Position numbers and translations under genes: made by a program
In this document: piece by piece, positions 1 through 64,000 of the stretch
Numbering within the stretch: position 1 is the stretch's first letter
How the letters are laid out: every line of letters starts with the position of its first letter
IMG/VR virus record: IMGVR_UViG_3300009184_000001
Location: 30,441 to 94,440 of that record
Origin: a virus
Length of the DNA stretch: 64,000 bases
Strand: one strand, 5' to 3'
The notes under the pieces: generated by a model
Databases searched by the model: none
Told to the model about the DNA's origin: nothing
The model's input: the letters and a program-made list of their open reading frames with translations, nothing else

Positions 1-1346
1 GTTCCAGCAGAGTTCTGCCATTCCTGTAAGTTAGCAGATTGTGATGAAGCACCACGAACTACTACTCCAGTATTTGCAGCAGAAGTTGTTAAAAAATAGG
101 CTTGAGTGTTTGCTATAGCAGTCGCAGTGCCATTAGAAAAAACTCCTCCAGAAGTAATTTGAAAGTTGCTACCTACAATGCTTGGCGCACGAAGTTGACC
201 AGTATAAGCTACGCTTGATAGCACAGTTCCAGCAGAATCCTGCCATTGTTGTAAATCGGCAGATTGACCATTTACGCCCCTAGCAACTATGGCTTTTTCA
301 GTTGGATATGCACTGGCCGCAGCAAACGCCGTATCGCTTATAGATAAGCCATATGTTCTTACGCGCATTTGACCAAAATTATTTACAGCAGTAGGTATAC
401 CACCAGTAGACTCTTGCCATTCTTGTAAGTTTGCAGTCTGAGAAGCAACTCCTTGAATTACAAGCCCTTTGTTAGTAGCAGTTCCTGAGCCAATAGAAAC
501 AGCAGTAGATGAAAAACCTGAATTTAGGCCACCAAGTGCTGCACCATTTTTGCTTACAAAAAATCCATTTCCACCAATAAAAGTTTGAACTGTTCCGTCC
601 GACTGCTGCCATTCTTGCAAGTTTGCAGACTGCGAAACAGCACCTCTAATAATTGTTTTAGAAGTTGCCAAAGGAAGAACAATATTTAAAGGTATTGACG
701 ATGAACCCGATGCCCCAACGCCAAGATAAGCAATGTTTGTAATGCCGCTTGTAAAAGTAAACCCTGAGCCTGGTGCTTTAGAAATTGTGGCATCACCAAG
801 GTTTAATGTGCCGGTACCAGAAATATTTACACTTAATGTTCCAGTCATAGACTGGTTTCCTGTGAATGAGTTATTACTATCAAGATTTGCTTTACCATTC
901 AAAGCTGTAACTAAACCTGTAATTTGTGTTTGTGCCAGCGTTAGACCTGTTTGGTCTATTCCAATATTTGCTGCTGTACTAGTACCTGTGTTGGTTATAG
1001 GAGAAGTTACAGAAACAACCCCGGTAGCTCCAGTATCTCCCTTGTCACCTGTGTCACCTTTGCCAGCAAAAGTACCCGGTATTCCTTGAGGACCTTGAGG
1101 CCCCTGTGGCCCTGTAGGGCCAGTAGGACCTAAATAACTAGTAGATGTCTCAATCCAGTAAGAATCATAGTAAAAGTAAAGTTGTGCGGTCGATGACTTA
1201 AACCAAAGTTCACCATTTACCAAATTTCCTGTTGGGGCAGTTTCAGAAATTGTGTATCTGCCAGTTTCACCTTGAGGTCCTTGCTTACCAACAACAGCGT
1301 ACTCCCATTGCGCTGTGGTAGGATTATAAAATTTTAAGGTACTCAT
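1..1346 (-). CDS. Tail fibre protein, 3'-truncated by the window edge (missing from the ORF track)
   Basis: Manual translation from ATG 1346 (GGAG RBS upstream): MSTLKFYNPTTAQWEY..., collagen-like GPQ/GDT triplets, four repeats of G..[SG]Q[ST]A[ND]LQ[EQ]WQ; frame open to position 1. Confidence 0.85.
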   Translation of the reverse strand, partial: MSTLKFYNPTTAQWEYAVVGKQGPQGETGRYTISETAPTGNLVNGELWFKSSTAQLYFYYDSYWIETSTSYLGPTGPTGPQGPQGPQGIPGTFAGKGDTGDKGDTGATGVVSVTSPITNTGTSTAANIGIDQTGLTLAQTQITGLVTALNGKANLDSNNSFTGNQSMTGTLSVNISGTGTLNLGDATISKAPGSGFTFTSGITNIAYLGVGASGSSSIPLNIVLPLATSKTIIRGAVSQSANLQEWQQSDGTVQTFIGGNGFFVSKNGAALGGLNSGFSSTAVSIGSGTATNKGLVIQGVASQTANLQEWQESTGGIPTAVNNFGQMRVRTYGLSISDTAFAAASAYPTEKAIVARGVNGQSADLQQWQDSAGTVLSSVAYTGQLRAPSIVGSNFQITSGGVFSNGTATAIANTQAYFLTTSAANTGVVVRGASSQSANLQEWQNSAG

Positions 1347-1371
1347 TTAAGACTCCTATATAAAATACTCA

Positions 1372-2973
1372 TTAAGACAACCTAAAGAACCAAGGAGAAG
1401 CTATACCTAAAGCGCTTGAAGATGCTACGATATCAGTTGTTGCTACTTGTTGAGTTATTTGTGGGAGGTATGTTGCACTAGATAAGTTTCCATTGGCATT
1501 TGGCCATATAGCAAGAGATGGGACTGTTGGAGTACCTCCCCAGTTTACAACCATGCCTACTGCGTATGTTGTTCCTGCGGTCAGCGTAGTTGATGGAATA
1601 GTGAAATCATATAATAGAGTTGTTCCACCTACAAATGGATAATTCTGCCATGCTGAAGTAGCAATTGGTGTAGTAGTCGAACCGCTAACGCTAAACAATG
1701 CTGCTTTAGCAGCTGCAATTTGGCTTAGTGTGATGACACCAGATACTGTACCAGTATTAGGAAGGTCTAAAGTTATTGTTAAATTGTTAGAGCTAACTGA
1801 AACAATTTTTGCACCCGATGCAATTCCAGCACCTGAAACTCCATTGTTAGGAAATGGTAGTCCTGCACTCCAAATAGTGTTTGTCATGGTAATAGTGTAA
1901 GCTCCCTGTACACCCGATGAAAGGTTGGAGCTAATTGTTAGCACTCCAGATACTGTACCAGTGTTAGGAGTGTCCAAAGTAAGCACTAAACCATTAACAT
2001 TTGTAATTTTTGCACCTGTTGCAATTCCAGTACCAGAAATTGTAGCTCCAACTGTAGGTGTAGTTCCGTTAGACCATTGAGTGTTTAGCATAGTAACAGT
2101 GCTTGCACCTTGCGCACCTGATGAACCATTAGAGCTAATTGTAATAGTTCCAGAGACTCTTCCAGTATGAGGAGTGTCTACAGTAATTATTAAACCAACA
2201 GATGCAATAATTTTTGCACCTGCTGCAATTCCAGTACCAGAAATTGTAGCACCGACTAGAGGGGTTCCTGAGCCCCATGAAGTAGTGTTGTTTACCATAG
2301 TAATAGTATCTCCACCAATTGAACCTGATGAACCACCACTGTTAGTGCTTGTACTTACTGAAATACCGGTCTCTCTTGAAAGACTTGTAGTAGGTGCAGA
2401 CCAGTTGCCTACGGATGCATTGCTAACATAATTTGAAATTTTTGTAACTGTGATGTCTTGTTCGGGAGTAAAAAAGAATGTTCTTAGAGAGCCACTAACA
2501 ACGGCTAAGGTAGAGGTAGCAAATAGTCTTGGAGGGACGTCTAATGTAGTAGTGCCTTGGTAAAACTTTGCACGTTGTTGAGTTAAAGTTGAAGCAATAC
2601 CGGAAATTTTTGATGGGGCAATGGCTGCAGTAGAAGAAATATCAGCATCAACAATAGTTGTAGCGGATAGAACATCAGAACCATTTGATTTAACTACACC
2701 AGCAGTAGAACCAAATGTAGTCTTACCAGTTCCACCATTAGCAACAGCAACAGTCCCAGTAACATTAGTAGCGGTTGCTGCGGAAATAGTGCCAGTAAGT
2801 TTTGAGCCATCAGTTGCATAAGTCAAACTAGTCCAAGTACTGGAGCCAGTACCGATTTTAAACTTTCCTGTGTTACTTTCAAACCCAACCTCACCAGCAG
2901 CTAGGGTAGGGTTAATTGTGGTCCAATTTGCGTCTGTATCCCTTCGGACCTGAATTTGTGTAATTTGTGCCAT
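1372..2973 (-). CDS. Tail fibre/receptor-binding protein with Mtd_N-like N-terminus and three internal beta repeats
   Basis: IQVRRDT..NW...NP.LA.GE.GFE..T.KFKIG.G...W N-terminus; three ~68-aa repeats containing SG.GIA.GAKI and D.P.TG.VSG. Confidence 0.8.
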   Translation of the reverse strand: MAQITQIQVRRDTDANWTTINPTLAAGEVGFESNTGKFKIGTGSSTWTSLTYATDGSKLTGTISAATATNVTGTVAVANGGTGKTTFGSTAGVVKSNGSDVLSATTIVDADISSTAAIAPSKISGIASTLTQQRAKFYQGTTTLDVPPRLFATSTLAVVSGSLRTFFFTPEQDITVTKISNYVSNASVGNWSAPTTSLSRETGISVSTSTNSGGSSGSIGGDTITMVNNTTSWGSGTPLVGATISGTGIAAGAKIIASVGLIITVDTPHTGRVSGTITISSNGSSGAQGASTVTMLNTQWSNGTTPTVGATISGTGIATGAKITNVNGLVLTLDTPNTGTVSGVLTISSNLSSGVQGAYTITMTNTIWSAGLPFPNNGVSGAGIASGAKIVSVSSNNLTITLDLPNTGTVSGVITLSQIAAAKAALFSVSGSTTTPIATSAWQNYPFVGGTTLLYDFTIPSTTLTAGTTYAVGMVVNWGGTPTVPSLAIWPNANGNLSSATYLPQITQQVATTDIVASSSALGIASPWFFRLS

Positions 2974-4439
2974 TATTGACTCCTTGTATAATTCTTGATA
3001 ATATCGAAAACTCTATTAAACATTCTAGCAGCATAATACTTATTGCCGGCAGCATTTAGGTGGTAATCAGCACCAGAAACATAAATTTGACCATTGCCTA
3101 AAGTTCCTGTTGAAGTTGAATCTGTGTATGTTCCAGTAACCCATCCTTCACCATAAATATTTACTGCGCCAATAACGTTAGGTGCAGCCAGTGCAGCTGA
3201 ATATACAGTTGAAGCATTAAGTGAGTAGTTTGAGCCAGATAGCGCGTTTGAGCCACGTGTAAAAACAATTACTTTAGTATTAGGTAAGTTAGTTGCAATA
3301 TAATTGTAAACATAAGTTGCATGTGCGCTCAGCTGATAGGTAGACCCGGTATACCCGTCATCATTGGTAGTTCCAAGGAATATGACAAGGTCAGGGTTAA
3401 TAGTCGTCAATATAGATAGACGTGTAGGGGCACACCAGTTGCCTCCACCAGCAGTAGCGTCTGTTACATAACCAAGAATTGGGTCCACGTTTGTTCCACG
3501 TACATACCCAGTTCCACCGATGGAAACATTGTGATAGTCCGCGTTTATCATCTCACCAAACTGTATAGACAACTGGTCAGATGTGTTAGTCGCCCCTCCT
3601 TGGTAGCCGTCTAACCAAGACCCATCAAATAGAGCAACTTTTAAAAGGTTTTGCTCGACTGGGTAGATAGTCTCAGTGGCATCTTTCAAACCAATTCCAC
3701 CGAAATCTGCTTGAGTCAACATAATTCGTATACGACGTTGGTCAGTAGATGGTAGCTCTACATTGTAGTAATTATTCACATTATAACTAGTAGTCGGTCT
3801 TACTGCTGAATCAGTAGTAGGAACGCCATTTATCCATACCCAAATTTGAACAGCGTTGGTTCCAAGAGAGTTATAAAGGACATCAAAATTACTACCGTAG
3901 TAATCAAACTCAACCCAAAAGGTTTTAGCTCCACCATAATTAGTATTGCGATAGCAGGGTGTACCGTTAGCGTTTATAATAACGCTTGAAGTTAACCCCC
4001 GGAAATAAAATTTGCCGCTATCGTAAGCATAGCGGGTAGCTCCAGAGATTGCGGTATTGCTAGTACTGGAAATTAGTGAAGGGTCAGCAGTAGGAAAAGC
4101 TTTAAGTGGGCCAGTAGCTCTAGCAAGAAAACCATCAAACTTAGACTTTATAGCAGAACTGCCTTTAGCATCGTAGTTACTAGTTAAAGACACTGCACCA
4201 GTAAGGCCGTCAACAGATGACACACCTGTTGTAATAGCTTGCCATTGGGTGTCATAATCTGTGTTAGACCTTTTAACTAGTGCTTGTCCTGTAGTTCCAC
4301 CTGCGACAACTCCTACACCAACTGCGCCTGTTGGGCCTGTAAGGCCAATATCGCCTTTTTCTCCCTTGTCGCCCTTAACACCTTGAGCAAGATATTTCCA
4401 AGTTCCTGAAGTAGTGTCATAATATTTTATTGCGCTCAT
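2973..4439 (-). CDS. Tail-associated protein: collagen-like N-terminus plus SGNH/GDSL hydrolase domain
   Basis: GDKGEKG triplets; SGNH blocks FDGSW, SIGGTGY, GTTND, DYH. Confidence 0.7.
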   Translation of the reverse strand: MSAIKYYDTTSGTWKYLAQGVKGDKGEKGDIGLTGPTGAVGVGVVAGGTTGQALVKRSNTDYDTQWQAITTGVSSVDGLTGAVSLTSNYDAKGSSAIKSKFDGFLARATGPLKAFPTADPSLISSTSNTAISGATRYAYDSGKFYFRGLTSSVIINANGTPCYRNTNYGGAKTFWVEFDYYGSNFDVLYNSLGTNAVQIWVWINGVPTTDSAVRPTTSYNVNNYYNVELPSTDQRRIRIMLTQADFGGIGLKDATETIYPVEQNLLKVALFDGSWLDGYQGGATNTSDQLSIQFGEMINADYHNVSIGGTGYVRGTNVDPILGYVTDATAGGGNWCAPTRLSILTTINPDLVIFLGTTNDDGYTGSTYQLSAHATYVYNYIATNLPNTKVIVFTRGSNALSGSNYSLNASTVYSAALAAPNVIGAVNIYGEGWVTGTYTDSTSTGTLGNGQIYVSGADYHLNAAGNKYYAARMFNRVFDIIKNYTRSQ

Positions 4440-4606
4440 GCAGAACCCCCGTCAATAGCATTTATATACGTTACATCGTTTGGGTCTACCCAAAGTTGTG
4501 AAATGTCTGTTGGAGCTGACGTAGAAATTTTTACATTGTTTTGTTGGGTTAATGTCAGTGAAACCCATTGTTGAGTAGGTACATCCCAAATTTTTAAGGC
4601 TGTCAT
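4436..4606 (-). CDS. Small tail-module protein, 56 aa (MTALKIWDVPTQQWV...IDGGSA)
   Basis: Manual translation; ATGA overlaps with both neighbours; shares K..D....W, LWVD and GGSA motifs with adjacent tail proteins. Confidence 0.75.
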   Translation of the reverse strand: MTALKIWDVPTQQWVSLTLTQQNNVKISTSAPTDISQLWVDPNDVTYINAIDGGSA

Positions 4607-5178
4607 GCTGAACCCCCCGATATTGTGCCGCCGTAAACAGTCGCACCAGTTATATTGATAGTTCCACTTAAAGTTGGGTTATTAAGGTCAGCAAGAGCTA
4701 CTGCGTATCCTAGAGAAGTCCATGGTGTAGAGCCGTTACCAATCTTAAATTTGCGAGTATCTAACTCAAACCCAAATTCACCAGCATCTAAGATTGGGTT
4801 AACAGATGTCCATACTGAAGAATTTCCACGTCTAGTTCTCATAGAACTTAATTGCCCTGCAGGTGTTCCGCCATCAAAAACTGCAACTTGCGCTAAAGTA
4901 GTTGAGGTATCAGCCCACAACTGTGCGTGACTTGGAGGTGTATCCGAAATTATAATACCAGCAGGAGAAGAAGATATTTCAGTACCAATATCGTCTGTAT
5001 CTACCCACAGAACTTTAGTGTCTGAAGGAGCGTTTGGCTGAGCTAGGATTCCAGGCAATCCATTAGGGCCTCGTTGTCCTGGGACACCTGGCAGCAAAGT
5101 AATATCAATTACTTGATTAGCTTCCTCGTTTGGTTGAAGAAGCGTTATATCTTTTTCTGGTAAAGGTAAAGGGGCCAT
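4603..5178 (-). CDS. Minor tail protein with Mtd_N-like domain
   Basis: RRG....W...NPIL.AGE.GFE.DT.KFKIGNG...W; short collagen stretch. Confidence 0.75.
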   Translation of the reverse strand: MAPLPLPEKDITLLQPNEEANQVIDITLLPGVPGQRGPNGLPGILAQPNAPSDTKVLWVDTDDIGTEISSSPAGIIISDTPPSHAQLWADTSTTLAQVAVFDGGTPAGQLSSMRTRRGNSSVWTSVNPILDAGEFGFELDTRKFKIGNGSTPWTSLGYAVALADLNNPTLSGTINITGATVYGGTISGGSA

Positions 5179-6479
5179 TATATAATCACCGTACTAGAAC
5201 GAGCAGTAAAGAAATTCCCGCCTTTGATTTCGGTAACATCACCGGTAAAGTCATCTACTGTAGAAAGAGACCAGTAAGCACGTTCTGCCAGTCTAAGTGT
5301 CTGGTCCTTAGTAAACGACATTGTAAAGGTGTAATCTTTAGAAACGTTTGTTTCTACTTGCGCAGCTAAACCAGTTAATGACAAGACAGTTGTAGAAGTA
5401 CCAGTAACAGTAAAAGTTGTGCCAGTAGGAGTGGCGTTACCAATAGTGTACACACCGTCTACTGTGCTGTCTACACCAGTAATAACTACTGAGTTTCCTG
5501 TGGTCAAACCATGAGCAGCACTGGTAGTAATTGTGATAGTTCTATTTCCTGAAACTCTAGCTGCATTAGTGATTGTATCAATACCAGGAGCGTTTACAGA
5601 AAGAGTAAAGTCTTGAATTGCAAGTGCTGAGCCACGTTGGTTTAATAGTTTTGCTGTGAATGACTTACCAGCAAAGTTGTCTATAATATCTAGTGAGGTA
5701 CTGAACGAACGTCCTTGGTAGGCAGTAAACTCTCCACCATCAGTAGGCCAAGCAGTTGGCTTATCTCCATAGGTAGAGTGCTGGTCTGCAACTCTTTGTG
5801 GGAATGAACGGTCATCGACTTCTTGAGGCTTGTAAACAGGAATTAAACGTCCGGTAGCCTTAGAGATTCTGCGAAGACTAAATACGTCAATTTTATATAA
5901 GCCAACGCCTAATTGAACACAGAGTTCACGGTATTGGGTTTGACGAGTTTGAACCATCTCCATAAGCTGACGGAAACGTTCTGAACGAGGGATAGTAACC
6001 CCATCTGGAGCTTGGATGTCAATATCAAACGAGGCATCAGTGGCTAAAGTATAAAGAGCAATAGTGGTAGCGTAAATAGCTACAGGGTATTCTTCAATAA
6101 AAGGAAGAGTAGAAATATCCATTTTACGGCCCAAGGAGTCTGTGTGTCCCGCAGAATGTTGGGTAATGGCGTCATTAACAATAGTAGTTAGTTCTGCTCC
6201 AGTAAAATAACGGTAATAGTTTCCGCTAACAGTAACTTCAGTCATGTCAGCCAGCACATCTGCTGTAACTAAAATACCAGTAGATTCTTCAACATAACTA
6301 GTAGAACTAATGTCGGTAGTTCCTGCATATACTATAACAGTAGTTGCATCTAAAGGAGCATAGTGTAGTTTAAAACGGTTGGTTGTACCATCTGCAACGA
6401 ACTTGGTTACGAAAGTTTTTCCAGCGTCGCCAAGTTCAAGGCGAACTCTGTCAATAAGGCTAGAAGTAGTAGCCATCAA
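5178..6479 (-). CDS. Virion structural protein (neck/head-tail adaptor candidate) with inserted beta domain
   Basis: Lies between capsid and tail genes; LIDRVRLELGD N-terminus; ITITTSAAHGL..G..V.I.G beta module. Confidence 0.55.
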   Translation of the reverse strand: MMATTSSLIDRVRLELGDAGKTFVTKFVADGTTNRFKLHYAPLDATTVIVYAGTTDISSTSYVEESTGILVTADVLADMTEVTVSGNYYRYFTGAELTTIVNDAITQHSAGHTDSLGRKMDISTLPFIEEYPVAIYATTIALYTLATDASFDIDIQAPDGVTIPRSERFRQLMEMVQTRQTQYRELCVQLGVGLYKIDVFSLRRISKATGRLIPVYKPQEVDDRSFPQRVADQHSTYGDKPTAWPTDGGEFTAYQGRSFSTSLDIIDNFAGKSFTAKLLNQRGSALAIQDFTLSVNAPGIDTITNAARVSGNRTITITTSAAHGLTTGNSVVITGVDSTVDGVYTIGNATPTGTTFTVTGTSTTVLSLTGLAAQVETNVSKDYTFTMSFTKDQTLRLAERAYWSLSTVDDFTGDVTEIKGGNFFTARSSTVII

Positions 6480-6537
6480 TCCTCCAAAGTCTTATATAAC
6501 TATGTTCTCTTAAAAGTGTATAAAATTCATGGTAAAA

Positions 6538-6579
6538 GTCCGCCCTGCTGGTGAGGAGGGCGGGACCAGCAGGACGGAC
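6538..6579 (-). terminator. GC-rich hairpin, probable terminator
   Basis: GTCCGCCCTGCTGGT...ACCAGCAGGACGGAC inverted repeat followed by TTTT on the minus strand. Confidence 0.5.
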
Positions 6580-6595
6580 AGATTGGGGAGGCGTA

Positions 6596-6964
6596 CTACT
6601 GACGCCAGACGTAACCAAGTTCTTCTAGATACTGTGCAAGAGCACGTGGTACCGAGTAGCGAACTCCAGCTTTAAAAGTATAGGAGTTTCCAACACCATA
6701 AGTCATATCTTCGATATCGTGGTGTGTACGGATAACAACCTTGTCGTTATTTACTGAGACTCCAACTTCTTCAATTTCATCAATTAAAAGAGGTTGACTT
6801 GGATTCAATGGGTCAAACACATCATTCTCAAGGCTGATAGCCTCTGCCTGACGTGAAATGGAAATTTCATCTTTACGAGCAGCTAGTTCAGCTGCATTAC
6901 GCTTTGCAGCATCTTCTGCTGCGCGTCCTGTTGTGTCCTGTGGACTAGTGGGTTTATTTGCCAC
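6596..6964 (-). CDS. Hypothetical head-associated protein
   Basis: 122-aa ORF right after the capsid gene, AAGGAG RBS. Confidence 0.7.
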   Translation of the reverse strand: MANKPTSPQDTTGRAAEDAAKRNAAELAARKDEISISRQAEAISLENDVFDPLNPSQPLLIDEIEEVGVSVNNDKVVIRTHHDIEDMTYGVGNSYTFKAGVRYSVPRALAQYLEELGYVWRQ

Positions 6965-7044
6965 GATATTATTCTCCTTGTTATTTGTTTATTTGTTTGT
7001 GTTGGGGGGCCCCGAAAGGCCCCCCTCGACGAAGGGTTTGGCTA

Positions 7045-8202
7045 TTAGTTGGTGTAAACCTTGTTGATAGCCTGGTCTGTGATGATACCTAGACCCCAGA
7101 TGGCGTACCATGCTAGTGCGTGCTCACGACCAAAGTCTAGAACACCACCATCACGAAGCTCAACTGGAAGAGCGATTGCGTGACCAAATGCGTTGTCACC
7201 AATCATGATTGACTCGTATACATCCTTTGCAGGAGTAGTACCAGTCGAACCACCAGCAGGGTTAGGTGAAGCTGACCCAGTAGGGTTACCACCTGAACCA
7301 GGAGCAGTGTTAGCCTTAACAGCACCATTAGCGTATTCATACTGGTTGCTTGGAGCACCAGTTACAGAGGTGTAGTCAACAGCAGTAGACTGAGCAAGTA
7401 GCTTAACCTGAGTAGTCTCGATGAAGACTACGTCGTATAGACGACCAATCTCACCTAGCATGAAGTTACCTGGAGCAGCGTACTTGGTTACTTCGATGAA
7501 CTCTGGGTTCGAGCGAAGGTCACGAGACTGCTTAGGGTGGATGAACATAACGTAAGTCTCACCAATTCTAGGAATGTTCTTAGAAGCAAGGGTAAGAGCT
7601 GAGTCCTTGATAGCACCAGTTGTCAACTTAAAACCACCAGTTAGTTCAGACAGGTTAGCTGCCAACTTACCTTCGTTGTAGTTAGCAAATCCGCTAGAAG
7701 TATCTGCGGAACCGTCAGCTTTCAATGTACGGTCATAACCAAAGGTCGCTGAAGTAGCAGCCGATAGTGTGTTGCGAGCCTGTACGTCAAGGTACTGTGC
7801 CATGTGGCGACCTAGCAAACGAGATGCAGAAGCCATGATGTCGTCGAACGAAGCGTTCAGTAGCAGTTCTGAAACTGCAACTGCGTAGCCGTGCTCTGCA
7901 ACGGTGATAGCAATCTGCTCTGCGGTTAGAGCGTTGGTTGACATACGGACACCTTCAGTTAGTGGAGTTGGGTCCACGCTGAAGTTTTTGTAACGAAGGA
8001 AGTTAACACGCAGACCTGGTGAAACACCAAGCTCTGTCTTCTTAACTGCAAACTGCTCAAAACGAAGAATAGGCATCGCCTGGAACAGAATTTCCTTCGA
8101 CCAGATGGTTTGAATAGCCTGTGAAAGCTGGCTATTTGAACCTGAATATGCGGTAGGCGCAGTAGCTAATGCCTGCGTACCTGTAACAGCAGAACCTGCC
8201 AT
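7045..8202 (-). CDS. Major capsid protein, N4-gp56-like family
   Basis: Follows portal and scaffold; PLTEGV, EHGYAV, IHPKQSRDL, GEIGRLYDVVFIET motifs; AAAGGAG RBS. Confidence 0.9.
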   Translation of the reverse strand: MAGSAVTGTQALATAPTAYSGSNSQLSQAIQTIWSKEILFQAMPILRFEQFAVKKTELGVSPGLRVNFLRYKNFSVDPTPLTEGVRMSTNALTAEQIAITVAEHGYAVAVSELLLNASFDDIMASASRLLGRHMAQYLDVQARNTLSAATSATFGYDRTLKADGSADTSSGFANYNEGKLAANLSELTGGFKLTTGAIKDSALTLASKNIPRIGETYVMFIHPKQSRDLRSNPEFIEVTKYAAPGNFMLGEIGRLYDVVFIETTQVKLLAQSTAVDYTSVTGAPSNQYEYANGAVKANTAPGSGGNPTGSASPNPAGGSTGTTPAKDVYESIMIGDNAFGHAIALPVELRDGGVLDFGREHALAWYAIWGLGIITDQAINKVYTN

Positions 8203-8303
8203 TTTTTGCTCCTTTCAGAAGCGGTCGTTAGATTATTGTTTTAGGGGTGTTGCGGATTATATGGCTGTTATGAAACTTTTATAACAACGCATAACTTCCA
8301 TAT

Positions 8304-9059
8304 TTATCCAAAGAGCCCTTGTCCACTGTTTTTACCTGAGCCAAGTAACTTAGCTCTATTCTTCGCATAGTCTGCCATTGACATGTTATTAATGTCATTA
8401 GGTGAATACGTACGTGAGTCCGAGTCGTTGTCGAGGGGTCCGGAAGCCGGGCTCGTAATACGAGTTCCAGCCATTTCCTTGCGGCTCTGCTGTGCAACTT
8501 GCGCAACAGAATCGAAGATTTTCGCAGAGCGTTCTTTAAGACCAAGGATGCTCTGCTCAATTTCATCCTTAGAATTACCAGAAATTAGGTCAACTAGTTC
8601 TGGAATAATATTATCGCGTTCTGTTTCCATACGCTGTTGGCGGTATGCCGATAGTTCCTGAAACTCACGCTCACGTTCAAGAAGAGCAAATGCCTTCTCA
8701 CGTTCTTGGCGTTCAGAGTTAAGCTTTTCAGCCCACTCCTGCTCTTTAACCGCAAGTAGGTCACGAACTTCAAGTTCAGCCTCTTCTTGCTTCTTACGTT
8801 CTGCTACGGCCTGTGCTTCACGTGCTGCACGTTGTGCCTTACGTTCTGCGTCCTTAGCGTCACGCTCTTGCTTTTCATTACGAAGACTAGCAAGTTCTTC
8901 TTGTAGCTTCTCTACCTGAGGGTATAGCTTAGCCTTCTCCTGAGCACGCGCCTTTGCAATATCATCGGCACTGAACTGGTTCTGCACTGCTACCTCCTCA
9001 GCAAAAGCTGCATTAGTAATTGATTCAGTAGATTCTACTACTTCTAGGTTTTCATCCAT
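8304..9059 (-). CDS. Capsid scaffolding protein
   Basis: Charged coiled coil; C-terminal MSMADYAKNR; position between portal and capsid. Confidence 0.75.
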   Translation of the reverse strand: MDENLEVVESTESITNAAFAEEVAVQNQFSADDIAKARAQEKAKLYPQVEKLQEELASLRNEKQERDAKDAERKAQRAAREAQAVAERKKQEEAELEVRDLLAVKEQEWAEKLNSERQEREKAFALLEREREFQELSAYRQQRMETERDNIIPELVDLISGNSKDEIEQSILGLKERSAKIFDSVAQVAQQSRKEMAGTRITSPASGPLDNDSDSRTYSPNDINNMSMADYAKNRAKLLGSGKNSGQGLFG

Positions 9060-9187
9060 TATTATTCTCTTTTCATTCTCTTGGTCGTTTTCCGTATTAA
9101 TGCCACATGACCTTGTCAGTCGTACTTATTAAGTAACATCATAATTATATTTTGTTACCTAATTAAATAATGCCTTAAACTAAAGCA

Positions 9188-10918
9188 TTAATCTTTGTCA
9201 ACTTGTCTGCGTGCTGGAATTTGTGTTCCATACGCTCCAGCTACCAAAGAATTCCTTATTTCATCTTCACCCTGCAACTGCTCTTGAGCTACTGCTTGGT
9301 CTTCCTCTGCGGCTACTCCTGAGCCTTGAGGGCCTAGTTGACCGTCACCTAGTAAGTCTCCATTGCCCATCATCATTGGGTCCATAGGAGTAGCAGTGCC
9401 GTCAGGGCCTACCATCATTCCAGTTAAGTCCATAAGCTGCTTAGTAATTTGAGCCTTAACAAGGTTAAGTGCACCTTCAGACTTAGCGTCCTCAATAAGT
9501 TCAGAACGAATCTCCTGCAGCTTTTCTTCAGGGAATTCTTCACCCAGAGCACGCAAAGCGCCTTCTTTAGACTCAAGACCCATAGACATTTTTTGCTGAA
9601 GTTCGTTCAACATAACAATCTTGTCTAGTGGTAGAGGCGGTTCAAAGTGAACATAGTTGCTGTATGTAATTGGGTCGTTAGGGTCAAGCTGAGGAAGTTG
9701 ACCCTCTTTAATTGGCCCATCCTCTTCAGGATTATAAACCATAGTTTCTGGTTCTTTAATAGCAAGGTTAAGAATAACAAGCTGGTTAATCTTTTCAATA
9801 CCTTTACCGTATTGTGTGCTCTTCTGTGACCAACGGTTCATCAAAGGCTGGAACTGGATAGAAAGCGCAACACCGGAGGTATTCGAAATAGGCTGTGCTT
9901 GACCCAATGCAGACTCTGGAATGTTCATCATTTCGTGCATGGAGCGCTTTAATGTTTCAAGGTATTGTAGAGCACCCTGAATACCTGCACCGCCGCCTTC
10001 AAGGTTAAACACCTGGGCGTCTTTAGGTAGACCACCCCAAACCTTCTTAGCACCCTTTTCAAGGTTAGAAGCCTTAGCACCAACGATTACTGTAACAGGT
10101 GCAGCATGGTAGTTAATGATATCCGCGATGTCTGTAGAAATTTCGTTATATGCACGGTTGATAGTAATGATATCGTGGGCATCAGCAAGGCCCCATGGAG
10201 AACCAGATACAGGGATGTTTGGGATATGTACTACAGGAATCATTCCCAGTGGGTTTGGGCGAGAGTCAATCAACTCATCATTAACGTATTCTTCAATGAT
10301 GTCATCAGTAAGAATTTCAGTGTAAGTAAAGACCTGACGAGTTCCTTCTAGAGATGTGCCCCAGAAACGGTACTTCTGCTTAAATCTAAGCAATCTTTCG
10401 CGGTCGTGAGGATGGAACTCAGGGAAACAGAAAGCAGGGTTTAATGGAAGAATGCGTACGCGGCCAGGGTGGAAACGGCCAATGGTATCTTCCCAGGCTT
10501 CTTCGTAAGCTACTTTAACAAAGCAGTCACCAGTGATTCCACCAGTCTGTGCCATTTCAAATAGGATACGTTGCTTATTGTTATCAAGTTCCCAAACACG
10601 TTCTAGACGGTCAGGAATAATAGCTTCAGTTGCTTTAGGGGAGCGAAAGTGCACTCCATTACCAAAAGTAAATCTTGCTAGGTAATCAATGAAAGCACGG
10701 TAGTAATTTACCGAAATCTGCATTTCGCCTTGCTCACGGCGGTAACCCCAGTGATGCCCGAGGTACATCGCCCAGTTGAGCGAGTAACGGTTTAGACGAG
10801 GACCGTGAACCTCAAACTCTTCATCAGCAAGTTCTACAAGACCCAGAGGGGAGATGCTGATTGTAAGGTCAGAAGAGGAAGCTCTATAGCTTGGTGGTGA
10901 AAAGTCTAAGAATGACAC
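9188..10918 (-). CDS. Portal protein
   Basis: 576 aa; NPLGMIPVVHIPN, SGVAL motifs; near the terminase. Confidence 0.85.
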   Translation of the reverse strand: MSFLDFSPPSYRASSSDLTISISPLGLVELADEEFEVHGPRLNRYSLNWAMYLGHHWGYRREQGEMQISVNYYRAFIDYLARFTFGNGVHFRSPKATEAIIPDRLERVWELDNNKQRILFEMAQTGGITGDCFVKVAYEEAWEDTIGRFHPGRVRILPLNPAFCFPEFHPHDRERLLRFKQKYRFWGTSLEGTRQVFTYTEILTDDIIEEYVNDELIDSRPNPLGMIPVVHIPNIPVSGSPWGLADAHDIITINRAYNEISTDIADIINYHAAPVTVIVGAKASNLEKGAKKVWGGLPKDAQVFNLEGGGAGIQGALQYLETLKRSMHEMMNIPESALGQAQPISNTSGVALSIQFQPLMNRWSQKSTQYGKGIEKINQLVILNLAIKEPETMVYNPEEDGPIKEGQLPQLDPNDPITYSNYVHFEPPLPLDKIVMLNELQQKMSMGLESKEGALRALGEEFPEEKLQEIRSELIEDAKSEGALNLVKAQITKQLMDLTGMMVGPDGTATPMDPMMMGNGDLLGDGQLGPQGSGVAAEEDQAVAQEQLQGEDEIRNSLVAGAYGTQIPARRQVDKD

Positions 10919-11160
10919 TACTTATCGTCCTTATCTTTACCCCGGTTGCGTGCCAGGACTTCTCTGCGGTGCTCTATAACCCTCTTCATTAGAGACTTAC
11001 GTTCTGCAAGTTTTGCACTATCTTCAAACCTTCCGCCAAGTTCTAGGTAACGTTGGTGTACCCAGTGGCTTGCTCCTGGAGAAGGATAGATTCTGTACTT
11101 AGCTTTAGCTTGGCCTACCACCATAGCGTAAAGCTTTTCATTCAAAGGTACCTCTGCCAT
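10918..11160 (-). CDS. Hypothetical protein (YPS..AS.W...Y...GG motif)
   Basis: 80-aa ORF, GGAG RBS, coupled to the portal gene. Confidence 0.7.
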   Translation of the reverse strand: MAEVPLNEKLYAMVVGQAKAKYRIYPSPGASHWVHQRYLELGGRFEDSAKLAERKSLMKRVIEHRREVLARNRGKDKDDK

Positions 11161-11219
11161 AATTCTCCTCTAATCGAAGACACCCCGCCCTTGCGGGCAG
11201 GGGTCCATCGAAGCCCTAA

Positions 11220-11615
11220 TTAGTCCTGAACAACTGTTGCGTTAAGACGCATCATGCGTCCGCCCGAAACAACCTTGGTCTCTACAACCTGTTCAGCATT
11301 GTTTGAGAATGAGCCATGAGCAAATTCTCCTAGGAATGTTGGTGCCTCTGCCCAAGAAGCTGAACCTACGTGAGCACGCTCACCCATAGTTTCTTCAGCA
11401 GTCTTAGTGTGTACTGGTGCATTACGGTTTGGACGACCAGGAGCAGCAGCAAAGCCGCTCATGATTCCAGTCTGAAACTCAGTTGGGACGTCAGTATCTG
11501 TAGCAAGACCTTCTTCAAAACGAAGAGGGCCACGACGCTCAGGGTTACCTGACATCTTCATTTCATAGCCTTGAGGTGCGCGTTCAGGGAACTGTGGTTG
11601 TGGGGCGATACCCAT
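11220..11615 (-). CDS. Hypothetical virion/assembly protein
   Basis: Start moved to MGIAP because of an AAAGGAG RBS. Confidence 0.7.
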   Translation of the reverse strand: MGIAPQPQFPERAPQGYEMKMSGNPERRGPLRFEEGLATDTDVPTEFQTGIMSGFAAAPGRPNRNAPVHTKTAEETMGERAHVGSASWAEAPTFLGEFAHGSFSNNAEQVVETKVVSGGRMMRLNATVVQD

Positions 11616-11709
11616 GGGAACTCCTTTAAAGTTAAATTGGAAAGGAACTAGTATTTCCAATATCTAGTTTGTCTGTTTTATCGAAATATTTCATAGTCAA
11701 CTCAGATTT

Positions 11710-13371
11710 TTAGAAAAAAGCTGAATTTGATACTTCAATCTCTGGCATTACTAGTGACTGGGTTAGAGAACAAGCAATAGCTAAAGAGTCTACAAAGTCA
11801 TCGTGGGCGTAGGATTCATCCGGAGCTTCGACTACAAAGTTTGGTCCTTTATATTTTATTTCAACATCTGTCATTTGTTGTATAAAACGTTTATGTACTC
11901 TTAGTCTACGTGTTTTTGCGTGGTTTGGGTAGCTAAGCGAACGTCTTTGTATTAAAGCTTGTAAATGTTTAAATCTTTTAGATTGTTCGCTCTGGCTAGA
12001 GGTTAAAGGGAATACATCTGAACGGCCTAATAATAGTTTAAGACGTTGGGCTACTGCGTCACCAACACCATTGGCGTCTACTCCAACTGCAAGTACATCA
12101 TAGTTAGAAAGGAAGTTTACTATTTGGAAGTATTGTTCTTCCCAGTCATCGCCTTGTATTTCAAGCCAGTTAAGGATTCGGTGGTCAAAATAGCCAAACT
12201 CATCGGGCCTGTCCCAGTCCACCCAGACAACTGTGACAACAGTGGAGTCCATTTTTCGAGCAGGGTCGATTCCGACCACAACAGGGGTTTTATGCCATGT
12301 CTTGACGAGCTCTTGAGATGTGTCACCAAGCTCATCCAATAAGGTAGTCGTAACAAACATGCCTCGTTCAAGTAGCCATTTGCAGTTGTACGACATCTGG
12401 AACTCATCAGAATCTTCTCCAATTCTTAACATCTCTTGTTTAATAAACGTTTTATAGTTTGTGTTGACTTTAGATACATCTCTCCAGTCCCATTGGAAAT
12501 GGTTCTGTCTTCTGCCTCGTTCAGTCTGTAATCTTTTATTTAGTTGAATCGCTTTATAGAAGTTGTTCTTAGAAGTTGTTGGGGTACCAGTCTTAACCAT
12601 GATACCTGCGTAATACGCTAGCATAGGGGCAATAGACTTAGAAACAACAAAGTCATCAGCTTCTTGGCACTCATCAATAACGATAAGATGGAACGACTTA
12701 GATTCAATCTTAGCTCTAGGGTTAGCAGTCATCATTGTTATGCTACTGCCTGAGTTCTTTAGGCGTACCATTCTTGTTACACCACCAATTTTAGCAGCCT
12801 GGTCGTCAATCTCTGGGTCACCCAAAAGCTCTTGGGCACGTTCAGAAGTTAACCTACTAACAGTTCTACCAAATAATGTTTCTGCCTGGCCTTCAGTAGG
12901 AGCAAACAATCCAACCCAAATACCATTTTTATATTTGTCTAACAACTCTGGGTAAAGTATAGATAGCTTTGGAAGAAGCACCATAAGTGTGGATACTGTG
13001 TTAGCAATAGTTTCTGACTTACCAGACTGACGAGATGCTAGAGCGGTAATCTCATCACCCTTACCAATTAAGACAGACTCAATAATTCTTCTAGCTAATG
13101 GTTGCTGGTAATCATGAAGAGCATATCCTACTAGGCCTTCCATAAAGAGCATGATTTTATCTACTAATCGGTCGATAAAGTCTTGAGAAAAGACATCTTC
13201 TTCTTTTTCGTCTTCTTCTTCATCTTCTTCAAGAGCCTCTAGATTACGATAAAACTCTGGGTCAATTTCTTCAAACTGAACTTCTTCATTGTCGTAGTCA
13301 ATTTCTGGGTCTAAGTCCCATGCCGAGGAGTCAAACTCTTGTTCTTCTTCGTACTCTTCTTCGGAGTTCAT
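11710..13371 (-). CDS. terL: Terminase large subunit
   Basis: Walker A ASRQSGKS, Walker B LIVIDE, TGTP coupling motif, nuclease GIDPA and HDDFVDS. Confidence 0.93.
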   Translation of the reverse strand: MNSEEEYEEEQEFDSSAWDLDPEIDYDNEEVQFEEIDPEFYRNLEALEEDEEEDEKEEDVFSQDFIDRLVDKIMLFMEGLVGYALHDYQQPLARRIIESVLIGKGDEITALASRQSGKSETIANTVSTLMVLLPKLSILYPELLDKYKNGIWVGLFAPTEGQAETLFGRTVSRLTSERAQELLGDPEIDDQAAKIGGVTRMVRLKNSGSSITMMTANPRAKIESKSFHLIVIDECQEADDFVVSKSIAPMLAYYAGIMVKTGTPTTSKNNFYKAIQLNKRLQTERGRRQNHFQWDWRDVSKVNTNYKTFIKQEMLRIGEDSDEFQMSYNCKWLLERGMFVTTTLLDELGDTSQELVKTWHKTPVVVGIDPARKMDSTVVTVVWVDWDRPDEFGYFDHRILNWLEIQGDDWEEQYFQIVNFLSNYDVLAVGVDANGVGDAVAQRLKLLLGRSDVFPLTSSQSEQSKRFKHLQALIQRRSLSYPNHAKTRRLRVHKRFIQQMTDVEIKYKGPNFVVEAPDESYAHDDFVDSLAIACSLTQSLVMPEIEVSNSAFF

Positions 13372-13605
13372 CTATGCCCTTGTTTGTAGTTCTTTAATAA
13401 TTGCAATAAGTGCCTCTGCACCTAACAGAGCTTCATCAAGAGAGTCTTGGCTTTTATTGCGCTGGTAGTGGGTTATTTCTTTTCCAATAACAAATAGTGC
13501 GTTCTCAACCCACATAACTAAATCAAGCGTCCCAATCCCAGATACCCTTTTCTGCAGTTTGCTGCTTGGCTGGTGTCCAGCCTTTTTCCTCTTGAAAATC
13601 TTCAT
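13372..13605 (-). CDS. Hypothetical protein
   Basis: 77-aa ORF abutting terL. Confidence 0.55.
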   Translation of the reverse strand: MKIFKRKKAGHQPSSKLQKRVSGIGTLDLVMWVENALFVIGKEITHYQRNKSQDSLDEALLGAEALIAIIKELQTRA

Positions 13606-13849
13606 CAGTTAGTACCCGTCCTTGTATAGCGTTATTTAGTGCCGACTCTTCGTCTATTTGTTTTCCAGTCCACATACCAAAGACTACTGCCTTATGAAAG
13701 GGTAGTCTAAAGATTAATGGAGTTGCTGTACGGAATGGCTCTTTAATTTCTTGAGTCCATCCACGTACTACTAGTTTATACCCCCATTTTACAGGAAAGT
13801 CTATAAACTGTATAAATCTTTTAGTTCCGATGTCGTGTGTCCGAGGCAT
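13523..13849 (-). CDS. Hypothetical protein
   Basis: Start MPRTHD with AAGGA RBS. Confidence 0.6.
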   Translation of the reverse strand: MPRTHDIGTKRFIQFIDFPVKWGYKLVVRGWTQEIKEPFRTATPLIFRLPFHKAVVFGMWTGKQIDEESALNNAIQGRVLTDEDFQEEKGWTPAKQQTAEKGIWDWDA

Positions 13850-13856
13850 GTATTCC

Positions 13857-14828
13857 TTATGGTCGTCTAGCTCTTCCTGCGTTTTTGTTTGGGTTATACC
13901 CCGCTTTTTTAGCAAGTTTATTTAAATCTCGTTTACGTTTAGCCCTAGTGTTTTGACCAGAACCTATTGATGGTTTACCAGTAGCTTGGTTAACTGTAGC
14001 AGTTTTATTTCTGTAATAAATCTGTGATGTTCTAGCAATTTTATATAAGAACTCTTGAGCAGTTGGGCTTAAGTTACTCATATCAGCAGGGCCGTGTTTG
14101 TAAGATAGAAGTTTACCGTCTATAGCTTGCCCACCGTTTTTAGTTTTACGGTTAAGCATTGGGCCTTTTGAAAAAGAGTCATGAAACTCAATCCAAACAG
14201 AAGGTGGTACATCATAATAATTATAGAAGGTTCCGTCACGAAACACAACTGTTAGTACACCTGTATCTGTATCTTGGTTATAATCGTAACCAGCGGCTAC
14301 TGTTCTAGGGCGTCTCCAGTTTGTTGTTGAGGTAGGAATGTCAGCTAAAGCTGAGGCTGCAGCCGGGGTTCCCTTGTATGTCCAACCTGACCTTTTACCC
14401 TGTGTTCTTTCTGGGGTTTCATACCCCGAACCTAGATAGGAATCTGCTGTAATACCTCGTTTATACAAAAGATTTTCAGTACTATTTTCTCCAAATTTAA
14501 AGAACTCATCTCCAAGACCGGAAAGCTCTGCAACTTGTGCTCTATTTTTAAATTGATTATTATTTATATTAAAAATAGCTCGTTGAATTTCAGCTTGTCT
14601 AGAAGCTGTTGTTGAAGAAGCTAGACCCCCAAGAAAACCACGTTCATCATACTCTTCCCCAGCTAAACCTAAAGCTTCTCTTCGAGTATCAACATCCATA
14701 AACTCAGACACTTGACGCATGACTGTTTCACTAGCACCAAGCTGTTTACCTACCGGGTCAAATGCTTGAACGCCTGAACTCCGCAAGGCAAATTGGCCTA
14801 GGTTACTAGAGTTCAGGCGTTCAGCCAT
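13857..14828 (-). CDS. KTSC-domain protein
   Basis: GYD....LTVVFRDGTFYNYYDVP...W..F..S.SKG is the KTSC signature. Confidence 0.75.
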   Translation of the reverse strand: MAERLNSSNLGQFALRSSGVQAFDPVGKQLGASETVMRQVSEFMDVDTRREALGLAGEEYDERGFLGGLASSTTASRQAEIQRAIFNINNNQFKNRAQVAELSGLGDEFFKFGENSTENLLYKRGITADSYLGSGYETPERTQGKRSGWTYKGTPAAASALADIPTSTTNWRRPRTVAAGYDYNQDTDTGVLTVVFRDGTFYNYYDVPPSVWIEFHDSFSKGPMLNRKTKNGGQAIDGKLLSYKHGPADMSNLSPTAQEFLYKIARTSQIYYRNKTATVNQATGKPSIGSGQNTRAKRKRDLNKLAKKAGYNPNKNAGRARRP

Positions 14829-14846
14829 TTTAAATTCCTTTAACTA

Positions 14847-15881
14847 TTAAGCCCAAGGAGTGATAGTGATTGCGGCTCCAGGAGCGGTACTTGCAGTCTC
14901 TGCAGCAATGCTCTGAGTCTTTACAGTTCCAGTAGCACCAGTTAGCTGGTTAGTTGCAGTTAGGCTTGCTGTGTTAGTAGCTGTACCAAATGCTGCGGAG
15001 CTAGTAATGGTTACGTAACCAGTACCAGAACCAGTTACAGTCCAAGTACCTACTACAGCAGCTGGAACAGAGTTACCAGAAGCAATAGTAATCTTAGTGT
15101 TTAGTAGGTAAGCAGTGTCTGCGCTAGCCGCGTAAATGTTGGCCGAGCTAGGCGTGGTTACATCAACACGGGTAATTGTCTTAGCGGTGTTTGTTGCAGC
15201 AGTCGCAGTGGTAATAGTGTTAACTTCACCCTTTAGGCCACTTCTGATAGTTCCGGTAGAGTTAATATTTGCTGTGTCAGCAACAGTAAATGCTGCAGAG
15301 CTAGTAATAGTTACATAACCAGTTCCGTTACCAGCCACAGTCCACTCACCAAGAACGTAAGAAGGAACCTTAGTTGAACCTAGGGTACCAGCTACGATTG
15401 TAATCTTACTGTTAATTGGGTAAGTAGTATCTGCGTTTAGTGCGTAAATGTTAGCGCTACTAGTGGTTGTTACGTTAACACGGGTAATGTCAGCAAATAG
15501 CTTGACGAAACCAGCATCTTCAAGTGCATCAATAGCAAGAGCAGTTGTCTTACCAAGAACTAGTGGGACCTTGATGTAGTCAATTGTAGTGCTAGTGTCG
15601 GCACCACGGGTTCCCTGGTAGAATCCGTAGCTGTCTTTTGCTCCGATTTCATACAAAGGGTAACCATTGTAAGCTCCAACAACAGTATTGTGAACGCTTA
15701 CAGTTGGGTCAAGTAGGGTGGACGGGAAAATGTTTCCGCTGTTTGTTGGGTTATCCTGACGGTCATCGTTAGGCTGCATAGGGAAATTACCCCATACAAA
15801 GTCAACTTGAACGTTTGATTTGTCATCCAATGAATGACCATTATTATTTGTTGTGGCTCCAAGGCCGTTAACAATTGGCAT
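14847..15881 (-). CDS. PASTA-domain protein with two inserted beta repeats
   Basis: VPLVLGKTTALAIDALEDAGF ... GTVKTQS...APGAAITIT; two ITRV.VTT.SSANIYA..ADT.Y repeats in between. Confidence 0.65.
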   Translation of the reverse strand: MPIVNGLGATTNNNGHSLDDKSNVQVDFVWGNFPMQPNDDRQDNPTNSGNIFPSTLLDPTVSVHNTVVGAYNGYPLYEIGAKDSYGFYQGTRGADTSTTIDYIKVPLVLGKTTALAIDALEDAGFVKLFADITRVNVTTTSSANIYALNADTTYPINSKITIVAGTLGSTKVPSYVLGEWTVAGNGTGYVTITSSAAFTVADTANINSTGTIRSGLKGEVNTITTATAATNTAKTITRVDVTTPSSANIYAASADTAYLLNTKITIASGNSVPAAVVGTWTVTGSGTGYVTITSSAAFGTATNTASLTATNQLTGATGTVKTQSIAAETASTAPGAAITITPWA

Positions 15882-15883
15882 TT

Positions 15884-16126
15884 TTATTCTTCTTCCTGAT
15901 TGCAATCATGAGTGTATAGTTCATCCTCGTAGAGAATGTCGCCACAGTATTTACAACGAAACATGCGGACATCATCTAGTGCTTCGTGTAAGGAGTCGGA
16001 GTTTGGGAGCTCATCTTCTGCCCTGGGATTCTGCGCGAAAATCTCAGGAGGAAATGGTCCCCGAGGACTTGAGTAGCCACTAGGGACGGGGTGTCCCTGA
16101 ACAGCGAACTTACGAATGAGAGGCAT
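15884..16126 (-). CDS. Small zinc-finger protein
   Basis: CKYC...H.C. Confidence 0.6.
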   Translation of the reverse strand: MPLIRKFAVQGHPVPSGYSSPRGPFPPEIFAQNPRAEDELPNSDSLHEALDDVRMFRCKYCGDILYEDELYTHDCNQEEE

Positions 16127-16190
16127 TTACCCAACCTTCTTTAAGTCTAATACTAGAGTGCACCATTTTAGCATATTTTTCAGTCTAAAT

Positions 16191-16700
16191 TTAAACGGCT
16201 TGAATAAACGGTTTTGAAGTGTCTGGCAAATCATTTTGGAATGTAGTACCAAGTTGTCCGCCTCTAGGAACATAGTACTTAGTTATTGGTGCTGGATATT
16301 TTTTAGTAGGGGATTGGTTTGTTGGCTCAATAGCTTGAATAGCACGATTACCCGGTTGAAGCAATTGTTGGCGGGATAACGCTGAGTTATACGCTAAGTG
16401 CCTTGCTTTCCAAGCACTATAATTACTTTTTTGACTATTGGTTGGCCTATTAGAAAGAATGCTCATATCAGCATTGTGTCTAGAAAAAACGTTGTTAGTT
16501 TCTAAAGTTGCTAGTGGACGGGCTTTACGAGTAGCGTCCATTTTTTCTTGCATTACTTGAGACATTGGCTTAGTAGGTCTACTGCTTACCCAGTTTTTAA
16601 ACTGTTTAGAATTTTTAATACTAGAAAGAGAGTTTTTTCCTTTTAATTTCCCTGTAGCAGTTGCAAGATGGTAACCTACTGTTTTAGGTGAACTAGCCAT
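16191..16700 (-). CDS. Hypothetical basic protein
   Basis: 169-aa ORF overlapping the upstream gene. Confidence 0.6.
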   Translation of the reverse strand: MASSPKTVGYHLATATGKLKGKNSLSSIKNSKQFKNWVSSRPTKPMSQVMQEKMDATRKARPLATLETNNVFSRHNADMSILSNRPTNSQKSNYSAWKARHLAYNSALSRQQLLQPGNRAIQAIEPTNQSPTKKYPAPITKYYVPRGGQLGTTFQNDLPDTSKPFIQAV

Positions 16701-17040
16701 TTATTTTACCCTCAATATTATCAAAGCGGTTGTTTCCCTCATCAAGTCTAGCATCAATTTGTTCTAGCTTCTTTTCAACTCGAGTGATAGCGTCTTTCAT
16801 GGAAGAGCCGCCGTTACGCTTCAACTCACCGTCAATACGGTTTAAGCGCTCCATTACACCTGGCACGGCGGAACGACCAGGTGTTGCCGGTTCTCCAGCC
16901 CAATCTCTGTGGAAATCATCCCAGGCATCCATAGCAGCGTGTACACGGTCGCATACCGGCTTTAGAAGCCTCCAAAGCAATCCGAGTGCAGTTCCGACTG
17001 TTATGACGCCTGCGGCCCAATAAAAGACAATTTGGTCCAT
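16693..17040 (-). CDS. Membrane protein of the lysis region (holin-like)
   Basis: N-terminal TM segment; NGGSSMKDA motif typical of actinophage lysis-region membrane proteins. Confidence 0.6.
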   Translation of the reverse strand: MDQIVFYWAAGVITVGTALGLLWRLLKPVCDRVHAAMDAWDDFHRDWAGEPATPGRSAVPGVMERLNRIDGELKRNGGSSMKDAITRVEKKLEQIDARLDEGNNRFDNIEGKING

Positions 17041-17159
17041 ATTACTTTATCCCCTTTTTTACTCGATAGCCCCCGCCAAATCCTTCTCCAATAGGACGCC
17101 CAGGACCAGCCCACGAAATTTGTGAGCTAAGTGCTGGATGTCCTATGGAGCCTTGCATT

Positions 17160-17618
17160 TTACTTAAATAGCTTTAGTGGGTCTACTAGACGCTCAAATG
17201 GAAGTAAGTGTGCTTCTACACCTGAAAAGTCTTTACCCATAGTAGCGACAGTCATATGTAGATGAGCGCCTGTTGAGGCTGAGCCTGATGGGGTGTTCTT
17301 GCCACCACCAACTAGTCCTAGAACAGTTTGTCCACCAACAACCTTGTCACCCTTTTTTAGGGTTGGCTTTTCAGCTAGGTGAGCGTAAAGAACCCAGTGC
17401 TTAGCATCTTTTGATGAGTGGACAATAATCCAACCTAGAACGTCAGTCCATTCAACAAGACCGACAGTTCCATCACAGATAGCTTTGATTGGGCTCTTTT
17501 CTTTTGGTGCCCAGTCCTGCCCGCGGTGTGGTCTACCATTGCGGTATGGAGCTAAGTTACCGAGCTCATCTCCTCTAAGTTTTTTATCAAATGGTTCATG
17601 GTATACAAGTTCAGACAT
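17160..17618 (-). CDS. M23 family peptidase (endolysin)
   Basis: HRGQD (HxxxD), YAHL, STGAHLH. Confidence 0.9.
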   Translation of the reverse strand: MSELVYHEPFDKKLRGDELGNLAPYRNGRPHRGQDWAPKEKSPIKAICDGTVGLVEWTDVLGWIIVHSSKDAKHWVLYAHLAEKPTLKKGDKVVGGQTVLGLVGGGKNTPSGSASTGAHLHMTVATMGKDFSGVEAHLLPFERLVDPLKLFK

Positions 17619-17649
17619 GTTTGTCCTTTCGGGGTTATGTATCTATTGT

Positions 17650-17823
17650 CTATGATTTTTGTTTTAGTTTCCGCTTATACGTAGAAATAAAGCCTCTTTG
17701 GTATGCTATACACTCATTTGCGGTGTACTTACGAGTACTATTCGCGGTGTGTTCACGCCAACTTATTAGTGCCAATTCTACCAACTCTTTATGTTTTGGC
17801 ATATTTGGGTTACGTTTAAACAC
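17650..17823 (-). CDS. Small basic hypothetical protein, 57 aa
   Basis: Manual translation MFKRNPNMPKHKELVE...; GTG start overlaps the holin stop. Confidence 0.4.
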   Translation of the reverse strand: MFKRNPNMPKHKELVELALISWREHTANSTRKYTANECIAYQRGFISTYKRKLKQKS

Positions 17824-18077
17824 TAGTCCTCTTTTTTAACATTTTTTAGCTGAACAGACTGCTGGAAAGCAGCGTTGATTTCAGCGTTAGATAATTTACC
17901 ATCTTCTAGGAAAGCAATAGACAAGCGTTCAATAACCTTGGCTACAGCAAGAATACCGCCAACAAGAGCGGCAGTAGCAGGAGCAACGCCCCCAAGGGAA
18001 CCAGCACCGATAACACCAAGAGCGGACGCAACAAATGTTGCCAAAATTCTGAGAAGAACATTTCCAGTAAGTTTCAT
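17823..18077 (-). CDS. Putative holin
   Basis: Two hydrophobic segments, DGKL...EIN motif, next to the endolysin. Confidence 0.6.
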   Translation of the reverse strand: MKLTGNVLLRILATFVASALGVIGAGSLGGVAPATAALVGGILAVAKVIERLSIAFLEDGKLSNAEINAAFQQSVQLKNVKKED

Positions 18078-18170
18078 TTAGTACCTCTAACTAATATAAA
18101 GATGTTACAGATTGTAAGTGTATTAGTAAAGGAATTGTATTTTCTATATTAAGAATACAAAAAAAGTTTG

Positions 18171-18512
18171 TTAATTACTTGGCATACCATTCAAACCAGA
18201 CGGATTTCCAGTTTCTACGTCACTAACACCAGCATCTCTAGCTAATCCTTGAGCTCCCTGCTGTACTGCACTTAGATTAGAGCCAGGCAACAATGTAGAA
18301 GGGTCATAGTTAGTTTGCCCCGACACCATGTAAGGCCACTGATTAAAAGCATAGTTACTTGGAGTTTGTTCTCCACGAGTTTGCTGTTGAAGTTCATACG
18401 GCTGTGTGCCACTAGTCATTTTAAGATTATCATCAAGATACTGACCAATGTCTGTTGCTTGGCCAGCATACATTCCTTTAGTTCTTTTAGAAAGTTTTGA
18501 TTGAGATGGCAT
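18171..18512 (-). CDS. Hypothetical protein
   Basis: 113-aa ORF coupled to the upstream gene. Confidence 0.6.
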   Translation of the reverse strand: MPSQSKLSKRTKGMYAGQATDIGQYLDDNLKMTSGTQPYELQQQTRGEQTPSNYAFNQWPYMVSGQTNYDPSTLLPGSNLSAVQQGAQGLARDAGVSDVETGNPSGLNGMPSN

Positions 18513-18721
18513 TATTGCCTTCCAGTATATTGGGCTTCTGTTGCTCCAGTGGATTTACCTGGAGCCATTCCCTCAAACTTTTTACCTTGACCACTGTCTC
18601 CATCATATTTGGTGTCATCCTTCATTGCTACACCATCATCCCCCATTGAGCCGTTTTTAGTACTGGTAAATGGTTTGTCATCAAAGTCTTTACTTTGTAC
18701 ACTTCTGCAACCAGAACACAT
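18512..18721 (-). CDS. Hypothetical protein
   Basis: 69-aa ORF. Confidence 0.55.
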   Translation of the reverse strand: MCSGCRSVQSKDFDDKPFTSTKNGSMGDDGVAMKDDTKYDGDSGQGKKFEGMAPGKSTGATEAQYTGRQ

Positions 18722-18765
18722 GCCTAATTCCCTTACTATTCAATATAAACAGTATGACAGAAACA

Positions 18766-18797
18766 GAAAGCCCCGCCAGTCTAAACCAGCGGGGCTA
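18766..18797 (-). terminator. Intrinsic terminator after NlpC/P60
   Basis: AGCCCCGC...GCGGGGCT hairpin followed by TTTCTGTTT on the minus strand. Confidence 0.65.
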
Positions 18798-18801
18798 CTG
18801 C

Positions 18802-19341
18802 TTATAGAGTTTTGATTACTCTCACAAACCTTATCTGACTCTTTTTATAGTCTGATAAAGGTTGAACTATCGTAGACTGTGTTCCACGATGTGCATTAAT
18901 CATTTTTCCATTTCCGATGTAAATGGCGGCATGATAGAAGTTAGTGCTGCCATTGTAAGCAAACACTACAATGTCTCCAACTTTAGGGTTAGAAACTCTA
19001 GCTCCAATATGTGCTTGGGCATCTGCCGAGTGTGGTAATACTATACCAAATTGTTTATAAGTCCAGCGTACTAGACCTGAACAGTCCCATCCACGGGGAC
19101 TGGCACCTGAGAATACATAGGATGTACGTCCTACGCGAGTCTTCAGATACTTTACTACATGAGCCATTTGAACAGAATTACGTTTAATCTTTTGTATTTG
19201 GATTAAACCCGTTTTTAATGACTGCTCTTTTACTTGGTGTTGCTGTACTGCCTTTGTGTTTTCAATCTGAGCTATTGCCGCAGAAGCGGAGCAACCAGCG
19301 AGAGTTAAAAGAACGCTGGCTATTATTACGTACTTTTTCAT
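18802..19341 (-). CDS. NlpC/P60 peptidoglycan endopeptidase with lipoprotein signal
   Basis: LAGC lipobox; Y.FSG....GWDCSG; HAAIYIGNG..INA. Confidence 0.9.
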   Translation of the reverse strand: MKKYVIIASVLLTLAGCSASAAIAQIENTKAVQQHQVKEQSLKTGLIQIQKIKRNSVQMAHVVKYLKTRVGRTSYVFSGASPRGWDCSGLVRWTYKQFGIVLPHSADAQAHIGARVSNPKVGDIVVFAYNGSTNFYHAAIYIGNGKMINAHRGTQSTIVQPLSDYKKSQIRFVRVIKTL

Positions 19342-19452
19342 TTAGCGACCTTACCTTTCATTGCTTTAGTACTGGGGTCGTTTATTGTCGAAGTGACATT
19401 CTCTATTAAGTTATAAAAACACCCTAGCACAGATGTTTGTGTTGGGCAACTA

Positions 19453-19788
19453 TTAACTAGTTAGGTAGTCTAAAAGCTCGGGGTTGTCTTTTAGTACCAT
19501 TAAAAGGGTTTCTTCGTACATTCCAATGAAGTAATGCTCTGTTTCTTCAAAGGTTAGCTTAGGATTCATTTTACTTCCTGTAAAAAAAGTAAATCTAATA
19601 GCATGTAGAATCTCGTGCATTAGCACTTGCTTCTTACGGGTTGTGGCTGCATCTATATCAATAATAATCATGTTACGACGTTCTAGTGTATACCCGTAGT
19701 TATCCTCATACAACATGCCATCTTCTTTAGAACTGTGTTCTACTATGTCCCATATCTGAGTACCAATAAGTAACGTTTCTGGAATCAC
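19453..19788 (-). CDS. Small HExxH metallopeptidase-like protein
   Basis: VLMHEILHAI followed by a downstream E. Confidence 0.7.
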   Translation of the reverse strand: MIPETLLIGTQIWDIVEHSSKEDGMLYEDNYGYTLERRNMIIIDIDAATTRKKQVLMHEILHAIRFTFFTGSKMNPKLTFEETEHYFIGMYEETLLMVLKDNPELLDYLTS

Positions 19789-19958
19789 CTGTCAGACCCC
19801 CATCCTGAGCCTTTAAAGGTGAGTGACGGTGCTGAGAAGACACGAGTCATCTCTTTCTTGCACTCTAAACATTCTGGAACTATACGTTGCTCTGATATGG
19901 TTACAACGTGACTAACAGTAGTCTCACAAGTTTCACATTTGTACTGATAAGTAGGCAT
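19785..19958 (-). CDS. FmdB-family zinc-ribbon protein, 57 aa
   Basis: Manual translation MPTYQYKCETC...CLEC...MTRVFSAP...FKGSGW. Confidence 0.85.
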   Translation of the reverse strand: MPTYQYKCETCETTVSHVVTISEQRIVPECLECKKEMTRVFSAPSLTFKGSGWGSDR

Positions 19959-19960
19959 TG

Positions 19961-20062
19961 TTAAGCCTTAACTAATTTACGTTTGATTGGGTCAAATACT
20001 TTTGGAGACTTCTTAAAAGCCTTCCCACTATTTCTTTTATCGTTACGGGCACCTTTTGCCAT
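19961..20062 (-). CDS. 33-aa basic peptide MAKGARNDKRNSGKAFKKSPKVFDPIKRKLVKA
   Basis: AGGAG RBS at normal spacing; fills the gap between tRNA-Trp and the FmdB gene. Confidence 0.7.
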   Translation of the reverse strand: MAKGARNDKRNSGKAFKKSPKVFDPIKRKLVKA

Positions 20063-20088
20063 TTTATTCTCCTATCTGTTATTGTTCG

Positions 20089-20159
20089 CTGATTCTGTAG
20101 GAGTCGAACCTACGCTAACGGTGTTGGAGACCGCTGTGCTACCGTAACACTTAGAACCA
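20089..20159 (-). tRNA. tRNA-Trp (CCA), 3' CCA not encoded
   Basis: Acceptor TGGTTCT/AGAATCA, anticodon arm GCGGT-CT CCA AC-ACCGT, T arm GTAGG-TTCGACT-CCTAC. Confidence 0.92.
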
Positions 20160-20164
20160 TTAGT

Positions 20165-20226
20165 GCAACTACTCCCAAGGACGAAACAATGGGCGGAGTT
20201 ATCCACGGCTAGTTGCCATACCGTGG
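20165..20226 (-). ncRNA. Putative pseudoknotted RNA between the mini-tmRNA and tRNA-Trp
   Basis: CCACGG/CCGTGG interleaved with GCAACTA/TAGTTGC, plus an ACTCC/GGAGT hairpin. Confidence 0.5.
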
Positions 20227-20229
20227 CAG

Positions 20230-20309
20230 TGGACCAGCACAGAATTGAACTGTGGTCTTACAGAGTCCTACTGGAGGCTTTGTTCTGCAATCGACACCAT
20301 TTCTAGCCC
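20230..20309 (-). ncRNA. Minimal tmRNA-like RNA (tRNA-like domain only, no tag reading frame)
   Basis: GGGCTAG/CTGGTCC acceptor with G3-U70 and discriminator A; stemless D-loop AAATGGTGTCGA; helix TTGCAGA/TCTGTAA; GAC linker; T arm CACAG-TTCAATT-CTGTG. Confidence 0.8.
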
Positions 20310-20383
20310 TTGTGCCAGGATGATTGCCACTAGGCTCACGCGAGAACATACGGTGCTCCTGGCGAACACACGCTCTTGTAATT

Positions 20384-20411
20384 AGTATACACCAAAATTA
20401 CTTGATGTCAA
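20384..20411 (-). promoter_or_regulatory. Sigma70/SigA-type promoter for the RNA cassette
   Basis: TTGACA-16 nt-TATACT. Confidence 0.7.
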
Positions 20412-20931
20412 TTACCTTAGGTTTCTTTTCTTCAGGAAGCTCTTTCTTAAAAGTAATTACTAGTAGTCCATTATCTAGTTCAGCACTTGTTACTACCCAG
20501 TACTCAGCAATAGCAAGAGATAGAGTAAAGTCTCTAGTAGCTATACCTTGATATAGTACTTCTCCTTTAGCCTTACTCTCCTTGTTACCTTGAATAGTAA
20601 TAGTAGAGTCTTTAACAGTAACAGTAATTTCTTTTTTACTAAAACCAGCAACAGCTACATTGAGTAGGTTAGTTTCATCATCCAATTGAACAATGTCGTA
20701 TGGGGGATAGGTTGGTTTATTTGAGGTAATTTCCTTGAGTTGGTCAAGGATAGGTGACCAGCCAATAGATAGACGGTCTAGACGAGGGAATAGGTCAGCA
20801 ATGGTAATAACCTTAGGCTTCTCTGATTGCCACTTCTTATAACTATCTTCGTGGATATTTGGACCCCAGGGAGTATAAGGTGGTTTTTTGTTTTTATCCC
20901 ATGGGTCATTTGAATATGGTTGTATATGCAT
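20398..20931 (-). CDS. Small heat-shock protein (Hsp20/IbpA family)
   Basis: YPPYDI, AVAGF, YQGIATRDF, A.LDNGLL.I, PKVIDI (IxI motif). Confidence 0.92.
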   Translation of the reverse strand: MHIQPYSNDPWDKNKKPPYTPWGPNIHEDSYKKWQSEKPKVITIADLFPRLDRLSIGWSPILDQLKEITSNKPTYPPYDIVQLDDETNLLNVAVAGFSKKEITVTVKDSTITIQGNKESKAKGEVLYQGIATRDFTLSLAIAEYWVVTSAELDNGLLVITFKKELPEEKKPKVIDIK

Positions 20932-21029
20932 TTTGTCTCCTTAGACGACAACTGTGCTACGATACCATTTTCACAAACTGTCCGAAGCACAGTATTAATT
21001 TACGACACCCAATTGGCGTGTCTATATTT

Positions 21030-21058
21030 ATATTATATATTTAATGACTATTTGTCAA
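21030..21058 (-). promoter_or_regulatory. SigA-type promoter upstream of hsp20
   Basis: TTGACA-17 nt-TAATAT. Confidence 0.6.
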
Positions 21059-21067
21059 GTTTAACTA

Positions 21068-21265
21068 TTATCTAAATCCTGGATTAGCTTTATGCCATGC
21101 TTCAACTACTTTAGACACATGGTCTTCTTGTTCTATCTTAGGCGCTTCTGACAGCTGCTGAGACACGACAGGGTGAGCTTCTTCCCTCTTCTTAGGAGTT
21201 TCTGGCCATGAACCTGTACGTTCATAGTGCTCTTTACGAGCCCAGTAGGCTGCATCTCTAGCCAT
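21068..21265 (-). CDS. Hypothetical protein
   Basis: 65-aa ORF with AAGGA RBS. Confidence 0.6.
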   Translation of the reverse strand: MARDAAYWARKEHYERTGSWPETPKKREEAHPVVSQQLSEAPKIEQEDHVSKVVEAWHKANPGFR

Positions 21266-21384
21266 AGCTATCCTTGTTCAACAACGAGAGGCTTTTTTAC
21301 GGCCCCGCCACTTTTTTAAGTCTTAATTAGTTTATACCTTAATGTCTATGATAGTATGTCAAAATAAAGATATAAGATAAAGGA

Positions 21385-21741
21385 TTGAATATGTCTAAGA
21401 AAAACCCAAAAGCTACTATGCAGAGCTTAAAGAGTCGTCTAGTATCCCACCCATTAGCTTTAGGTGTTGCTGGAGCTATGGCTGCTGGTGGAGGAAACCG
21501 TGTTGGTGAACCTGCAAACAACTTTGTTGGAGATTTTGCTCAGCCTTATTTTGATATGATTAGTGCTCACCCTAATGGTGCTCCTGCAGCTGGTGCTGCT
21601 ATTGGTGCCGGAGTTGGTGTAATTAGTGCTTTGGTAGCACAGCGTCGTGATGCTAAAGCTTATCACCAACAGCAGAATGTTGCTGCTAGAACTGCCAGCT
21701 TAAATCCTCATATCACTAGAAACTACAAAAACCCTAAGTAA
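21385..21741 (+). CDS. Hypothetical protein with Gly/Ala-rich hydrophobic segments
   Basis: First plus-strand ORF after the strand switch; AAAGGA RBS. Confidence 0.6.
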   Translation: MNMSKKNPKATMQSLKSRLVSHPLALGVAGAMAAGGGNRVGEPANNFVGDFAQPYFDMISAHPNGAPAAGAAIGAGVGVISALVAQRRDAKAYHQQQNVAARTASLNPHITRNYKNPK

Positions 21742-21763
21742 TCCTTAAAACGCCCCTGCCATT

Positions 21764-22051
21764 ATGAATCCTTATACACAGGACATGTCTTGCCCCGGGG
21801 GATGTGGGCAATCTATAACCTATAATAAAAGCAAAGACACCTGGTCTCATGCAGGTCTACACGATAGTTCTTGTCCATTTCATCAATATGAACCTATGGA
21901 CCACAGACATGTATTAAATATTAGGTGGGGTAGACTTAAATTCAATGACCAGGGTGAAATTGAAGAGGTAAAAAGGGAACCTAAGCCTGTTCCTGAGCCC
22001 AAATTAGCTGATGTAATCAGTCTGGCTCAATATCGTAAGAAAAAATCTTAA
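21764..22051 (+). CDS. Hypothetical zinc-binding protein
   Basis: CPGGC...H...C. Confidence 0.55.
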   Translation: MNPYTQDMSCPGGCGQSITYNKSKDTWSHAGLHDSSCPFHQYEPMDHRHVLNIRWGRLKFNDQGEIEEVKREPKPVPEPKLADVISLAQYRKKKS

Positions 22052-22058
22052 AAAACAC

Positions 22059-22087
22059 TTGACAAGCTCTTAACTAGGCTATAGATT
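22059..22087 (+). promoter_or_regulatory. SigA-type promoter
   Basis: TTGACA-17 nt-TAGATT. Confidence 0.65.
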
Positions 22088-22172
22088 AGCCGTATGAAGT
22101 TAATTGAGCAGTTTTATCTCCCATCAATGAAACACTCTCTACGGGCCTCACAAGGGCTTACAGGGGCATTCT

Positions 22173-22679
22173 ATGCCTAGACCGACACCGCCATGTGGAA
22201 CTAGGGCCGGATATCGTCTTCATGTTAGGGTGCAGGGGCGTCCTAAGGATGAATGTGAGCTATGTTACAACGCTGAACTACAGTACTGGCGTGACAAAAG
22301 AAACCCAAACCATCCAGATTACCGTGGAAAAGAAATAAACAAAATAAGAAGGCGGGCTACGTTCCTCAAAAAACATGGCCTACCTAAGATTAACTACCGG
22401 ATACGCAATGAAACCCTAGAAAAACGTAATCCACGTAAATGGGGCTGGGAGCACTACACTACAGAGATGATAATAGAGCGTTGGGGCATCATTTGCTATC
22501 TTTGCAGTGAAGAGATAGACTTAGAGCTATCAAGGACAAGTCTAGAAGGTCTCCACCTAGACCATGTCATACCAATATCAAAGAAAGGCTGCGATATCAT
22601 CGATAATATAAAACCCACACATGCACGCTGCAACCTCGCCAAATCAGACAAAATGTGGCTAAATGGCGAACTCGTTTAG
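22173..22679 (+). CDS. HNH endonuclease
   Basis: CYLC...HLDHVIP.SK.G...DNI.PTH..CN..K; N-terminal CGT.AGY..H...C..C. Confidence 0.9.
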   Translation: MPRPTPPCGTRAGYRLHVRVQGRPKDECELCYNAELQYWRDKRNPNHPDYRGKEINKIRRRATFLKKHGLPKINYRIRNETLEKRNPRKWGWEHYTTEMIIERWGIICYLCSEEIDLELSRTSLEGLHLDHVIPISKKGCDIIDNIKPTHARCNLAKSDKMWLNGELV

Positions 22680-23048
22680 GCTACTGCTTAATATTAAAAG
22701 AGCTCAACCGTGTTTTTCACCTGGCGATAATATATCCTGCTTGCGTTAGGGTTGTCCCAAAATTACCGTTATCCTAACACCATCATAAATAGTGATGGCA
22801 CACTACTTATGTGAATAAGGTTTCGTGCTACCTATGGCGTGTAATTCCTATTTATAGGCATAACCCTTAGTAATACGGCTAAGGGTTATGCTCATAAAGT
22901 AATCGCTGACTATCTCCCCTTATTGCTACGGCACGGCTTATTCATTAGGGTTATCTCCCCTAATGTGTGAACTGTGCCGTAGTTAGGTGCAGTAAACGCT
23001 ATAACAACCGTTATAGTGAAACCCTTTACGCTTAGGAGCGTGATAGCG

Positions 23049-23660
23049 ATGAACACTACAACATCGCAAACAGTATTAGTTGCTGACTCAACTGACGTAA
23101 CTGGCAACGATGTGCCAGTATCCCTGTTTGAACGTGCCCTTGGTACGTTCACTGGTGACGGTGTTGGCTCTATCTTCAGGACTATTCCTGAATTAGAGCG
23201 ACTAGTCCTTACTGAAATGGTGGCTCGACTAGAGTCCACTATGGAAGTAAACGGCGTAACATTCACCGTATCAGAAGCGCGTAGTTCCTTTAAGGCACTA
23301 CACGTTCAGGGTGTCAAGACAGGCAAGCGAACCTGTGAGCAACTCCCAACTTGGGCAAAGAAGTCTGATGCCCCAGAGACAGAGTACGCAGAGACCATCA
23401 TAGATAAAGAAATCTATGACATCTTCACAGTTGAGCGTGGCTTCATTGACGTAAAGTCAAACGAAGAGGGTGTCCGTGACTATGTAGGTGTTCCTTGCCT
23501 GCTTAGAGGAGCAGATGCTCGCCTGTACAACGCCATTGACGAGTTCATTGGTGAACTTGGTATGGGCAGAAGCCGTCGTGGCAACAAGGGGTACTGGTCA
23601 GAGTATGACTTGGACGAGTTGGTCGCCGAGATGAAAGCCAGAATAGCTGAAATTAGCTAA
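23049..23660 (+). CDS. Hypothetical early protein
   Basis: Start moved to ATG 23049 (AGGAG RBS). Confidence 0.7.
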   Translation: MNTTTSQTVLVADSTDVTGNDVPVSLFERALGTFTGDGVGSIFRTIPELERLVLTEMVARLESTMEVNGVTFTVSEARSSFKALHVQGVKTGKRTCEQLPTWAKKSDAPETEYAETIIDKEIYDIFTVERGFIDVKSNEEGVRDYVGVPCLLRGADARLYNAIDEFIGELGMGRSRRGNKGYWSEYDLDELVAEMKARIAEIS

Positions 23661-23851
23661 TCTGGCTACTGCTCAACACACGGGCAGGCTAAGTGAGTCT
23701 ATCACCAGACTTACGAAGCCTGCCCGTTGCTGTTATCAAGTAAGACGTCGAGCAACGTCTATAAATAATGCAGAAGTTACGCACGCTCTATGCTCCTAAC
23801 TGCTAGGGAAAGTTAGGCGGGAAAGCCAGTGTTATTCCGATAAGGCAGTCA

Positions 23852-23898
23852 GCCCTAGAGACACTTTAGGTGTAGGTGTGCAAAGCCCCTCTAGGGCA
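23852..23898 (+). ncRNA. Mini tRNA-like element (acceptor stem, small hairpin, T arm)
   Basis: GCCCTAG/CTAGGGC+A; ACAC-TTTAG-GTGT; AGGTG-TGCAAAG-CCCCT. Confidence 0.45.
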
Positions 23899-23924
23899 CG
23901 CTCATTATAGAAAGGAGCCAAACT

Positions 23925-24146
23925 ATGGCTAAGAGCAAGTATGTCTTTGGAAATGCTTACTATAGCAAAGCCCTAGCTATGAAAGATTACTATTATCATA
24001 GGGCAAAAGCAGTGAAGTGGTGGTGCGAGACATTTAACTCAGCACCAACTGTAAGGTCTGATAGAAGAACCTTACGTAAAGCAAAACAAGTCACTAACTG
24101 GGACTTGTCAACAATGAATCTCTGGGAAGGAGAGCAGTATGTGTAA
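23925..24146 (+). CDS. Hypothetical protein
   Basis: AAAGGAG RBS. Confidence 0.65.
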   Translation: MAKSKYVFGNAYYSKALAMKDYYYHRAKAVKWWCETFNSAPTVRSDRRTLRKAKQVTNWDLSTMNLWEGEQYV

Positions 24147-24432
24147 ACACACAGAGATAATAACAGCAAGCCGTAATGCTGTTGTAGCCCTAAGGGCTAA
24201 AGTCCAAAGAAAACTACTTGTATTAGAGAACCCTTTTACAAGCGGCTCTGTAATAGGAGAGTTCTCTAGGCAAGAGAATGCCTATGACTTTCTCCTTATG
24301 GAAATAGAAGAGGTTGGCTGTAAGTCCTGTAAATATGATGCTCTAGACCCTGGTAGAAAGAGTAACTACCTTAGGTTTCTAGATGATTATGTTACACACT
24401 TTGCTAATGGTAAGTGTGAAGACTGTGAGTAA
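24139..24432 (+). CDS. Hypothetical protein with CxxC pairs
   Basis: 97-aa ORF with GGAG RBS. Confidence 0.6.
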   Translation: MCKHTEIITASRNAVVALRAKVQRKLLVLENPFTSGSVIGEFSRQENAYDFLLMEIEEVGCKSCKYDALDPGRKSNYLRFLDDYVTHFANGKCEDCE

Positions 24433-24491
24433 GTCTTTCTCATAGAAGCAAGGATAGTATTTGGGTTATCTATCCTCTAAGTCTTCTCTAT

Positions 24492-24665
24492 ATCTCTACA
24501 AATAAGACCCCCGTAGAGATGAATAAAGGGGGCAAGTCGTCCTAGTAGCGCACTCCAAGTGGCATTCCCCTAGAAATACGCAGGGTGAGTAAGGTTCGAA
24601 TCCTTACAGTGTGTGAAAGGCTCTCTCTATATAATAAGTCCCCCATAGAGAGCAGTAAAAGGGGG
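24492..24665 (+). repeat. Two ~42-nt direct repeats predicted as H-type pseudoknots, flanking a tRNA-like element
   Basis: 24492-24532 and 24623-24665 share TCTCTA..AATAAG.CCCCC.TAGAGA...TAAA.GGGGGCAA. Confidence 0.7.
24548..24615 (+). ncRNA. Degenerate tRNA-like element with no D arm or canonical anticodon arm
   Basis: Perfect T arm TAAGG-TTCGAAT-CCTTA; acceptor-like GCGCACT/AGTGTGT. Confidence 0.45.
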
Positions 24666-24811
24666 CAAAGCCCCCTTAGACCCCCGTACAAGGGCGTTCT
24701 AAGGGTAACCAAAGGGGCTTGGCTACGACCAAGGCAAGCACAACCGCTGGCGGTAGCTGTCTTCTCTAGAAGTAGTCAAGCCCCTCAACCTATATGAAAG
24801 GTAGGTAAGCA

Positions 24812-24997
24812 ATGACTAAATCAGTCAAGCAAGCAACACCTGTTACACCTGTTACACCAGCTAACACTAGCAAGCGAGCAATCGCTAGGCTCAAAGTTAG
24901 AGAAGCAAAGCACGGTGCAGAATGTCTTTACTGTGATGGTAGTGACCACAACCGTAAGCAAGTGTGGGATGCTGAAACACACAGTTGGGTAAAATAA
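24812..24997 (+). CDS. Hypothetical protein
   Basis: 61-aa ORF, AAAGG RBS, CLYC. Confidence 0.6.
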   Translation: MTKSVKQATPVTPVTPANTSKRAIARLKVREAKHGAECLYCDGSDHNRKQVWDAETHSWVK

Positions 24998-25142
24998 TGA
25001 CTGAGCACAATCAATATTATGTAAAGTTCAAGCCATTTGATATAGCCGTAGCCCTAAAAGGTAACGCTGTGCCTAATGGTTGGGTAAGGATAAGCCATAG
25101 TATGTGGCTTATGTTAGTAGCACTAAAGACAAGGAGATAACA

Positions 25143-25298
25143 GTGCAACTTATATGTAATGAGTGCGACTTCAATAGAGTCGCTAAATATAGACAGAGTG
25201 CTAAGCGTTTCTTGCGAATGTTTCACGTGGAACATTGGCACTACGCACAGTTGATTAGCTGTTCACAAGCATTCCGTAACAAGCCAAGGGGTATGTAA
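25143..25298 (+). CDS. Small zinc-finger protein
   Basis: GTG start after AAGGAG; CNEC...H...H. Confidence 0.5.
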   Translation: MQLICNECDFNRVAKYRQSAKRFLRMFHVEHWHYAQLISCSQAFRNKPRGM

Positions 25299-25516
25299 TG
25301 GCTATGTGTAGGAAGTGTGACTCCGAGGGTCACAAGACTAAGGCAGAGTTCGCAATAATTGTGAAACGAGCCCTGCATACATACAAAGATAACAACCAAG
25401 TAGATAGGTCATTTTTTGTAGATGTAAGTCCACGTATCAAGGCGTATCTATGCCAACCCTGCCTGAAATACACAAAAGAAACCGAAGTAGTTCAGTTTGA
25501 TACTGAAGTGCTCTAA
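25298..25516 (+). CDS. Small zinc-finger protein
   Basis: CRKC ... CQPC. Confidence 0.55.
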   Translation: MAMCRKCDSEGHKTKAEFAIIVKRALHTYKDNNQVDRSFFVDVSPRIKAYLCQPCLKYTKETEVVQFDTEVL

Positions 25517-25530
25517 CAAAGGAGATAACA

Positions 25531-25713
25531 ATGGCTAGTTCGCTAACCGAATTACAGTATAGGCAAGGCACACTCACTAATAGATTAGAGAGATTGCTAA
25601 GCTTACAATCTATGATGGCTAACCCTGACAAGCGTTTAGAGAATGATATAAGACTGACACGCTTGTCCCTAGATGATGTGAGGAAACAAATTGCCAACAG
25701 AAACAATCGCTAG
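25531..25713 (+). CDS. Hypothetical coiled-coil protein
   Basis: AAAGGAG RBS. Confidence 0.6.
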   Translation: MASSLTELQYRQGTLTNRLERLLSLQSMMANPDKRLENDIRLTRLSLDDVRKQIANRNNR

Positions 25714-26014
25714 TATTGCCAGCCAGCCTAGCCAACACAAACAAACTAAGTGGGTCACAACCACTAAAGATTACCCAACATATAGTCTTACAGCACAGAT
25801 GGGTAGAACCATCAGACGACTTCGTACAAACCAAGATAAAACATTACGACAACTTGCTGACACAAGTTATATAGCATTGTCTTTCTTGGCTGAAGTAGAA
25901 ACAGGTAAAAAGAACGCTAGTCCACATACTGTTGAAAGCATATGCATAGGGCTAGGAATAACAACGCTAGAGTTCATGCAAGAACTCTGCGTAACAATAG
26001 AAAAAGGATGGTAA
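25691..26014 (+). CDS. XRE-family helix-turn-helix regulator (start uncertain)
   Basis: G..IRRLR...KTLRQLA....IAL.FLAEVETGKKNAS...V..I...LG. Confidence 0.8.
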   Translation: MPTETIASIASQPSQHKQTKWVTTTKDYPTYSLTAQMGRTIRRLRTNQDKTLRQLADTSYIALSFLAEVETGKKNASPHTVESICIGLGITTLEFMQELCVTIEKGW

Positions 26015-26016
26015 CA

Positions 26017-26316
26017 ATGGCTTATATAAATAGGTCCCCGCATCATTTGCACTATGACCCATCAAATGATGAGTCAAAAAAATATGCTATGGAAAAAGCA
26101 AAACAATCATTCCTACAAGCATTAATAGATGGGCTTGAAACTAGGCAGTACACTTGGGAAGTTATAGGCGACCCAGACCTTGACCGTGTTCATCTAATCT
26201 CTTGTAAAAATGAGCAAGGAGCAAAAGAGTTTGCTAGCAAAGGGCTAGTAAATGGTGCATCACTTGGTGCACTAATTGAATCACGAGTGTTGAAGTTGGA
26301 GGATTTCAATGAGTAA
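26017..26316 (+). CDS. Hypothetical protein
   Basis: Start MAYINR after AAGGA. Confidence 0.55.
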   Translation: MAYINRSPHHLHYDPSNDESKKYAMEKAKQSFLQALIDGLETRQYTWEVIGDPDLDRVHLISCKNEQGAKEFASKGLVNGASLGALIESRVLKLEDFNE

Positions 26317-26475
26317 AAATATAGATATACCTAGAAAGCTATACTATCGCCTGATGTTCTGGCACCAGTTAGCCAAGTTTATATATATGCTACACCGTAA
26401 GGCTAAGTGGAGAGAAGACTTAGTTGGCATCAAAATCCATAACAACAATAACAAACAACTGAAAGAAGCAAGCAA

Positions 26476-26742
26476 ATGACACTAGCAGAACAATACCGTA
26501 ATGTAATCGCTGACCTAGAACAGGACATTGGTTATGAAGAGAGTGCACAAGAGACAGCACTTAGTGTGCTCAAAGGCAGACTACACGAGATAGAGAACGT
26601 GTTGCCTGACCTGTTCAACGAAGACATTGACAAGATGTTTAGTTGGATACCTGAAGTGTTTGAAGAGACACCTACCACTCAAATTGTCGATGAGTTGAAT
26701 GCTAGATTTAGTAAGTTCTCTCAAGAAGACGACAACAAATAA
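26476..26742 (+). CDS. Hypothetical acidic protein
   Basis: 88-aa ORF. Confidence 0.6.
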   Translation: MTLAEQYRNVIADLEQDIGYEESAQETALSVLKGRLHEIENVLPDLFNEDIDKMFSWIPEVFEETPTTQIVDELNARFSKFSQEDDNK

Positions 26743-26797
26743 GATTCTTTTAGCAATTCCGCTAACAGATAGCTATAACAAATAGAAAGGCACCACA

Positions 26798-27205
26798 ATG
26801 GCAGTAACAACAAGTATCCGAGTAGATACACAAGCAGCAAAGGCTAAACTTCAGGCTCGTCTTGACGACCACAAGAAAGCATTTGCTGCATACAATAAGG
26901 CAGTTGAAAAGTATGAAACTGACCTTGATAAATGGGCACTAAAGGTAATTAAGCACAAGGATGCTATTAAAGTATCTGTAGGTCACGGTAACTCAGTAGG
27001 TGTAGAAGTTCCTCAGTCTATGCGAGACAGTAAGCCAGTTCATCCAAGGGAGATTGACTTTGCTGGTATGTTGAACTACCGTAGTTCATACAACTCACCA
27101 AGTGATGTAGAGGCCATTGAGAATGCCTTAGGTATTCTTGGGATTGCTATTGATGCAACAATTAACGTCAATGCAATCAAAGGTGTTGGCTCATTCCTTA
27201 AGTAG
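26798..27205 (+). CDS. Hypothetical protein
   Basis: 135-aa ORF, AGAAAGG RBS. Confidence 0.7.
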   Translation: MAVTTSIRVDTQAAKAKLQARLDDHKKAFAAYNKAVEKYETDLDKWALKVIKHKDAIKVSVGHGNSVGVEVPQSMRDSKPVHPREIDFAGMLNYRSSYNSPSDVEAIENALGILGIAIDATINVNAIKGVGSFLK

Positions 27206-27272
27206 TATGTAAGGAAATGGCACTAGGAGCAGAGATGTTCCTAGTGTCTAACCTTTACATAAAGTAAAGGAC

Positions 27273-27420
27273 GTAGTGCCTGTCTAGAACCAAGAGCTAA
27301 GATGCAATAGGACAAAAAGCATCCACTAGCCCCATCAAAGTAAGGGAAATTCCCCCAAACGTGGACAGAGTCGATTAGGTTGTATGAGCATTTGTAACTC
27401 TAGAACTAGACAGGCACTAC
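27273..27420 (+). ncRNA. Candidate 148-nt rod-shaped RNA
   Basis: 15-bp perfect terminal helix GTAGTGCCTGTCTAG/CTAGACAGGCACTAC, further internal helices and a central bubble. Confidence 0.45.
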
Positions 27421-27823
27421 AAATTAAGAATTCTATGTAGCAATACATAGCATCTGGAGTGGGCGGCCAGTAAAAAGAAAACCCTATGTCGGTGCAAGAC
27501 CGAACTTCTATGCTGTGGCGAACATAGTCGGAGTTGCTGTGGTTTTAATAGTAGTTGAGTTAGCGATTGCTGAGTGCGTTACTACTGGTCATTGTCCACT
27601 TAGTTTGACTAAGAATAATACGTAAGACGAACTCACATCAAGCCCCCTGTTACACTGTCACACAATGAGTTTATATAACTAGTGCTGATGTAGCAGGGGG
27701 CTTGCTTATAACACAGAGCGGCTAGCCCGACACAAACACCTAGCCCATAAGTTTCCGTAGCAATACGGTTTGCTATTAGCAACCCCGCTAATAGCCAAAT
27801 ATATATAGAAAGGTTGATGTCCT

Positions 27824-28198
27824 ATGGATAACAACGTGCCTAAGATTACTCAAGATAATCTACCTAATGATAGCTATTTCATTGTAAGAATGTGTGTTCA
27901 TTGTCAGGATATTACAGACACTATAGCAGTACCATTTCATATGCCATTCCCTAGTGTACGAATTGCTAAAGCAATGATGCTAGGAATGATTGAAGATGCT
28001 ATAGATGACGACAAGTCAGTGAACTTTACTGATGGAGTTGTACACATGACAGATGATGAGGGTGAGCAACACAAGTACATTCAGGCTATCATCCACATCA
28101 CCAACAAGATTGTTTGGCGTCCAGGTGACGACGAGCAGATAGACTCTAAGTTCAACGACATCATTGGTGCTCTTGACTTAGATACCCCAACCGAATAG
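27824..28198 (+). CDS. Hypothetical protein
   Basis: 124-aa ORF, AGAAAGG RBS. Confidence 0.65.
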   Translation: MDNNVPKITQDNLPNDSYFIVRMCVHCQDITDTIAVPFHMPFPSVRIAKAMMLGMIEDAIDDDKSVNFTDGVVHMTDDEGEQHKYIQAIIHITNKIVWRPGDDEQIDSKFNDIIGALDLDTPTE

Positions 28199-28209
28199 AA
28201 AGGCAACAA

Positions 28210-29544
28210 ATGTACGCAGCTATGATGAAGTGCCAAACTTCTACAGGAGATGTACGCACAGTCGCAGTAGTTCCTACTACTGATGATGTACGTATCTTCT
28301 CACGATTAGGAGAGGGGCGTGGTCGTGCTGGTGCTTGGCTAGAAGGAGATGTACTCATTGAACAAAATGAGTTACTTATTGGAAGCCCAGTATCACTCAA
28401 GACTACTCCGTCAGAAGACAGAGTAATCAACTCTACTATCACACCGTCAATGTTCTTGGTGAAGTTAGGCAAGAAATTGCCTGAAAGCAGCACACCTAGT
28501 TCAACGTCAGCACTAGAAGAGTTTCAATCTCTACTAGAGCAGGCATTGAATGACCCAAGTTCATTGTCTGTATATGAGCAAGCAATTGTTCATACACAAG
28601 CCACACCACAGCCAGTGGTGCAACAGCAGGTAGCAAGCCCGTTGCCTGTTCAACCCGAGATGTCTAAGGAGACACCTATGGAATACTCACAACCCCTACC
28701 AGCATCAAGCAACAGCCACAGTGTATTGCTTGTGCCAGAAATCAAGCCACACTTCACTAGGACATTCGATGAACTAGACGAAGTAACTATCCTTGATTCA
28801 GCACGAGCAAGAAAAAAGACTGTGCTTATCACAGGTCCCGCTGGTACAGGCAAGACTAGTTGTGCTTACAACTATGCCGCAGTCAATCATCTACCATTCG
28901 TAGTTATTGAAGGCACACGACAGATTGACGAGACCAAGGTTCATGGTCGCTTCATTCCTACTGGTGTTGGTAACAGCACTGCTTGGAAGTACAGTCAGTT
29001 CGTTACTGCTATCCAGCAACCGTCAGTAATCCTTATCAACGAGTTGAGTCGTATGCCTGCCAAAGCAGCCGACTTGTTCCTTCGTGTACTCAATGAGCGA
29101 GAACTAATCATTGACCAACTCAATGAGGTTATCAAGGTGCACCCTGAGTGTCTGTTCATTGTAGACCAGAACACAGGTACTGGCTATGCTGTTACAGCAC
29201 AAGACAAGGCATTGCTTGACAGAATGCAACCTAAGATGGAGTTTGATTACGACATCAAGCTTGAGTCTAAGTTCATCAAGTCCGAGTCATTGCTGTTGTT
29301 TGCACAGTCTATTCGTGAAGCAGCGACTATGACTGACCAGTTCACAACACCTATGTCGCCTCGTATCCTGCTTGACTTCGTAGACAATGCTAAGCACCTC
29401 AACTTAGCATTCGCTGTGCGTTCATTGCTCAACAACTTCCCTAAGGATGATGGTGAGCGTGAAGCAGTCAAGATGACTCTAGACTCCAACATTGACGCTA
29501 TTGCGTCAGAGTTGGGTGTAGAACTAGGCAGTTACTCAGCCTAG
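28210..29544 (+). CDS. MoxR/CbbQ/CobS-like AAA+ ATPase
   Basis: GPAGTGKT Walker A, ILINELSR Walker B variant, D.ALLDR arginine finger, SPR. Confidence 0.88.
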   Translation: MYAAMMKCQTSTGDVRTVAVVPTTDDVRIFSRLGEGRGRAGAWLEGDVLIEQNELLIGSPVSLKTTPSEDRVINSTITPSMFLVKLGKKLPESSTPSSTSALEEFQSLLEQALNDPSSLSVYEQAIVHTQATPQPVVQQQVASPLPVQPEMSKETPMEYSQPLPASSNSHSVLLVPEIKPHFTRTFDELDEVTILDSARARKKTVLITGPAGTGKTSCAYNYAAVNHLPFVVIEGTRQIDETKVHGRFIPTGVGNSTAWKYSQFVTAIQQPSVILINELSRMPAKAADLFLRVLNERELIIDQLNEVIKVHPECLFIVDQNTGTGYAVTAQDKALLDRMQPKMEFDYDIKLESKFIKSESLLLFAQSIREAATMTDQFTTPMSPRILLDFVDNAKHLNLAFAVRSLLNNFPKDDGEREAVKMTLDSNIDAIASELGVELGSYSA

Positions 29545-29651
29545 TCCCTCAAGTCTTATGTAGCACAGTCGCGTTGGCTAGTCGGCTAGCCGACACAAAC
29601 ATCTAGCGTGACTGTGCTACCTAAGCACCAATACAATACAAGGAGAAATAT

Positions 29652-31589
29652 ATGCAAATAATACCTAACGGTTACAATCCCCTTGAACTTGACAGTGATA
29701 AATATATTGCTGTCAATACCGACGTTGAAGACCTGAATGCTGAGCGTGCTGAGCGTATGACGAGAGTCATATCTAAGTTCTCTAGTGCGATTACATCCCG
29801 GGTTGTCAATGTGTCTGTAGTAAATGACAAGCAGGTCAACCTGCCTAGTGCAGACGCTACAGCGTGGTCAGATGCTGAGAACATCTGGTTCAATATAGAC
29901 AAGTTAGGTGACCTCAATGACCCCGACACTGCGTTAGCAATCAAGGGTGTCAGTCTTCACGAATTAGGTCACATACAACTAACACCTCGTGCTGGTAGCA
30001 ATCTAGTCAAGTGGGTTCGCGGTAACAACTTTGAGCGTGCATTCAATATACTCGAAGACCAACGCACCGAGTTGTTCTTGTCTACTAAGTACAGTAACGT
30101 AAAGCACTGGTTCACAGCAGCAGTTACTAAGTATCTTATAGACAATCCACAAGCAATACCTAATGCGTTCCCACTCATACACGGTAGGTCATTCTTACCA
30201 GCAGAGTTGCGTCAAGCAATTCGTAGTGCGTATGCCAATCAATCTATAGCCAATCAGTTGGCTAGTATTATTGACAGGTACACAGTACTCAATCTATCTG
30301 ACAGTGTTAGTATCCCTATAGCACAGCAGTTGATTAGAGAGTTCCACGAGTTGATTGCTTCAACTGGTCAAGGTTGGTCAGATGTACCTAACCCAGACAA
30401 GAATGGCAGTGGCGCAATTATGAAGTCATCAGAGAAGTCTAAGCCTATGAACAAAGCAGGTCAAGACCGTATCATTGACAAGATAAACAAAGAGCGTGGC
30501 AATCAGCAGTCTAATCCTAGTGGTGACGAAGAGGGTGAAGAGTATGAGCCTAGTGACGAGCCTAGTGATGAGCCCGGTGAAGATGGTGAGGGTGAGTCTA
30601 GTGACGGTGATGCACCTAAGCAACATCAACTTCCACAGTCTGACGGTAACCCCGGCAAGCAAGCAGGCGAAGGTGTTGAAGGTGCTACTAACAACGTTAC
30701 ACAGGTAGCACAGAAACATCTCAACAATGCTAAGCAGATATTGCGTGAAGACCTACAAGATATGGTAGCCCAGTTCAATGGTGAGTCTTCACTTACTAGC
30801 AAGCATCAGAAAACACCAGAGCGTAGTTATTATGAGCGTGAGGTAGCTGTGCCTGTAGACGTTGTTACTCAAGTCAAGTCATTCGTTAATCAACTAGAAC
30901 TGATACGTGCTGAGCATGACCCAGGTTGGAAGCGTAGAGTTAGTGCTGGTAAGTTAAATGTTTATCGTTATATGACTGGTGCTGAGCCTGACGAAGTGTT
31001 TGACCTATGGGATGAGGGTCGTGAAGATGTTGTAGACATTGAGACCGTTGTCCTGCTAGATAACTCAGGCTCTATGGGTTGGACTATTGACTCAGCACAC
31101 GATTCTATGTGGGCTATCAAGCGTGCTATGGATAAGATAGGTGCTTCTACTACAGTAGTTACTTTTGCTGATGATGCTCGTATATTGTACGGTGCCAATC
31201 AAAAAGCCAAGGTTACTAAAGCGTATGTAGGCGTAGCAGGTGGTACTAATCCTAAGCAAGCCGTTGACTATGCTAAGTACATTCTTGCTAACAGTGAGCG
31301 TGCTATCAAGATACTTATCGTCATCACTGATGGTGAATGGTGGAACTCAGAAGAGCAAGATAGAATCATAAGTCAGATGCGTAAGGCTGGTGTTATTACA
31401 GCCCTAGGTTATATTGACCCTCGTGGTGCTTGGTCTGAAGAAAACAGGCAGAGGTTTGCTGATGATAGAAAACAGCAGGTCAATGGTCACGGTGCTGAGA
31501 TTGTTGTAGCGTTAGACAACGGCAACTCACTGCTAAATCTTGCCAAAGCATTGGTCAAGGCTGGCATCAAACGTAACTTATCTAAGTAA
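29652..31589 (+). CDS. VWA-domain protein (CobT-like partner of the AAA ATPase)
   Basis: N-terminal HELGH and N.LED.R.E; acidic linker; MIDAS LLDNSGSM, GGT, ITDG. Confidence 0.88.
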   Translation: MQIIPNGYNPLELDSDKYIAVNTDVEDLNAERAERMTRVISKFSSAITSRVVNVSVVNDKQVNLPSADATAWSDAENIWFNIDKLGDLNDPDTALAIKGVSLHELGHIQLTPRAGSNLVKWVRGNNFERAFNILEDQRTELFLSTKYSNVKHWFTAAVTKYLIDNPQAIPNAFPLIHGRSFLPAELRQAIRSAYANQSIANQLASIIDRYTVLNLSDSVSIPIAQQLIREFHELIASTGQGWSDVPNPDKNGSGAIMKSSEKSKPMNKAGQDRIIDKINKERGNQQSNPSGDEEGEEYEPSDEPSDEPGEDGEGESSDGDAPKQHQLPQSDGNPGKQAGEGVEGATNNVTQVAQKHLNNAKQILREDLQDMVAQFNGESSLTSKHQKTPERSYYEREVAVPVDVVTQVKSFVNQLELIRAEHDPGWKRRVSAGKLNVYRYMTGAEPDEVFDLWDEGREDVVDIETVVLLDNSGSMGWTIDSAHDSMWAIKRAMDKIGASTTVVTFADDARILYGANQKAKVTKAYVGVAGGTNPKQAVDYAKYILANSERAIKILIVITDGEWWNSEEQDRIISQMRKAGVITALGYIDPRGAWSEENRQRFADDRKQQVNGHGAEIVVALDNGNSLLNLAKALVKAGIKRNLSK

Positions 31590-31601
31590 GGAGATAATAG
31601 A

Positions 31602-32366
31602 ATGGGTTACTGGATTAATCATAATATAAGGGCTGAAGGTAGTAAGGAAGATATAGAAGCGTTAGCATCTAAACTTACTCAACGTCGCCCTAAGTCATTG
31701 AATGATGAAGGAGATATAGTATGGAGTGAAGAAGAGTTTTCATTTTATAATATAATCTCTCCACCGGAAGAGATGATAAAGTCTGGAGAATGGTGGGAAG
31801 AAGAGGGCAATCAATGGAAACAACAACACTGGCAATGTTATGATGCACCTGCTGAAGAGTTTGATGTGTTTACGCCTTTTGGAAGTAATAACAGTAATAC
31901 ACGTATGCTTACCATACGTATTGATACTAAATACGATTGGCCAGTAGATATATTCCATGAGTTAATACGTCAATATCCTTCCATAAAATTTAGTATATGG
32001 TCTGAAGGTGAAGAGTCTGAAGCAATTCATATTACAGGTGTTCAAGGCTCATATAGTCAAGTAGACTATCCATCACCTAACTCTCACGCTGACTGGGAAA
32101 GCCGTGGTGATATAGATAGTTGTTGGTGTGGTAGTTATGATAACCCTGATGACTGGTATGAAGACTGCCCTAGAGATGACCCTAAAACATACAAGGTAGT
32201 AGTAACACATACCCATTATGTCAAAGCACTTTCTATGAAGGATGCTGCACTTGCAGTAGAAGCATACGATAATAACTTTAATATGCCAGAGGATACAGAG
32301 ATGGTTAAATATAGTATCATACCTAATGTACTTGCTGAACTAGTAGATAAAGAGGAGGTGAAATAA
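31602..32366 (+). CDS. YubB/DUF1281-like ferredoxin-fold protein
   Basis: W..H.I..EG N-terminus, FSF..I..PP, W...HW, DT...P..IF..L...YP...F. Confidence 0.55.
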   Translation: MGYWINHNIRAEGSKEDIEALASKLTQRRPKSLNDEGDIVWSEEEFSFYNIISPPEEMIKSGEWWEEEGNQWKQQHWQCYDAPAEEFDVFTPFGSNNSNTRMLTIRIDTKYDWPVDIFHELIRQYPSIKFSIWSEGEESEAIHITGVQGSYSQVDYPSPNSHADWESRGDIDSCWCGSYDNPDDWYEDCPRDDPKTYKVVVTHTHYVKALSMKDAALAVEAYDNNFNMPEDTEMVKYSIIPNVLAELVDKEEVK

Positions 32367-32558
32367 ATGATAGAAGATGAAAAAGAAGCAATGGCTGTTG
32401 TCCGTGCGTTACTTACAGCACGAACAATATATAGCAAAATGGTTTCTGATGCTTCAGAGGTGCTTGATAAAGAAGACATCGATAGAGCAACAGAAGACAC
32501 AGAAATACTTACTAAAGTAATTGTCAAATTATTAGGTAAAGACCCAGACGTACAGTAG
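32367..32558 (+). CDS. Hypothetical protein
   Basis: GGAGG RBS. Confidence 0.55.
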   Translation: MIEDEKEAMAVVRALLTARTIYSKMVSDASEVLDKEDIDRATEDTEILTKVIVKLLGKDPDVQ

Positions 32559-32628
32559 TATATACACAGGCTGACCTAGTCGGTAGTGGGCTAGGTCAGC
32601 CCAACACAAACAAACTAAGGAGCAACAA

Positions 32629-32994
32629 ATGGAAAAAGTACTAAGCATTACAACTGACAACTCAGTTGAGATAAAAGAAGTAGACAGCATTGAATACGAA
32701 ACATTATATGAAGCAGTCAATGGTTTAGTTGAGTTAGTTAGTATCAACGAAGACATTGATATGTGGTTAAACGAAGAAGGTAAACTGATTGGTCTTGAAC
32801 CTAATGTTCTAGCAACCCTATTGTTTAACAAGGCGTTTAGTCAAAAGGATGTTATTATGGGCAACATCATTATTACAGGTGGAGCAGATGACGAAGGTAA
32901 CACAGTAGGGCTATCAGATGCATCAATTATAGATATCTTTGCTATGCTACAAGACGCCATCGACGAAGCAGTTAACTACACAGACAATGACTGA
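32629..32994 (+). CDS. DUF3846-like protein
   Basis: L..AV.G.VE.V....DMW.NEEGKL.GL..N..AT...D.I.G...ITG. Confidence 0.75.
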   Translation: MEKVLSITTDNSVEIKEVDSIEYETLYEAVNGLVELVSINEDIDMWLNEEGKLIGLEPNVLATLLFNKAFSQKDVIMGNIIITGGADDEGNTVGLSDASIIDIFAMLQDAIDEAVNYTDND

Positions 32995-33454
32995 TGTAGA
33001 TACAACAAGGGTGTGCGGTTATTGCTATACCAAAAACCACGATAGATGTCGTCCAGTAATTAAATGGTATGACAAAGAGTGGTATTGCTATTGTAAATGC
33101 CAAACTAAAGAAGGAGAAACAAATGAACACGATATACTGCCCGAGCTGTGATGAGCCTACAACTCAATCAGCACTAGACAAATGGGAAATGTGTTACAAC
33201 TGCGAAAAGCAAATGTGTCCAGAGTGTAGTCAACCATTCTGTGACCACGACCAGTAAAGGGAAACAAATGAGTAATGATTATATGGAGCCAACCACTTGT
33301 GATTGGTGTAGCAAAGTATATGAACTATCGGAAGGTGGGTATACAATGGGGGATAAGTTATGCCCTGAATGTGTAAACACAATGGAAGAAACGAGATACG
33401 AATGAAGTGTGAACATAACCTAGTACATATTTACAAAAGACATGAGTGTGATGG

Positions 33455-33694
33455 GTGTTGTGCTCAAGTTATATTAAAGGAGGGAAAATGAGTGTAATAG
33501 AACGTAGTAAACGATTGGTAGTAAGGCGTCACTGGTACCACAAAGGACAACAAGCTGAGCAAGCAAGAGTTGTTGAACTACTCAGCAACATTGCGTGGAC
33601 ATCAATAGCAAAAACAAATGATGACTCTCGTATGGTAAGTACTAACGACATCATCAAACTAATACAAGGAGAAACAGATGAAATATCAAGTTGA
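33455..33694 (+). CDS. Hypothetical protein (EQ.R.I.LL family)
   Basis: Likely start MSVIER after GGAGG. Confidence 0.5.
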   Translation: MLCSSYIKGGKMSVIERSKRLVVRRHWYHKGQQAEQARVVELLSNIAWTSIAKTNDDSRMVSTNDIIKLIQGETDEISS

Positions 33695-33837
33695 ATTAAA
33701 TATAACTCTTGAATATGAAATGGATGACTCTGGTAGAACTACTGAACAAATTGCAGAGCAGATACTAGAAAACATTTGTTGGAGCTATCAACCAGCAACA
33801 GGCAAAGTAATAAACATAACTAAACTAGGAGAAACAA

Positions 33838-34020
33838 ATGGCTGAAAAATATGTAAAGCATCTTACTAATGATGAACTGTTAGAACGTATGGCAGAAGAG
33901 TTAGTAGCAACTCACAGAGACACAGGTATTGACTTGGGTTATTGGGAGACTGCAAGAGAGATTGTAGAAAGGTTCTACGATGTTAAGATACACTTATCAA
34001 TTAGTAAAAAGGAGCAATAA
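33838..34020 (+). CDS. Hypothetical protein
   Basis: AGGAG RBS. Confidence 0.55.
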   Translation: MAEKYVKHLTNDELLERMAEELVATHRDTGIDLGYWETAREIVERFYDVKIHLSISKKEQ

Positions 34021-34152
34021 ATGAGTAATGTATGGCAATCAACACTAACTAAAGATATGGTATCTCATCTTAATGATGATACAATCGCAGAGATTGTAGA
34101 AATGTTGGATGATGCCGTAGCAAATATCTGTGAGGAGTACGACATTGAGTAA
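34021..34152 (+). CDS. Small acidic protein, 43 aa
   Basis: Manual translation MSNVWQSTLTKDMVSHL...; AAGGAG RBS. Confidence 0.55.
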   Translation: MSNVWQSTLTKDMVSHLNDDTIAEIVEMLDDAVANICEEYDIE

Positions 34153-34324
34153 AACAATATGGAGAATATACGTAGACTATGGTTCAGGCTATGGATGGGT
34201 ACCAGTTAACTGGGCTCCTACGTTTGATACAAAAGAAGAAGCACACGAATGGATTAATGATGACCATGATTGGGAGTCACCAGTAACAGCACATGAAGAG
34301 GAAGTAGAAGAAGATGAAGACTAG
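34130..34324 (+). CDS. Small protein, paralogue 1 (WAPTFDTK motif)
   Basis: GW....WAPTFDTK.EA..WIND. Confidence 0.6.
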   Translation: MRSTTLSKTIWRIYVDYGSGYGWVPVNWAPTFDTKEEAHEWINDDHDWESPVTAHEEEVEEDED

Positions 34325-34481
34325 GTATATGATACAAGAACGTTTTCCAGGAGAAGGCTGGCAACTTGCTCACTGGGCACCAACGTTTGATACTAAGCAA
34401 GAGGCACTAGACTGGATTAATGACCCAGAGAAAACGTGGGAGACACACGCTTCAGTACTTGAAATACAAGTAGAAGAATAA
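34314..34481 (+). CDS. Small protein, paralogue 2 (WAPTFDTK motif), 55 aa
   Basis: Manual translation MKTRYMIQERFPGEGWQLAHWAPTFDTKQEALDWIND... Confidence 0.6.
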   Translation: MKTRYMIQERFPGEGWQLAHWAPTFDTKQEALDWINDPEKTWETHASVLEIQVEE

Positions 34482-34486
34482 AAAGA

Positions 34487-34699
34487 ATGGATGAGCAACA
34501 CATGAGAAAAGCAATGGAAACACTACTACTCGATAAAGAAAATGTTGAGACGTTTATCGATGAAACACTAGCCCACAGGTTAACTGATGCTGAGTGGGAA
34601 GATATCTGTGACGCTATTGATAACAGCATAGCAGAGTACCTTGATATGGAACTATGGCATATCGTGGAAGATTACAAAGCAAGTAAAGGAATCAATTAA
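34487..34699 (+). CDS. Small acidic protein
   Basis: 70-aa ORF. Confidence 0.55.
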   Translation: MDEQHMRKAMETLLLDKENVETFIDETLAHRLTDAEWEDICDAIDNSIAEYLDMELWHIVEDYKASKGIN

Positions 34700-34856
34700 T
34701 GCCTGTATATCAATTACAAGTTGCAACTATTGTTGAGTTCTATGCTGAGAACGAAGACATTGCAATAGATATGGTCGATAAAATAACCGACAATATCGTG
34801 GAATCAAACGTGTATCCAACTATGGCACACGTAGTTAAACGAATCGAGGTAGATTA

Positions 34857-35024
34857 ATGGAACAGCACGAACTAGGTGAGGTCGTATGGAAGATGAACTT
34901 ACGTGAATTACAAGTCAACCATATGGATGAACTAGAACTACACCTCTTCTATAATTCTTTAGAAGATGCAATTAATGATGTACTAACAAACTATGAAGTG
35001 GAGCTAACCTTTGGAGACGAATGA
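34857..35024 (+). CDS. Small acidic protein, 55 aa
   Basis: Manual translation MEQHELGEVVWKMNLRE...; GAGG RBS. Confidence 0.5.
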   Translation: MEQHELGEVVWKMNLRELQVNHMDELELHLFYNSLEDAINDVLTNYEVELTFGDE

Positions 35025-35539
35025 TGGAACAACCCGTAGTGGTGACTACCATTTAGGGGCACAACATGAACAAGAAAGAATCATTGAGTATTTACTCAAG
35101 ATGAATGTCCTACGTGAAGCAATGTTTTACGAAGGATGGGTAGCAATGGATGTCGATGGCAATAGTGGCGTTGACCTAGATATTAAGTTAGGAGGGATGT
35201 AATGAGTAAAATCAAGTTATCAATAGATACTGTAGATAGTATTGTTGACTACATAATGATGTTGGAATCAAGAGTACCAGCTGAAAATATGTTCGACAAA
35301 ACTAAAGACCAGTCAGAAGCAATTGCTGATATGTTAATCAAACTTGCAGATGCAAGGGACAGGGAAGACGACTAGTGGAAGAAGAGTTTGACGAACTGTT
35401 AGATGAAATGTATGAGCCCTATGAAATTGTAGGGCTCATACTATCCCCCTCTAAAATACTAAAAGAGTGTGACCCTGTAGCCTATCGTCTTACATTTAAC
35501 GACTGGCTTAGCCTAAATGAAGAAGAAGGAGAGTAAACA

Positions 35540-35764
35540 ATGGAACAACTACATGGGTATGACGCGTGGCTAGAAGCGCCCTACACAAACCAATCTGAAG
35601 CTTGTGAACACGAGTGTGATGAATGCGGTGGTGTAGGAACGCTTGATGATGTCAAGTGTGATTACTGTGATGGTCGTGGTGAGTGTGAAGGTGACTGTGA
35701 ACCACCAGAACCACCAGAGCCAGACTATGATTGGGAACCTGACTACGGGCCTGAAGATGAATAA
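35540..35764 (+). CDS. DnaJ-type CxxCxGxG zinc-finger protein
   Basis: CDECGGVG and CDYCDGRG. Confidence 0.7.
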   Translation: MEQLHGYDAWLEAPYTNQSEACEHECDECGGVGTLDDVKCDYCDGRGECEGDCEPPEPPEPDYDWEPDYGPEDE

Positions 35765-35974
35765 AGAATTAAAGTTACTATTAATTTCTTTACTATGTCT
35801 GACCTTAGGTATAGGATATCTTTACTGGCATCAGAACTATACTTGCTCTACTATTGAGTACCAAGATTTACAGGGTACTCATAGTATGAGTGAGTGTACT
35901 AAAAACAAACCAAAAACCTGTTGGGACAACTACCCAACAGAACAAGCCGCAATACAAGCATGTGAAGGAAACCA

Positions 35975-36262
35975 ATGATAGAAGAAACAACCGTAGAAAC
36001 CGAGCCAAAACAAACACCCCCTAGAGTATGGGACTATGTGTTCCACTGTGAAACAAACAATGGCTATTTACTAGTCAAGATTGATGCCGACTCTGAAGAT
36101 GAGGCTATCAAGATGGCTAAGGAAGAGTTTGATGAATGGGGTACAGACATCTGGACACCAGACATGCCTGTGTATATAGGTAAGTTCTCGTATGAACTAA
36201 ACAAAGGTAACACTATTACAACCGAGCGTGGAGAAGTAGTAGACTTCTCTTCAATACAATAA
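35975..36262 (+). CDS. Hypothetical protein
   Basis: 95-aa ORF, AAGGA RBS. Confidence 0.6.
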   Translation: MIEETTVETEPKQTPPRVWDYVFHCETNNGYLLVKIDADSEDEAIKMAKEEFDEWGTDIWTPDMPVYIGKFSYELNKGNTITTERGEVVDFSSIQ

Positions 36263-36273
36263 GGAGCAATACA

Positions 36274-36516
36274 ATGGAAAAAGAAACCCTAGTAAGTAAC
36301 ACAGCAGAGATGCTACTAGACAAGGTTCGTGTACAAATGGAAGAGTCATTTACTCTTGGCATGAAGTACAAGCGTCTATCAGTAGTAGACAAGTTGATTC
36401 CTATCCTACGTGAGAACGAGTTTAGCGAAACTACTATTGCACTAATATTGCAAGACATTGGCCTATTAGATGAGGAAACATATGCAGACGTTTTTGCCGA
36501 TATCGATAACAGTTAG
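36274..36516 (+). CDS. Hypothetical protein
   Basis: AAGGAG RBS. Confidence 0.6.
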   Translation: MEKETLVSNTAEMLLDKVRVQMEESFTLGMKYKRLSVVDKLIPILRENEFSETTIALILQDIGLLDEETYADVFADIDNS

Positions 36517-37066
36517 AAGAGATACCTACGATGCAGACACTGCTGACAGTAAGGCTATTCTCCAATGGGCAAGTGATATAGCTCGTCAACTAGACAACAA
36601 GCGTCTATTTAAACAGGCTCTTGAAGGTTGGCAGATTCTTATGAATCTAACAGAACTTGACCCGCAGAATAACTATCGTAAGCCTGCAGGGTGGTCCAGC
36701 CACCCTGCAGTTAAGATGTGGCGTGGTTCAGAGTTAATATTGTACTTCTATATTCAAGCAATGATTAATGAGTGGAGAGCACGTGGGTTTAAAACTACAC
36801 TTGCTGTTAAAGCAATGTCAACAATCATTAAAGCAAAAGAACATGGTAAAGCAGGTAACTTTATTCCTGCTTGGATGCGTGACCAAAAAATGTTTGATGC
36901 AATGGCAGCCAGTCATCGTAAAGCATTATTATCTAAGCACTACGAGCACTACAATCAATTCAACTGGGAAGAAGATAAAGGCTATGCACCAGAGTCTTAT
37001 GACTATGTATGGCCAATAAAAGGAGGAAAAGATGCCGACGTTGAAAGAACTCCGGTCTTTGCTTGA
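36482..37066 (+). CDS. Pyrimidine-dimer DNA glycosylase-like protein (MSMEG_6728-like)
   Basis: MQTFLP...LD.KRL.KQ.LE..QIL...GW..HPAV.MWRG...SHR..LL.K...Y.WP. Confidence 0.8.
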   Translation: MQTFLPISITVRRDTYDADTADSKAILQWASDIARQLDNKRLFKQALEGWQILMNLTELDPQNNYRKPAGWSSHPAVKMWRGSELILYFYIQAMINEWRARGFKTTLAVKAMSTIIKAKEHGKAGNFIPAWMRDQKMFDAMAASHRKALLSKHYEHYNQFNWEEDKGYAPESYDYVWPIKGGKDADVERTPVFA

Positions 37067-37253
37067 GCTAGCAACTCAGCAAGGATGGAAAGTAGAACAA
37101 CGCAGTAACAACCACTATAAATTAGTAGCACCAAATGGTAAAGTGGTGTTCACCTCATCCACACCATCAGACAAACGTGCAATAGAAAATATTAAACGTG
37201 ACCTACGGTCTGGCGGGTTAGTAATTATAAAGAAAAATGAAAGGCGCAAATAA
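37032..37253 (+). CDS. HicA-like small protein
   Basis: QGW.V....HYKL..PNG......STPSD.RA..N...DLR..G. Confidence 0.65.
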   Translation: MPTLKELRSLLELATQQGWKVEQRSNNHYKLVAPNGKVVFTSSTPSDKRAIENIKRDLRSGGLVIIKKNERRK

Positions 37254-37471
37254 TGGATATGGAACAAGCTGGATGCAGGGCGGTTGACCCCGACTTATTC
37301 TTTCCTGAGGGCAAGAACAAAAGAGAGCAAGAGTATAACGCTAAACAAATATGTGCTTCATGCCCTATAATTACAGACTGTTTACAGTTTGCAATAGATA
37401 ATAAACAGGTAGGTATATGGGGTGGAACTACGGATGATGAACGTAGACACCTTAATGTAATTATTAAGTAA
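37253..37471 (+). CDS. whiB: WhiB-family transcription factor
   Basis: C...DPDLFFP...AK.IC..CP....CL.FA......GIWGG....ER. Confidence 0.92.
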   Translation: MDMEQAGCRAVDPDLFFPEGKNKREQEYNAKQICASCPIITDCLQFAIDNKQVGIWGGTTDDERRHLNVIIK

Positions 37472-37472
37472 T

Positions 37473-37520
37473 AAAAAGCCCCCTGCCTGGCAATTAGCTG
37501 GGCAGGGGGCTTTATTATTT
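37473..37520. terminator. Bidirectional intrinsic terminator at the convergence point
   Basis: AAAAAGCCCCCTGCC...GGCAGGGGGCTTTATTATTT between convergent gene blocks. Confidence 0.85.
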
Positions 37521-37523
37521 AAA

Positions 37524-37697
37524 TTACTTCTTAACTGAAGCCTTAGCTGGTGTCTCTACAACCTTAGAGGTTGTCCTCTTCTTAGGCTTTAGAGCACTGA
37601 TGTCAGCCTTTAGCTGTTCAATGTCATTTGCGTGAGACTGAAGTAGCATAAATAGAGCTTCTAGGTCTGCGATTACTTTCTTTAATTTACCGAACAT
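37524..37697 (-). CDS. Small coiled-coil/basic-tail protein, 57 aa
   Basis: Manual translation MFGKLKKVIADLEAL...KASVKK; AAGGA RBS. Confidence 0.55.
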   Translation of the reverse strand: MFGKLKKVIADLEALFMLLQSHANDIEQLKADISALKPKKRTTSKVVETPAKASVKK

Positions 37698-37699
37698 TA

Positions 37700-39742
37700 T
37701 TATTCCTTATTGTTTTCTGATATTAGTTTTACTTCACATGCGTCAGTGGTGCAATAAGCCTCACCAACAGCATCTGCTGCCATACCAGCATACACCCCAG
37801 TAAAGTCAATTGCAAATAATTGCATTGCATACTCGGCGTATTCCTCCTCTGATATTTGAGTGTATGGCATCTGTGGGTACACATGGTTACCCATAGGGAG
37901 GAAGCTTACAGTTTTCAGTTGGCCGTCATACATATGCAAGACAGTGCCAACATCATTCTTTTCTTTTTCTGCATCGAACGTGATAGTCACAGAGACAGAG
38001 TTGTCTGACCACCAACGTTGAGCAGTAGCAGCTAGGTTCACCTTTTCATATATAGACACTTCCTTCTCACTACGCTTAGCGTCAGTCTTGATAGGGAAGA
38101 ATACTACAGATGTAGTGTCTGGTGATTCGCTAGCTGGTTCTACACGATAGTTAGCCATCTTAAACAAAGGCAACATAGGGTCATTGTTTCCAAAACGTAT
38201 AGCACGTAGGAAGAACTTACCACCACTAGGCCAGTGAACGCCTGGAGACTCTCCAGCCAAGATAGACACAGTACCAGAAGGCTTAACTGTAGTCATCTTG
38301 ATTGACTCACGAATACCTAGCCACTCTGAGTAAGAGGTGTCGTAGTCACGTACAGTCTTGTAGCCTTCATCCATCCACTCACGTAGAGCCTGCATACCTT
38401 TATTGTCAGCAAAGTTAGCCACACCAGAAACAGAGGTACCAATACGGCGGTTCCTCTGCATGATAGCATTAGTTTCTTCCCAGTGTGTTGGCAGTAGTGT
38501 CACAGTCTTAGCGTACAAGTACGCAAACTTCAATGTGCGCTTGAAATCCTCAAGGGATTCGTGGCGGTTCAAATATGTTTCCACCAGTGTACACATCTCA
38601 AAGCTTTCAAGGCTCTGCTCTGCACAAGGGTTGTAGCCAACCACACGCCTGTCTTTATTATTAGGCGCGTCAACTAGGCGTCCATATTTACGAGAGACGT
38701 CCATCCATATAACTCCAGGCTCACCGTTGCGTACAATACCATCAACGATAGGGCTGAAGTCTGTCCCAACACAAACATCTACTGAGTTGTTACTCATCCA
38801 TGCCCATCCAGGATTCTCAGGGTCATATGAATTACGGCTCGGGAACTTGTCGGCATTCTTTAGGTTTAGGAAATCCTCATCATCAATACGGCCAATCAAC
38901 AACTCAGCTGAACGGCGTACGTTACCTGAAACTACGCAAACGCCAATCATATTACCAATATCGGCAATATCAATACGTGTTAACTTTTCGCCCTTGCGAC
39001 CATAAAACATCTTTTTAATGTTTTCATGCAACTTAATCAATGGCTCTGGACCGGATGCTGTGCCACCAAATGTCTTGATAACTGTTCCATATGGCCTAAT
39101 ATCATCATAATTGAATTCATATAATGGCTGGTCTGGCTTCAAATACGAATTAATCAACGCTGTTGTTGATTCTGCCCAGCCTTCGCGGGTATCCGGAATC
39201 ACATACTCCTGAACAATTACTGGCTCGTATATATCAAACCCTTTATCTGCACCTTTATCATCAAACCCTACGCCCACTCCCAACATGCTTGCTTCCATCA
39301 GGAATGCGAACGGCTTGCCTGGATTGTTTTTGGTCATTTCATTGGTGCTGACAAACGCGCAATTCTGCAATGCTGCTGAATTCTTTTGCTCATTTACAAT
39401 ATCAGTACCCATTACCCACAACCCACGCCCTGGCGGTGTCCACTTTAAATTAAATAAACGGTCATACGCTTCTTTGGCTGACGCCGCAGCTTTTGCGTCG
39501 CTCCATGGCAAACGGTTCTGCTTTGCGTGGTCTTTCTGTAATGAATACATACCATTAATAACACGCTCACATACTTCTGCCCATGTTTCTTTGGTACCAT
39601 CTTCCTTTTTACGGGAATATGTGCGTAGGAATGTAACTTCTCCTACCGAGTTTCCGGCAACGTCTGCATAACCAAATGGTGCTTTCTTGTTCTTGTATCC
39701 TGCAACGAACTCTTCTGCTAATTTAAATGAAAAACTTGTCAT
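37700..39742 (-). CDS. nrdJ: Class II (B12-dependent, monomeric RTPR-type) ribonucleotide reductase
   Basis: RTYSR, PPGRGLW, LQNC, GNVRRSAE, NPCAEQ, TVKPSGTVS, C-terminal CTTDAC. Confidence 0.93.
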   Translation of the reverse strand: MTSFSFKLAEEFVAGYKNKKAPFGYADVAGNSVGEVTFLRTYSRKKEDGTKETWAEVCERVINGMYSLQKDHAKQNRLPWSDAKAAASAKEAYDRLFNLKWTPPGRGLWVMGTDIVNEQKNSAALQNCAFVSTNEMTKNNPGKPFAFLMEASMLGVGVGFDDKGADKGFDIYEPVIVQEYVIPDTREGWAESTTALINSYLKPDQPLYEFNYDDIRPYGTVIKTFGGTASGPEPLIKLHENIKKMFYGRKGEKLTRIDIADIGNMIGVCVVSGNVRRSAELLIGRIDDEDFLNLKNADKFPSRNSYDPENPGWAWMSNNSVDVCVGTDFSPIVDGIVRNGEPGVIWMDVSRKYGRLVDAPNNKDRRVVGYNPCAEQSLESFEMCTLVETYLNRHESLEDFKRTLKFAYLYAKTVTLLPTHWEETNAIMQRNRRIGTSVSGVANFADNKGMQALREWMDEGYKTVRDYDTSYSEWLGIRESIKMTTVKPSGTVSILAGESPGVHWPSGGKFFLRAIRFGNNDPMLPLFKMANYRVEPASESPDTTSVVFFPIKTDAKRSEKEVSIYEKVNLAATAQRWWSDNSVSVTITFDAEKEKNDVGTVLHMYDGQLKTVSFLPMGNHVYPQMPYTQISEEEYAEYAMQLFAIDFTGVYAGMAADAVGEAYCTTDACEVKLISENNKE

Positions 39743-39789
39743 ATTATTTCCTATATCTTTATTGTTGAATGTCTAGTATCTCAGGTATT

Positions 39790-39818
39790 ACACTAATACT
39801 CTTCTACTAACTTGTCAA
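39790..39818 (-). promoter_or_regulatory. SigA-type promoter upstream of nrdJ
   Basis: TTGACA-17 nt-TAGTGT. Confidence 0.6.
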
Positions 39819-39873
39819 ATAAAATGTCGACTATATCGATTCATATACTTAACATGCCTATTATCAGATAACT

Positions 39874-41343
39874 CTACTCGAGGGCATCCCGTATAATGTG
39901 TGTGGTTTGGTCTTCAGATAATGGCTTATCTAGGTTGCGTAATACGGATGCGCGGTCACCAAAAATACGTGATAATGCGCCTCCCTCTGTCTGACGACTT
40001 GCGGTAATCTGGATGAACTCTTTATTAGTTTCCAGCTCTTTCATACTACTTACTAATTTGAATAAACGGTCTATCTCCTGGGATACATTTGGGTCTGCGT
40101 ATCCACCGTTCATTTCCTCTGCGAACCGCATGAATGCTACTCTTTGCCCCTGCATTTCAACGATTGCGGTTAATAATGACTTCAATTGTTCTTTGGTTTT
40201 TACCTCTACTGGCAGGTTGAACGCACATGTGTTTGCTGGCTTAAATGCTGGGCAATTGGCGGCTACGAAACAGGTATCACACTGACGTAAACTGCTGTTA
40301 TTCGACTGTACAACTGGTACTTCTCTTAATACTTCATGGCCGTCTATATTGTCTACAATGGACTTCATTTGGTACCCAAAAACAGGCATTGGAACTACCT
40401 CATTTGGGTCTCTTTGCACTACTTCTGTGCGTTCAAGTTTCCGCTCTTCACCATCACTGTTATTAGATGACCCCACCCCTAATTCCATCAAACCACTGTA
40501 TAGGGTATCATCACTGTTATCAGATACTATACGCTTTTTATTGTTATCCATTGTCTTCTCTAACTGTAAATACGACCAGATTGCAACTTTTGTTGCTTCT
40601 AGTGTGTCATCTTCTACGAACTTTTTGAAATCTAACCCAGCTTTTTCTACAACTGATTTGTACCTTAAACGGGCCTGTGCCTTCATATTTTTAGGATAAC
40701 GTATTAGTTTAGTATTATCCCATATAATGGTCTCACCGCGTCTCATAGGGCTTATCCAGGCCAATGTAGAGGCATGGTCAAACGGTATTTGACGTAGGTT
40801 ATCTGGTTTTGCTGTTGCTAACGCCATAAACTGTGTTGAACTGGTTAGTTTTATGGAACGAACAATCGCTGCCAGGGATGTTAACGACTCTACTGCATCT
40901 CCGGGAATTGCAATATTAGCGTACTCTGTACCCCAACGCTTTAATAAATTTTGTCCATAAATCTCGTGCCAAACAACCCACATCTTTGGGTCATTTTCAA
41001 ATGCATCTCGCTGTTCTAGAATCCAATTAAATCCCATAACCTGTGAATCAAATTCAATCCAACCTTCAATACGGTCGTAATTCATTGCTATAAACTCTTC
41101 GTAATCTGCGGCGTATTCTTCTAACTCCATCTTGGACAGGTTAGCTTTGTCTGCTTGAACTGCTCCTGAATCTACCCATACTTTCATATTAGGTAGGAAA
41201 TGTTCACCAATCAAATATGGCTTAGTCTTTGGCAGCCCACGCTTTTTCAACCCCCAGTAATTTAGGATGACGTGTTCTGCCCCGCTGCGTTCCAACAATG
41301 TACGATTACTTGGAATCTCTACCCCGCCAAATATTATCTTCAT
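39874..41343 (-). CDS. TGT/DpdA-like TIM-barrel domain fused to a Cys-cluster C-terminal domain
   Basis: VWVDSGA, WIEFD, VVWH, PFD.AST.AW...R.G resemble transglycosylase-fold motifs; C-terminal CDTC..AANCP.F....C. Confidence 0.45.
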   Translation of the reverse strand: MKIIFGGVEIPSNRTLLERSGAEHVILNYWGLKKRGLPKTKPYLIGEHFLPNMKVWVDSGAVQADKANLSKMELEEYAADYEEFIAMNYDRIEGWIEFDSQVMGFNWILEQRDAFENDPKMWVVWHEIYGQNLLKRWGTEYANIAIPGDAVESLTSLAAIVRSIKLTSSTQFMALATAKPDNLRQIPFDHASTLAWISPMRRGETIIWDNTKLIRYPKNMKAQARLRYKSVVEKAGLDFKKFVEDDTLEATKVAIWSYLQLEKTMDNNKKRIVSDNSDDTLYSGLMELGVGSSNNSDGEERKLERTEVVQRDPNEVVPMPVFGYQMKSIVDNIDGHEVLREVPVVQSNNSSLRQCDTCFVAANCPAFKPANTCAFNLPVEVKTKEQLKSLLTAIVEMQGQRVAFMRFAEEMNGGYADPNVSQEIDRLFKLVSSMKELETNKEFIQITASRQTEGGALSRIFGDRASVLRNLDKPLSEDQTTHIIRDALE

Positions 41344-41825
41344 TCGAAATTTAAACCTTCTGTGCGGTTTAACCTGGCGTCTTTTGTGCGCAATTCATTT
41401 TGTTTGTTTATTGACTCTTCAATATCATTCCATGCCCTAACTGCTTTAGGTGCATCTGGGCGAAACTCTACACGGGTATAACTAGGCACGGCAAACATAA
41501 CACTAGGAATTCCCATGTTAAATGCGTACGCCCATGCCTTTGGGTTGTTTGTTATAAATAAATCTATTGCACCTTTTGCCCTGACAACGTTAATCTGACG
41601 CTCAGCTAAATCTTCGCCCTCTAGGTGAACGGATGAGTCAACGATGTTATCAAAATCAACAATCTTATTGGTGTCTAACCAATGTTGAATTTCATTCTTG
41701 GATGCTGATGCCATTAATGTTACTTGGTTCCAACTGCTTAGGGTTCCAACCATGATAACCCCAGTTGATATTGGTACGTCGTTAGTACCTCTTAATACTC
41801 CGTCTAGTTCTACTAATACATGCAT
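41340..41825 (-). CDS. HAD-fold protein with a degenerate motif I
   Basis: VLVELDGVL (DxDG with the first D replaced by E). Confidence 0.55.
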   Translation of the reverse strand: MHVLVELDGVLRGTNDVPISTGVIMVGTLSSWNQVTLMASASKNEIQHWLDTNKIVDFDNIVDSSVHLEGEDLAERQINVVRAKGAIDLFITNNPKAWAYAFNMGIPSVMFAVPSYTRVEFRPDAPKAVRAWNDIEESINKQNELRTKDARLNRTEGLNFE

Positions 41826-41935
41826 TAATCGTCCTTGTAGGTCTCTCCATAACAATCACATTTACAGTGGTCTTCGGTGCAAATTCCTTGGTATAGCTCA
41901 TGTGCGCATAAACGGCACGTGTCTGCTAATGACAT
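41825..41935 (-). CDS. 36-aa Cys-rich peptide
   Basis: Manual translation MSLADTCRLCAH...CTEDHCKCDC; TAATG overlaps at both ends. Confidence 0.55.
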   Translation of the reverse strand: MSLADTCRLCAHELYQGICTEDHCKCDCYGETYKDD

Positions 41936-42816
41936 TATTTGTTCCTGTATACTGCTGCTCTGCGAATCAGCGTTCTTGCGTCTGGTAGTTCAACTCCATA
42001 AGGGTTATTACTTTGTAGGGTAGTCATCATATGCTCCCTAACTTTTCTTAACGATTGAATTGCACCACTACGCTTACCTGCTTGCCAGCGGTAGTTATGG
42101 AAATCTCCGTAACCTTCTCCGCTTCCGGAAAATGCCATTGACCTGTTAGTATGAATCTCATTATATAGGGCATTGCCCTGTGCAGCTGCCATTGTTACGT
42201 TGTTTTCTGCATTACGTCTGATGGCATCATTTCTAGAATATTTAATATCCTGCATTGATGTTGTAAACTTGGCTTCAATACTGGCAGCGGTGCTTAAATC
42301 TTTACTGGCAATACTATCCCATTCTGGGTTGGATGGTGGTTCCTGGTTTGGGTTTGGTGTAACTACCCATTCGTCATACTTTAAATCATACGCTGCATAT
42401 GGTTTAATATCGCGGATATCTTCTGTGGCTAATGCGTAAAAGGTTAGCTCGTATCCATTCCAGTTTTCAGTGCTGCTCTGCAACTCATCGTGAAACTGCT
42501 CGTTTAACTGGTCAGAAATCTCTTTGTTTGATAAACCTGCATAATCAATATTGGCTTTACGAAACTGTACAAAATTAATTCCAATTAAACAATCCAGGTC
42601 TTTAGGTTCTCTGGCTGCGTTCCATTGGTAGGAAACTCCGGAACCAGCTAGATATGGGTGTGTCCACAACTGTGCTTGCTGGTATTTACGACCAATAAAA
42701 TCGTTTAATATGCTTATAATGCCTGAACGCACCCACGACTTTATTGCCCGTCCACTAAAAAGTACTGGGTCTAATTCGGTCGCAGGTGCGCTGAAGTATG
42801 ATGTAGGATTGTTCAT
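41935..42816 (-). CDS. Pol-beta superfamily nucleotidyltransferase-like protein
   Basis: LAGSGVSYQW......DLDCLI (GS..DxD) plus YE..FY and Y.L..DEW. Confidence 0.7.
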   Translation of the reverse strand: MNNPTSYFSAPATELDPVLFSGRAIKSWVRSGIISILNDFIGRKYQQAQLWTHPYLAGSGVSYQWNAAREPKDLDCLIGINFVQFRKANIDYAGLSNKEISDQLNEQFHDELQSSTENWNGYELTFYALATEDIRDIKPYAAYDLKYDEWVVTPNPNQEPPSNPEWDSIASKDLSTAASIEAKFTTSMQDIKYSRNDAIRRNAENNVTMAAAQGNALYNEIHTNRSMAFSGSGEGYGDFHNYRWQAGKRSGAIQSLRKVREHMMTTLQSNNPYGVELPDARTLIRRAAVYRNK

Positions 42817-42825
42817 ATACCTAGT

Positions 42826-43134
42826 TTATGCTGTTACTTCAGGGCTTTCTGGCTTAATCTTACGTTCTGCAAGTTTTTCGCTAATTACCTCAGATACTGT
42901 TGGCTCTGATGGTGGTGTTAGCAACTGTACAATAGTCGCTGCTAGACGTTCTACCAAACGCTGGTCATCTACTTCTTTAATTAGTACATGTGCCCACTGG
43001 TAAACATCAGATACTGACGCATCTACTTGGGTTTCTGGCGCATCTTCTGGTTTCTTTAGGTCAACAGAAAATGTGTCATCTTGGTAAATGTTAACTACGA
43101 ATTGTGACTTGATTTCTTTAGTTGTTTGTTCCAT
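42826..43134 (-). CDS. Hypothetical protein
   Basis: AAGGA RBS. Confidence 0.65.
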   Translation of the reverse strand: MEQTTKEIKSQFVVNIYQDDTFSVDLKKPEDAPETQVDASVSDVYQWAHVLIKEVDDQRLVERLAATIVQLLTPPSEPTVSEVISEKLAERKIKPESPEVTA

Positions 43135-43145
43135 TTTATTCCTTC

Positions 43146-43697
43146 TTAATATAGGCCAAGGATTTGGCGTTTACGTTCTAACACTTTACCATGATACGGG
43201 CAGAAATGGCAAGTGTATACTTGGGGCCCTTGCAAATGTTCTGGCTTAGGCATTCCCAATTCTTTGCGTTCCATTGCTGTATCCGGCAATAAACGCTTTT
43301 TAGGTGTCTCATAATCTTCACAATTAGTTGTGACTTTATTATGTGCTATCCAGCAGCTCATAGCCTCATCAGCAAATGTCATTTTTGTTTCATAAAATGC
43401 TTTGTTAGGGTCTAATTCATCTAGGCCCTTTGAACCACCATCTGCTAGTTGTGCTAGGATAGCTTTCTTTTCTTCTGGATTGGCCCATGACTTTACTGGT
43501 ACTTTAAACAGTTTACCTACGTGTGGGTCACCCGATGGAAACTTGTGTTTTTCTATCGAAATCTCTAATAGGTAATCAAAATTAGATGGGCCCTCGTAGT
43601 CTGGTAATTCTTCCCAGGTTTCGCATACCATACAACGTAGCAGACGAATGATTGGTCCATCAATCGGCTTGGACCCAATTACTGGTTTATTTGACAT
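43146..43697 (-). CDS. Hypothetical metal-binding protein
   Basis: CMVC, C..H...C, CHFCP. Confidence 0.7.
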   Translation of the reverse strand: MSNKPVIGSKPIDGPIIRLLRCMVCETWEELPDYEGPSNFDYLLEISIEKHKFPSGDPHVGKLFKVPVKSWANPEEKKAILAQLADGGSKGLDELDPNKAFYETKMTFADEAMSCWIAHNKVTTNCEDYETPKKRLLPDTAMERKELGMPKPEHLQGPQVYTCHFCPYHGKVLERKRQILGLY

Positions 43698-43863
43698 TGT
43701 TCTCCTTAGGTTCCATATAATAACCCGGTCCCATCGAAGGCATGGCTATATGGCCATTACTACGTACATACACGTATGCACCTACATGTGGGTTTTTGTA
43801 CTCAGGGTTAACTTCCCAGTCGTATGGGAGTTGTTTTAATTCATCCGGAATATCTTGTTCCAT
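43687..43863 (-). CDS. Small hypothetical protein, 58 aa
   Basis: Manual translation MEQDIPDELKQLP...; AAGGAG RBS. Confidence 0.55.
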   Translation of the reverse strand: MEQDIPDELKQLPYDWEVNPEYKNPHVGAYVYVRSNGHIAMPSMGPGYYMEPKENNVK

Positions 43864-43923
43864 TTTATGCTCCTTATATTTATACTTTTATACTACTACA
43901 TATTTTTATTTATGCAACTAAAA

Positions 43924-45417
43924 TTAACGAATAGTCTTAGTGTCTAACGAAGGTCCTTCAGTATCCGAGTTATATCCTTCAGTGTTTCCCAGTCCACCCA
44001 ATAGTGGGTTAGTGGTGTCCTGTGTCGCTCTAATTGATTCTTCTCTAGAACGCTTTTCTTCTTCTGGGTCAGACAGGTCAACATATGAGATATTTCCTAC
44101 CTTAGTTTTAAGTGCCCGTATCTTTTTATTAATTTGGTGAACTTGCAGTAATCTACGCTGTACTGGGTCGCCATTTTTGTCAAGTTTTGGATTGCCATTA
44201 GCGTCTGTAAGTGTGACACTTGGTACCAACCCTTTTTTGTGGGCTGCGGCAAAAGCTTTTTGCTTATCGTGGTACTCTTTGAAAACATCAACAATCTTGT
44301 CTGGTTGACTCATGATGTCTTTATACGCGGCATCTTCTTTATCAGGATATAACGCAGGAATAATCTTATTTTTAAGAGTATCTCTAGTCCAGTTACTTTT
44401 TTCGGTATCGCCTTTACGCCACCTTGACTCTTTGTTACCACCTGTTGCATAGGCATCGTAAAGCTTTCTTCCATGCTTATACAATGGGTGGTTAGTGTTA
44501 TCTATATAGATTGTGTTAGCCGGGTCTGCTGGGTACGTAATAGTACCTGTTACTGGGGTAGCTTTTACTGTAGGTTTTGAAGGCTGTGCAGGAATACTTT
44601 CTTCAGCTGGTTTAATGACTGGCTTTGGCCTCATAGCTTCATAAGATGAATTATCTGCATCAATTTTTGCCTGTCTGTCTGACATCATCTGCTTGTGTGC
44701 AGTCATACCTGGCCATGGAACACCTGGGAACGCTTGTCTGTGCACCTGTTTTGCAACACCAATTGCCATAGTGTTAGTCTGTTCTTCAGCATCTGCTGCT
44801 CTTAGTCGTGAAAGCTCGGTACGGTTAGCAACTTGTTGTGGGGTACTATAAGGAGTAGAAACGCGTCTCCCAGGAATTGCGTAAACTTCCTTACTCATAA
44901 CCGGTTCACCACGCTGTACAGACGCAGGAATTATTTCCCCGGTTCTTGTATCTTTTTGTTCAGGTACAATATTAATTTTTGAGGCAACTTGGCGAGGTGC
45001 AAATGATACTTCCTGTGACTCAACACTACCTGATGTTCCAAACGCACTATTAAATGCGGCATCTCTTCTGCCTCTAAAAGTTCTTGTAGGAACTACCGCA
45101 CCAGTTTGTTGCGCCTGTGTATTGCGCATGGCAAATTTTCTAGATAAATCAGACGGAGTATAACTAATATCGCCTGCTTCAGTTGTTTGAAGGTCAACTG
45201 CGTTTGATATTAAAGACTTTTCTGGCTTGTAGTTGGGTCCAAGAGCTTTTGCTTCAGACTCCTGCTGACTAGCAACGGCTCTAATTTGTGCTATCTTATC
45301 TGCGTTTTCTGGGTTGCTGCCTAAAGTATTTTCTAATGGTGCTGGGGTAAATTTCTTATTTAATGAGGGTGCTTTACGCGGACGCTTAGATTCTCCACCC
45401 GGAGTTTTTTCTGCCAT
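43924..45417 (-). CDS. Large low-complexity hypothetical protein (possible internal virion protein)
   Basis: 497-aa ORF with no recognisable motif. Confidence 0.7.
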   Translation of the reverse strand: MAEKTPGGESKRPRKAPSLNKKFTPAPLENTLGSNPENADKIAQIRAVASQQESEAKALGPNYKPEKSLISNAVDLQTTEAGDISYTPSDLSRKFAMRNTQAQQTGAVVPTRTFRGRRDAAFNSAFGTSGSVESQEVSFAPRQVASKINIVPEQKDTRTGEIIPASVQRGEPVMSKEVYAIPGRRVSTPYSTPQQVANRTELSRLRAADAEEQTNTMAIGVAKQVHRQAFPGVPWPGMTAHKQMMSDRQAKIDADNSSYEAMRPKPVIKPAEESIPAQPSKPTVKATPVTGTITYPADPANTIYIDNTNHPLYKHGRKLYDAYATGGNKESRWRKGDTEKSNWTRDTLKNKIIPALYPDKEDAAYKDIMSQPDKIVDVFKEYHDKQKAFAAAHKKGLVPSVTLTDANGNPKLDKNGDPVQRRLLQVHQINKKIRALKTKVGNISYVDLSDPEEEKRSREESIRATQDTTNPLLGGLGNTEGYNSDTEGPSLDTKTIR

Positions 45418-45437
45418 TATAATACTTTCTTTATTAA

Positions 45438-45665
45438 CTATTTACCAGGGTTTACTTTAGACGCAGCAGGTGCCTCTGAAGTGGCGAACCCGTATCCAAA
45501 GAATGGGTGCAGTGTTTGGCGGTTGTCTAGAGTTTTTTCGTGACCATCGTGGTCCATAACCTCAGTGTCAGGGCGAACCTTACGGTACTTACCATCAGTT
45601 GCACCTTCGTCTAGGCTGGCATTCATTGAACGGCTAGTATTTACGGCCATTATTTCTTCCTTCAT
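45438..45665 (-). CDS. Hypothetical protein
   Basis: Probable start MAVN. Confidence 0.6.
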   Translation of the reverse strand: MKEEIMAVNTSRSMNASLDEGATDGKYRKVRPDTEVMDHDGHEKTLDNRQTLHPFFGYGFATSEAPAASKVNPGK

Positions 45666-46020
45666 TCATGTCATTCGCAAAGTTATTTACGAATTCCTGT
45701 TGGTGCTCACCCATCTGGGATTGCAAAATATCTGTAGTTAAAGGGTAGTCTACCCTTTGACCCATTTCATCTCTTATATCAAACGATTTTGCTGCTTGAT
45801 TTAAGTGGTGCCCTGCGTCTGATAGTTCTAGCATAGCAGATGCGCTGTATGGTTGCTTATTATGCTCATTTTCAGAGGACTTAATAGCAGACATAGCATT
45901 CTTTAAATGTCCTGTTATGTTTTTTACATTTTCGTAACCCAAATTACGGCCATGTTCGCTTGCGTAATCCAACATATGGAAATACAAGTTTTTGGCTTTA
46001 TCAAATGACGGGTGAGACAT
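45634..46020 (-). CDS. Hypothetical helical protein
   Basis: 128-aa ORF. Confidence 0.6.
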   Translation of the reverse strand: MSHPSFDKAKNLYFHMLDYASEHGRNLGYENVKNITGHLKNAMSAIKSSENEHNKQPYSASAMLELSDAGHHLNQAAKSFDIRDEMGQRVDYPLTTDILQSQMGEHQQEFVNNFANDMNEGRNNGRKY

Positions 46021-46223
46021 TATACCATTTTTCTATTAATACGGTCCTGACGACGCTTTTCAGCGCAATCAGGGCAAATACCTAGTTTAGTGTACATATA
46101 TTCTACTGGATTCATAATTATACCACATGTTGGGCACGGGTGAGAACCTCGATAATTTACTGCATTCTTTGCTATTTGAAACGCTTGAAGTTCTAGCGTT
46201 AGAGAGCCATCTCCATCATCCAT
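46020..46223 (-). CDS. Small zinc-finger protein
   Basis: CPTC ... CPDC. Confidence 0.65.
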   Translation of the reverse strand: MDDGDGSLTLELQAFQIAKNAVNYRGSHPCPTCGIIMNPVEYMYTKLGICPDCAEKRRQDRINRKMV

Positions 46224-48043
46224 TATTTACCTGCACCACTACCATCTTCAAAATGAACTTTTAATCCACGTTTAGCAGCTACTGCTGATTCAACTGCAGG
46301 AGTAAGTTCCGTATCTGCAGCAACAGGAGCGCCAGATGTCATACGTCGTCTATTAGCTGTTGCAGGTGTTGCAGGAGTAATAGCCTCTTGTTGTTCCGCA
46401 GTATCTAGAGTTGCGCCAGTTTTTCTTGCGTTTTTAAGCTGTACTGCTTCTCTTTCAGGGGAAATTGTATCCGATTTGTCCGCAAAGTCCGTTGCTTTAG
46501 GATAAAATGCTTTTAAAGTTCCTTGGGTTGGAGATATACCTCTGCCCTTGTCTTTAAGGGTTGCTAAGTCCTCAGCAAAAATTCTTTGAGTAACAGGGCT
46601 TTTTAAGTCCAGTTTGTAATCTGTCCGTGCAGCCAATACCTCCGTCTTTACTTGAGGCTTTTTAGTTTTTAAACTAGGTAGCTCGCTAAAAGGGGATAGT
46701 TTAATAGGAGATTTTGTTGTTTTTGTTGATTCTATATACCCATGTGGGTCTAACGCAGGAGCGCTAGATTCAAAATCTTCTGGTCTTGCACCTTTATTAT
46801 TTGCTAACCAATGGGTTTTTACTTGGTTAAGAACGTGCCATTGTTCTGGATTCTGATGAGCAAGTGAGCCTACCCAAGATTTTTTAACGTAACTTTTTTT
46901 AGCATTTGCTGCAGAATCTGCATTACGTGCTTCATCAGCTTCAAAGTGTGGCTTTATAAGCTCTCTTGGGGCAGTAATAGAGTCATACCTGGTTATTCCT
47001 GTATCTTGTGCTTCTGAAGGACCTTGCCAATCTCCTGAGTCTGGTACTGCAAAAGTTGCACCAGTAGTAATAGCCTTTGACCTATTTCTAGAGTCTTTTT
47101 GGGCTGCAGCTCGTTCTGTTTTTCGTTGAGCAATTGCTTCTTTAGCTTCTGGAGTTAGAGGTACATATCTACCTAGGGCTTTAGTAATATAACTAGGCTG
47201 AAGTTCAGTATCATATTCTCTATTTAAAATGTTCTTAACTTCCGATGCAGCTTCTGGGTGTACTTTTCTAGCACCTACACCCATAGTTAAAGCATGGTTG
47301 ACATACCCATTTGTTGCTGCGGTTAACTTTGCCATTGAATCATAGTTAATTATAAATGGGCTTTTTTTGTCACCGTATCTAGAATCTTTAAACACTTCGT
47401 TGTACTCGCTTGAAGGTTTTCCTAGAGCTTCAGTGCTGTTAACGTGGCGAAGAGCAGCCGCTACACTATCAGAAGCATTAGTGAAATGTTCTGCAGCACT
47501 AATGTGGTCACCTGCATGGTGAGCTAACCAAGACTGAGTTAAACTCTTTTTAGCTTGAGACATTATAGTTCTGGCAGGAGTCATGCTATCGATTGTAGCA
47601 TTTGAAACTGACTTTGCTGTAGTGCTAGTTCTTGGGAGCTCATTTACTGTAACTCCAAGTTCCTTAGCTCTTAGCTCTTGCTCTTCTTTACGTGCTTTAT
47701 CTGAATCATAGGTAAGTTGACTAACTCTGTTATCAAAGTCACCAATAATACTAGCTAAAGCATTGTGGTAAGAAGTATTTTCACTAATTTTATTAGGGGC
47801 TTGTTCTTGAGGAACTAGTAACTCAGACTCTGAAGTAACTTTGTTACCTTCTAAAGAGTTAGAAAAATTAGATACGTTTTCTTTAAAGGAGGTTCTTTCC
47901 GCCTCAACCTTGGCCGTAGCAACTTTTTCTCTAACCTTTTTAGCGGTTTCTTTTTTAGACTCTGCTTTTTTAGTCTTTTTTGCGTTTGTTTTAGCTGCAA
48001 GGGCCTTGATAGCTGCTGGGGATAAATAGTTTCTTTCAGCCAT
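46223..48043 (-). CDS. Large low-complexity hypothetical protein
   Basis: 606-aa ORF, translationally coupled. Confidence 0.7.
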   Translation of the reverse strand: MAERNYLSPAAIKALAAKTNAKKTKKAESKKETAKKVREKVATAKVEAERTSFKENVSNFSNSLEGNKVTSESELLVPQEQAPNKISENTSYHNALASIIGDFDNRVSQLTYDSDKARKEEQELRAKELGVTVNELPRTSTTAKSVSNATIDSMTPARTIMSQAKKSLTQSWLAHHAGDHISAAEHFTNASDSVAAALRHVNSTEALGKPSSEYNEVFKDSRYGDKKSPFIINYDSMAKLTAATNGYVNHALTMGVGARKVHPEAASEVKNILNREYDTELQPSYITKALGRYVPLTPEAKEAIAQRKTERAAAQKDSRNRSKAITTGATFAVPDSGDWQGPSEAQDTGITRYDSITAPRELIKPHFEADEARNADSAANAKKSYVKKSWVGSLAHQNPEQWHVLNQVKTHWLANNKGARPEDFESSAPALDPHGYIESTKTTKSPIKLSPFSELPSLKTKKPQVKTEVLAARTDYKLDLKSPVTQRIFAEDLATLKDKGRGISPTQGTLKAFYPKATDFADKSDTISPEREAVQLKNARKTGATLDTAEQQEAITPATPATANRRRMTSGAPVAADTELTPAVESAVAAKRGLKVHFEDGSGAGK

Positions 48044-49830
48044 TATCTACTCCTTTTTTTCGGGTTACGGGCTGGAGTGTTTTCCTCGATAAGTTGAGAG
48101 GCAGCACGTTCAGCAGAAATTCTAAGAGTTTTTTCGTTTTCTAGTTCGTTAATTCTGGATTTAATAGCCCTTTCAGCTTCAATTTGCCTGTTGCTAATAG
48201 CAGCACGCTTTCTCTTAGGAAGAGTGTCCCAGTTTCTTGGCTTTTCTGTTGCAGGTTTTGCGGGCTTAGTAGCTTGTGGAAGAGGCTGTACAGGAGTGCG
48301 AACTGTTTGAACCATAGTGTGAGCAGGGGAAGAGCTTAGTTCTTTCCAAGTCATTGGCTTATTGTTTTCATCCATGTGAGGAACTTCGTAGCCATTTTTG
48401 TCAATAACTTTTAAACCAATGTGTTTTCCAAATTCAACAAATTTTCTGTCTTCAGCTTTAGGGAAAGGAATCTCGTTTCCTTTGTGTATAAGCTTCCTGG
48501 TTCCTGGGATAATTTTTCCAGTAACAGGGTCAGTATCATTTGCCACAAAAGCTCCTTGAGGAGCAGGGTTTGGGTGTACCGCAACCATAAGTCTATTAGT
48601 CTTCACAACATTTTCTGGGCTTCCAGTAACACTGGACTGTACTGCAGCACCTGACCCACCAAAACCAATTGCATCAAAAGGACGACCCATAGATGTGCTT
48701 ACGGCAGTTTGTGGACCTGCGTTTGTATCGCTCCACTCTTGTGAGCCTTTAACAGTTCCTGCTTGAGAGAACTTTAACATTTTTCTGACTACAGAAGGGT
48801 TTAGTCCTGCGTAAAGACCTCTAATAGATGGGTCCTTAGACATCATTCCTAGTCTTATTCTTGCTAGTTTTTCAAAAGTGTCTCGACTGTTTTCTACTTG
48901 AGACATCTCTCCTCGGCCAATTTTTAGGGTCTTGTTTAATTTACCTGCAGATTTTGCCATAGGGAATTCTACTAATGAATGAGCTCTGTCTTCATCAGTT
49001 ACACCAGTACCAATAGGTGGTTGTCCAGCTTTGGTAATATCAAATACTGAACTATGCATGACTCTGTTTGCGGTGTGCAGTGCGTCAGTTGCAGTACGCA
49101 TGTGGTTGTTAGCTTCTTCAACATTGTTTGACGCTTTAGCTTTTTTAGCTAAACCTAAATAGTATTCTGCTGTAGCTAAATGCGCTCCAGCATTTGCATG
49201 GCTGTCATAAGCTGGGTGGTCAACAAGCTCATTTCCTTTGCCGTCTGTAAGTTCGGCCCCAATATTGTCATGGTGGGTGTTTAATATAACTAAATTAGCT
49301 GCAGCATTTTGAAGTATTTGTCTTTGGCTTCTAGTAGCTTTTCCTGTTCCAGGTCCTTGCGGCATATTTTTGCGAAGCTTTGCTTCATATTCGCTACCTG
49401 CACCTGTACCAGATGATACTGGGCGTCTTTCTTTAACAAACTTCTCTGGGCGTACTGGTTGGTTAAACGCTTCTACTTTTTCATTTGCTATTGGGTTACC
49501 CTGTGCGTCGTGAGTTTCACCAATAATTGCTCCACCAAGACCAAGGAATCTGTTTCTTTTTCTTTGGGCATCTGCTGCGTGTGAGCCGGGATACTTTTCT
49601 TTAACTTCTCTAGGACTAACTGGGTCAAACTCGTCAGAAAATTTAGCTGGCTCTAGTTTTTTAGATACTGGGTTAAGAATTAAAGGACGCTTGACTCCCT
49701 CTTCGTCTACAATGTGTTGTAGTCCTGCAGCAGGAGCAGATTCTGGTGCTACACTATTTGGTTCACCGGCTACAGGAGCTCCTCCTGCACCACCGTGACC
49801 ATTACTAAATTCGCCTAAATTACCTGCCAT
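48043..49830 (-). CDS. Large low-complexity hypothetical protein
   Basis: 595-aa ORF, translationally coupled. Confidence 0.7.
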   Translation of the reverse strand: MAGNLGEFSNGHGGAGGAPVAGEPNSVAPESAPAAGLQHIVDEEGVKRPLILNPVSKKLEPAKFSDEFDPVSPREVKEKYPGSHAADAQRKRNRFLGLGGAIIGETHDAQGNPIANEKVEAFNQPVRPEKFVKERRPVSSGTGAGSEYEAKLRKNMPQGPGTGKATRSQRQILQNAAANLVILNTHHDNIGAELTDGKGNELVDHPAYDSHANAGAHLATAEYYLGLAKKAKASNNVEEANNHMRTATDALHTANRVMHSSVFDITKAGQPPIGTGVTDEDRAHSLVEFPMAKSAGKLNKTLKIGRGEMSQVENSRDTFEKLARIRLGMMSKDPSIRGLYAGLNPSVVRKMLKFSQAGTVKGSQEWSDTNAGPQTAVSTSMGRPFDAIGFGGSGAAVQSSVTGSPENVVKTNRLMVAVHPNPAPQGAFVANDTDPVTGKIIPGTRKLIHKGNEIPFPKAEDRKFVEFGKHIGLKVIDKNGYEVPHMDENNKPMTWKELSSSPAHTMVQTVRTPVQPLPQATKPAKPATEKPRNWDTLPKRKRAAISNRQIEAERAIKSRINELENEKTLRISAERAASQLIEENTPARNPKKRSR

Positions 49831-50168
49831 TAGTTATTTCCTAAATCATTTCTGCTTGAACCAGAGTAGCCGCCTACTCCGCCTGAATACCATGAAACTC
49901 TTGGTTCTGTATATATTCTATTAATACTTACAATATCATCTATACCTGGTTGCTGACGGTCCCCATACCCATATCTAGGTGGGAAAAGCTGAATCTGTGG
50001 CAATGGTGCTTTAACCATTTGCTGCAGGTTAGCTCCAGGAACTGTCATAACCATTAAAGCTTGTTGGGTAAGTCTTTCTTCATTACTTGCCCAAGGTCCA
50101 TTATACGACCATTTTGGCTGTTGTGGGGCCTGAGTCCAAGGTTTTGTATAATCATATCGGCCATCAAA
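49830..50168 (-). CDS. Hypothetical protein (probable start MSYS near 50180)
   Basis: ORF track 49830..50189; coupled to neighbours; exact start uncertain. Confidence 0.5.
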   Translation of the reverse strand, partial: FDGRYDYTKPWTQAPQQPKWSYNGPWASNEERLTQQALMVMTVPGANLQQMVKAPLPQIQLFPPRYGYGDRQQPGIDDIVSINRIYTEPRVSWYSGGVGGYSGSSRNDLGNN

Positions 50169-50179
50169 AGAGTACGACA

Positions 50180-50713
50180 TTACGCCCACCTTGGTTTTAG
50201 ATATGACATTCTGTTAGCTCTTTTAGCGTCAAACGCCATTGGAGAGTCTGAACGCATGTTAGACTTGCCGTCGTTTACTAGGTGAGGCGCAGGAACCAGC
50301 GACTGTTCTGGAGTAGCTCTAGGAATCATATAAACAAGGGCACCATTAATATTAACTTGTTTAGCTTTCATTTGGCGTTTTATACCTGATTGGTCGCTAA
50401 AATCTAGGCTCCAGTAATAGGCGTTAGGCTCAATTCGTTCACCTTTGTGAACACCACGCTGATACGCTTTTTGATTAACTCGGTTTTTAATTGAGTCAAG
50501 AAGGCGGTCATCACGTCTAGAACGGATTGTTCCTAAATAACCGTCAGGATATTCTGCTGAGGGAACGCGGCCTGTACCAATACGCATAGCGTCAAGGTCA
50601 CCACGTGCAACAGCACCACCATAGCCACCTTGATTGTTATAGCCGTTAAGACCATTGCCACCAATAGATTGCCAGTTTTGTTGTGGGCTAAAATTGTTTA
50701 CTCCACCAGCCAT
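50180..50713 (-). CDS. Hypothetical protein (YPDGYLGTI..RR.DRL motif)
   Basis: 177-aa ORF. Confidence 0.7.
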   Translation of the reverse strand: MAGGVNNFSPQQNWQSIGGNGLNGYNNQGGYGGAVARGDLDAMRIGTGRVPSAEYPDGYLGTIRSRRDDRLLDSIKNRVNQKAYQRGVHKGERIEPNAYYWSLDFSDQSGIKRQMKAKQVNINGALVYMIPRATPEQSLVPAPHLVNDGKSNMRSDSPMAFDAKRANRMSYLKPRWA

Positions 50714-50979
50714 TAGAATCCTGTATCTACGAGAGTTCCACGGTTACTCAGTTGGTAACCAGCCAATGAGCCTGGTCCACGATTAACGTCAGCAGATTCC
50801 CAAGTAATATTAGCAGAACCTGTGTTAGATTTCATAAGTGATTGAGTTCTTGTTCTACCTTCAAAATGGTGAACATCTGCAACATTCTGACTAACAGGAC
50901 TAATTATTTTAGCAAATTGACTTGCACTCATCTTAGGTGGGTTGGGGTGTGCCATACTTTGCATTACTGTTGACTCCAA
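50713..50979 (-). CDS. Hypothetical protein
   Basis: ORF coupled to neighbours. Confidence 0.55.
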   Translation of the reverse strand: MESTVMQSMAHPNPPKMSASQFAKIISPVSQNVADVHHFEGRTRTQSLMKSNTGSANITWESADVNRGPGSLAGYQLSNRGTLVDTGF

Positions 50980-51203
50980 GTTGTAGAGGCCATGGTTTTA
51001 GCACTATATGGTCGAACTTTTTGTCCAATACCTTTTGCATGACGAAAGTTTGAAGCCATATCTGCGTTATAGCTTCCCAAAGAAGATGCATTTAATGACA
51101 ACGGAGTAGGTGTGTAGGAGTTTGCGTCCATCATTCCGCGTGCACCAGGGTCGCTATCGACCTGTACATTATTAAACTGACCCGCTGCTAAAGCATCGTT
51201 CAT
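50964..51203 (-). CDS. Hypothetical protein
   Basis: GAGG RBS. Confidence 0.55.
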   Translation of the reverse strand: MNDALAAGQFNNVQVDSDPGARGMMDANSYTPTPLSLNASSLGSYNADMASNFRHAKGIGQKVRPYSAKTMASTTWSQQ

Positions 51204-51212
51204 TTTAACCTC

Positions 51213-51647
51213 TTATAGGTAAGACTGGCCTTCAGCGTCCTGGAATGAACCATTGACGCCGGCAACAGAAGGTACAATTCTAGCACTTGCCATTGTTGGA
51301 CCAGCTGATGGGTCTAACTGAACAAAAGTAGTCTTTGGAGTAATGCGGTAAGTTGCACCAGTCTTCTCAATGTTCTGACGGTTCTGCTTAGTACCTGCAG
51401 CAGTTGGGTCCATTGCCTGAGTGTTCTTCTTAGGCATTAGGGTTCCAACAAGTGCCGGTGCTGCAGTTACCTTGTAGGCATCCATGCCCATAGGTACTCT
51501 GTGACTACCTGCCATTGCTGCATCTTGCATAGCTTCGTGGTGAGTTTGGTGTGAACGTGACATGCTGTTTCCTAACGATTCTAGATAGTTTGATGGTTCA
51601 CCGGTACGACGTCTCATACCATGGCCCATTGATGACTTAGTTGCCAT
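51213..51647 (-). CDS. Hypothetical protein
   Basis: AAGGAG RBS. Confidence 0.65.
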   Translation of the reverse strand: MATKSSMGHGMRRRTGEPSNYLESLGNSMSRSHQTHHEAMQDAAMAGSHRVPMGMDAYKVTAAPALVGTLMPKKNTQAMDPTAAGTKQNRQNIEKTGATYRITPKTTFVQLDPSAGPTMASARIVPSVAGVNGSFQDAEGQSYL

Positions 51648-51662
51648 TGGAGCTCCTTAAAA

Positions 51663-51956
51663 TTAACTTGCTGATATTGCGAATACTATTGCAGAGATTT
51701 CGCCATCTCTTGATTCAATAGTAGTAAATCCAGGCTTGCATGTCAGGTCTAAACCACGTGGTGCTACATATCCACGTGCAATAGCGATTGATTTTACTGC
51801 CTGGTTAACTGCTCCAGCACCTACAGCACGAAGCTTTACAGCTTTGTTTTCATAGATAGCGTGGGCGATTGCCGATGCTACGGATTGTGGGTTTGACCCA
51901 GCTGAAACTCGAAGAAAGGGTTCTTCGGTTGATGGGACGACTAATTCTTCACTCAT
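51663..51956 (-). CDS. spoVS: SpoVS family protein (Alba-like fold)
   Basis: LRVS..SNP.SVA.AIA....AVGAGAVNQAVK.IAIARGY.AP.G.DL.C.P.F......EISAI. Confidence 0.92.
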   Translation of the reverse strand: MSEELVVPSTEEPFLRVSAGSNPQSVASAIAHAIYENKAVKLRAVGAGAVNQAVKSIAIARGYVAPRGLDLTCKPGFTTIESRDGEISAIVFAISAS

Positions 51957-52011
51957 TTGTATTCCTTGGGTGTACGGGTTGTATGCCATCCTCATATTAA
52001 GATTACAGGTT

Positions 52012-52584
52012 TTACTCTATAAAATCCCTGTATTTGTCGTCTTTTATTTTTTCTTGGGTTTCTCGCTCAATAGCATCAATTGCTGACCCTGAGGCCAGTC
52101 TAGCTAGAGCATACGCATCTGCGGCGTTATCATCATTAAATTCTACTCCCCAACGTTTGTACATCTGTAGAAGCATTTCTTGCTTCTTGGCAGTACCTTT
52201 GCCTGTAGCATACTTTTTAAGTGTCATTGGGGGTATTTGAAGAGGAGGTTCAGGAAGTCTATACCAAAGTACTAGCTTTACTATAGCGGCTAGTTCTCCC
52301 AAAGCCAGGGCAGAATGGGAAGCTAAAACAGTGCCTTCCATTGCTGAGTCTTTAATAGTCCAGCCATGATATTGAAATTCAAATATTTTGCCATCAAGCC
52401 AGTTGTAGATATCAACAAGGCGTTGAATACCTCGGTACTCGGATTTTGCAACCCAAGTCATATGCAGATTAGGGAACTCAACAGACACCACCGAGAGAGC
52501 GAACCCTGTTAGTGATTGGTCAATACCTATAGTTACTTCTTGGTTGCCTGGGAGGAGGCCTCCATCAAATTCCTTAATCTTCAT
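52012..52584 (-). CDS. ruvC: RuvC-like Holliday junction resolvase
   Basis: IGIDQSLT, AMEG, PP.TLKKYATGKG.AKK, DN.ADAY.LA. Confidence 0.85.
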   Translation of the reverse strand: MKIKEFDGGLLPGNQEVTIGIDQSLTGFALSVVSVEFPNLHMTWVAKSEYRGIQRLVDIYNWLDGKIFEFQYHGWTIKDSAMEGTVLASHSALALGELAAIVKLVLWYRLPEPPLQIPPMTLKKYATGKGTAKKQEMLLQMYKRWGVEFNDDNAADAYALARLASGSAIDAIERETQEKIKDDKYRDFIE

Positions 52585-52591
52585 TATATAC

Positions 52592-53023
52592 CTAGTCCGT
52601 AGACTTCCACATCTTTAAATATTTCATTAGGCCTTTCATAGAAACTAGTAGCCCTAGGCTAGCAGCAGAATGTGCGTTAGAAATGGGCTGTGAGCTCTTT
52701 GGAGGCTCTACAAGGTCGATATACTTACGTAGCGCTTCTGTCTTAATTAAGAGCACAGCGGTACCATCAGGGGACGCCTGAGCCCACCATTTAGACTCTG
52801 TACCGTTAATTCCTGAAGGAACTGCATCCTCTACTTTGCCATCACGATACTTATGAGTTTCAACGTAAATGTTCCCAGTAATGTTAGTTTTATAGTCCGT
52901 TTTGACTTCAATAGTTACATTAGGGTCCTTGCTGTCTTCAAACAGTAAATCTAGTAGTTGTTCACCTACTTCACCACGTTCCATGTCGCGGTCAAAACGT
53001 GGTTCAAATCCTTGTGCTTTCAT
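52592..53023 (-). CDS. PD-(D/E)xK nuclease-like protein
   Basis: GE.GE...IEVKTD....TGNIYVE...PSGI..T. Confidence 0.6.
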   Translation of the reverse strand: MKAQGFEPRFDRDMERGEVGEQLLDLLFEDSKDPNVTIEVKTDYKTNITGNIYVETHKYRDGKVEDAVPSGINGTESKWWAQASPDGTAVLLIKTEALRKYIDLVEPPKSSQPISNAHSAASLGLLVSMKGLMKYLKMWKSTD

Positions 53024-53110
53024 TATTTATCTCCTAATTTGTCAATTAATTTCATAGCTAACTTCATACTTACATACCCAATAACTAGCCCTATTACAAT
53101 TACTACTGCA

Positions 53111-53515
53111 CTATTCATTTGGCCACTCTCCATCTAATACTAGCATTGCAATAATAGCATAGTTAGCCATGTCCAAGAATGAGTCACGTAAACTTTCATT
53201 CTCAGGTCTAGCCTTGTTGTCAATCAAATGGTTGATGCGAGCAAACTTATCCCACATACGAACACGCAAACCGTTCAGTGGTCCACCTGGACTATGTGCA
53301 ATATTTTTTGGTCCATAGTCTTTGTGCTTGCTAAGAAGTACGTGCTTTGCATGTTGAAACTTCTGTTGAACAGCCTCTTCAAACTTTGTGTTTAAACCAT
53401 TTTTACGAATTTCTTCTTTCATAAATTCTGGTAACTCTTCAAATTTTCCCATATTATCTTCTTCTTCTAGTTTTTCTGTATGCATGTCTGTGTACAGTTC
53501 CTTCATATATCCCAT
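53111..53515 (-). CDS. Nucleotide-modification-associated domain protein (DUF1599/Nmad1-like)
   Basis: KHKDYG..NI...GLRVRMWDK.ARI.HL...ESLRDSF.D.ANY.II. Confidence 0.75.
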   Translation of the reverse strand: MGYMKELYTDMHTEKLEEEDNMGKFEELPEFMKEEIRKNGLNTKFEEAVQQKFQHAKHVLLSKHKDYGPKNIAHSPGGPLNGLRVRMWDKFARINHLIDNKARPENESLRDSFLDMANYAIIAMLVLDGEWPNE

Positions 53516-53961
53516 TATATATTCCTCCTATAATCATTAGAACGACGTGTGATTTCACGGCTAACCAAGGATAGGTCACGCTCGTGATTTGTAAGTAGCA
53601 TTTCAACTAACTTACGATAAGCATACTTCTCTTCATAATCGTTGTCAAGTTGCACAATCTCTGTATTAATAGAGACTTCTGCTTTGATAGCTGTGATACG
53701 CTCACCCTTTGCCTGAGAACCCATACGCCTAATTAGCATAGTGTTTTCAGTAAAGTCTTTCTTCTTAAGGGCTCCACGTTCTTCCAGTTGAGCCATGGTT
53801 AACTGAGAGTTAATATAATCAGTCCAAGCAGTTAGGCGAGTAAAGAGTTCACCTAGCTCCTCTGAATCAAGTGTTGTTATATCTGACGGTAACCTTACCT
53901 GCTCACCTTCCGGCTTGTAGAAGGTAAGGCCCCAGTCTTTAAACTTCTCCATTGCACTCAT
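53515..53961 (-). CDS. Helical protein, UvsY-like recombination mediator candidate
   Basis: Coiled coil ending SREITRR, near RecA and the Cas4-like gene. Confidence 0.45.
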   Translation of the reverse strand: MSAMEKFKDWGLTFYKPEGEQVRLPSDITTLDSEELGELFTRLTAWTDYINSQLTMAQLEERGALKKKDFTENTMLIRRMGSQAKGERITAIKAEVSINTEIVQLDNDYEEKYAYRKLVEMLLTNHERDLSLVSREITRRSNDYRRNI

Positions 53962-54815
53962 TAGTCCTCCTTATATGGTGCACACTGCTTGCATGTTCCG
54001 CCAGGAACGTTATTACACTCTGGTGCAATACCAGCCTCTACGGCATCTACAACTAATTTAGCGTTGTCAAACACGTGACGTACAAGCTCGTAATCACGCT
54101 TAACACTAAACTCTTTATAATCTTGGTCAGCTTTGAGTTCATAAATAAATACAATCTCGTTTACATCGTGGCCCATACGTTGCATAAGTTCAAGGTAAAC
54201 CTGACCCTGCATAATGTGAGTAGGGAATGGGCGACGAACGTTCTTCCATGCCTCCATAAAGTTACCATCGGCATCCATAAACAAGTTAGGAGCTTCTGAG
54301 CGAATAGTTCCTGGACCAATAGATTTTATTTCAATTAGGGTATCGTCTCCAATACCTTTAATCCAGCCGTCAGTGTGACCAGCAATACGTAGTTCATCGT
54401 CAATAAGAGTAACTTCACGGTACTCTACAGTGTCACGTCCACAATTATCACAGGTAATTTTTCCAATGCCAAAATAAGAAAACCCACACCCGGTACAACC
54501 AAAGCGACCGTAAAGTACACCCATTTCCTGGAACCAACGTTGCCATTTAGCGTGGATTGTGTGGCCCTCGTCAAAAATAGACTGCAACCGTAGGTTAGGC
54601 TTTTCAGCAATTTTAGTGTGGCCACTTAGTAGGAAGAATCCTGCACGACGACAGTAATCCCTTTTAATAATTTCTGATGGGTGAAGTACAGTCGTACTAC
54701 GGTCACCCACAGGACGTGCCATGAGGTGACGTTCAATATCTCCCATTAAACGTGTTGGTTTCTTTTTTGCATCTAAGAACCTTGCAAGGTCTGATTTACT
54801 TGATGATACCGCCAT
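53961..54815 (-). CDS. Cas4-like PD-(D/E)xK exonuclease
   Basis: HPSE...C.R, G..IH, GHTDG...IEIKS, QGQVY, C-terminal C...CKQC. Confidence 0.85.
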   Translation of the reverse strand: MAVSSSKSDLARFLDAKKKPTRLMGDIERHLMARPVGDRSTTVLHPSEIIKRDYCRRAGFFLLSGHTKIAEKPNLRLQSIFDEGHTIHAKWQRWFQEMGVLYGRFGCTGCGFSYFGIGKITCDNCGRDTVEYREVTLIDDELRIAGHTDGWIKGIGDDTLIEIKSIGPGTIRSEAPNLFMDADGNFMEAWKNVRRPFPTHIMQGQVYLELMQRMGHDVNEIVFIYELKADQDYKEFSVKRDYELVRHVFDNAKLVVDAVEAGIAPECNNVPGGTCKQCAPYKED

Positions 54816-55157
54816 TTACTTTTCCTTTTTATTTAATTGAAAGACATATTCTTTCAAGGTCATACTATCTTTATACTGCCTTTGCCATTTACGCACAAGT
54901 GCATTTCTTTCACGGTGACTTAACCCGCCCCATATTCCATGTTGCTCATCTGATTCTATTGCAGACCACAGACATTCTTTACGAACTGGGCAAGGTGGAA
55001 CTTCCCCGTCTACTCCAAAACAATATCTTTTTGCTGCATCTGCTGTTGGTTTATAAAGAGCTTTATCTCTCGGTGGAAAAAATATATCAGGGTTTGGTAT
55101 ATCTTTGCAAGCAGAATCATTAATCCACTCTAAATCATTTAGATTAAACGTTTGCAT
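54816..55157 (-). CDS. whiB: WhiB-family transcription factor
   Basis: W...AC...PDIFFP...AK.YC...CPV..ECL..A......GIWGGLS.RER. Confidence 0.92.
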   Translation of the reverse strand: MQTFNLNDLEWINDSACKDIPNPDIFFPPRDKALYKPTADAAKRYCFGVDGEVPPCPVRKECLWSAIESDEQHGIWGGLSHRERNALVRKWQRQYKDSMTLKEYVFQLNKKEK

Positions 55158-55464
55158 TAAGTTTATCCCATAATTCTAAGAAGTCCGTCTCCATTAGAAT
55201 GACATAATCTTTTCCATCTAAGTGAATTCCAAATACTGGAAGCCTACCATCCATAATAGCCTCATCGCTGATTTTCTTCAACTCTGCGGAGCTAATAGTT
55301 TTTGATTTCTTTCCTGTCCATTTATGCTCAATTAAAAGTGTGTCACTACGTACATCACCTTTACGGGACCAGAAGGCCCCAGAAGCAGCCGTGGTTTGCC
55401 CTCCTACAGCTTTAGCGAGGCGTTTCTCGTGCTTCTGGGACTGCTTCTGTCCTTCGCTTTTCAC
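55144..55464 (-). CDS. Holliday-junction-resolvase-like PD-(D/E)xK nuclease
   Basis: HEKR.AK..GG....SGA....KGDV.....LIEHK. Confidence 0.7.
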   Translation of the reverse strand: MKSEGQKQSQKHEKRLAKAVGGQTTAASGAFWSRKGDVRSDTLLIEHKWTGKKSKTISSAELKKISDEAIMDGRLPVFGIHLDGKDYVILMETDFLELWDKLNANV

Positions 55465-56507
55465 TACTCAGTCACCGCCATAGGGCCAGTTGGAGTGGAA
55501 AGTACTTTATCACGTAATTCTTCAAACAAGTCAACCTCTTCGCGAATGGATGTAACAAGTGCTTCTTGGCCCTGCCACTTACGCTCTCCGTAATAAATCC
55601 ATCCTCCACGACGGTCAACAATCTCTTTAATAATAACCATAGCTGCAACTTCTTTTGCCTTATCGTATTCTCCGGCATGATAGATGCTGTGGTCACTAAA
55701 GTAATAATCAATATAAGCAATCTGCTGTGGTGGGGCAGTCTTGTTCTTAATAACACGAATCTTAATACGCTGGCCTACACGCACCTTGTTGTTACCTGAA
55801 CCAGTCTCAATCCACTCATCACGCTTAACTTCTGAGCGTGTGAAGTAAGCGTAGTCTTTACCTACACCACCTGGAGTAGTACGTGGGTCTCCGTGCATTA
55901 CTCCAATCTTCATACGCCACTGATTAATAATAATTCCTAGAATAGGGCGTTCGTCTTCTGTTAGGCTACGCTTCATGGCCATTCCAGCTTTGCGGAAGAA
56001 CTTGTTGGTGATAAGAGCTCCACGACCAACAGTCATCTCACCCATGTTCTTTTCATCTTCAGGCCCTGGAACTAATGCGGGGAGAGAGTCAATGACAATA
56101 GCATCAACTGACTTAGACTCGGCAAAAGCTAGTACAGCATCAAAAGCTTCTTCCATAATATTAGTTTCAATAACAATTACACGACTGCTATCTACTCCAC
56201 ACATTTCGGCGTACTCTGGAACCCACTGCTCTGCAGCAACCCATACTGTGGTATATTCTGGGTCAAGCGCCTGGTTAGCCGCGATTGTTTTAAGAGCAAT
56301 AGCTGTTTTCCCGTGGCTTGGTTCACCAATGAGTTCGTTCCACTGATTAGTAGGGAAGCCCCCACCAAGAACGTAATCAAAAGTGGTAGAGCCAGTGGTA
56401 GCATGTCCAATAAGGTCTTCACGAATATTTCCTCCTATTACAACAGAGCCTTCTCCTAACTTTTTGTTAAGAGCAACCATAATTTTTAGTGCCTCGGAAT
56501 TAATCAC
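55464..56507 (-). CDS. recA: RecA recombinase
   Basis: GEPSHGKT, IVIDSL, IINQ.R.KIGV.HGDP.TTPGG, KNKTAPP; GTG start 56507 after GGAGG. Confidence 0.93.
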   Translation of the reverse strand: MINSEALKIMVALNKKLGEGSVVIGGNIREDLIGHATTGSTTFDYVLGGGFPTNQWNELIGEPSHGKTAIALKTIAANQALDPEYTTVWVAAEQWVPEYAEMCGVDSSRVIVIETNIMEEAFDAVLAFAESKSVDAIVIDSLPALVPGPEDEKNMGEMTVGRGALITNKFFRKAGMAMKRSLTEDERPILGIIINQWRMKIGVMHGDPRTTPGGVGKDYAYFTRSEVKRDEWIETGSGNNKVRVGQRIKIRVIKNKTAPPQQIAYIDYYFSDHSIYHAGEYDKAKEVAAMVIIKEIVDRRGGWIYYGERKWQGQEALVTSIREEVDLFEELRDKVLSTPTGPMAVTE

Positions 56508-56685
56508 GAGCTTCCTCCAGTACATCGTATAGTGAGATGAATGTTGGGGTGCTGTTGTGCACCCACCATCCAACAGAGCCATTGTGTGTATCTAATATAT
56601 TTTGCTCTACTAATATTGTAGCAACTTTCTCTCTTATATCCAAAAAAGTTTTGTCTTTAATTAATTTAATTTGTAATTCATCCAT
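56500..56685 (-). CDS. Hypothetical protein
   Basis: 61-aa ORF filling the gap. Confidence 0.5.
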   Translation of the reverse strand: MDELQIKLIKDKTFLDIREKVATILVEQNILDTHNGSVGWWVHNSTPTFISLYDVLEEARD

Positions 56686-56689
56686 TTTA

Positions 56690-57079
56690 TTATCCTAACT
56701 TTTGTCCGTTGGCTCCATAGCCATCTGGTATTGCGCTAAATCCACTGGTGCTGCTATTTCCTGTTGCTGCTTGCGGTGTTCCTGTAACGTTCGCACCAGC
56801 GAGGCCACCGTAACGTGAGCCAGACTGTTGTATGGGATAGCCGCAGTCGTAACAACGGAATGACGTTTGAGCCGTTGCAGCAAAGTAATTGCCCGACCCG
56901 CAGTCAGGACAAGTAGCAACCTGGTTAGCAGATTGCGCTTTACTAACCTGCGGTTGTTGAAAGGAAGGCATCGGCTGCATAGGTTGTTGTGAAGGTGGCA
57001 TTCCCGGAGTTGGGTCAGGACGGCCTTGAGGGACCTGTGGTTGACCTAGCTTTTTAGCCCACCAATCTGCGTTATTCAT
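56690..57079 (-). CDS. Pro/Gln-rich zinc-ribbon protein
   Basis: CPDCGS.NY...RCYDCGYP. Confidence 0.7.
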   Translation of the reverse strand: MNNADWWAKKLGQPQVPQGRPDPTPGMPPSQQPMQPMPSFQQPQVSKAQSANQVATCPDCGSGNYFAATAQTSFRCYDCGYPIQQSGSRYGGLAGANVTGTPQAATGNSSTSGFSAIPDGYGANGQKLG

Positions 57080-57522
57080 TTCTTCTTTCCTTTCGGGAGC
57101 TTTAAAAGCCCCATATCAACTAGCTGAGATACTGAACCAAGTAAAGCTGACATAGCAACCTGCTCAAGAAGCTTGCGTGATTCCCACCAAGTTTCGTTAG
57201 TTAGTCCATCGACCTCTTTATTAATATTTGACTTTTGGTACTCTACTGAACTTTCAGCAAGAGCATGAGATTGCGCAAATAAAAGAGGAACTAGATGAGA
57301 GATGCGTTCAACACGCTTGTCGCTTTCATCTTCTTCCATCTCCCGTAGTTCCTCGCTGAGAGGTGAGCATCCTAGTATTACTGCTAGTTCATGAGCATTT
57401 TGAATCTGAGAGTCTATCAAAAACCCACGTAAACGTGATGTTACTTCTGATAAAGATACAGGGTCATTTACTTTTTTATTTTTCTTTTTCTTTTTTTTTG
57501 ACATTACTTTGCCTCTCCCCAC
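57076..57522 (-). CDS. Hypothetical protein
   Basis: Probable start MSKKK. Confidence 0.65.
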   Translation of the reverse strand: MGRGKVMSKKKKKKNKKVNDPVSLSEVTSRLRGFLIDSQIQNAHELAVILGCSPLSEELREMEEDESDKRVERISHLVPLLFAQSHALAESSVEYQKSNINKEVDGLTNETWWESRKLLEQVAMSALLGSVSQLVDMGLLKLPKGKKK

Positions 57523-59495
57523 TTGTCAACGATTTGCACATCAGCAAGAAGTGGGACTTTGATTTGCTTGAGGTGGATACCCTCCATAGATTGGCGGATT
57601 GCGTTAGCTACTTCTTCTGCTTTGTGCTCTGGAGTGATAGTCACCAATTCATCATGAACAGTAAGAATAACGTTTACTTCTGGGTCGTCTTTGAAACATG
57701 AGTGAGCCCTGATAAGGGCTAGTTTCATAATATCTGCAGCTGAGCCTTGAATCATAGTATTAAATGCTTGACGCTCTGCACGACCCAACATACTAAAATC
57801 TTTTGATAATAGCTCAGGGATGTAGCGACGACGACCAAACATAGTTTCTACGAACGGTATCTTACCTGCATCTTTTGCCATACGGATAACCTTGGCTTTG
57901 TATTTTGATATAGAAGAAAACTCTGCCTCAAAGCGATTGAGTAAGTCTTTTGCCTCTTTTAAAGAACAGCCAACAGATGCGGCAATCTTATCTGGTCCTA
58001 CACCATACGAGATAGCCAATACAAGAACCTTACCGGCTTTGCGGTCAACACCCATAGTATCACCAATCGCGGTGTAGACGTCACCACCATCGAGGTAGTT
58101 CTTTACAAGGACCTCGTCATCTGAGAAAGAAGCAATAATACGTGGCTCAATCTGAGAGTAGTCGGCAACAACTAACTTGTGACCTGGAGGAGCAACAAAA
58201 AGATTACGTACTAACTTACCGTAGTCACCTGATGACGGGATGTTTTGTAGGTTAGGCTCGCTGGATGAGAACCTACCTGTTTCTGCTCCATGTGCTTTAA
58301 AGTTAGTATGGACCCGACCATTTATAAGAAGGCTCTTACGCTCTTCAATCTTTATTTTGCCATTGGTTGTACGTTTGACTTCTCCACCGGTGTAGGGAGT
58401 TACGTAAGTAGTCATAAGTTTATTTAAGTCTTGATATTGCAACAAAGCGTCTACTAGGTCATCTTTACCACGATAAAACTCAAGTGCCTCAGCTGAAACT
58501 GAATAATGAGCCTGATTCAACTCTTCTTTGTTCTTTTGTGCTTCAAATCCTTTAAGAGTCAAAACGTGCTTGAACTTTGTGTTTGGCCTAATACGTGGAG
58601 ACTCTCCACCAAATAATAACTCCTGCTTGACTGGAACTGAGTTGATAGAGAAAGCTTTGCCAGCAATCTTGTAGCAACGAGCCTCAGCATCCTGCTTGCC
58701 TTTCTCAATCTCTTGAGCAAGAATCTTAAGAGCATCTTGGTCAATATAAGCACCAGTTAACTCCATATCGCATAGGGCAACTAGCACATCCATCTCCAAG
58801 GTCCAGACCTTCTGTAGGTTCCCAGTAATCCTTGGAGCTAATGCTTGATATAATTTCCAAGTTAGTTCTGCGTCAATACCAGAATAATTAGCAACATCAG
58901 AAAAACTGTGTAAAGCGACATTTTCACCGACTCCTTTTTCCATATCTACGTGAAGCTCTCTAAGAACACACGACTTTAAACCTAAATCAAATTTATTAAG
59001 ATTGTTAATAATAAAAGAAGCCATAAGAGTATCAAAGTGAGGCCCTGCAGGAACACGACCACCGTAGTATTTTGCAATAGATTTTAAATCAAACTTTGCG
59101 TTATGTGCAACCTTTAGTTGTGGACCAAACATTATTGGCTCAATAGCATCAAAAACTTGGCGAGGAGTCAATTGAACTGGAGGCTCACCAAATTTAGCTG
59201 TCCACTTACGCTCATCTTTAGAGTAATGGGACTCAAGCAGAGCCTTACCTTCGGCTAGACGACGCTGGCCTTGTAGGAGAAGAGGTTTATCATGGCCTTG
59301 AAGTTCACCATTAGGGTGCCCCATAGGAATAACATCTACACGTCCTTCGGTTGCAAAAGAAATCCAACAGACATCATTAATGACTGGGTATAAGCGATTA
59401 TCGCCAATTGTTTCTACGTCAAACGCAAATGCATCGACTTTGGAGTAGTACTCCACAAATTCTTGTAACTGTTTGACAGTTGTAATTATGTTCAT
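57504..59495 (-). CDS. polA: DNA polymerase, family A (3'-5' exonuclease plus polymerase)
   Basis: FDVET, HNAKFD, TGRFSSSEPNLQNIP, ADYSQIE, K...LAISYG, IQGSAAD, VHDEL. Confidence 0.95.
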   Translation of the reverse strand: MNIITTVKQLQEFVEYYSKVDAFAFDVETIGDNRLYPVINDVCWISFATEGRVDVIPMGHPNGELQGHDKPLLLQGQRRLAEGKALLESHYSKDERKWTAKFGEPPVQLTPRQVFDAIEPIMFGPQLKVAHNAKFDLKSIAKYYGGRVPAGPHFDTLMASFIINNLNKFDLGLKSCVLRELHVDMEKGVGENVALHSFSDVANYSGIDAELTWKLYQALAPRITGNLQKVWTLEMDVLVALCDMELTGAYIDQDALKILAQEIEKGKQDAEARCYKIAGKAFSINSVPVKQELLFGGESPRIRPNTKFKHVLTLKGFEAQKNKEELNQAHYSVSAEALEFYRGKDDLVDALLQYQDLNKLMTTYVTPYTGGEVKRTTNGKIKIEERKSLLINGRVHTNFKAHGAETGRFSSSEPNLQNIPSSGDYGKLVRNLFVAPPGHKLVVADYSQIEPRIIASFSDDEVLVKNYLDGGDVYTAIGDTMGVDRKAGKVLVLAISYGVGPDKIAASVGCSLKEAKDLLNRFEAEFSSISKYKAKVIRMAKDAGKIPFVETMFGRRRYIPELLSKDFSMLGRAERQAFNTMIQGSAADIMKLALIRAHSCFKDDPEVNVILTVHDELVTITPEHKAEEVANAIRQSMEGIHLKQIKVPLLADVQIVDKWGEAK

Positions 59496-59516
59496 AAGAG
59501 CCCCTTATAAAAAGAG

Positions 59517-59559
59517 TGGAGGGTCAGGTAGAAAGGCGTTTCAAAAACCCTGACCCCCC
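59517..59559 (-). terminator. Hairpin after the SSB gene
   Basis: GGGTCAGG...CCTGACCC inverted repeat followed by CTTTTT on the minus strand. Confidence 0.5.
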
Positions 59560-59573
59560 ACAGTATTGAGTGG

Positions 59574-60230
59574 TTAGGAAATGAGCTGGCGAGCAACCTT
59601 TAGCAGGTCTTCGCGGGGGCTCACGTAGACTGCGCTCTTGTCATATGCTACCGCAGTAGCTGCGAAAGTAATAATACTTTCATCATCCAGCTCCCACTCG
59701 TCTGCAAGGTCAGTTCCACGTACACGGTCAAGTGTGTATTGGGTCGTGTTGCCTGAACCTGTACGAGATACAGCCCAGTAGTACTTGGTTAGTGGACCAC
59801 GACGTGGGTCATCGTTTGCAGCCTGTAGCTGACGAGCGAATGACGGTGGCGCAGTCATAATCTGTACGTTTGGCTCACCGTCAGATAGAACGATGATGTT
59901 GAATGCAAACTTAGGGCGAGGCTTGTCACCAGCAATAGTACATAGTGGACACTCGTCACCTAAACAAACAAATGAGCGACGGCCTTCCTTGATGGCATCA
60001 ATCCAGTGCATTTCATAAACTGCGAATGGCTCGTCCTGCATAAAACGGACAAGTTGTGCTTGGTCGCTGAAACGGAAGTCAGTCGGGTAGTCCCCTGCTT
60101 CACGCTTTGGCTTTAGTGCTGTTGCAGCAGCTCCCCATCCAGACTGGACAGTGGTGCCGTGCTTTGGGGCAATGTCAACGGTGTCTTCGGCTAGGTAGCT
60201 GTCTGCGTTAACGCTTGGTGAGTATGTCAT
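59574..60230 (-). CDS. Single-stranded DNA-binding protein (gp32-like, zinc-binding)
   Basis: VRF....PF.VY..HW...FVC....CPLC...FAFN; SRTG.G..T.Y; next to polA. Confidence 0.65.
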   Translation of the reverse strand: MTYSPSVNADSYLAEDTVDIAPKHGTTVQSGWGAAATALKPKREAGDYPTDFRFSDQAQLVRFMQDEPFAVYEMHWIDAIKEGRRSFVCLGDECPLCTIAGDKPRPKFAFNIIVLSDGEPNVQIMTAPPSFARQLQAANDDPRRGPLTKYYWAVSRTGSGNTTQYTLDRVRGTDLADEWELDDESIITFAATAVAYDKSAVYVSPREDLLKVARQLIS

Positions 60231-60297
60231 AATTTACTTTCTTGTCTTGAGTCTTGCGACTACTTTATTTACTTGAGGCAATCTGCCTACTATTACA

Positions 60298-60798
60298 TTA
60301 TAGTGCGTCTTTCCATCTTTGCACAAGTGTTTCTGTTAAATCGTGCAAGTCTTTCCATTCTACACGGGCGGAGCCAAGGAGCCCACGTTTTGCAAACTCC
60401 TCAATGGCAATCTCAATTAACTTTTTAGTATAAACGCGATTACCATTTACCTTTTTACCATTAAGTGACTTAGAACGCAAGCGATATGGAGCAATTGGTA
60501 TATAACCTTTTTTCTCCCACAAACGAATAGTTACTACCTGTTTGTCTAATGCTAACGCTAGAGCCTTAATTGTAAAAACTTCTGTTTCAACTCCCTTAAG
60601 AGTCTTAATTATTGGATTGTTATCCCAACCATTAGACTCACCGGAAGCTACCTTACGACGCTTGTCTGCTACTGGAGTAGACTCACGACGTTTTTGTTTT
60701 GAACCAGGTGCGCGGTCTAGACCCTCAAAAGCTTTGAGAATCTCTGCATCACTACGCATTCCTGCCATTATTATTTCTTTACTGTGCGTAGAGCCCAA
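60298..60798 (-). CDS. MerR-like HTH DNA-binding protein
   Basis: FTI.ALA.AL.K...TIRLWE.KGYIP...R.Y. Confidence 0.7.
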   Translation of the reverse strand: MGSTHSKEIIMAGMRSDAEILKAFEGLDRAPGSKQKRRESTPVADKRRKVASGESNGWDNNPIIKTLKGVETEVFTIKALALALDKQVVTIRLWEKKGYIPIAPYRLRSKSLNGKKVNGNRVYTKKLIEIAIEEFAKRGLLGSARVEWKDLHDLTETLVQRWKDAL

Positions 60799-61211
60799 GT
60801 TACTGTGACTGGGAACATTTCATCTAGTTGGTCTTCTGTAAGCTTATCTTGGTAATAAGCCGCCATTAGTGAGTCCTCATTAATAACCCGTTTCATTTCG
60901 TATATATCGTCTCCGATGCCTACTTCATCAATGATTTCTTCTGCACGGAACTCATTTAGTTTACGGCTAGAACGACGTTGCTTTTCTAAACGAACAACGC
61001 TATCAACAGGGGTTTCTAAATCAAACTGAAGATTACCCTTTTCGTCTTCAAGACCCTCGTCATCTAGAACTGCAAATAGTTTTTCACGAAGCTCTTTAGC
61101 ACGGGCCTCAAAGATTTCCATTGAATTTTTAATTTTTATGTATTCACGTACCTGTGAGTTAAAATCATCAGGATTAGCTACGCGACCTTCTTCAGGTATT
61201 AGATTTGCCAT
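60771..61211 (-). CDS. Hypothetical coiled-coil protein
   Basis: 146-aa ORF, GGAGG RBS. Confidence 0.65.
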   Translation of the reverse strand: MANLIPEEGRVANPDDFNSQVREYIKIKNSMEIFEARAKELREKLFAVLDDEGLEDEKGNLQFDLETPVDSVVRLEKQRRSSRKLNEFRAEEIIDEVGIGDDIYEMKRVINEDSLMAAYYQDKLTEDQLDEMFPVTVTWALRTVKK

Positions 61212-61220
61212 TTTTGCCTC

Positions 61221-62771
61221 CTATAGTAGTTTGTCTGTTAAGAAGTTTATCAGACTTCCAACAGTTAAGTCAACTCCACCTTTAGAGTTGATGTTAGCTC
61301 CATCCAGGATTGCTCCTGCAACAGCGCCCTTCTGCTTAAGCATGTCATACTGACGCTGCTCAATTGAACCATTAACTAGTATATCTTGAATTGTAATTGT
61401 TGTCCAATCGCTTGACGTACGGTTTATTCTACCGTTACGTTGTACAGAAAGTCCAGAAGACCAGGGTTGGTCGTAGTTTACTAATAAGTTAGCTTGAGGC
61501 AAATCCACACCGTAACCACCAGCATCAGAGCTGACCAAAACGCGGATATCAGGTGTTGTTTGGAATCTAACCTTGGCGTCTTCTTTTTGCTTTGCATTCA
61601 TCTCTCCTGTATATGGTACTGCTTTAATATTATTTTTTTCTAGCTCTTTAACTATAGAATCCACGGAGTCTAGATAAGAAGAAAACACTACGGCTTTGTA
61701 TGAGTCCGCAATATTTAAATGTTCTTTAAGATAAGTAACAGTATAGTCCAGCTTGTTATTCCTGGTCAAGCCAGTTAATAGCTCTCCTAAAGAATGTATG
61801 TACATACTTCCACCGGTTTGTTTTTCAAAGTTAGCCGCACTCTTTACTAAAGAACTAGGGCTAGAACACAGCATTCGTAACGCTGAAATTCTAGACATTA
61901 TTTGCCCCCGCAGTTCATTTGCTGGGTCACCTGCATCGTAAGTCTGACCGTAGTGTGCTGCCAGATTAAAGTTGGCACCAAACATTTCTCGAGCATCCAT
62001 TAAAAGACCATACAAGTCTTCTGATATATAAGTGTATATTTTTGCTGCAGTACTATCTAGATTGACTAGCATAGGTTCTCGGTACACCGCATCAGGAAGG
62101 TACGGCTTTACATCCTCGTCCTTCTGAGACTTGCGTACAGAATGTTTAACCAGTATGTCATGTAACGTTTGCAGGTTTCGGTATCGCTGAACTCCACCAA
62201 AATGGTTTCGTACAATAAATGTCTTGTCAAACAAATCAAATCTACCCAAAACTTTAGGGTCAATGAACTGCATAATAGAGTATATTTCTTCAGGCTTGCC
62301 ATTCTCAATTGGAGTACCCGTCAGTGCAAATCTAATAGGAATGTTTTTAGAAAGGTCTTTAACCTTTTTAGCTCGCTTAGCTCGGAAGCCTTTAATAGCT
62401 GTTGCTTCATCGCAAACTATAGCCCCAAAATCAAAGTTCTTTAGGTAGTCCCAGTCGTTTACTACCTGCTCATAGTTCATAATAATATAATTATGCTCTT
62501 CAGCAGTTGCGTATTGTTTAAATCGTTGAGTTGGTGTGCCATCAATAACAACAGCTGTGGAGTCGCTAAACTTTTCAATCTCTTTTTGCCACTGGTATTT
62601 AAGGCTAGCAAGGCAAAGTACAAGAGTAAGTTTAGGTTTGAGGGCTTCAATAGCCGCAATAGTCATAGGAGTTTTACCTAGACCCATTTCATAAGCAACT
62701 AGTATGCGTTGCTGAGAAACCATTTTCTTAACGGCTTCAGTTTGATACGGTTTCAGTGTCCCTTTGAACAT
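61221..62771 (-). CDS. SNF2-family helicase
   Basis: LKPYQ, EMGLGKT, VCDEA, LTGTPIEN, GGYGVDL, QRNGRI.R. Confidence 0.92.
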   Translation of the reverse strand: MFKGTLKPYQTEAVKKMVSQQRILVAYEMGLGKTPMTIAAIEALKPKLTLVLCLASLKYQWQKEIEKFSDSTAVVIDGTPTQRFKQYATAEEHNYIIMNYEQVVNDWDYLKNFDFGAIVCDEATAIKGFRAKRAKKVKDLSKNIPIRFALTGTPIENGKPEEIYSIMQFIDPKVLGRFDLFDKTFIVRNHFGGVQRYRNLQTLHDILVKHSVRKSQKDEDVKPYLPDAVYREPMLVNLDSTAAKIYTYISEDLYGLLMDAREMFGANFNLAAHYGQTYDAGDPANELRGQIMSRISALRMLCSSPSSLVKSAANFEKQTGGSMYIHSLGELLTGLTRNNKLDYTVTYLKEHLNIADSYKAVVFSSYLDSVDSIVKELEKNNIKAVPYTGEMNAKQKEDAKVRFQTTPDIRVLVSSDAGGYGVDLPQANLLVNYDQPWSSGLSVQRNGRINRTSSDWTTITIQDILVNGSIEQRQYDMLKQKGAVAGAILDGANINSKGGVDLTVGSLINFLTDKLL

Positions 62772-63732
62772 AAGACGATTCTCCAAGTATTGACGATTTA
62801 GCGTTGGCAATACCCCACGCAATCTCATCATCTGTTAAATCACCAGGGTCTTTTGCTCCACTACTAGGATAGCTGAAAAAGAACAGATTTAAACCGTATT
62901 TACGGGCAAGCTTGCGTAGCTCCTCTGATGCTTTGTACCCTGCAGCATCTTGGTCAAAGGCAGCAATAATCTTGTCAGAACGCCTAAGAAGCTTGACCTG
63001 CTCTTCTGATATAGAAGAACCACAAATAGCCACGGCACCAGCAATGCCTGCACTAGCTATACGTGCACAATCAAGTGGAGATTCTACAACAATAACTACA
63101 TCATCACGCTGATTCTCTGCACCAAACAAAGTTTTAGATTTCTGTAGACCACCAGGACGGTTGAAGAATGTGCGATGTACAGTACCTTTTTCTTGCCATC
63201 CCATCAACTTGTTATTCTCTGGCTCACGCAGTGGAAGAACCCAAGCTGCTTTTTTCTCATCCCAAAGAATACCATACTTCTCTGCAACCTCAGGAGTAAT
63301 ATTACGCTTGGCTAGCTCTTCTAATGGTGGTGCAACAAACACAGCAAGACGAGCCTCTGACATTGCCAACGGCTTAGGCATGGCCTCAATCCGATTAGGC
63401 AATGACTGAATCATCTCAAGCAACTTCTCAATAGGAATCTCAGAAACCTGAGACAACCATAAACGAGCAGCTACATAGTCATATGCGTAGTCCTTGCCCC
63501 AGACATCCTTGTAGAACTCATTAACGTCACAGACTAACTGGACTAAGTTACCCTTGTATCCACACGAGAAGCAGATGTGCATACCAGTCTCAGTATTAAT
63601 CCACCAAGATGGAGAGTTATCTACACGACCGGTACGAGCATGATGCATAGGGCATAAAGCGTGAGACTCTACACCCCGCTCATCATGCTCAATACCAAGA
63701 GCATCAAGAACTAAAAGAATATCAACTAGCAT
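62737..63732 (-). CDS. DnaG-type primase (CHC2 zinc finger plus TOPRIM)
   Basis: CPMH...PS......CFSCG.KG; VVESPLD; AFDQDAAG; KDPGD. Confidence 0.9.
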   Translation of the reverse strand: MLVDILLVLDALGIEHDERGVESHALCPMHHARTGRVDNSPSWWINTETGMHICFSCGYKGNLVQLVCDVNEFYKDVWGKDYAYDYVAARLWLSQVSEIPIEKLLEMIQSLPNRIEAMPKPLAMSEARLAVFVAPPLEELAKRNITPEVAEKYGILWDEKKAAWVLPLREPENNKLMGWQEKGTVHRTFFNRPGGLQKSKTLFGAENQRDDVVIVVESPLDCARIASAGIAGAVAICGSSISEEQVKLLRRSDKIIAAFDQDAAGYKASEELRKLARKYGLNLFFFSYPSSGAKDPGDLTDDEIAWGIANAKSSILGESSYVQRDTETVSN

Positions 63733-64000
63733 TAGTATTTAGCCGACCAAGGAGTGCAAAACTTACAAGAACCAGCCGCAGACTCATCATGGAAACAACC
63801 TGTGTCCCACTTCCAAGTAATCGAAGTCTCCGATGGAGGACAGTTACGAGCCTGCACAACCTTCAAAATACGAATCTCATCATCCGACTCAACTGGCTCA
63901 AGACCAAGAATAACATCCGAATCCTGAAAGAATGACGAAGAATAACCAATAGAGTCAGCTGACACCTTGCCACCTTTCATCTTCCACAACAATGTTTGTG
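63732..64000 (-). CDS. DnaB-like replicative helicase, C-terminal fragment
   Basis: SIGYSSSF.QD.DVILGL...ILK...ARN; upstream of the primase; 5' end lies outside the window. Confidence 0.75.
   Translation of the reverse strand, partial: QTLLWKMKGGKVSADSIGYSSSFFQDSDVILGLEPVESDDEIRILKVVQARNCPPSETSITWKWDTGCFHDESAAGSCKFCTPWSAKY

What the first reader, a model, noticed from the sequence alone, without database searches (positions are those of the whole stretch)
19785..20411. Self-contained translation-interference cassette with its own promoter
Seen: TTGACA-16-TATACT (20411-20384) fires into a tightly packed series: 50-nt mini-cloverleaf (20363-20314), mini-tmRNA (20309-20230), pseudoknot (20226-20165), tRNA-Trp (20159-20089), 33-aa basic peptide, FmdB zinc ribbon, HExxH protein. 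Spacers between the RNA units are only 3-5 nt. Established: RNase P and 3' processing of tRNA-like units releases neighbouring RNAs. Inference: one precursor is cut into up to four small RNAs aimed at the ribosome and its rescue machinery, placed just downstream of a protein quality-control gene (Hsp20).
Basis: partly seen in the sequence, partly recalled or inferred. Interest (0 to 1): 0.75.

Follow-up and report, generated by a model that had tools for sequence, protein, structure and literature searches.

The report
Phage headless tmRNA in tRNA array
Behind a conserved promoter at the end of its hsp20 gene, this freshwater actinobacterial phage carries a small array of tRNA-type genes whose centrepiece is an 80-base "headless" tmRNA, a little-known kind of phage RNA (one published case, phage DS6A) that probably interferes with the host's ribosome-rescue system.

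Summary
The promoter (11 of 12 consensus bases) is kept in 22 of 34 related hsp20 loci, and tRNA-Trp is real.

The "mini-tmRNA" (20309-20230, minus strand) is a real RNA gene.
- I collected 31 distinct copies from uncultured phages.
- 95.6% of base-pair cells are paired and 14 of 21 pairs show compensatory changes.
- G3:U70 is present in 29 of 31 copies and A73 in all.
- A covariance model built from them finds one full-length hit in mycobacteriophage DS6A (E = 5.6e-14), the phage with the published "TLD-only tmRNA".
- The same model finds unannotated copies inside the tRNA arrays of three cultured Streptomyces phages.

The pseudoknot recurs at three other places, next to tmRNA-type genes or tRNA-Trp, with three compensatory pairs. 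The 50-nt "mini-cloverleaf" has no relative and only a marginal fold.

The block is not a self-contained cassette. Relatives keep the promoter and the protein genes (33-aa peptide, zinc ribbon, HExxH, NlpC/P60) while the RNA insert varies from 0 to about 750 nt and its modules shuffle.

The host is actinobacterial (two WhiB genes). This is a new member of a known but barely described kind. Earlier reports of this scan reached the same DS6A link on other DNA.

The parts
20398..20931 (-). Hsp20 small heat-shock protein gene; its last codons contain the -35 box of the downstream promoter
   Evidence: Pfam HSP20 3.5e-14; PHROG 432 1.1e-32; relatives
20384..20411 (-). Sigma-70-type promoter TTGACA-16-TATACT
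   Evidence: 11 of 12 consensus bases. Kept at the same position with score 10 or more in 22 of 34 distinct related hsp20 loci, including loci without any RNA gene
20314..20363 (-). Unit 1: predicted Y-shaped fold (7-bp closing stem GCCAGGA/UCCUGGC, two small hairpins, then AC). It occupies the position of the 5'-terminal GC hairpin of relatives. Status uncertain
   Evidence: MFE fold, z = -1.68; no homologue in fetched loci or by a 19-mer scan of IMG/VR; relatives carry other stable structures here
20230..20309 (-). TLD-only (CDS-less) tmRNA gene of the DS6A type: acceptor stem with G3:U70, A73, D-type loop AAAUGGUGUCGAUU, P2-like hairpin closed by a pentaloop, AAGAC linker, T arm
   Evidence: Alignment A1 of 31 sequences; covariation; model R1 scores the window copy at 98.3 bits and DS6A at 56.6 bits; the Rfam tRNA and tmRNA models do not reach threshold
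20160..20229 (-). Unit 3: conserved pseudoknotted element. P1 is CCACGG/CCGUGG, the inner hairpin is CCNN/NNGG, and the loop segment GCAACUA pairs with the downstream UAGUUGC, which is followed by AC. It fills the space between the TLD and tRNA-Trp
   Evidence: Homologues at L113, L144 and L148; A2 is 100% paired with 3 compensatory pairs and the knot helix is invariant; R2 finds only these four
20089..20159 (-). tRNA-Trp(CCA), the only tRNA of the 94-kb genome; CCA is not encoded
   Evidence: ARAGORN; Rfam tRNA 53.7 bits
19961..20062 (-). 33-aa basic ORF with a strong AGGAG ribosome-binding site; conserved in relatives; function unknown
   Evidence: tblastn 68-81% identity in relatives; no Pfam, PHROG or Atlas lead
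19785..19958 (-). FmdB-like zinc-ribbon protein
   Evidence: Pfam Zn_ribbon_8 9.7e-10; PHROG 1076
19453..19788 (-). 111-aa HExxH protein, a putative small metallopeptidase; overlaps the zinc-ribbon stop codon
   Evidence: Weak Peptidase_M78/DUF6782 matches below cut-off; PHROG 1233 9e-10; 75-87% identity in about 40 IMG/VR loci
18802..19341 (-). NlpC/P60 lipoprotein-type peptidase, last gene of the conserved block
   Evidence: Pfam NLPC_P60 4e-23 and LPAM_1; synteny
18769..18796 (-). Intrinsic-terminator-like hairpin (12 pairs, 8 GC) followed by a T-rich tail; likely end of the transcription unit

Best explanation
The promoter overlapping the end of hsp20 starts a transcript for a conserved protein operon: 33-aa peptide, zinc ribbon, HExxH protein, NlpC/P60. 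In this phage lineage the 5' leader of that transcript is a hot spot where tRNA-type genes are inserted and exchanged. Here it holds four modules: a structured 5' element, a TLD-only tmRNA, a pseudoknotted spacer RNA and tRNA-Trp.

Inferred steps: host RNase P and 3' processing enzymes cut the precursor at the tRNA-like units. The host CCA-adding enzyme then completes the 3' ends, which are encoded only as far as N73-C.

The 80-nt RNA is the tRNA-like domain of tmRNA without the message part. It keeps the alanine identity set (G3:U70, A73) and the D-loop/T-loop elbow. The most likely action is that it binds host SmpB, is charged by AlaRS, and competes with the host's own tmRNA. That would blunt trans-translation, the tagging and rescue of stalled ribosomes, during infection. 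This behaviour was reported for the DS6A-type molecule expressed in E. coli.

tRNA-Trp simply supplies decoding capacity. The pseudoknot is a conserved companion of unknown role. The protein genes are not part of the RNA function.
For: Shown here:
- Promoter match and its conservation.
- Conserved gene order with an insert of 0 to about 750 nt.
- Family of 31 distinct TLD units with strong covariation, G3:U70 in 29 of 31 and A73 in 31 of 31.
- Model R1 hits nothing else in the window, not even tRNA-Trp. It hits DS6A once, full length, at 56.6 bits and E = 5.6e-14, in the gp33-gp34 gap.
- The only sense-strand Rfam hints are tmRNA families, not tRNA.
- In relatives the unit abuts tRNAs at 0-4 nt on the same strand.
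- Four of five other complete ~90-kb relatives have exactly one copy.
- Related phages carry full-length tmRNAs followed by the same pseudoknot.
- The phage has no SmpB of its own, so any SmpB partner must be the host's.

From the literature: DS6A is listed as 'TLD only', and such a molecule strongly inhibits tmRNA, perhaps by titrating SmpB (PMC4131195). [quoted passage not shown]
Against: - There is no expression, processing, charging or SmpB-binding data for this phage or its relatives.
- PMC4131195 reports inhibition whether or not the molecule is chargeable. Pure SmpB titration therefore does not explain why G3:U70 and A73 are so strictly kept. That points to a role for charging.
- Two family members have A3:U70.
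- One complete relative lacks the gene, so it is accessory.
- I could not read the primary DS6A paper (Mao et al. 2009). The identity of my DS6A hit with the published gene rests on its being the only hit in that genome, and on earlier scan notes giving the same coordinates.
Confidence: 0.6

Rival explanations
1. Tag-less ribosome rescue rather than inhibition. The charged Ala-TLD, with host SmpB and EF-Tu, enters stalled ribosomes and accepts the nascent chain. Because it has no message, the ribosome is freed by drop-off or hydrolysis and the protein is not marked for degradation. This would raise ribosome supply while host mRNAs are being destroyed.
For: Strict conservation of the alanine identity set: G3:U70 in 29 of 31 and A73 in 31 of 31. 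This is unnecessary for a pure SmpB sponge according to PMC4131195. CDS-less tmRNAs persist in mitochondria and some plastids together with SmpB, and are thought still to help with incomplete mRNAs (PMC11915505).
Against: No mechanism is known for releasing a peptidyl-TLD without a stop codon. The only experiment reported for this kind of molecule shows inhibition. Nothing was tested here.
Confidence: 0.2
2. Processing punctuation only. The tRNA-like units, TLD included, serve as RNase P/Z landing pads. They trim the 5' leader, free the downstream mRNA and perhaps define the hsp20 3' end. The released RNAs have no function of their own.
For: The array lies in the 5' leader of a conserved operon. 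Relatives have a simple hairpin at the same place. Units are packed with 0-5-nt spacers. All four units end in a 7-bp stem followed by A/G-C.
Against: A cleavage signal needs neither G3:U70 nor the invariant 14-nt D-type loop and inner hairpin. These are shared from freshwater phages to Streptomyces phages and DS6A. The TLD also occurs far from this operon and inside pure tRNA arrays.
Confidence: 0.1
3. One dedicated, self-contained operon yields four small RNAs that together attack the ribosome and its rescue machinery, functionally coupled to Hsp20 and the downstream small proteins.
For: Tight packing behind one promoter. The pseudoknot recurs next to tmRNA-type genes. hsp20 lies 54-108 nt upstream of the TLD in 16 of 32 loci.
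Against: Modules occur separately and in other orders. The promoter and the protein genes persist without any RNA module. Unit 1 has no relative. tRNA-Trp is a standard tRNA. The hsp20 linkage is confined to one phage clade and is not independent across loci.
Confidence: 0.07
4. Decayed remnants. The non-tRNA units are relics of tRNA or tmRNA genes in a fast-turnover array and are not functional.
For: High turnover of the insert among close relatives. Unit 1 is unique. The MFE of the whole 296-nt stretch is not unusual, z = -0.75.
Against: For the TLD: compensatory changes in all four helices and invariant loops across very distant phages. For the pseudoknot: three compensatory pairs and no broken pair.
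Confidence: 0.03

Closest known systems
'TLD only' tmRNA of mycobacteriophage DS6A (tmRNA Website tmID 11587; Mao et al. 2009, cited in PMC4131195 and PMC11915505)
   Same: Same length class (80 nt) and same architecture. Acceptor stem with G3:U70 and A73, a GG...UCGA D-type loop, a P2-like helix closed by a short hairpin with the AAA(G/A)CCGCA..CGG motif, a GAC linker, a T arm, and no coding part. My model of the window's family aligns to DS6A 28478-28557 end to end (56.6 bits). Both are from phages of Actinobacteria.
   Different: The sequences are too diverged for BLAST. GC content is 49% against 70%. Here the gene sits in a tRNA-type array behind hsp20 and is followed by a pseudoknot. In DS6A it stands alone between gp33 and a DNA polymerase III gene. 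Function has been tested only for the DS6A-type molecule, in E. coli.
Bacterial and phage full-length tmRNA (Rfam RF00023), for example the phage tmRNAs in L144 and L148
   Same: The tRNA-like domain. The acceptor stem GGGGAUG/CAUCUCC of some family members is identical to that of the L144 and L148 phage tmRNAs. The D-type loop and T arm also match, and the same 3' pseudoknot follows.
   Different: No resume codon, tag reading frame, stop codon or pseudoknots PK1-4. Not called by ARAGORN or by RF00023.
CDS-less tmRNAs of jakobid and oomycete mitochondria and Mallomonadaceae plastids (PMC11915505)
   Same: A tmRNA reduced to little more than the tRNA-like domain.
   Different: Those are organellar genes retained with a nucleus-encoded SmpB and are thought to help the organelle. 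Here the gene is in a virus and is probably used against, or in place of, the host's system. No sequence comparison was made here.
Phage tRNA gene clusters
   Same: Same-strand arrays with very short spacers, rapid gain and loss between relatives, and no encoded CCA.
   Different: Half of the units in this array are not decoding tRNAs.

Membership tests
tmRNA (full, RF00023) | 7-bp acceptor stem with G3:U70 and discriminator A73 (alanine identity) | tested here: met
   Window: GGGCUAG/CUGGUCC followed by A. Family: G:U in 29 of 31 and A73 in 31 of 31
tmRNA (full, RF00023) | Stemless D-type loop (GG ... UCGA), GAC linker and T arm with a GUUCRAUUC loop | tested here: met
   The loop AAAUGGUGUCGAUU is invariant but for one position, AAGAC is invariant, and the 5-bp T stem covaries. 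That these features define the TLD is from my own knowledge and PMC4131195
tmRNA (full, RF00023) | mRNA-like domain: resume codon, tag reading frame, stop codon | tested here: not met
   The P2-like helix is closed by a 5-nt loop and the whole gene is 80 nt. ARAGORN calls no tmRNA
tmRNA (full, RF00023) | Reaches the Rfam gathering score | tested here: not met
   No RF00023 match. Only 10.5-10.8-bit partial matches to cyano_tmRNA and tmRNA_permuted
TLD-only / CDS-less tmRNA (DS6A type) | Full-length structural and sequence match to the DS6A gene | tested here: met
   R1 gives a single hit in DS6A, model positions 1-80 of 80, 56.6 bits, E = 5.6e-14. R1 does not hit ordinary tRNAs in the window
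TLD-only / CDS-less tmRNA (DS6A type) | Binds SmpB and inhibits host tmRNA | not testable with these tools
   Literature only, for the DS6A-type molecule in E. coli
TLD-only / CDS-less tmRNA (DS6A type) | Alanylation by AlaRS | not testable with these tools
   Identity elements are present in sequence. No assay
Canonical tRNA (for the 80-nt unit) | Anticodon stem with a 7-nt loop (U33, purine 37), a D stem, and an Rfam or ARAGORN call | tested here: not met
   The loop is a 5-nt loop closed by a covarying pair, and there is no D stem. Not called
tRNA-Trp (unit 4) | Cloverleaf with anticodon CCA | tested here: met
   ARAGORN, and Rfam at 53.7 bits against a cut-off of 29
Sigma-70-type promoter | -35 and -10 hexamers at 16-18-nt spacing, conserved in relatives | tested here: met
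   11 of 12 bases; 22 of 34 related loci score 10 or more at the same place. The transcription start is not testable here
H-type pseudoknot (unit 3) | Two helices in which the loop of the first pairs downstream, supported by covariation | tested here: inconclusive
   P1 and the inner hairpin covary (3 pairs). The knot-forming helix GCAACUA/UAGUUGC is invariant in all 4 copies
tRNA-like fold (unit 1) | Conserved acceptor-type stem plus a T-loop or D-loop motif, with homologues | tested here: not met
   No T-loop motif, no homologue, z = -1.68

The most novel reading that the evidence does not exclude
The TLD-only RNA is not a mere SmpB sponge. It would be a charged, phage-run ribosome-rescue or decoy factor, and the pseudoknot that follows tmRNA-type genes (TLD-only or full-length) would be a dedicated partner RNA or maturation switch for them. 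Together with phage Hsp20, actinophages would then carry a coordinated, modular RNA toolkit for taking over host translational quality control.
Probability: 0.15. Interest if true: 0.75.

Novelty: new member of a known kind. Interest (0 to 1): 0.5.

Why it matters
Headless tmRNAs in phages are known in print from a single mycobacteriophage. This window belongs to a family of at least 31 distinct sequences in 39 IMG/VR contigs. The family reaches unannotated genes in cultured Streptomyces phages (LuckySocke, BRock, Lululemon), which infect laboratory strains.

That makes an open question directly testable: why would a virus disable or replace bacterial trans-translation, and does charging with alanine matter? 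The family also explains unannotated gaps inside phage tRNA arrays and is missing from Rfam.

The strict retention of G3:U70 argues that the published "SmpB titration" explanation is incomplete.

Tried and rejected
- Rfam at gathering and at E up to 10 gave only tRNA-Trp and chance or weak hits. RF00023 found nothing in the genome.
- My first gapped pattern had one N too many and found nothing. It was corrected and re-run.
- The corrected pattern found no copy in one genome per prokaryote species. Prophage or host copies are not shown, but the pattern is strict.
- blastn of the unit against cultured phages gave chance matches only. The covariance model was needed.
- R1 does not match the full-length tmRNA of L144. 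This is expected, because the model cannot bridge the message part.
- Sequencing runs: no RNA holder is listed. Read laying was not used, because the holders are DNA contigs.
- Unit 1: there is no homologue in fetched loci or by a 19-mer scan. Its likeness to the Y-shaped element of L060, L065 and L107 is architectural only, so I do not claim homology.
- The fold energy of the whole 296 nt is not unusual, z = -0.75. This says little for a chain of modules.
- Coding readings: the short ORFs over the RNA units and a 6-codon ORF inside the pseudoknot are rejected. The substitutions between copies are compensatory for pairing and not synonymous.
- attP or ssrA-fragment reading: rejected, because both halves of the acceptor stem are present and covary.
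- The 33-aa peptide has no family in Pfam, PHROGs or the ESM Atlas.
- Mao et al. 2009 is not held.

Full report
**What is there**

The window is part of a complete 94,440-bp virus record with terminal repeats. All features of the finding lie on the minus strand at the coordinates given.
- Promoter TTGACA-16-TATACT, 20411-20384.
- A 50-nt unit, 20363-20314.
- An 80-nt unit, 20309-20230.
- A 62-nt pseudoknot, 20226-20165.
- tRNA-Trp, 20159-20089.
- Spacers of 4, 3 and 5 nt between the units.
- A 33-aa basic ORF with an AGGAG ribosome-binding site, an FmdB-type zinc ribbon and an HExxH protein.

The protein labels hold. ARAGORN and Rfam confirm tRNA-Trp and call nothing else. It is the only tRNA in the genome.

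**Host**

The genome has two WhiB genes. WhiB rings only in Corynebacterium among the 14 control genomes. The closest DNA polymerase I among cultured phages is in Streptomyces phages, at 37% identity. GC content is about 42%, and the holders are freshwater metagenomes.

**Context in relatives**

About 40 IMG/VR loci share the order hsp20, 33-aa peptide, zinc ribbon, HExxH, NlpC/P60. The stretch between hsp20 and the first protein gene varies from about 70 nt to about 750 nt.
- The simplest relatives have only the promoter, a GC-rich hairpin and the ribosome-binding site.
- Others carry tRNA-Trp, tRNA-Asn or tRNA-Thr, the 80-nt unit, extra ORFs (one looks thioredoxin-like to my eye, not tested) or other structured pieces, in different combinations.
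- The promoter is kept at the same place in 22 of 34 distinct related hsp20 loci, including loci with no RNA gene.

So the promoter belongs to the protein operon, which probably ends at the terminator at 18796-18769. The RNAs are insertions in its leader. This is not a fixed cassette.

**The 80-nt unit**

Two pattern scans of IMG/VR gave 39 contigs and 31 distinct sequences of 77-80 nt, counting the window's own copy. The structure I read from the sequence has four parts:
- a 7-bp acceptor stem;
- a 14-nt unpaired D-type loop;
- a helix with an inner 3-bp hairpin and pentaloop;
- an AAGAC linker and a T arm.

This structure is paired in 95.6% of cells. Fourteen of its 21 pairs changed on both sides, 0 of 500 shuffles reach that, and slid controls collapse to 23-48% pairing. 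RNAalifold predicts the same helices without my input.

Position 3:70 is G:U in 29 of 31 copies while positions 4-7 vary freely. The discriminator is A in all copies. There is no anticodon loop.
- Rfam's tRNA model does not see the unit.
- The only sense-strand hints are tmRNA_permuted and cyano_tmRNA, at about 10 bits.
- The full tmRNA model finds nothing.

**Link to the known case**

Hudson, Lau and Williams list mycobacteriophage DS6A as carrying a "TLD only" tmRNA. They note that a similar molecule strongly inhibits tmRNA, perhaps by titrating SmpB (PMC4131195). [quoted passage not shown]

My covariance model R1 finds exactly one hit in the DS6A genome. It is at 28478-28557, between gp33 and gp34, aligned end to end at 56.6 bits and E = 5.6e-14. 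In the window R1 hits only the unit itself and not tRNA-Trp.

R1 also finds full-length, G3:U70-bearing copies in unannotated gaps of the tRNA arrays of three cultured Streptomyces phages:
- LuckySocke, 17977-18054, 45.6 bits;
- BRock, 97143-97220, 42.5 bits;
- Lululemon, 86069-86145, 30.4 bits.

These copies and DS6A share the inner motif AAA(G/A)CCGCA..CGG with the freshwater copies. The unit is therefore a member of an actinophage-wide family of CDS-less tmRNAs.

**Distribution**

- Four of five other complete ~90-kb relatives have one copy each, and one has none.
- In many contigs the unit abuts tRNAs on the same strand with 0-4-nt spacers.
- hsp20 lies 54-108 nt upstream in 16 of 32 loci, even where the downstream genes differ. 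These loci are related, so the count is not a set of independent events.
- The phage has no SmpB gene.

**The pseudoknot**

Homologues exist at only three other places in about 0.6 Mb of fetched loci and in the two collection scans.
- L113: directly after a TLD-only unit.
- L144: directly after a full-length phage tmRNA with tag ANTSAYALAA.
- L148: between a tRNA-like element downstream of a full-length tmRNA (tag AESRSAFALAA) and tRNA-Trp, with the same junction to tRNA-Trp as in the window.

All 18 proposed pairs are kept in all four copies. One pair in the first helix and two in the inner hairpin changed on both sides. The knot-forming helix never varies, so it is untested. Its 3' strand is followed by AC, like the acceptor ends of units 1 and 2. 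Its function is unknown. The L144 phage is a relative (HExxH protein 47% identical), which fits an origin of the headless form from a full-length phage tmRNA.

**Unit 1**

It folds into a 7-bp stem with two hairpins, but only marginally better than shuffles (z = -1.68). It has no relative and no T-loop motif. It sits where relatives have a 5'-terminal hairpin or another Y-shaped element. I treat it as a leader or terminator structure of uncertain standing.

**Mechanism**

- Shown: the anatomy, the conservation and the family link.
- From the literature: DS6A-type RNA inhibits tmRNA.
- Inferred: a start near 20377, RNase P/Z cleavage, CCA addition, SmpB binding and alanylation.

The strict G3:U70/A73 conservation suggests that charging matters. 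A pure sponge model does not require charging, so the tag-less rescue reading stays open.

**Earlier notes of this scan**

Notes e1-5844305 and e1-3408686 reached the same DS6A link on other genomes. I had derived it independently.

**Verdict**

The idea of a self-contained four-RNA interference cassette does not hold.

Noticed in passing
L144:6622-6964 (minus strand; tmRNA at 7018-7360 of the reverse complement) and L148:2031-2378: Related uncultured phages encode full-length tmRNAs (ARAGORN tags ANTSAYALAA and AESRSAFALAA). Their acceptor stem GGGGAUG/CAUCUCC is identical to that of some TLD-only copies. In L144 the tmRNA is followed directly by the pseudoknot.
   Followed up: partly
OR725497.1 17977-18054; KX925554.1 97143-97220 (minus); PQ184791.1 86069-86145: Cultured Streptomyces phages LuckySocke, BRock and Lululemon have unannotated TLD-only tmRNA homologues in gaps of their tRNA arrays. 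This is a tractable laboratory system.
   Followed up: partly
L113:1876-1955 and L148:2420-2502: Another recurrent tRNA-shaped module: acceptor-like GGACUG/CAGUCC followed by AC, and three small arms, one with the loop UGCAAAU. It lies next to the pseudoknot. ARAGORN does not call it.
   Followed up: no
L103:3650-3722: Just upstream of its TLD unit is a second tRNA-like element, with a GCCCC.../...GGGGC stem followed by ACC, a T arm GAUAAGUUCGAUUCUUAUC and a 13-nt loop in place of an anticodon loop.
   Followed up: no
L126:424-502 and L133:1039-1117: Two family members have A3:U70 instead of G3:U70 and a different inner hairpin. They may be uncharged variants.
   Followed up: no
L107, L111, L115 and L110, downstream of their TLD units: Further recurrent non-coding modules, for example ones containing GAGUCCACA...AACCAGCA and GGAGUCAC motifs, are shared between contigs. 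The arrays hold several unnamed small-RNA families.
   Followed up: no
window 37262-37453 (+) and 54897-55127 (-): Two WhiB-family genes (77.6 and 58.4 bits). They mark an actinobacterial host.
   Followed up: partly
window 20197-20217 (-): A 6-codon ORF (AUG GCA ACU AGC CGU GGA UAA) lies inside the pseudoknot. Changes in L113 alter two residues while keeping the pairing, so it is probably not coding.
   Followed up: yes
window 17160-19341 (-): Downstream of the block lie an NlpC/P60 lipoprotein, a holin-like membrane protein and an M23 peptidase. This is possibly the lysis region, so the promoter may be a late or lysis-operon promoter.
   Followed up: no
My T-arm and acceptor scan found no further canonical T-arm unit in the window. 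I did not examine that region otherwise.
   Followed up: no

Follow-up and report, generated by a model that had tools for sequence, protein, structure and literature searches.

An 80-nt element on the minus strand of a phage genome is very probably a gene for a tmRNA reduced to its tRNA-like domain (a TLD-only, or tag-less, tmRNA), like the one that mycobacteriophage DS6A carries. It lies at positions 20230-20309 of the window, the whole stretch of 64,000 nucleotides that was analysed, which corresponds to bases 30441-94440 of an IMG/VR virus record that is 94,440 bp long and has direct terminal repeats (DTR). Trans-translation is near-universal in bacteria and, to our knowledge, little has been established on how phages deal with it. 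The literature holds one TLD-only tmRNA from one mycobacteriophage, DS6A, which is listed as a 'TLD only' tmRNA carrier (Hudson, Lau and Williams, 2014, PMC4131195) and whose RNA appears in the tmRNA Website as tmID 11587, 'standard, no CDS'; the 2025 tmRNA database contains nine such 'standard, no CDS' sequences (PMC11915505). Among uncultured phages and the prophages of cultured actinobacteria this RNA is frequent, and the family is far larger than the published nine. The kind of element is already described in DS6A and the window gene belongs to the same family; what is new for this window is its correct annotation, the Hsp20-linked module that contains it and a probable freshwater actinobacterial host.

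The 80 letters that a sequence-only reading of this DNA had quoted are present on the minus strand at 20230-20309, where RNA position p equals 20310 minus the window coordinate. The parts of the element are:

20230-20309, minus strand: mini-tmRNA gene (tRNA-like domain only), 80 nt, recognized by fold, covariation and covariance-model match
20303-20309, minus strand: acceptor 5' strand
20291-20302, minus strand: GG...UCGA loop
20284-20290, minus strand: helix 2 5' strand
20278-20283, minus strand: A-rich internal loop
20267-20277, minus strand: capped hairpin
20258-20264, minus strand: helix 2 3' strand
20255-20257, minus strand: GAC linker
20238-20254, minus strand: T arm
20231-20237, minus strand: acceptor 3' strand
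20230, minus strand: discriminator A

The minimum-free-energy (MFE) fold of the 80 nt as a single sequence displays a 7-bp acceptor stem with the G3-U70 pair and a U5-G pair, followed by an unpaired 12-nt stretch that contains GG and ends in UCGA. Helix 2, of 7 bp, begins directly after the UCGA and encloses 19 nt, in agreement with the interior of about 19 nt claimed beforehand; inside it there is a 6-nt A-rich internal loop and then a 3-bp hairpin with a 5-nt loop. The 3' part consists of the GAC linker, a 5-bp T stem with the loop UUCAAUU and the discriminator A. Both the MFE fold and RNAalifold return the helices that had been proposed (7-bp acceptor with G3-U70, 7-bp helix 2, 3-bp capped hairpin and 5-bp T stem). 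The fold energy of the 80 nt alone is not significant (z = -0.92), and being ordinary it leaves the case for an RNA gene to the comparison with relatives. A covariance-model match in the window ends precisely at 20230 and 20309, and the whole phage genome carries one copy of the mini-tmRNA.

Judged by sequence comparison, the element is a real, discrete, conserved and structured 80-nt RNA gene. The sequence-only reading had proposed to look for conservation in relatives and for covariation in the acceptor, helix 2 and T stems, and both are found. Close relatives were located via the upstream Hsp20 protein; in two of them (L002 and L005) the element is 97.5% identical to that of the window, with all three substitutions in loops, while the flanks on both sides are unalignable. 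Conservation among the close relatives extends from G1 to one base past the discriminator. The same slot holds tRNA-Trp alone in two other relatives and the element without a tRNA in another one, so that the element behaves as an independent cassette.

Beyond the close relatives, an interior-blind pattern, with GGG, GG..UCGA, the T loop and UCCA fixed and 25-55 nt free, matched at least 120 viral loci in IMG/VR. Among the matches listed, all eight free pairs, four in the acceptor and four in the T stem, are Watson-Crick or G-U in 115 of 120, and element lengths peak at 78-80 nt. For helix 2 the reading offsets were set by the conserved motifs, and neither an alignment nor a choice by pairing was involved; among the matches listed, this offset-based count finds positions 1-6 paired in 92-98%, against 34-46% when the register is slid, with up to six pair types per position. 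Interiors in the family are mostly of 16-19 nt and the minimum is a tetraloop. More than 170 viral contigs share the architecture, with heavy compensatory covariation in all four helices.

The same picture is obtained from alignments. The 11 sequences nearest the window align without gaps (alignment A4, the subfamily) and are 100% paired, with compensatory changes in 14 of 22 pairs, which none of 500 shuffles equals, and RNAalifold independently recovers the same helices from them. A 102-sequence alignment (A5) is 97.2% paired versus 36-50% with the register slid and has compensatory changes in 20 of 22 pairs, values to be read with the fact that A5 was fitted to a covariance model and leans to structure by construction, unlike the offset-based count. 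Whole-family MAFFT alignments (A2 and A3) misplace gaps in the D loop and helix 2 and were left out of the pair counts. The reading of the element as a small ORF was rejected, given that the overlapping ORFs are only 46-47 aa and that substitutions track base pairing, not codons.

RNAalifold adds three pairs to the A4 structure (columns 15-17/53-55, window 20293-20295/20255-20257), in which the GUC of GUCGA faces the GAC linker. These candidate pairs are unvarying in the subfamily; at the first of them, most members of the wider family have U facing C. The shortest members of the family, of 64-68 nt (L079, L086, L162, L119, L123), have a tetraloop-sized cap directly on helix 2, which implies that the internal loop and hairpin are dispensable in some lineages. 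One of these loci also shows a second, weaker model match (L086:234-308, 28 bits) 10 nt from the main element (L086:160-224), which may be a tandem tRNA-like gene.

Considering that the interior-blind pattern forced G3-U70, the alanine identity was assessed with an acceptor-blind pattern (ATGG..UCGA, 30-55 nt, GAC, T loop) that leaves the acceptor free. Among its 85 unique matches with intact stems, G1-C72 is present in 85/85, G2-C71 in 84/85, G3-U70 in 83/85 and A73 in 85/85. From these counts the alanine identity elements of the family, the recognition set of alanyl-tRNA synthetase, are under strong selection. The base after A73 is C in 78 of the 85, and the full CCA is encoded in only 21, implying that CCA is mostly added post-transcriptionally. 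Where the internal loop is present, its first two A positions are A in 85/86 and 76/85, followed by CC, a motif that the search patterns did not impose. It is absent from the 60 nt at the 5' ends of five actinobacterial tmRNAs, pointing to one common origin of the phage family and to a putative additional contact of the loop.

Standard annotation misses the TLD-only mini-tmRNA, as the sequence-only reading had expected of tRNA and tmRNA scanners: ARAGORN and Rfam at the gathering score make no call on it and report solely the neighbouring tRNA-Trp. A permissive Rfam scan of 601 nt around the element with E up to 10 gave no match at the mini-tmRNA site, which holds for the full tmRNA model (RF00023, without a match at the gathering score as well), for the mitochondrial tmRNA model (RF02544; the gene order here is standard) and for the tRNA model (RF00005). 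When 91 nt were scanned, the sole matches relevant to RNA biology were the permuted-tmRNA models RF01851 (10.6 bits) and RF04321 (10.9 bits), which cover the 3' half of the element, namely GAC, the T arm and the acceptor 3' strand. With the Rfam tmRNA models reaching about 11 bits over the 3' half only, statistical homology to full tmRNA rests on architecture. Among 50,697 isolate phage records BLAST found no match to the 80 nt at E up to 1, and the 701-nt region matched these records via the tRNA-Trp only.

The window element has every feature of a tRNA-like domain standing on its own: the acceptor with G3-U70, A73, GG...UCGA, helix 2a, the linker and the T arm, with a short cap that closes helix 2 and no tag reading frame. 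The tag ORF, resume codon and stop codon are absent, there being 19 nt between the helix 2 strands, and pseudoknots PK1-PK4 are absent too, with no sequence remaining to form them. On the tag frame, the pseudoknots and the Rfam threshold the element fails as a full tmRNA, and it is filed under TLD-only tmRNA. Identity as a tRNA was rejected, since the D region forms no stem and the middle arm, a 7-bp helix, carries an internal loop and is capped by 5 nt, where a tRNA has a 7-nt anticodon loop. At two other loci of the family (L067:2976-3318 and L163:4100-4442) ARAGORN reports a 343-nt 'tmRNA' whose 3' end overlaps an 82-nt mini element, and which could be either a true longer phage tmRNA or a false extension.

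The link to DS6A was obtained with a covariance model (R1) built from the 11 sequences of A4, with no DS6A sequence in it. In the 60.6-kb DS6A genome R1 has a single match of 80 nt at 28478-28557 (63.4 bits, E 1.3e-16), located where the GenBank record leaves the stretch from gp33 to gp34, the gene of DNA polymerase III, without annotation (JN698994.1 28478-28557; L177:1501-1580). We take this site as the published TLD-only RNA, which it fits as the sole match of R1 and by the description given, and not from database coordinates. Both RNAs are 80 nt long, with four helices, G3-U70, A73, GG...UCGA, an A-rich loop, a capped hairpin and a 3-nt linker; besides the tRNA-like frame they have in common the interior AAA loop and the CCGCACGCGG hairpin, and both are phage-borne with actinobacterial hosts (inferred for the window phage). 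They differ in the primary sequence of every stem, by compensatory changes, and in genomic slot, which in DS6A is between gp33 and the DNA polymerase III gene and in the window is after Hsp20 and before tRNA-Trp. The earlier claim of an intact alanine-type tmRNA tRNA-like domain without the mRNA-like domain is thus upheld by the covariation, by identity elements that the search did not impose and by this link of R1 to DS6A.

Full-length tmRNA (ssrA, RF00023) shares with the window element the layout of the tRNA-like domain ends. In five actinobacterial ssrA genes, all of them over the Rfam cut-off, the ends comprise a 7-bp acceptor, an 11-nt loop ending GGUUUCGA, helix 2a directly after UCGA, GAC, the T arm, A73 and C, and the top match of R1 in each of the five loci is the tmRNA 3' end. 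The encoded CCA is alike as well, with usually only C74 present in the phage family and likewise in 4/5 of these ssrA genes. The full-length molecule has a resume codon, a tag frame and pseudoknots, whereas in the window element about 290 nt are replaced by 19 nt. Phage full tmRNAs (the Bxz1 group, Bacillus phage G and marine two-piece forms, e.g. Melnitz; PMC4131195, PMC9004378) are likewise phage-borne and depend on host SmpB, but they retain the tag frame and can tag proteins, which the window element cannot. Organellar CDS-less tmRNAs (jakobid and oomycete mitochondria, RF02544; Mallomonadaceae plastid forms of about 65 bp, PMC11915505) likewise consist of a tRNA-like domain that lacks the tag frame, and SmpB is their presumed partner. 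Their genes are usually circularly permuted, vertically inherited remnants of organelle ssrA; the phage family, unlike them, has its own conserved interior and gives no match to RF02544 at E up to 10.

The element lies between an Hsp20 gene and a tRNA gene, with the following features around it:

20398-20931, minus strand: Hsp20 small heat-shock protein gene (PHROG 432, E 1e-32), immediately upstream
20384-20411, minus strand: promoter-like site TTGACA-16 nt-TATACT, 11/12 consensus positions
20314-20363, minus strand: leader hairpin with a 7-bp outer stem GCCAGGA/TCCTGGC, ending 4 nt before G1
20088-20159, minus strand: tRNA-Trp (anticodon CCA), found by ARAGORN and by RF00005 with 53.7 bits

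The promoter-like site overlaps the last codons and the stop of the Hsp20 gene and would start a transcript approximately 68 nt upstream of the mini-tmRNA G1. A TTGACA/TANNNT pair occurs at the same place in 11 of 13 Hsp20-linked relatives with a different spacer sequence; the -35 hexamer is within coding sequence, and its conservation may partly reflect the protein. A strong hairpin of unrelated sequence, with no U tract, occupies the position 4-7 nt before G1 in eight other loci (L002, L142, L149, L314, L333, L340, L367, L370). The leader hairpin may serve in processing or in RNA stability, or it may be a U-less terminator of Hsp20 transcription. The tRNA-Trp, on the same strand and 70 nt downstream of the mini-tmRNA, is probably co-transcribed with it; the downstream slot in relatives contains tRNA-Asn in three, and the next protein gene follows directly in others. 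In 13 loci whose element sequences are distinct, Hsp20 precedes the element by 51-105 nt. By this recurrent gene order, Hsp20, promoter, leader hairpin, mini-tmRNA and an optional, variable tRNA form a predicted module that is conserved in the phage clade.

The host of this phage is probably a freshwater actinobacterium, as judged from two WhiB genes, the freshwater source and the GC content. WhiB is an actinobacterial and actinophage marker, and in the WhiB search Corynebacterium alone scores among the control genomes. The phage DNA, of 94 kb and about 42% GC, is present in freshwater metagenomes. The two WhiB genes, with 77.6 and 58.4 bits in the order listed, are:

37262-37453, plus strand: WhiB-family transcription factor gene
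54897-55127, minus strand: WhiB-family transcription factor gene

Across the family the gene context is diverse. In a neighbour-gene survey of 178 loci the largest cluster comprises 19 loci and no protein is common to more than about one tenth, so that a dedicated protein partner is lacking in the vicinity; where Hsp20, NlpC/P60 and WhiB recur as neighbours, this is due to the relatedness of the phage clades. An ARAGORN call overlaps the element in only 2 of 115 loci among the matches listed. A pattern scan of bacterial genome contigs gave about half chance matches, as expected for the size of the collection. Mini-tmRNA copies are located in prophage regions of Micromonospora okii TP-A0468 (L215:7517-7594) and Brevibacterium sanguinis JCM 13386 (L220:2755-2832), surrounded by portal, terminase, protease, HNH and head genes. 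Both of these genomes also carry a normal full tmRNA, so that the mini-tmRNA adds to the host system and does not replace it. Together with DS6A, these two prophages are possible experimental systems.

Our best explanation overall, which we consider likely, is that the element is a TLD-only tmRNA gene whose RNA competes with host tmRNA and would end ssrA tagging. The RNA would share with tRNA-Trp a transcript that starts at the element's own promoter, where the Hsp20 gene ends; it would be cut by RNase P at G1, be trimmed at its 3' end and, with C74 alone encoded, receive its CCA afterwards. Charging would fall to the host alanyl-tRNA synthetase, and the RNA would bind host SmpB, plus EF-Tu once charged, in competition with host tmRNA. 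The net effect would be that the nascent chains of stalled ribosomes escape the ssrA degradation tag during infection. An SmpB gene was not found in the phage genome, nor is a full tmRNA called there, the RF00023 scan having passed no candidate through its prefilter; any such activity must therefore use host factors. The mechanism in this form, a charged competitor for host SmpB that suppresses ssrA tagging, appears reasonably probable from our analysis. It has a precedent in E. coli, where tmRNA is strongly inhibited by a similar molecule irrespective of its chargeability, perhaps via SmpB titration, as PMC4131195 and PMC11915505 describe the work of Mao et al. (2009, RNA Biol). SmpB titration is also the first of the possible functions that the sequence-only reading had put forward, next to tag-less chain transfer and a decoy role. 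Because the inhibition in these accounts is independent of charging, pure SmpB titration leaves the retention of G3-U70 unexplained. The conservation of G3-U70 and A73 in 98-100% of the sequences points to a step that needs the aminoacyl end. This step would be delivery to the ribosome, where the RNA might be a blocker of greater effect or a rescuer that adds no tag. That blocking of tagging benefits the phage is a conjecture; for some phages it is reported that trans-translation is required, not blocked.

Tag-less rescue has been proposed for CDS-less mitochondrial and plastid tmRNAs, and its productive form is the main rival here, although we regard it as unlikely. The charged mini-tmRNA with host SmpB would enter stalled ribosomes and accept the nascent chain, after which drop-off and peptidyl-tRNA hydrolase, or an ArfB-type factor, would free the ribosome without tagging; the phage would gain ribosome capacity with no host pathway blocked. 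The presence of G3-U70 and A73 in 83-85 of 85 unimposed sequences suggests that charging is selected for, the acceptor/T stack of 12 bp, a requirement of EF-Tu, is perfect in 115 of 120 loci among the matches listed, and CDS-less organellar tmRNAs co-occur with SmpB (PMC11915505). Against these points, a molecule with neither resume nor stop codon has no known chain-releasing step, and the only experiment cited, in the account given by PMC4131195, shows inhibition of tmRNA, not rescue. We regard as improbable a role outside trans-translation, whether as RNase P or 3'-processing punctuation for the Hsp20/tRNA transcript, as a decoy for defence enzymes that attack acceptor ends or as an alanine donor for aminoacyl-tRNA-dependent transferases. 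Such a role would agree with the occupation of tRNA slots (among the matches listed, a tRNA gene within 500 nt in 23 of 115 loci and within about 13 nt in 13 of them), with the interchangeable adjacent tRNA and with an interior that is variable and shrinks to a tetraloop. A generic decoy or processing signal, however, needs no GG...UCGA, GAC linker, helix 2 or near-invariant G3-U70, features that match real tmRNA ends and not tRNAs, in line with the absence of an RF00005 match at E up to 10.

The sequence-only reading had also named decay from ssrA or an attachment-site remnant as an outcome that would count against it. Among temperate phages, integration into ssrA and carriage of the 3' part of that gene are frequent (mentioned in PMC9004378), and the element could on this basis be a functionless fragment of a host tmRNA gene. 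This scenario is excluded, with a residual probability that we consider negligible: both the 5' and 3' halves are present with perfect pairing, conservation stops sharply at G1 and at A73/C74, all helices co-vary over more than 100 phage sequences, the interior motif is common to DS6A and unseen in the 60 nt at the five tmRNA 5' ends, and a search of this DTR genome for a tyrosine integrase was negative.

Returning to competition with host tmRNA, the selected alanine identity sharpens the question of whether a message-less tmRNA can act on the ribosome. A broader and more tentative proposal is that the mini-tmRNAs are more than sponges for SmpB, namely an old, single-origin phage RNA family whose members must be alanylated and enter stalled ribosomes, with the A-rich loop contacting a specific partner. 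They might then serve as a general countermeasure against ssrA-directed proteolysis or against stalling caused by defence RNases, and in the clade of the window the Hsp20 holdase might handle the untagged truncated chains.

Two further groups of tRNA-like elements were observed in MAGs. In Poribacteria MAGs (L182, L185, L209, L278) the mini-tmRNA frame occurs in variants of 83 nt, whose interior is conserved but differs. A separate 72-nt class is found in Eremiobacterota, Vulcanimicrobiota and Baltobacteraceae MAGs (L188, L190, L197, L207, L213, L216, L225, L234 and approximately 30 more); its acceptor and T stems are perfect, G3-U70 is present, and the stretch UCGA-UGGUG-UCGA might pair into a D stem of 4 bp. 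ARAGORN is mostly silent or inconsistent on this class, which may be an odd tRNA or another tRNA-like RNA.

Follow-up and report, generated by a model that had tools for sequence, protein, structure and literature searches.

A stretch of viral DNA 64,000 nucleotides long (the window; positions 30,441 to 94,440 of IMG/VR record IMGVR_UViG_3300009184_000001) holds, between two small genes, two copies of a hairpin with five cytosines in its loop (C5) and five guanines shortly downstream (G5). Made from the letters alone, an original prediction took them for twin H-type pseudoknots that bracket a tRNA-like element, with internal covariation as evidence for a real structure and a new RNA motif as the outcome. 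The locus raises three questions: whether the twin is the functional unit, whether the loop cytosines pair with the downstream guanines, and whether the structure belongs to any described RNA family.

The virus is a phage of 94,440 bp with direct terminal repeats that encodes a terminase, a portal protein, DNA polymerase A, and ribonucleotide reductase. By terminase, its closest cultured relatives are Streptomyces phages such as BRock, at 50-51% identity, and the element described below belongs to a small clade of ~90-kb uncultured freshwater phages. To our knowledge, phages of freshwater Actinobacteria have so far yielded few structured regulatory RNAs, and these hosts are themselves largely uncultured.

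The twin motif in the window

Both copies are present in the window, position for position and letter for letter as predicted (Table 1). Their stems differ at two base pairs, both by compensatory changes (the outer pair is A-T in copy 1 versus C-G in copy 2, the inner pair C-G versus T-A), and AATAAG is common to the two loops. A descriptor of the form stem-C5-stem matches the window at these sites only (2 matches; 0.00 expected from 100 shuffles), and a scan with the same descriptor finds no third site in the full 94,440-bp virus record. The minus-strand tRNA locus at 19780-20420 likewise contains no motif similar to the twin. Thermodynamic folding gives a different emphasis for each copy: copy 1 is not singled out by RNAfold (z = -0.58), and the G5 of copy 2 is predicted to pair not with its loop C5 but with the next C5 downstream, forming the hairpin that we call P2.

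Homologues in freshwater phages

Homologues were collected by pattern scans of IMG/VR and JGI metagenomes and by one protein-anchored search. Eleven distinct homologues were recovered on viral and metagenome contigs, all from lake or freshwater samples. The metagenome search proposed together with the motif has in this way produced further relatives, and the pairing of stem 1 is kept in 13 copies from 11 homologues. The set is small and its members closely related, such that the effective sequence number in the covariance model (R1) is 1.22. A 14-mer, CCCCTTAGACCCCC, proved too loose as a search pattern; its 119 loci are mostly chance matches and entered the covariance model as background only.

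A single copy of the motif is present in 9/11 homologues. In L005, L008, L004, and L198 the sole copy is like copy 2 of the window, and in L156 and L160 it has the stem of copy 1 (ATCTCTAC/GTAGAGAT) and the linker GAATAAA, followed directly by CAAAGCCCCC. Because the copy-1 form is the only copy in some contigs and a copy-2-like form the only copy in others, copies 1 and 2 represent two alleles of one module.

Other searches delimit the distribution of the element. It occurs once per genome in 3/3 complete genomes and is absent from 185,579 prokaryote species genomes, among which 18 loci carry the P2 20-mer and none exceeds 30 bits with R1. A blastn search with 3 kb around the site gave no match among 50,697 phage records. 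The protein encoded immediately upstream (97 aa) led to no related loci, and a separate search found 14 further homologues of that protein; a search for related loci by way of the AAA ATPase returned one genome only, which was already known.

Architecture and genomic setting

Alignment of the homologues (alignment A1) and RNAalifold define a conserved element of 215-330 nt that comprises helices P1 to P6 (Table 1). The region 24433-24814 is one non-coding RNA element of the + strand, and the twin motif is not free-standing but corresponds to P1 plus the 5' arm of P2. It forms the 5' module of an element that runs to a start codon.

Table 1. Positions and components of the RNA element and the associated twin motif, numbered from the first letter of the window.
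Feature	Position	Strand	Components and basis
5' flank of the element	24433..24491	+	Hairpins at ~24436-24449 and 24451-24476 and the conserved run AAGTCTTCTCT; folding and alignments
Copy 1, orphan partial duplicate of module P1	24492..24532	+	Stem ATCTCTAC 24492-24499 / GTAGAGAT 24513-24520; loop AAATAAGA and CCCCC (C5) 24508-24512; linker GAATAAA; GGGGG (G5) 24528-24532
Degenerate tRNA-like insert	24538..24614	+	Poor cloverleaf in relaxed ARAGORN; block identical in L148
P1 (copy 2; motif with G5, 24623-24665)	24623..24658	+	Stem CTCTCTAT 24623-24630 / ATAGAGAG 24645-24652; loop ATAATAAGT and CCCCC, ending AAG(T/A)CCCCC, C5 24640-24644; linker CAGTAA (CAGTAAAA between stem and GGGGG)
P2, invariant 8-bp hairpin AAGGGGGC-AAA-GCCCCCTT	24659..24677	+	-13.7 kcal/mol; 5' arm includes G5 24661-24665
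P3	24673..24705	+	Short form 24679-24685/24691-24698; long form CCCTTAGA 24673-24680 / TCTAAGGG 24698-24705
Junction TAACCAAA	24706..24713	+	Alignment; site of optional domains
P4	24714..24784	+	13-14-bp helix 24714-24726/24772-24784; encloses P5 and the runs ACCAAG and CTAGAAG
P6	24788..24814	+	Hairpin ACCTAT/GTAGGT 24788-24793/24801-24806

The 5' flank is present in 7/11 homologues and is not part of the core, since L011, L012, and L195 lack it. The P1 hairpin is kept in 13/13 copies through three registers of change. P2 reads AAGGGGGC-AMA-GCCCCCTT across the homologue alignment. P3 is built on TTAGACCCCC and GGGGCGTT, with an apical loop of 6-27 nt among homologues; its pairing bases are invariant in the 11 homologues, and its long form overlaps the 3' arm of P2. 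An invariant run, CTAAGGGTAA, joins P3 to P4, and inside P4 lies a small variable hairpin, P5. P6 half-covers the ribosome-binding site GAAAGGTAGG, located 6-7 nt before the ATG (24812-24814) of a 61-aa open reading frame (24812-24997).

Some members carry an additional domain between the CTAAGGGTAA junction and P4. It measures 114 nt in L004 (L004:2752-2865) and at the same place in L156 and L160; an unrelated domain of 118 nt is found in L008 (L008:7393-7510). Concerted changes at three short segments of the former (GGT/ACC/GGT versus GCT/AGC/GCT) indicate that the domain is itself structured.

The element fills a 379-nt gap between the 97-aa open reading frame (24139-24432) and the 61-aa open reading frame, both on the + strand, amid a block of small early-type open reading frames. 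Downstream of it, at least 5 unrelated families of open reading frame are found among homologues, and the upstream gene also varies. The persistence of the element among changing neighbors indicates that it is a module of its own. Pfam searches with ten neighboring open reading frames gave no matches, and a promoter and terminator scan was not enriched and found no + strand site at the element. Two other readings were dropped. A -10-like reading of the P1 loop rested on the TATAAT of some alleles, which other alleles do not have; a coding reading failed as no frame is open across homologues.

The early region of the window is unusually rich in non-coding hairpins. Nearly perfect inverted repeats at 22851-22898, 22926-22982, and 23680-23727, with arms of 20-25 nt and loops of 6-8 nt, occupy gaps between early + strand open reading frames.

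Covariation and constraint

The covariation first seen between two copies extends across the family. In pair counts on alignment A1, 96.6% of cells are standard pairs, and 8 pairs show changes on both sides; 0/500 shuffles reach 8, and sliding the partners by 1-3 columns gives 0-3. Two of these pairs lie in P1 and 5 in P4. Over the 13 copies, the outer P1 pair appears as C-G, A-U, and U-A and the inner pair as U-A, C-G, and A-U. Compensatory changes in 11 homologues have therefore kept stem 1, as the original prediction held from a single comparison.

Divergence of the surrounding genomes gives a measure of how much of this conservation is due to constraint. Between the window genome and two complete relatives, amino acid identity is 76-91% for the terminase and DNA polymerase, and their third codon positions are 46-55% identical, near saturation. 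The 5' domain of the element is nevertheless 73-94% identical to that of the window and the 3' domain 64-91%, and the 5' domain has 58 invariant columns of ~90. Set against the third positions, the 73-94% identity indicates that invariance reflects constraint and not recent common descent, and the element is, to judge from these comparisons, under strong selection.

In summary, the element bears the marks of a functional RNA: conservation beyond that of synonymous sites, helices that covary, optional domains that are tolerated, and invariant segments that are mutually complementary.

Two predicted folds of the 5' domain

The loop C5 and G5 are perfectly complementary and invariant in 13/13 copies, with no covariation either for or against their pairing. 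The predicted C5:G5 helix is in a mixed position: its two strands are complementary and never vary, but no covariation attests it, and it competes with P2, an invariant hairpin that uses the same G5. The A-rich linker that was thought to connect stem and G5 is not a constant feature. It ranges over 7-19 nt, is not always A-rich, and ends in two A's that belong to P2. With a stem of 8-9 bp, a loop 1 of 8-11 nt, a loop 2 of 0-1 nt, and a loop 3 of 7-19 nt, the putative P1 pseudoknot would have loop lengths compatible with what is generally known of pseudoknot geometry.

In full elements, G5 also forms the 5' arm of P2, and nested folding prefers P2; only the orphan copy 1 has a G5 without a competitor. 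The invariant TCTAAGGG, for its part, is a perfect complement of the 3' arm of P2 (CCCCCTT, then AGA). When nested folding is denied the loop C5 and G5, 11/11 homologues refold to P1 plus the long form of P3 and lose no more than 3.3-7.3 kcal/mol. Pairing of C5 with G5 as a duplex contributes -9 to -11 kcal/mol before any pseudoknot penalty, given that ViennaRNA scores nested folds only, and such a penalty is roughly several kcal/mol. With the penalty taken as this rough figure, the two folds would be of similar energy.

We tentatively favor, with somewhat less than even confidence, a cis-acting leader in which a pseudoknot and a hairpin would alternate as a four-segment switch. The 5' domain would act in cis on the early mRNA. 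Segment 1 would be the loop C5 of P1, segment 2 G5, segment 3 CCCCCTTAGA, and segment 4 TCTAAGGG. In fold A, segment 2 would pair with segment 3 as hairpin P2, leaving the loop C5 and TCTAAGGG free; in fold B, segment 1 would pair with segment 2 in the H-type pseudoknot and segment 3 with segment 4 in the long form of P3. Each base of the four segments would have two alternative partners, which we propose as the reason that these segments never vary while P1 and P4 covary. Which fold is taken could be decided by a ligand, by a protein, or by the sequence in which the RNA folds as it is transcribed. The output could be translation of the open reading frame behind the half-masked ribosome-binding site, or else read-through or processing at P2/P3.

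This proposal draws on complementarity, energy estimates, and an argument from invariance, in a region where the pseudoknot, P2, and both registers of P3 are all invariant. Several observations speak against it. Neither the length nor the content of the linker is constant, loop 1 (8-11 nt) is longer than a pseudoknot needs, no pairing was found that joins segments 1 or 4 to the ribosome-binding-site hairpin P6, and the optional domain of 114-118 nt parts the two halves of the element. Nor is transcription termination an evident output, since P2 is followed by TTAGAC and not by a U-tract and the terminator scan found no + strand site.

A plainer account, in our judgment rather unlikely but the strongest competitor, is a structured but static intergenic region of a polycistronic early mRNA. 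Here P1-P4 would be fixed hairpins that neither switch nor form a pseudoknot, serving as termination or pause sites, as RNase processing sites, or as stability sites; P6 would tune translation, and the invariant bases would contact a phage or host protein. The nested fold with P2 is indeed the best structure by both RNAalifold and RNAfold, and the P2 sequence is found in unrelated lake contigs, sometimes in tandem and without the upstream C-rich loop, which indicates that P2 can be an independent module. A plain P2-P3-like hairpin pair also precedes another gene in L011. This second, simpler tandem hairpin (L011:1444-1526, - strand; GGGGGGCAAGCCCCCC, then CCCCCC...GGGGCG) is found 500 nt upstream of the main element, where it directly separates a stop codon from the ribosome-binding site of the following gene, and it is without P1 and P4. 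It differs in sequence from P2-P3 of the element, which shows that lone hairpins of this type are free to vary; this counts in favor of the switch, in which the bases would have to satisfy two partners. What a static region leaves unexplained is the invariance of the loop C5 and of TCTAAGGG, each a perfect complement of a P2 arm, in the face of saturated neutral divergence. P2 moreover has no U-tract, and the element is found at one place in a genome instead of at many gene boundaries.

If the four-segment switch is real, it would represent a small new control element built on a pseudoknot and a way to study early-gene timing in these phages. A more specific version, which we regard as doubtful, is that of a new class of phage-borne riboswitch or protein-responsive switch. 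In it, a metabolite or factor would stabilize the C5:G5 pseudoknot and thereby flip the four-segment switch, which would govern a variable early cassette in uncultured freshwater actinophages, and the twin would add a second, constitutive pseudoknot and a tRNA-like processing signal.

Comparison with described RNA families

The expectation of a new RNA motif was borne out, as no described family in Rfam 15 matches. At the gathering score, the only match in the whole window is a tRNA-Trp at 20089-20159, and at E <= 10 nothing relevant matches 24300-24900, including preQ1, SAM-II, fluoride, 6C, xrRNA, T-box, and tRNA models. The element is a previously undescribed structured RNA.

Among known systems, riboswitches of the preQ1-I, SAM-II, and fluoride types offer a likeness in form. 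In them, too, the 3' part of a hairpin loop, 0-1 nt before the 3' arm of the stem, is complementary to a run farther downstream; they too lie in a 5' leader near a ribosome-binding site, with a pseudoknot that competes with an alternative helix. The element differs in its stem of 8-9 bp, its loop 1 of 8-11 nt, and its other conserved bases, and it has no Rfam match to them. Its putative pseudoknot is also not placed over the ribosome-binding site, which lies at least 150 nt downstream, and its neighboring genes, being without Pfam matches, suggest no ligand.

Four-segment attenuators such as the trp leader (1:2 plus 3:4 versus 2:3) resemble the element in that the middle segments can pair either with each other or outward, giving folds that are nearly equal in energy. 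In contrast to these, the element has no leader peptide and no U-tract after the 3:4 helix, and its segment 1 lies inside a hairpin loop, by which the 1:2 pairing becomes a pseudoknot.

The only Rfam model to match recurrently at the site is Ocean-VII (RF03092), in six of the homologues scanned. The match spans the 3' arm of P1, the linker, the G/C-rich hairpin, and the trailing AGAC. The element is nonetheless not a member, as it scores 15.6-19.7 bits against a gathering threshold of 53.5, and the model is without the P1 hairpin, P3, and P4. The name Ocean-VII does not appear in the main text of PMC5737381, presumably the paper that described the family.

Lastly, the actinobacterial 6C sRNA (RF01066) displays C runs in hairpin loops and comes from the phylum to which the phage hosts likely belong (PMC6486639). 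It provides the model for an improbable alternative, in which the locus would encode a trans-acting small RNA whose C-rich loop, doubled in the twin, would target host or phage mRNAs at their G-rich ribosome-binding sites, much as 6C sRNA works through its C-rich loops (PMC6486639). Agreement with this idea is found in the invariant C5 at the 3' side of a conserved hairpin loop and in the fact that the closest cultured relatives by terminase infect Streptomyces. The 6C model, however, gives no match at E <= 10, the element is not free-standing and has one C-loop hairpin in most members, and no promoter or terminator bounds a small transcript. Conserved structure continues unbroken into the next open reading frame's ribosome-binding site and start codon, and the C5 has a perfect partner 16-30 nt downstream in the same RNA. 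Both features are at odds with a free small RNA.

Strand and mosaic exchange

Relatedness of the element does not follow that of the core genes. The complete genome G002 (L011 record) has 89-91% amino acid identity to the window in terminase and polymerase, yet it carries the most divergent element and different flanking genes; G001 (L005 record), at 76-78% amino acid identity, has an element that is more similar to the window than that of G002. Mosaic exchange of the element is thereby indicated. Mosaicism is also seen at the scale of whole genomes in G000, G001 (L005 record), and G002 (L011 record).

Such mobility could be expected of a DNA-level element, in which the P1 and P2 palindromes and the C and G runs would be protein sites, a replication or recombination signal, or the boundary of a gene-shuffling module. 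Besides the departure of the L011 genome from core-gene relatedness, this reading, which we consider very improbable, can point to the differing genes on either side of the element and to the fact that P1, P2, and P3 alone reveal no strand. Against it, more than 30 G-U cells in P3, P4, and P6 indicate an RNA read from the + strand, and the frequent G-U pairs of P4 and P6 would turn into A-C mismatches if the opposite strand, or DNA, were what folds. The compensatory changes, furthermore, preserve pairing and not sequence, and the optional domains are inserted at places where a helix loop or junction tolerates them.

Origin of the twin and the tRNA-like insert

Both copies together with the intervening tRNA-like piece are found in the window, in L148, and in the X3 metagenome contig, which comes from a third study. 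Single-copy forms are seen in contigs of other lakes, which skip 24466-24622 or 24519-24659; twin and single forms therefore coexist. Copy 1 matches the allele of L156 and L160 through GGGGGCAA and then breaks off, by which it lacks the 3' arm of P2. It scores 35.8 bits with covariance model R1, against 70-113 bits for full members.

From these alignments, the twin is a derived product of insertion or recombination, ~131 nt long, that carries the 5' part of another allele and is not the basic unit. The insertion is dispensable for the element, because 9/11 homologues are without it. The block 24469-24631, comprising copy 1 and the tRNA-like piece, is 100% identical in the window, L148, and X3, in which the flanks are ~10% different; the identity suggests that the block has spread laterally in recent times.

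The original proposal that paired H-type pseudoknots bracket the tRNA-like element, as RNase J roadblocks or as twin aptamers that would shield or label a processed small RNA, is on this evidence the least probable account of the locus. In its favor, the twin is real in three independent data sets, its block of copy 1 and tRNA-like piece is identical across lineages with ~10% difference in the flanks, and the G5 of copy 1 has no competing C5 downstream. Against it, 9/11 homologues keep the rest of the element with a single copy and without the tRNA-like piece, copy 1 is another allele cut short, and the tRNA-like piece fails tRNA models. The case serves as a caution for reading a sequence without comparison: what appeared as a twin with internal covariation is two alleles joined by an insertion.

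The insert itself keeps some tRNA-like features. Its T arm is intact (TAAGG 24590-24594, TTCGAAT 24595-24601, CCTTA 24602-24606), with the canonical TTCGAAT loop on a 5-bp stem, and is stacked on an acceptor-like stem of 6-7 bp that includes G-U pairs. Unlike tRNA genes and tRNA-like structures, it has neither a proper D arm nor a proper anticodon arm with a 7-nt loop, and no CCA. Neither ARAGORN at default settings nor the Rfam tRNA model recognizes it; in the cloverleaf that relaxed ARAGORN draws, the acceptor, D, and anticodon stems are mismatched and the "anticodon" is 4 nt long. In IMG/VR, no other contig contains a 22-mer taken from its T arm. The insert could represent either a tRNA gene in decay or a signal for processing.

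Similar hairpins and repeats elsewhere

The P2 hairpin, as TAAGGGGGCAAAGCCCCCTTAGACCC, is also found in an unrelated family of lake contigs (L157:8130-8470, L136, L139, L145, L170, and ~30 others). It is often arranged there in tandem units of ~50 nt, with GGTTTAAG spacers and more small hairpins of the form AAGGGCGGAGCCCTT. Kinship of these contigs with the phage was considered and dropped, as tblastx found no shared proteins. Within the window, two adjacent direct repeats of 76 and 50 nt at 34185-34486 are 70-75% identical, are spaced by 163-166 nt, and appear to be coding; they suggest that a protein segment has been duplicated in tandem.

Follow-up and report, generated by a model that had tools for sequence, protein, structure and literature searches.

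Why should a phage keep one strand of one short part of its genome almost free of a three-letter word that is common in the rest of the same molecule? The question is posed by an uncultured 94-kb lake phage (IMG/VR record IMGVR_UViG_3300009184_000001), of which positions 30,441 to 94,440 form the 64,000-nt window analysed here; coordinates are those of the window. The first-pass annotation had reported that plus-strand AG falls from 48 occurrences in 38041-38520 to 5 in 38881-39600, all five of them CAG, and that AAG and GAG (together RAG) stay rare to about 43.9 kb. Its AG counts are exact, and our recount gives 14 RAG in 38785-43900 (2.7/kb), only 5 of which lie within 38785-42000, whereas the remainder of the 94,440-bp genome has 20-60/kb. 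The poorest 5.1-kb interval holds 15 RAG where the genome median is 157 and the minimum outside this region 120, and of all RAG-free gaps in the genome the seven longest (334-866 nt) fall inside the zone, the longest elsewhere being 320 nt. The effect is confined to one strand, as had been claimed, since plus-strand CTY is present in the zone at a normal 39-53/kb; and because every gene of the zone is on the minus strand, the strand without 5'-CTY-3' is the sense strand. To the right, RAG rises to 16/kb in 43900-46200 and to 28/kb beyond, but this is no smooth gradient, since in part it reflects conserved genes that are purged lying among variable genes that are not: in this minus-strand shoulder (43900..46200), partly purged conserved small genes stand among weakly purged variable genes, with observed/expected ratios per ORF of 0.73 (g43924), 0.54 (g45438), 0.63 (g45634) and 0.96 (g46020).

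The genes affected, all on the minus strand, are varied in kind. The tract ends within nrdJ (37700..39742), which encodes a class II ribonucleotide reductase (Pfam RNR_Alpha, RNR-II_ins_dom and Ribonuc_red_lgC) and beyond which, where two gene blocks converge, lies a bidirectional terminator hairpin (37475..37513; a perfect 13-bp inverted repeat, GC-rich and flanked by runs of T and A). The purge crosses the intergenic gap at 39743..39873, there being no RAG between 39648 and 39880; the gap holds a TTGACA-type promoter-like site upstream of nrdJ and the palindrome TTATCTGATAA (39861-39871, minus strand), and TATCTGATAACA follows the stop codon in the majority of relatives, desert-bearing or not. 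The adjoining gene (39874..41343) encodes a 489-residue TGT/DpdA-like transglycosylase (phrog_887, E 1.8e-58) and is among the most strongly purged, with 3 CTY against 39.2 expected (z -7.5); residues 1-270 of its AF2 model form a confident TIM barrel for which every top Foldseek match is a tRNA-guanine transglycosylase (E ~1e-5), and Cys355, 358, 364 and 373 are invariant. Beside it lie a 171-aa gene kept in all relatives (41340..41855; 1 CTY against 15.2 expected, z -4.4) and a conserved 293-aa gene (41935..42816; 4 against 24.4) whose product, with invariant G58-S59 ... D73-L-D75, is possibly a Pol-beta-type nucleotidyltransferase: in an AF2 model of pLDDT 70 its best Foldseek matches are ANT and CD-NTase nucleotidyltransferases, none of them significant (E >= 0.03). 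Next come a 102-aa gene that is variable among relatives, and missing in L008, L010 and others, but purged here (42826..43134; 1 against 7.7), and a conserved Cys/His-rich gene of 183 aa (43146..43697; 2 against 14.0; invariant C22, C25, H51, C115, C126, C163 and C166).

Could this be nothing more than unusual composition? Transferred-segment codon usage could resemble what is seen, as NCT falls from 44% to 16% of Ser, Pro, Thr and Ala codons, and mutational bias or an assembly artefact would likewise require no special feature. When the proteins are re-coded with genome-wide codon usage, however, the deep tract should contain about 128 sense-strand CTY but has 14, and the same test finds depletion in no other gene, on either strand, of the whole genome. 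When synonymous codons are instead shuffled within the zone, so that its own codon usage is kept, words spanning codon junctions remain 6-7 times too rare (NCT/Y, 3 against 18.7, z -4.8; NNC/TY, 5 against 34.3, z -6.3). All three codon phases are depleted, 5-30 fold, and CTY has been removed by every synonymous route (CTY to TTR or CTR; NCT to NCA, NCG or NCC; NNC/T to NNT, NNA or NNG), which argues for selection on the word itself rather than for one mutation type. The depletion thus outlasts control for protein sequence and codon position, and the earlier contention that the constraint acts at the nucleotide level, beyond codon bias or palindrome avoidance, is borne out by its independence of frame and its restriction to one strand. 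Nor does it track a donor segment, as comparison of nrdJ with close relatives revealed neither a recombination breakpoint nor discordance between its 5' and 3' parts, and as CTY was lost by all the synonymous routes open to it. The purge recurs in some 30 independent contigs, which come from many samples, and Logan contigs from two runs match the window without differences. Junction words, mixed mutational routes and the loci of relatives together refute an explanation by codon usage, mutational bias or artefact, to which we leave next to no probability.

In those roughly 30 related contigs the purge is found in the same place and always on the sense strand. Synonymous sites among the relatives that carry it are near saturation (synonymous codon identity ~0.5), and the first 930 nt of nrdJ contain 0-5 CTY in desert genomes but 23-55 in desert-free or weak-desert alleles; retention of the purge across such divergence means that selection still maintains it. 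Site-by-site purifying selection, then, keeps the sense strand of a conserved block almost free of CTY. The block consists of g43146, g41935, g41340 and the TGT-like gene, with g45438 and g46020 to varying degrees and about 1 kb of co-oriented nrdJ, and the whole purged tract amounts to 5-8 kb of 94 kb. Some phages with these genes have no desert: the block is found at 62-70% identity in close relatives without it and at 42-57% in a wide desert-free phage group, and the desert is patchy even between close relatives (L010 and L011; L013 and L022/L008). In relatives g45438 and g46020 have ratios of 0-0.3 while adjacent variable genes, which differ in codon usage (AGA-rich, GC3 0.22-0.29), have 0.9-1.5; upstream, the tract is broken by CTY-rich variable genes of 1.5-3 kb, on the far side of which isolated small conserved genes again show the purge.

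The downstream border is of a different kind. In the window the steep 3' edge falls at 38757..38905 (minus strand; nrdJ nt ~840-985), with CTR words reappearing at 38809-38905 and CTY words further left, from 38784 and 38757 on, so that the purge is limited to the first ~940 nt of nrdJ, and NCT makes up 5 of 75 relevant codons in the 5' part of that gene and 51 of 95 in the 3' part. An edge at similar positions (nt 930-1140) is seen in nrdJ alleles that are not one another's closest relatives, and the purge runs 0.9-1.5 kb into co-oriented nrdJ in WIN, L019, L007, L005, L002, L006, L201, L202, L204 and L207. In at least 8 loci without nrdJ it ends no more than about 100 nt from the stop codon, and the convergent genes that follow have, on the same DNA strand, 50-70 CTY/kb (observed/expected 1.0-2.0). 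We found no conserved nucleotide element or RNA structure at the nrdJ edge, no repeat or clustering of contig ends that would mark it and no mirror-image purge across it; a genome end or origin was sought there and none was demonstrated, the terminal repeats of 62-127 bp being assembly overlaps. Purge depth increases toward the 3' end of the tract and is greatest in the 5' part of nrdJ, outside the block genes. The words themselves are lost in a set order, KCTY > MCTY > DCTA > DCTG, with CCTR spared, and in plus-strand form the neighbouring base has a strong effect (RAGM, 0 against ~72 expected; RAGK, 14 against ~71). Whatever reads CTY is therefore blind to frame, acts on a single strand and ranks its words in a fixed order.

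It is tempting to think that the strand being read is the transcript, and we tentatively put forward as our leading explanation, at rather less than an even chance, a purge driven by a single-strand endonuclease, probably an RNase, that cuts D-C-U-Y. Such an enzyme, specific for single-stranded RNA in infected cells, would most likely belong to the host, as a defence or toxin-type RNase that only some hosts possess, or else be a shut-off RNase of the phage. Each site in the block mRNA would cost expression of genes needed while the nuclease is active, and sites would consequently be lost through whichever synonymous change is available. Sites just past the last gene would matter too where the transcript continues into nrdJ, probably because cleavage there would create a 3' end open to decay that could proceed into the block; with a terminator and convergent genes downstream the purge would go no further than the operon, and variable genes that are dispensable and newly acquired would escape it. 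In support of this reading, the sense strand is the purged one at every desert locus, continuation downstream is only into co-oriented DNA and stops before convergent genes, purging goes gene by gene (g45438 and g46020 low beside unpurged variable genes), all phases are depleted, and removal is by any synonymous route under ongoing selection. Patchiness accords with a reader that varies with the host or with the accessory gene set, and the ranking of words and the depth of the purge look like a product of affinity and exposure. Against it, an edge within nrdJ leaves that gene's own message unprotected, and as the deepest purge is in a part of nrdJ that belongs to no block gene, the idea of a 3' trailer is ad hoc; L019 shows no comparable trailer behind g45438. 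In L204 the TGT-like gene is followed by a strong terminator, yet the purge still extends into nrdJ; strong terminators occur in 1 of 9 deep and 4 of 8 moderate deserts, an association of extension with terminator loss that does not reach significance. The variable genes may simply be too young to have been purged, which would rescue a positional model at the DNA level, and the co-directional layout makes the sense strand also the lagging-strand template, so that choice of strand cannot separate RNA from DNA. mRNA interferases with 3-nt targets are well known (MazF at ACA, MqsR at GCU, ChpBK at ACY), but we know of no CUY-specific RNase. Messages resistant to such enzymes, as ACA-less ones escape MazF, are alike in involving a frame-blind three-letter word in single-stranded RNA on the sense strand only; they are, however, single genes in cells or engineered constructs, whereas in the phage a natural multi-gene block is affected, its words are graded in rank and the purge stops partway through a downstream gene.

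Readers of DNA have to be weighed against this. The first-pass annotation proposed a priming-free tract. In the form weighed here, the minus strand, as lagging-strand template or 3' tail, would have lost the sites where a DnaG/T7-type primase starts at CTY and more weakly at CTA and CTG; several unprimed kb beside a fixed point would yield long ssDNA for recombination-dependent replication or one long Okazaki fragment. The form of the word fits, as initiation trinucleotides of this class include d(CTA), d(TTA), d(CTG) and d(GTC), with a variable 'cryptic' 3' base and primers starting pppAG (PMC2978363), and the neighbour effect would be that of the base templating the third primer nucleotide. 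The phage has a 331-aa zinc-finger/TOPRIM primase (62737..63732, minus strand; phrog_47, E 1.4e-40), a helicase, SSB, a UvsX-like recombinase and a Cas4-like exonuclease, and a steep intragenic edge with deepening toward it fits exposure declining from a fixed point. What does not hold up is covariation: orthologous primases occur in desert-bearing and desert-free relatives alike, with an identical zinc-finger core and no discriminating residue. The CTY-rich variable genes also break the tract, nothing marks the edge as an end or origin, and where nrdJ is missing the purge reaches precisely as far as the operon does, sparing the following 1 kb of that DNA strand. We regard priming avoidance as unlikely, if far from negligible, and to our knowledge no desert of primase sites has been described. 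It is also conceivable, though quite improbable even with both forms taken jointly, that ssDNA is read by something else, either a host nuclease or deaminase acting on the non-template strand during transcription or in R-loops, or a helicase-nuclease that loads onto a DNA end close to the edge and cleaves at CTY. Strand specificity, frame independence, word hierarchy and patchiness would be explained as well as by reading of RNA, and the coding strand of the zone has positive GC skew (plus-strand skew -0.13 to -0.15), but the requisite DNA end was not demonstrated and, since the genes of one operon share transcription, the gene-wise mosaic is unexpected unless the variable genes are young; we know of no nuclease or deaminase with a CTY preference.

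The other earlier suggestion, that RAG is a modification target, would have a TGT/DpdA-like enzyme exchange the G of RAG in DNA whose block template strand must stay unmodified. Such an enzyme is indeed encoded among the most deeply purged genes, and its known phage counterparts act at motifs of 2-3 nt (GA in iggy, PMC10484667; GA and GGC in CAjan, PMC7544227), although no motif-free self region has been reported in those phages. Here the enzyme occurs with or without the desert, the genome lacks QueC, QueD and FolE of the preQ0 pathway, Pfam TGT does not match the protein, and a RAG target finds no support; moreover, if modification blocked transcription, sites upstream would be the costliest, yet the purge deepens downstream and past the stop codon, and other early genes are unpurged. 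We consider this decidedly improbable. Avoidance of type I-E CRISPR PAMs, which would protect against targeting, or against primed uptake of spacers along the one-directional path of Cas3, seems less promising still, and we rate it as very improbable. Of the four E. coli interference PAMs, CTT and CTC on the target strand, which read AAG and GAG on its complement, make up two (PMC3764190), patchiness would suit a host defence, and PAM or restriction-site depletion, in which selection likewise removes short words read by a host enzyme, is documented in phages (PMC4246573, PMC12174588). The remaining two PAMs are not avoided, however, CAT (plus-strand ATG) being doubled in the zone and CCT spared; a cut anywhere kills the phage, so that a local purge of one strand brings no clear gain; the other side of the edge has no mirror image; and the fourth base matters, which PAM reading does not predict. 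Documented depletions affect both strands of whole genomes. Closer in its locality is the motif avoidance of the first-injected region of Autographiviridae (PMC12455610) and of T5 first-step-transfer DNA, which is also tied to one segment carrying probable counter-defence or takeover genes, but that involves longer restriction sites in double-stranded DNA at a known genome end.

Whichever molecule is read, the selective removal of CTY from the message strand of one conserved block calls for some single-strand reader in the infected cell, and so something there reads CTT and CTC on one strand only.

The 94,440-bp record, of which the window is 30441-94440, assembles as a circle, and every gene between about 64 kb and 37.7 kb lies on the minus strand. 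The upstream part of this minus-strand block encodes primase, helicase (61221-62831), SSB, a family A DNA polymerase, a UvsX-like recombinase and a Cas4-like exonuclease; after the replication genes come a set of genes without assigned function, the gene for a 489-aa TGT/DpdA-like protein and nrdJ (37700-39742), and a strong hairpin terminator (37475-37513) marks the junction where it runs up against the small genes of a convergent plus-strand block. It is here that the first-pass annotation had described a desert of RAG on the plus strand, and its manual counts of AG proved exact (48 in 38041-38520 and five in 38881-39600, all five of them CAG). Between 38785 and 43900, AAG and GAG together occur 14 times (2.7/kb), rising to 16/kb in 43.9-46.2 kb and to 28/kb beyond, compared with 20-60/kb elsewhere in the genome. 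The seven longest RAG-free gaps of the whole genome all lie in this tract, which is the only affected region in the 94,440 bp. As had also been claimed, CTT and CTC remain normal on the plus strand (39-53/kb), so the constraint is strand-specific: it is the sense strand that has been purged of 5'-CTY-3'. The desert is a genuine feature and departs strongly from chance.

The idea that ordinary codon bias is not responsible held up when the proteins of the tract were re-coded with genome-wide codon usage, which predicts about 128 CTY on the sense strand where 14 are observed. For the TGT-like gene alone the figures are 3 observed and 39.2 expected (z -7.5); elsewhere in the genome no gene shows depletion in this test, and the antisense strand of the purged genes is normal (z +0.6 to +1.6). 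Even when both the protein and the tract's own codon usage were fixed in a synonymous shuffle, words spanning codon junctions remained depleted (NCT|Y, 3 against 18.7 expected; NNC|TY, 5 against 34.3), and all three codon phases are affected. At positions where desert-bearing and desert-free orthologues share their amino acids, CTY was seen to have been removed by every available synonymous route, with CTY becoming TTG, TTA, CTG or CTA, NCT becoming NCG, NCA or NCC, and NNC|T becoming NNT, NNA or NNG, which argues for selection on the word and against a single mutational process. A horizontally acquired island of foreign codon usage can be rejected, since the depletion survives these controls and there is no breakpoint at the edge of the desert: in comparisons with close relatives, nrdJ has a uniform identity to the related loci L023 and L024 over its whole length, and its 5' and 3' parts share the same nearest neighbours, so that a donor segment, raised earlier as the competing explanation, fails. 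Restriction-site avoidance, already doubted in the first-pass annotation, is likewise rejected, as the loss affects one strand only (RAG at 2.7/kb against CTY at 39-53/kb, both on the plus strand) and one region only, and is not genome-wide. We also considered Rho (YC dinucleotides), mycobacterial RNase E (RN|CNU), Shine-Dalgarno-like words acting through antisense RNA and the mycobacterial topoisomerase I site; the trinucleotide table, in which YC shows just a slight reduction, CAU a doubling and YAGG no loss, disagrees with them.

The purge is graded. On the plus strand of the window RAGM is absent against about 72 expected and RAGK occurs 14 times against about 71 expected, while TAG and CAG drop by half in the core and YAGG is unaffected or enriched. 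When five deep-desert genomes are pooled, the fall toward the edge within nrdJ begins about 7 kb upstream for KCTY and slightly later for MCTY, at about 4.5 kb for CTA and at 1-2 kb for CTG, and all depleted words return inside one 500-nt bin at the edge. This pooled picture is modified by a gene-by-gene view, in which the purge is a mosaic. Conserved genes are the ones purged: g43146, g41935, g41340 (171 aa) and the TGT-like gene, and in many genomes also the small genes g45438 and g46020, with observed/expected ratios of 0-0.5 that deepen toward the TGT-like gene. The variable genes between them are near 1.0 (0.9-1.5 inside the wider tract); they use AGA-rich arginine codons and have a GC3 of 0.22-0.29, compared with CGN codons and a GC3 of 0.34-0.46 in the core genes, and from this composition they may be recent arrivals. 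Three large variable minus-strand genes (43924-45417, 46223-48043 and 48043-49830), whose counterparts in the closest relatives are only 27-35% identical, constitute a gene-turnover hot spot inside the replication operon. The purged genes also contain long antisense ORFs on the plus strand, of the type seen at 39285-39671 (up to 128 aa, and 230 aa in locus L010), which are most likely not real genes but a side effect of the disappearance of TAG and other stops containing AG from that strand.

Searches of IMG/VR and JGI metagenome contigs yielded about 180 loci with the same gene order, and in about 30 of them the same words are purged at the same place. In four further complete or near-complete genomes the desert is again the sole region of its kind. 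No region of this kind exists anywhere in close relatives, the complete genomes G006 and G007 included, and the desert is also missing from a broad range of more distant phages that share the block of conserved genes. Mapped on a phylogeny of the TGT-like protein, the desert has a patchy distribution: it is present in L010 but missing from the sister locus L011, and L013 lacks it within a purged group. Among desert genomes the synonymous codon identity of nrdJ is only about 0.5, and still the first 930 nt of the gene contain 0-5 CTY, as opposed to 23-55 in desert-free or weak-desert alleles. That each lineage has retained so few CTY at this level of synonymous identity indicates that selection is acting now. 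GenBank phages include no close relatives, with matches to nrdJ alone (66-69%); at the level of assembled contigs, one freshwater run contains 92% of the stretch and other runs small shares, and none of the runs listed is of RNA. In codons 60-120 of nrdJ (39380-39560), codon identity to L023 reaches 97%, against 63-75% elsewhere, which points to a short and recent recombination tract between two desert-bearing phages.

How the purge ends depends on what lies downstream. In at least eight loci that lack nrdJ it stops within about 100 nt of the TGT-like stop codon, at the terminators of the convergent junction, and the same DNA strand then carries 50-70 CTY/kb through the neighbouring genes of opposite orientation. 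Where a deep desert is followed by a co-oriented nrdJ, the purge runs 0.9-1.5 kb into that gene and then ends steeply; the sharp boundary reported inside nrdJ is borne out in the window, with CTR returning at 38809-38905 and CTY from 38784. Alleles of nrdJ whose 5' part is purged are not mutual closest relatives. We found no conserved nucleotide element at the edge within nrdJ and no origin-like repeats, iterons or unusual hairpins in 37.4-47.5 kb; the RNA fold at the edge has a z of 0.0, Rfam has no match in the tract, and scans for promoters and terminators were at chance level except for the 37475-37513 hairpin. Avoidance in a first-injected region, as in T5 FST, would place the tract against a physical genome end. 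In the assembled contigs, ends do not cluster at the edge, the direct terminal repeats of 62, 123 and 127 bp lie at non-homologous places and are therefore assembly overlaps and not true genome ends, and contig depth, available as one figure per assembled contig, shows no step confined to the tract. No opposite-strand gene occurs inside the tract in 27 loci. A strong terminator after the TGT-like gene is lacking in eight of nine deep deserts and present in four of eight moderate ones, and L026 and L028, which have a moderate desert and such a terminator, show no extension into nrdJ; L204 is an exception, with a strong terminator and an extension all the same. That this terminator switches the extension is suggestive only. 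In the relatives L008, L010 and L003 (around 11540-11600), the motif CCRACACAAACA is found, in either orientation, at the GC-rich hairpin terminators where the two gene blocks converge.

The 489-aa protein (39874-41343, minus strand; phrog_887) is a TGT/DpdA-like TIM barrel: all its top Foldseek hits are TGT (E about 1e-5), although Pfam TGT does not match it. The first 270 residues are modelled with confidence and the C-terminal half poorly, and four cysteines (C355, C358, C364 and C373) are invariant; its substrate may be DNA or tRNA. The other genes of the block had no hits in Pfam, NCBIfam, PHROGs or PDB profiles. The 293-aa protein (g41935; 41935-42816, minus strand), which has 1393 metagenomic homologues, all annotated as 'hypothetical', has an alpha/beta N-terminal domain as well as an invariant GS...DLD motif; its best fold matches, which are non-significant, are to aminoglycoside and CD-NTase nucleotidyltransferases and to an MNT antitoxin, and it may be a Pol-beta-type nucleotidyltransferase. 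The 183-aa protein (g43146; 43146-43697, minus strand) probably binds zinc, to judge from its invariant residues C22, C25, H51, C115, C126, C163 and C166. Directly after the TGT-like stop codon lies the palindrome-containing motif TATCTGATAACA (39859-39873, with a second copy at 40515-40526), found at this place in most relatives, with or without a desert; CATGAATC...GGAC often comes next, and the motif may serve in regulation or processing.

Whatever imposes the purge sees one strand, ignores reading frame, grades its words as D-C-T-Y > CTA > CTG and exacts a cost per site. Because the sense strand is at once the message and, in a co-directional layout, the lagging-strand template, readings at the level of RNA and of DNA both fit the strand. 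We tentatively favour a purge linked to the transcript, without regarding it as probable in absolute terms: it follows co-oriented DNA downstream and never enters convergent genes, it proceeds gene by gene, it reaches small conserved genes that CTY-rich ones cut off from the main tract, and its patchy distribution points to a reader that varies with the host or with the accessory gene set and not to conserved replication machinery. RNases of the toxin or shut-off kind with 3-nt targets exist, and a toxin-type endoribonuclease of the host or a shut-off endoribonuclease of a phage would, on this proposal, cut at D-C-U-Y; cuts up to about 1 kb downstream would expose the block to 3'-to-5' decay, a supposition that is the sole account of the extension into nrdJ. 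The restriction to the sense strand and the independence of frame are what an interferase-resistant transcript should show, and the purge matches the operon end in at least eight nrdJ-less loci and, in its mosaic, the limits of genes. Against the transcript stand the edge inside nrdJ, which matches no gene limit, the deepest purge lying in the 5' part of that gene, and L204. The first-pass annotation had instead proposed that the phage's own primase (62737-63732, minus strand, 331 aa) recognises CTY and that the sites have been removed to leave a primase-free tract, a suggestion we consider rather unlikely. The word does have the d(CTN) form of DnaG-class initiation sites, which include d(CTA) and d(CTG) and have a variable 3' base (PMC2978363), its 5' neighbour matters, and the phage encodes a full toolkit for recombination and replication. 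However, among 13 aligned orthologues no residue of the zinc-binding region of the primase separates desert-bearing from desert-free genomes, the tract is interrupted by the CTY-rich variable genes, the purge halts at the strand switch with the convergent neighbours unpurged, and an end or origin could not be demonstrated from the assembled contigs.

Two other readings find less favour still. The annotation's second proposal, that base-modification enzymes encoded in the zone act on RAG and that the zone must stay unmodified, was right in that a TGT-fold enzyme is real and encoded within the tract, but we judge it improbable: the gene and its block also occur in desert-free relatives, so the enzyme does not track the motif-free tract; searches of the complete genome for the 7-deazaguanine precursor genes QueC, QueD and FolE (PF06508, PF01242 and PF01227) gave no match; and an obstacle on the template strand would make upstream sites costly, not downstream ones. 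Hardly likely at all is avoidance of type I-E PAMs. On the target strand the interference set of Escherichia coli includes CTT, CTC, CAT and CCT (PMC3764190), and CTT and CTC are indeed reduced to 0.11 and 0.08 of the reference, but CAT is doubled (2.0) and CCT spared (0.92), no reason emerges for a local, one-stranded purge, and the mirror-image purge left of the edge that CRISPR priming predicts is absent. The interpretation first offered is supported in part, and the mechanism may be either an RNA-level or a DNA-level reader of single strands.

Two small basic proteins of 63 and 92 aa, encoded side by side among the virion genes (genome positions 22231-22962), are present in eight genomes, all eight with a deep or intermediate desert, and in none of 12 desert-free genomes with a completeness of 90% or more; the desert genome G004 (89% complete) is without them. 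The association is confounded by phylogeny, and a link between this pair and the cause of the desert is a lead and not a finding, as is the resemblance of the 63-aa protein to DUF5872. In the surrounding region (genome 20.7-23.4 kb; 1700-4400 of L200), a series of small basic proteins with a very high lysine content is encoded next to a small HNH-like gene. An AAA+ ATPase, which PHROGs profiles identify as CobS/MoxR-like, and its 645-aa partner (28210-31589, plus strand) occur in the desert-bearing genomes G011, G001, G002 and G003; G006 has distant matches only, and G007 and G008 have none.

Single genes of the ACA-less type make up a third group of known word avoidance, from which the present purge differs in spanning a multi-gene block. 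The other two groups are the genome-wide, two-stranded avoidance of restriction sites and PAMs by phages (PMC4246573, PMC12174588), in contrast to which this purge is local, one-stranded, frame-blind and graded, and avoidance tied to a known first-injected end, which concerns longer double-strand motifs (PMC12455610) and not a 3-nt word on one strand. A 3-nt word on one strand, a purge spanning several genes, a graded hierarchy and upkeep across lineages saturated at silent sites come together in none of the known groups, and we class the purge as motif avoidance distinct from them. As it has been kept in lineages whose silent sites are randomised, an enzyme reading three to four bases on one strand must impose a measurable cost per site. 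The footprint alone gives the specificity of that reader, D-C-T/U-Y, where the final position tolerates A first and G next, and it marks the genes that matter. It is a possible, if doubtful, explanation that these phages keep the messages of a counter-defence block (the TGT-like protein, the possible nucleotidyltransferase and the zinc protein) free of the word cut by a single-strand nuclease of the host; the alternative to such escape is a programmed primase-free tract that makes a long single-stranded DNA gap. If nuclease escape is the explanation, local one-strand word deserts would be a general footprint both of the specificity of defence nucleases and of the phage genes that must outlast them, and our results suggest that one-strand footprints could be mined for new defence nucleases or replication signals.
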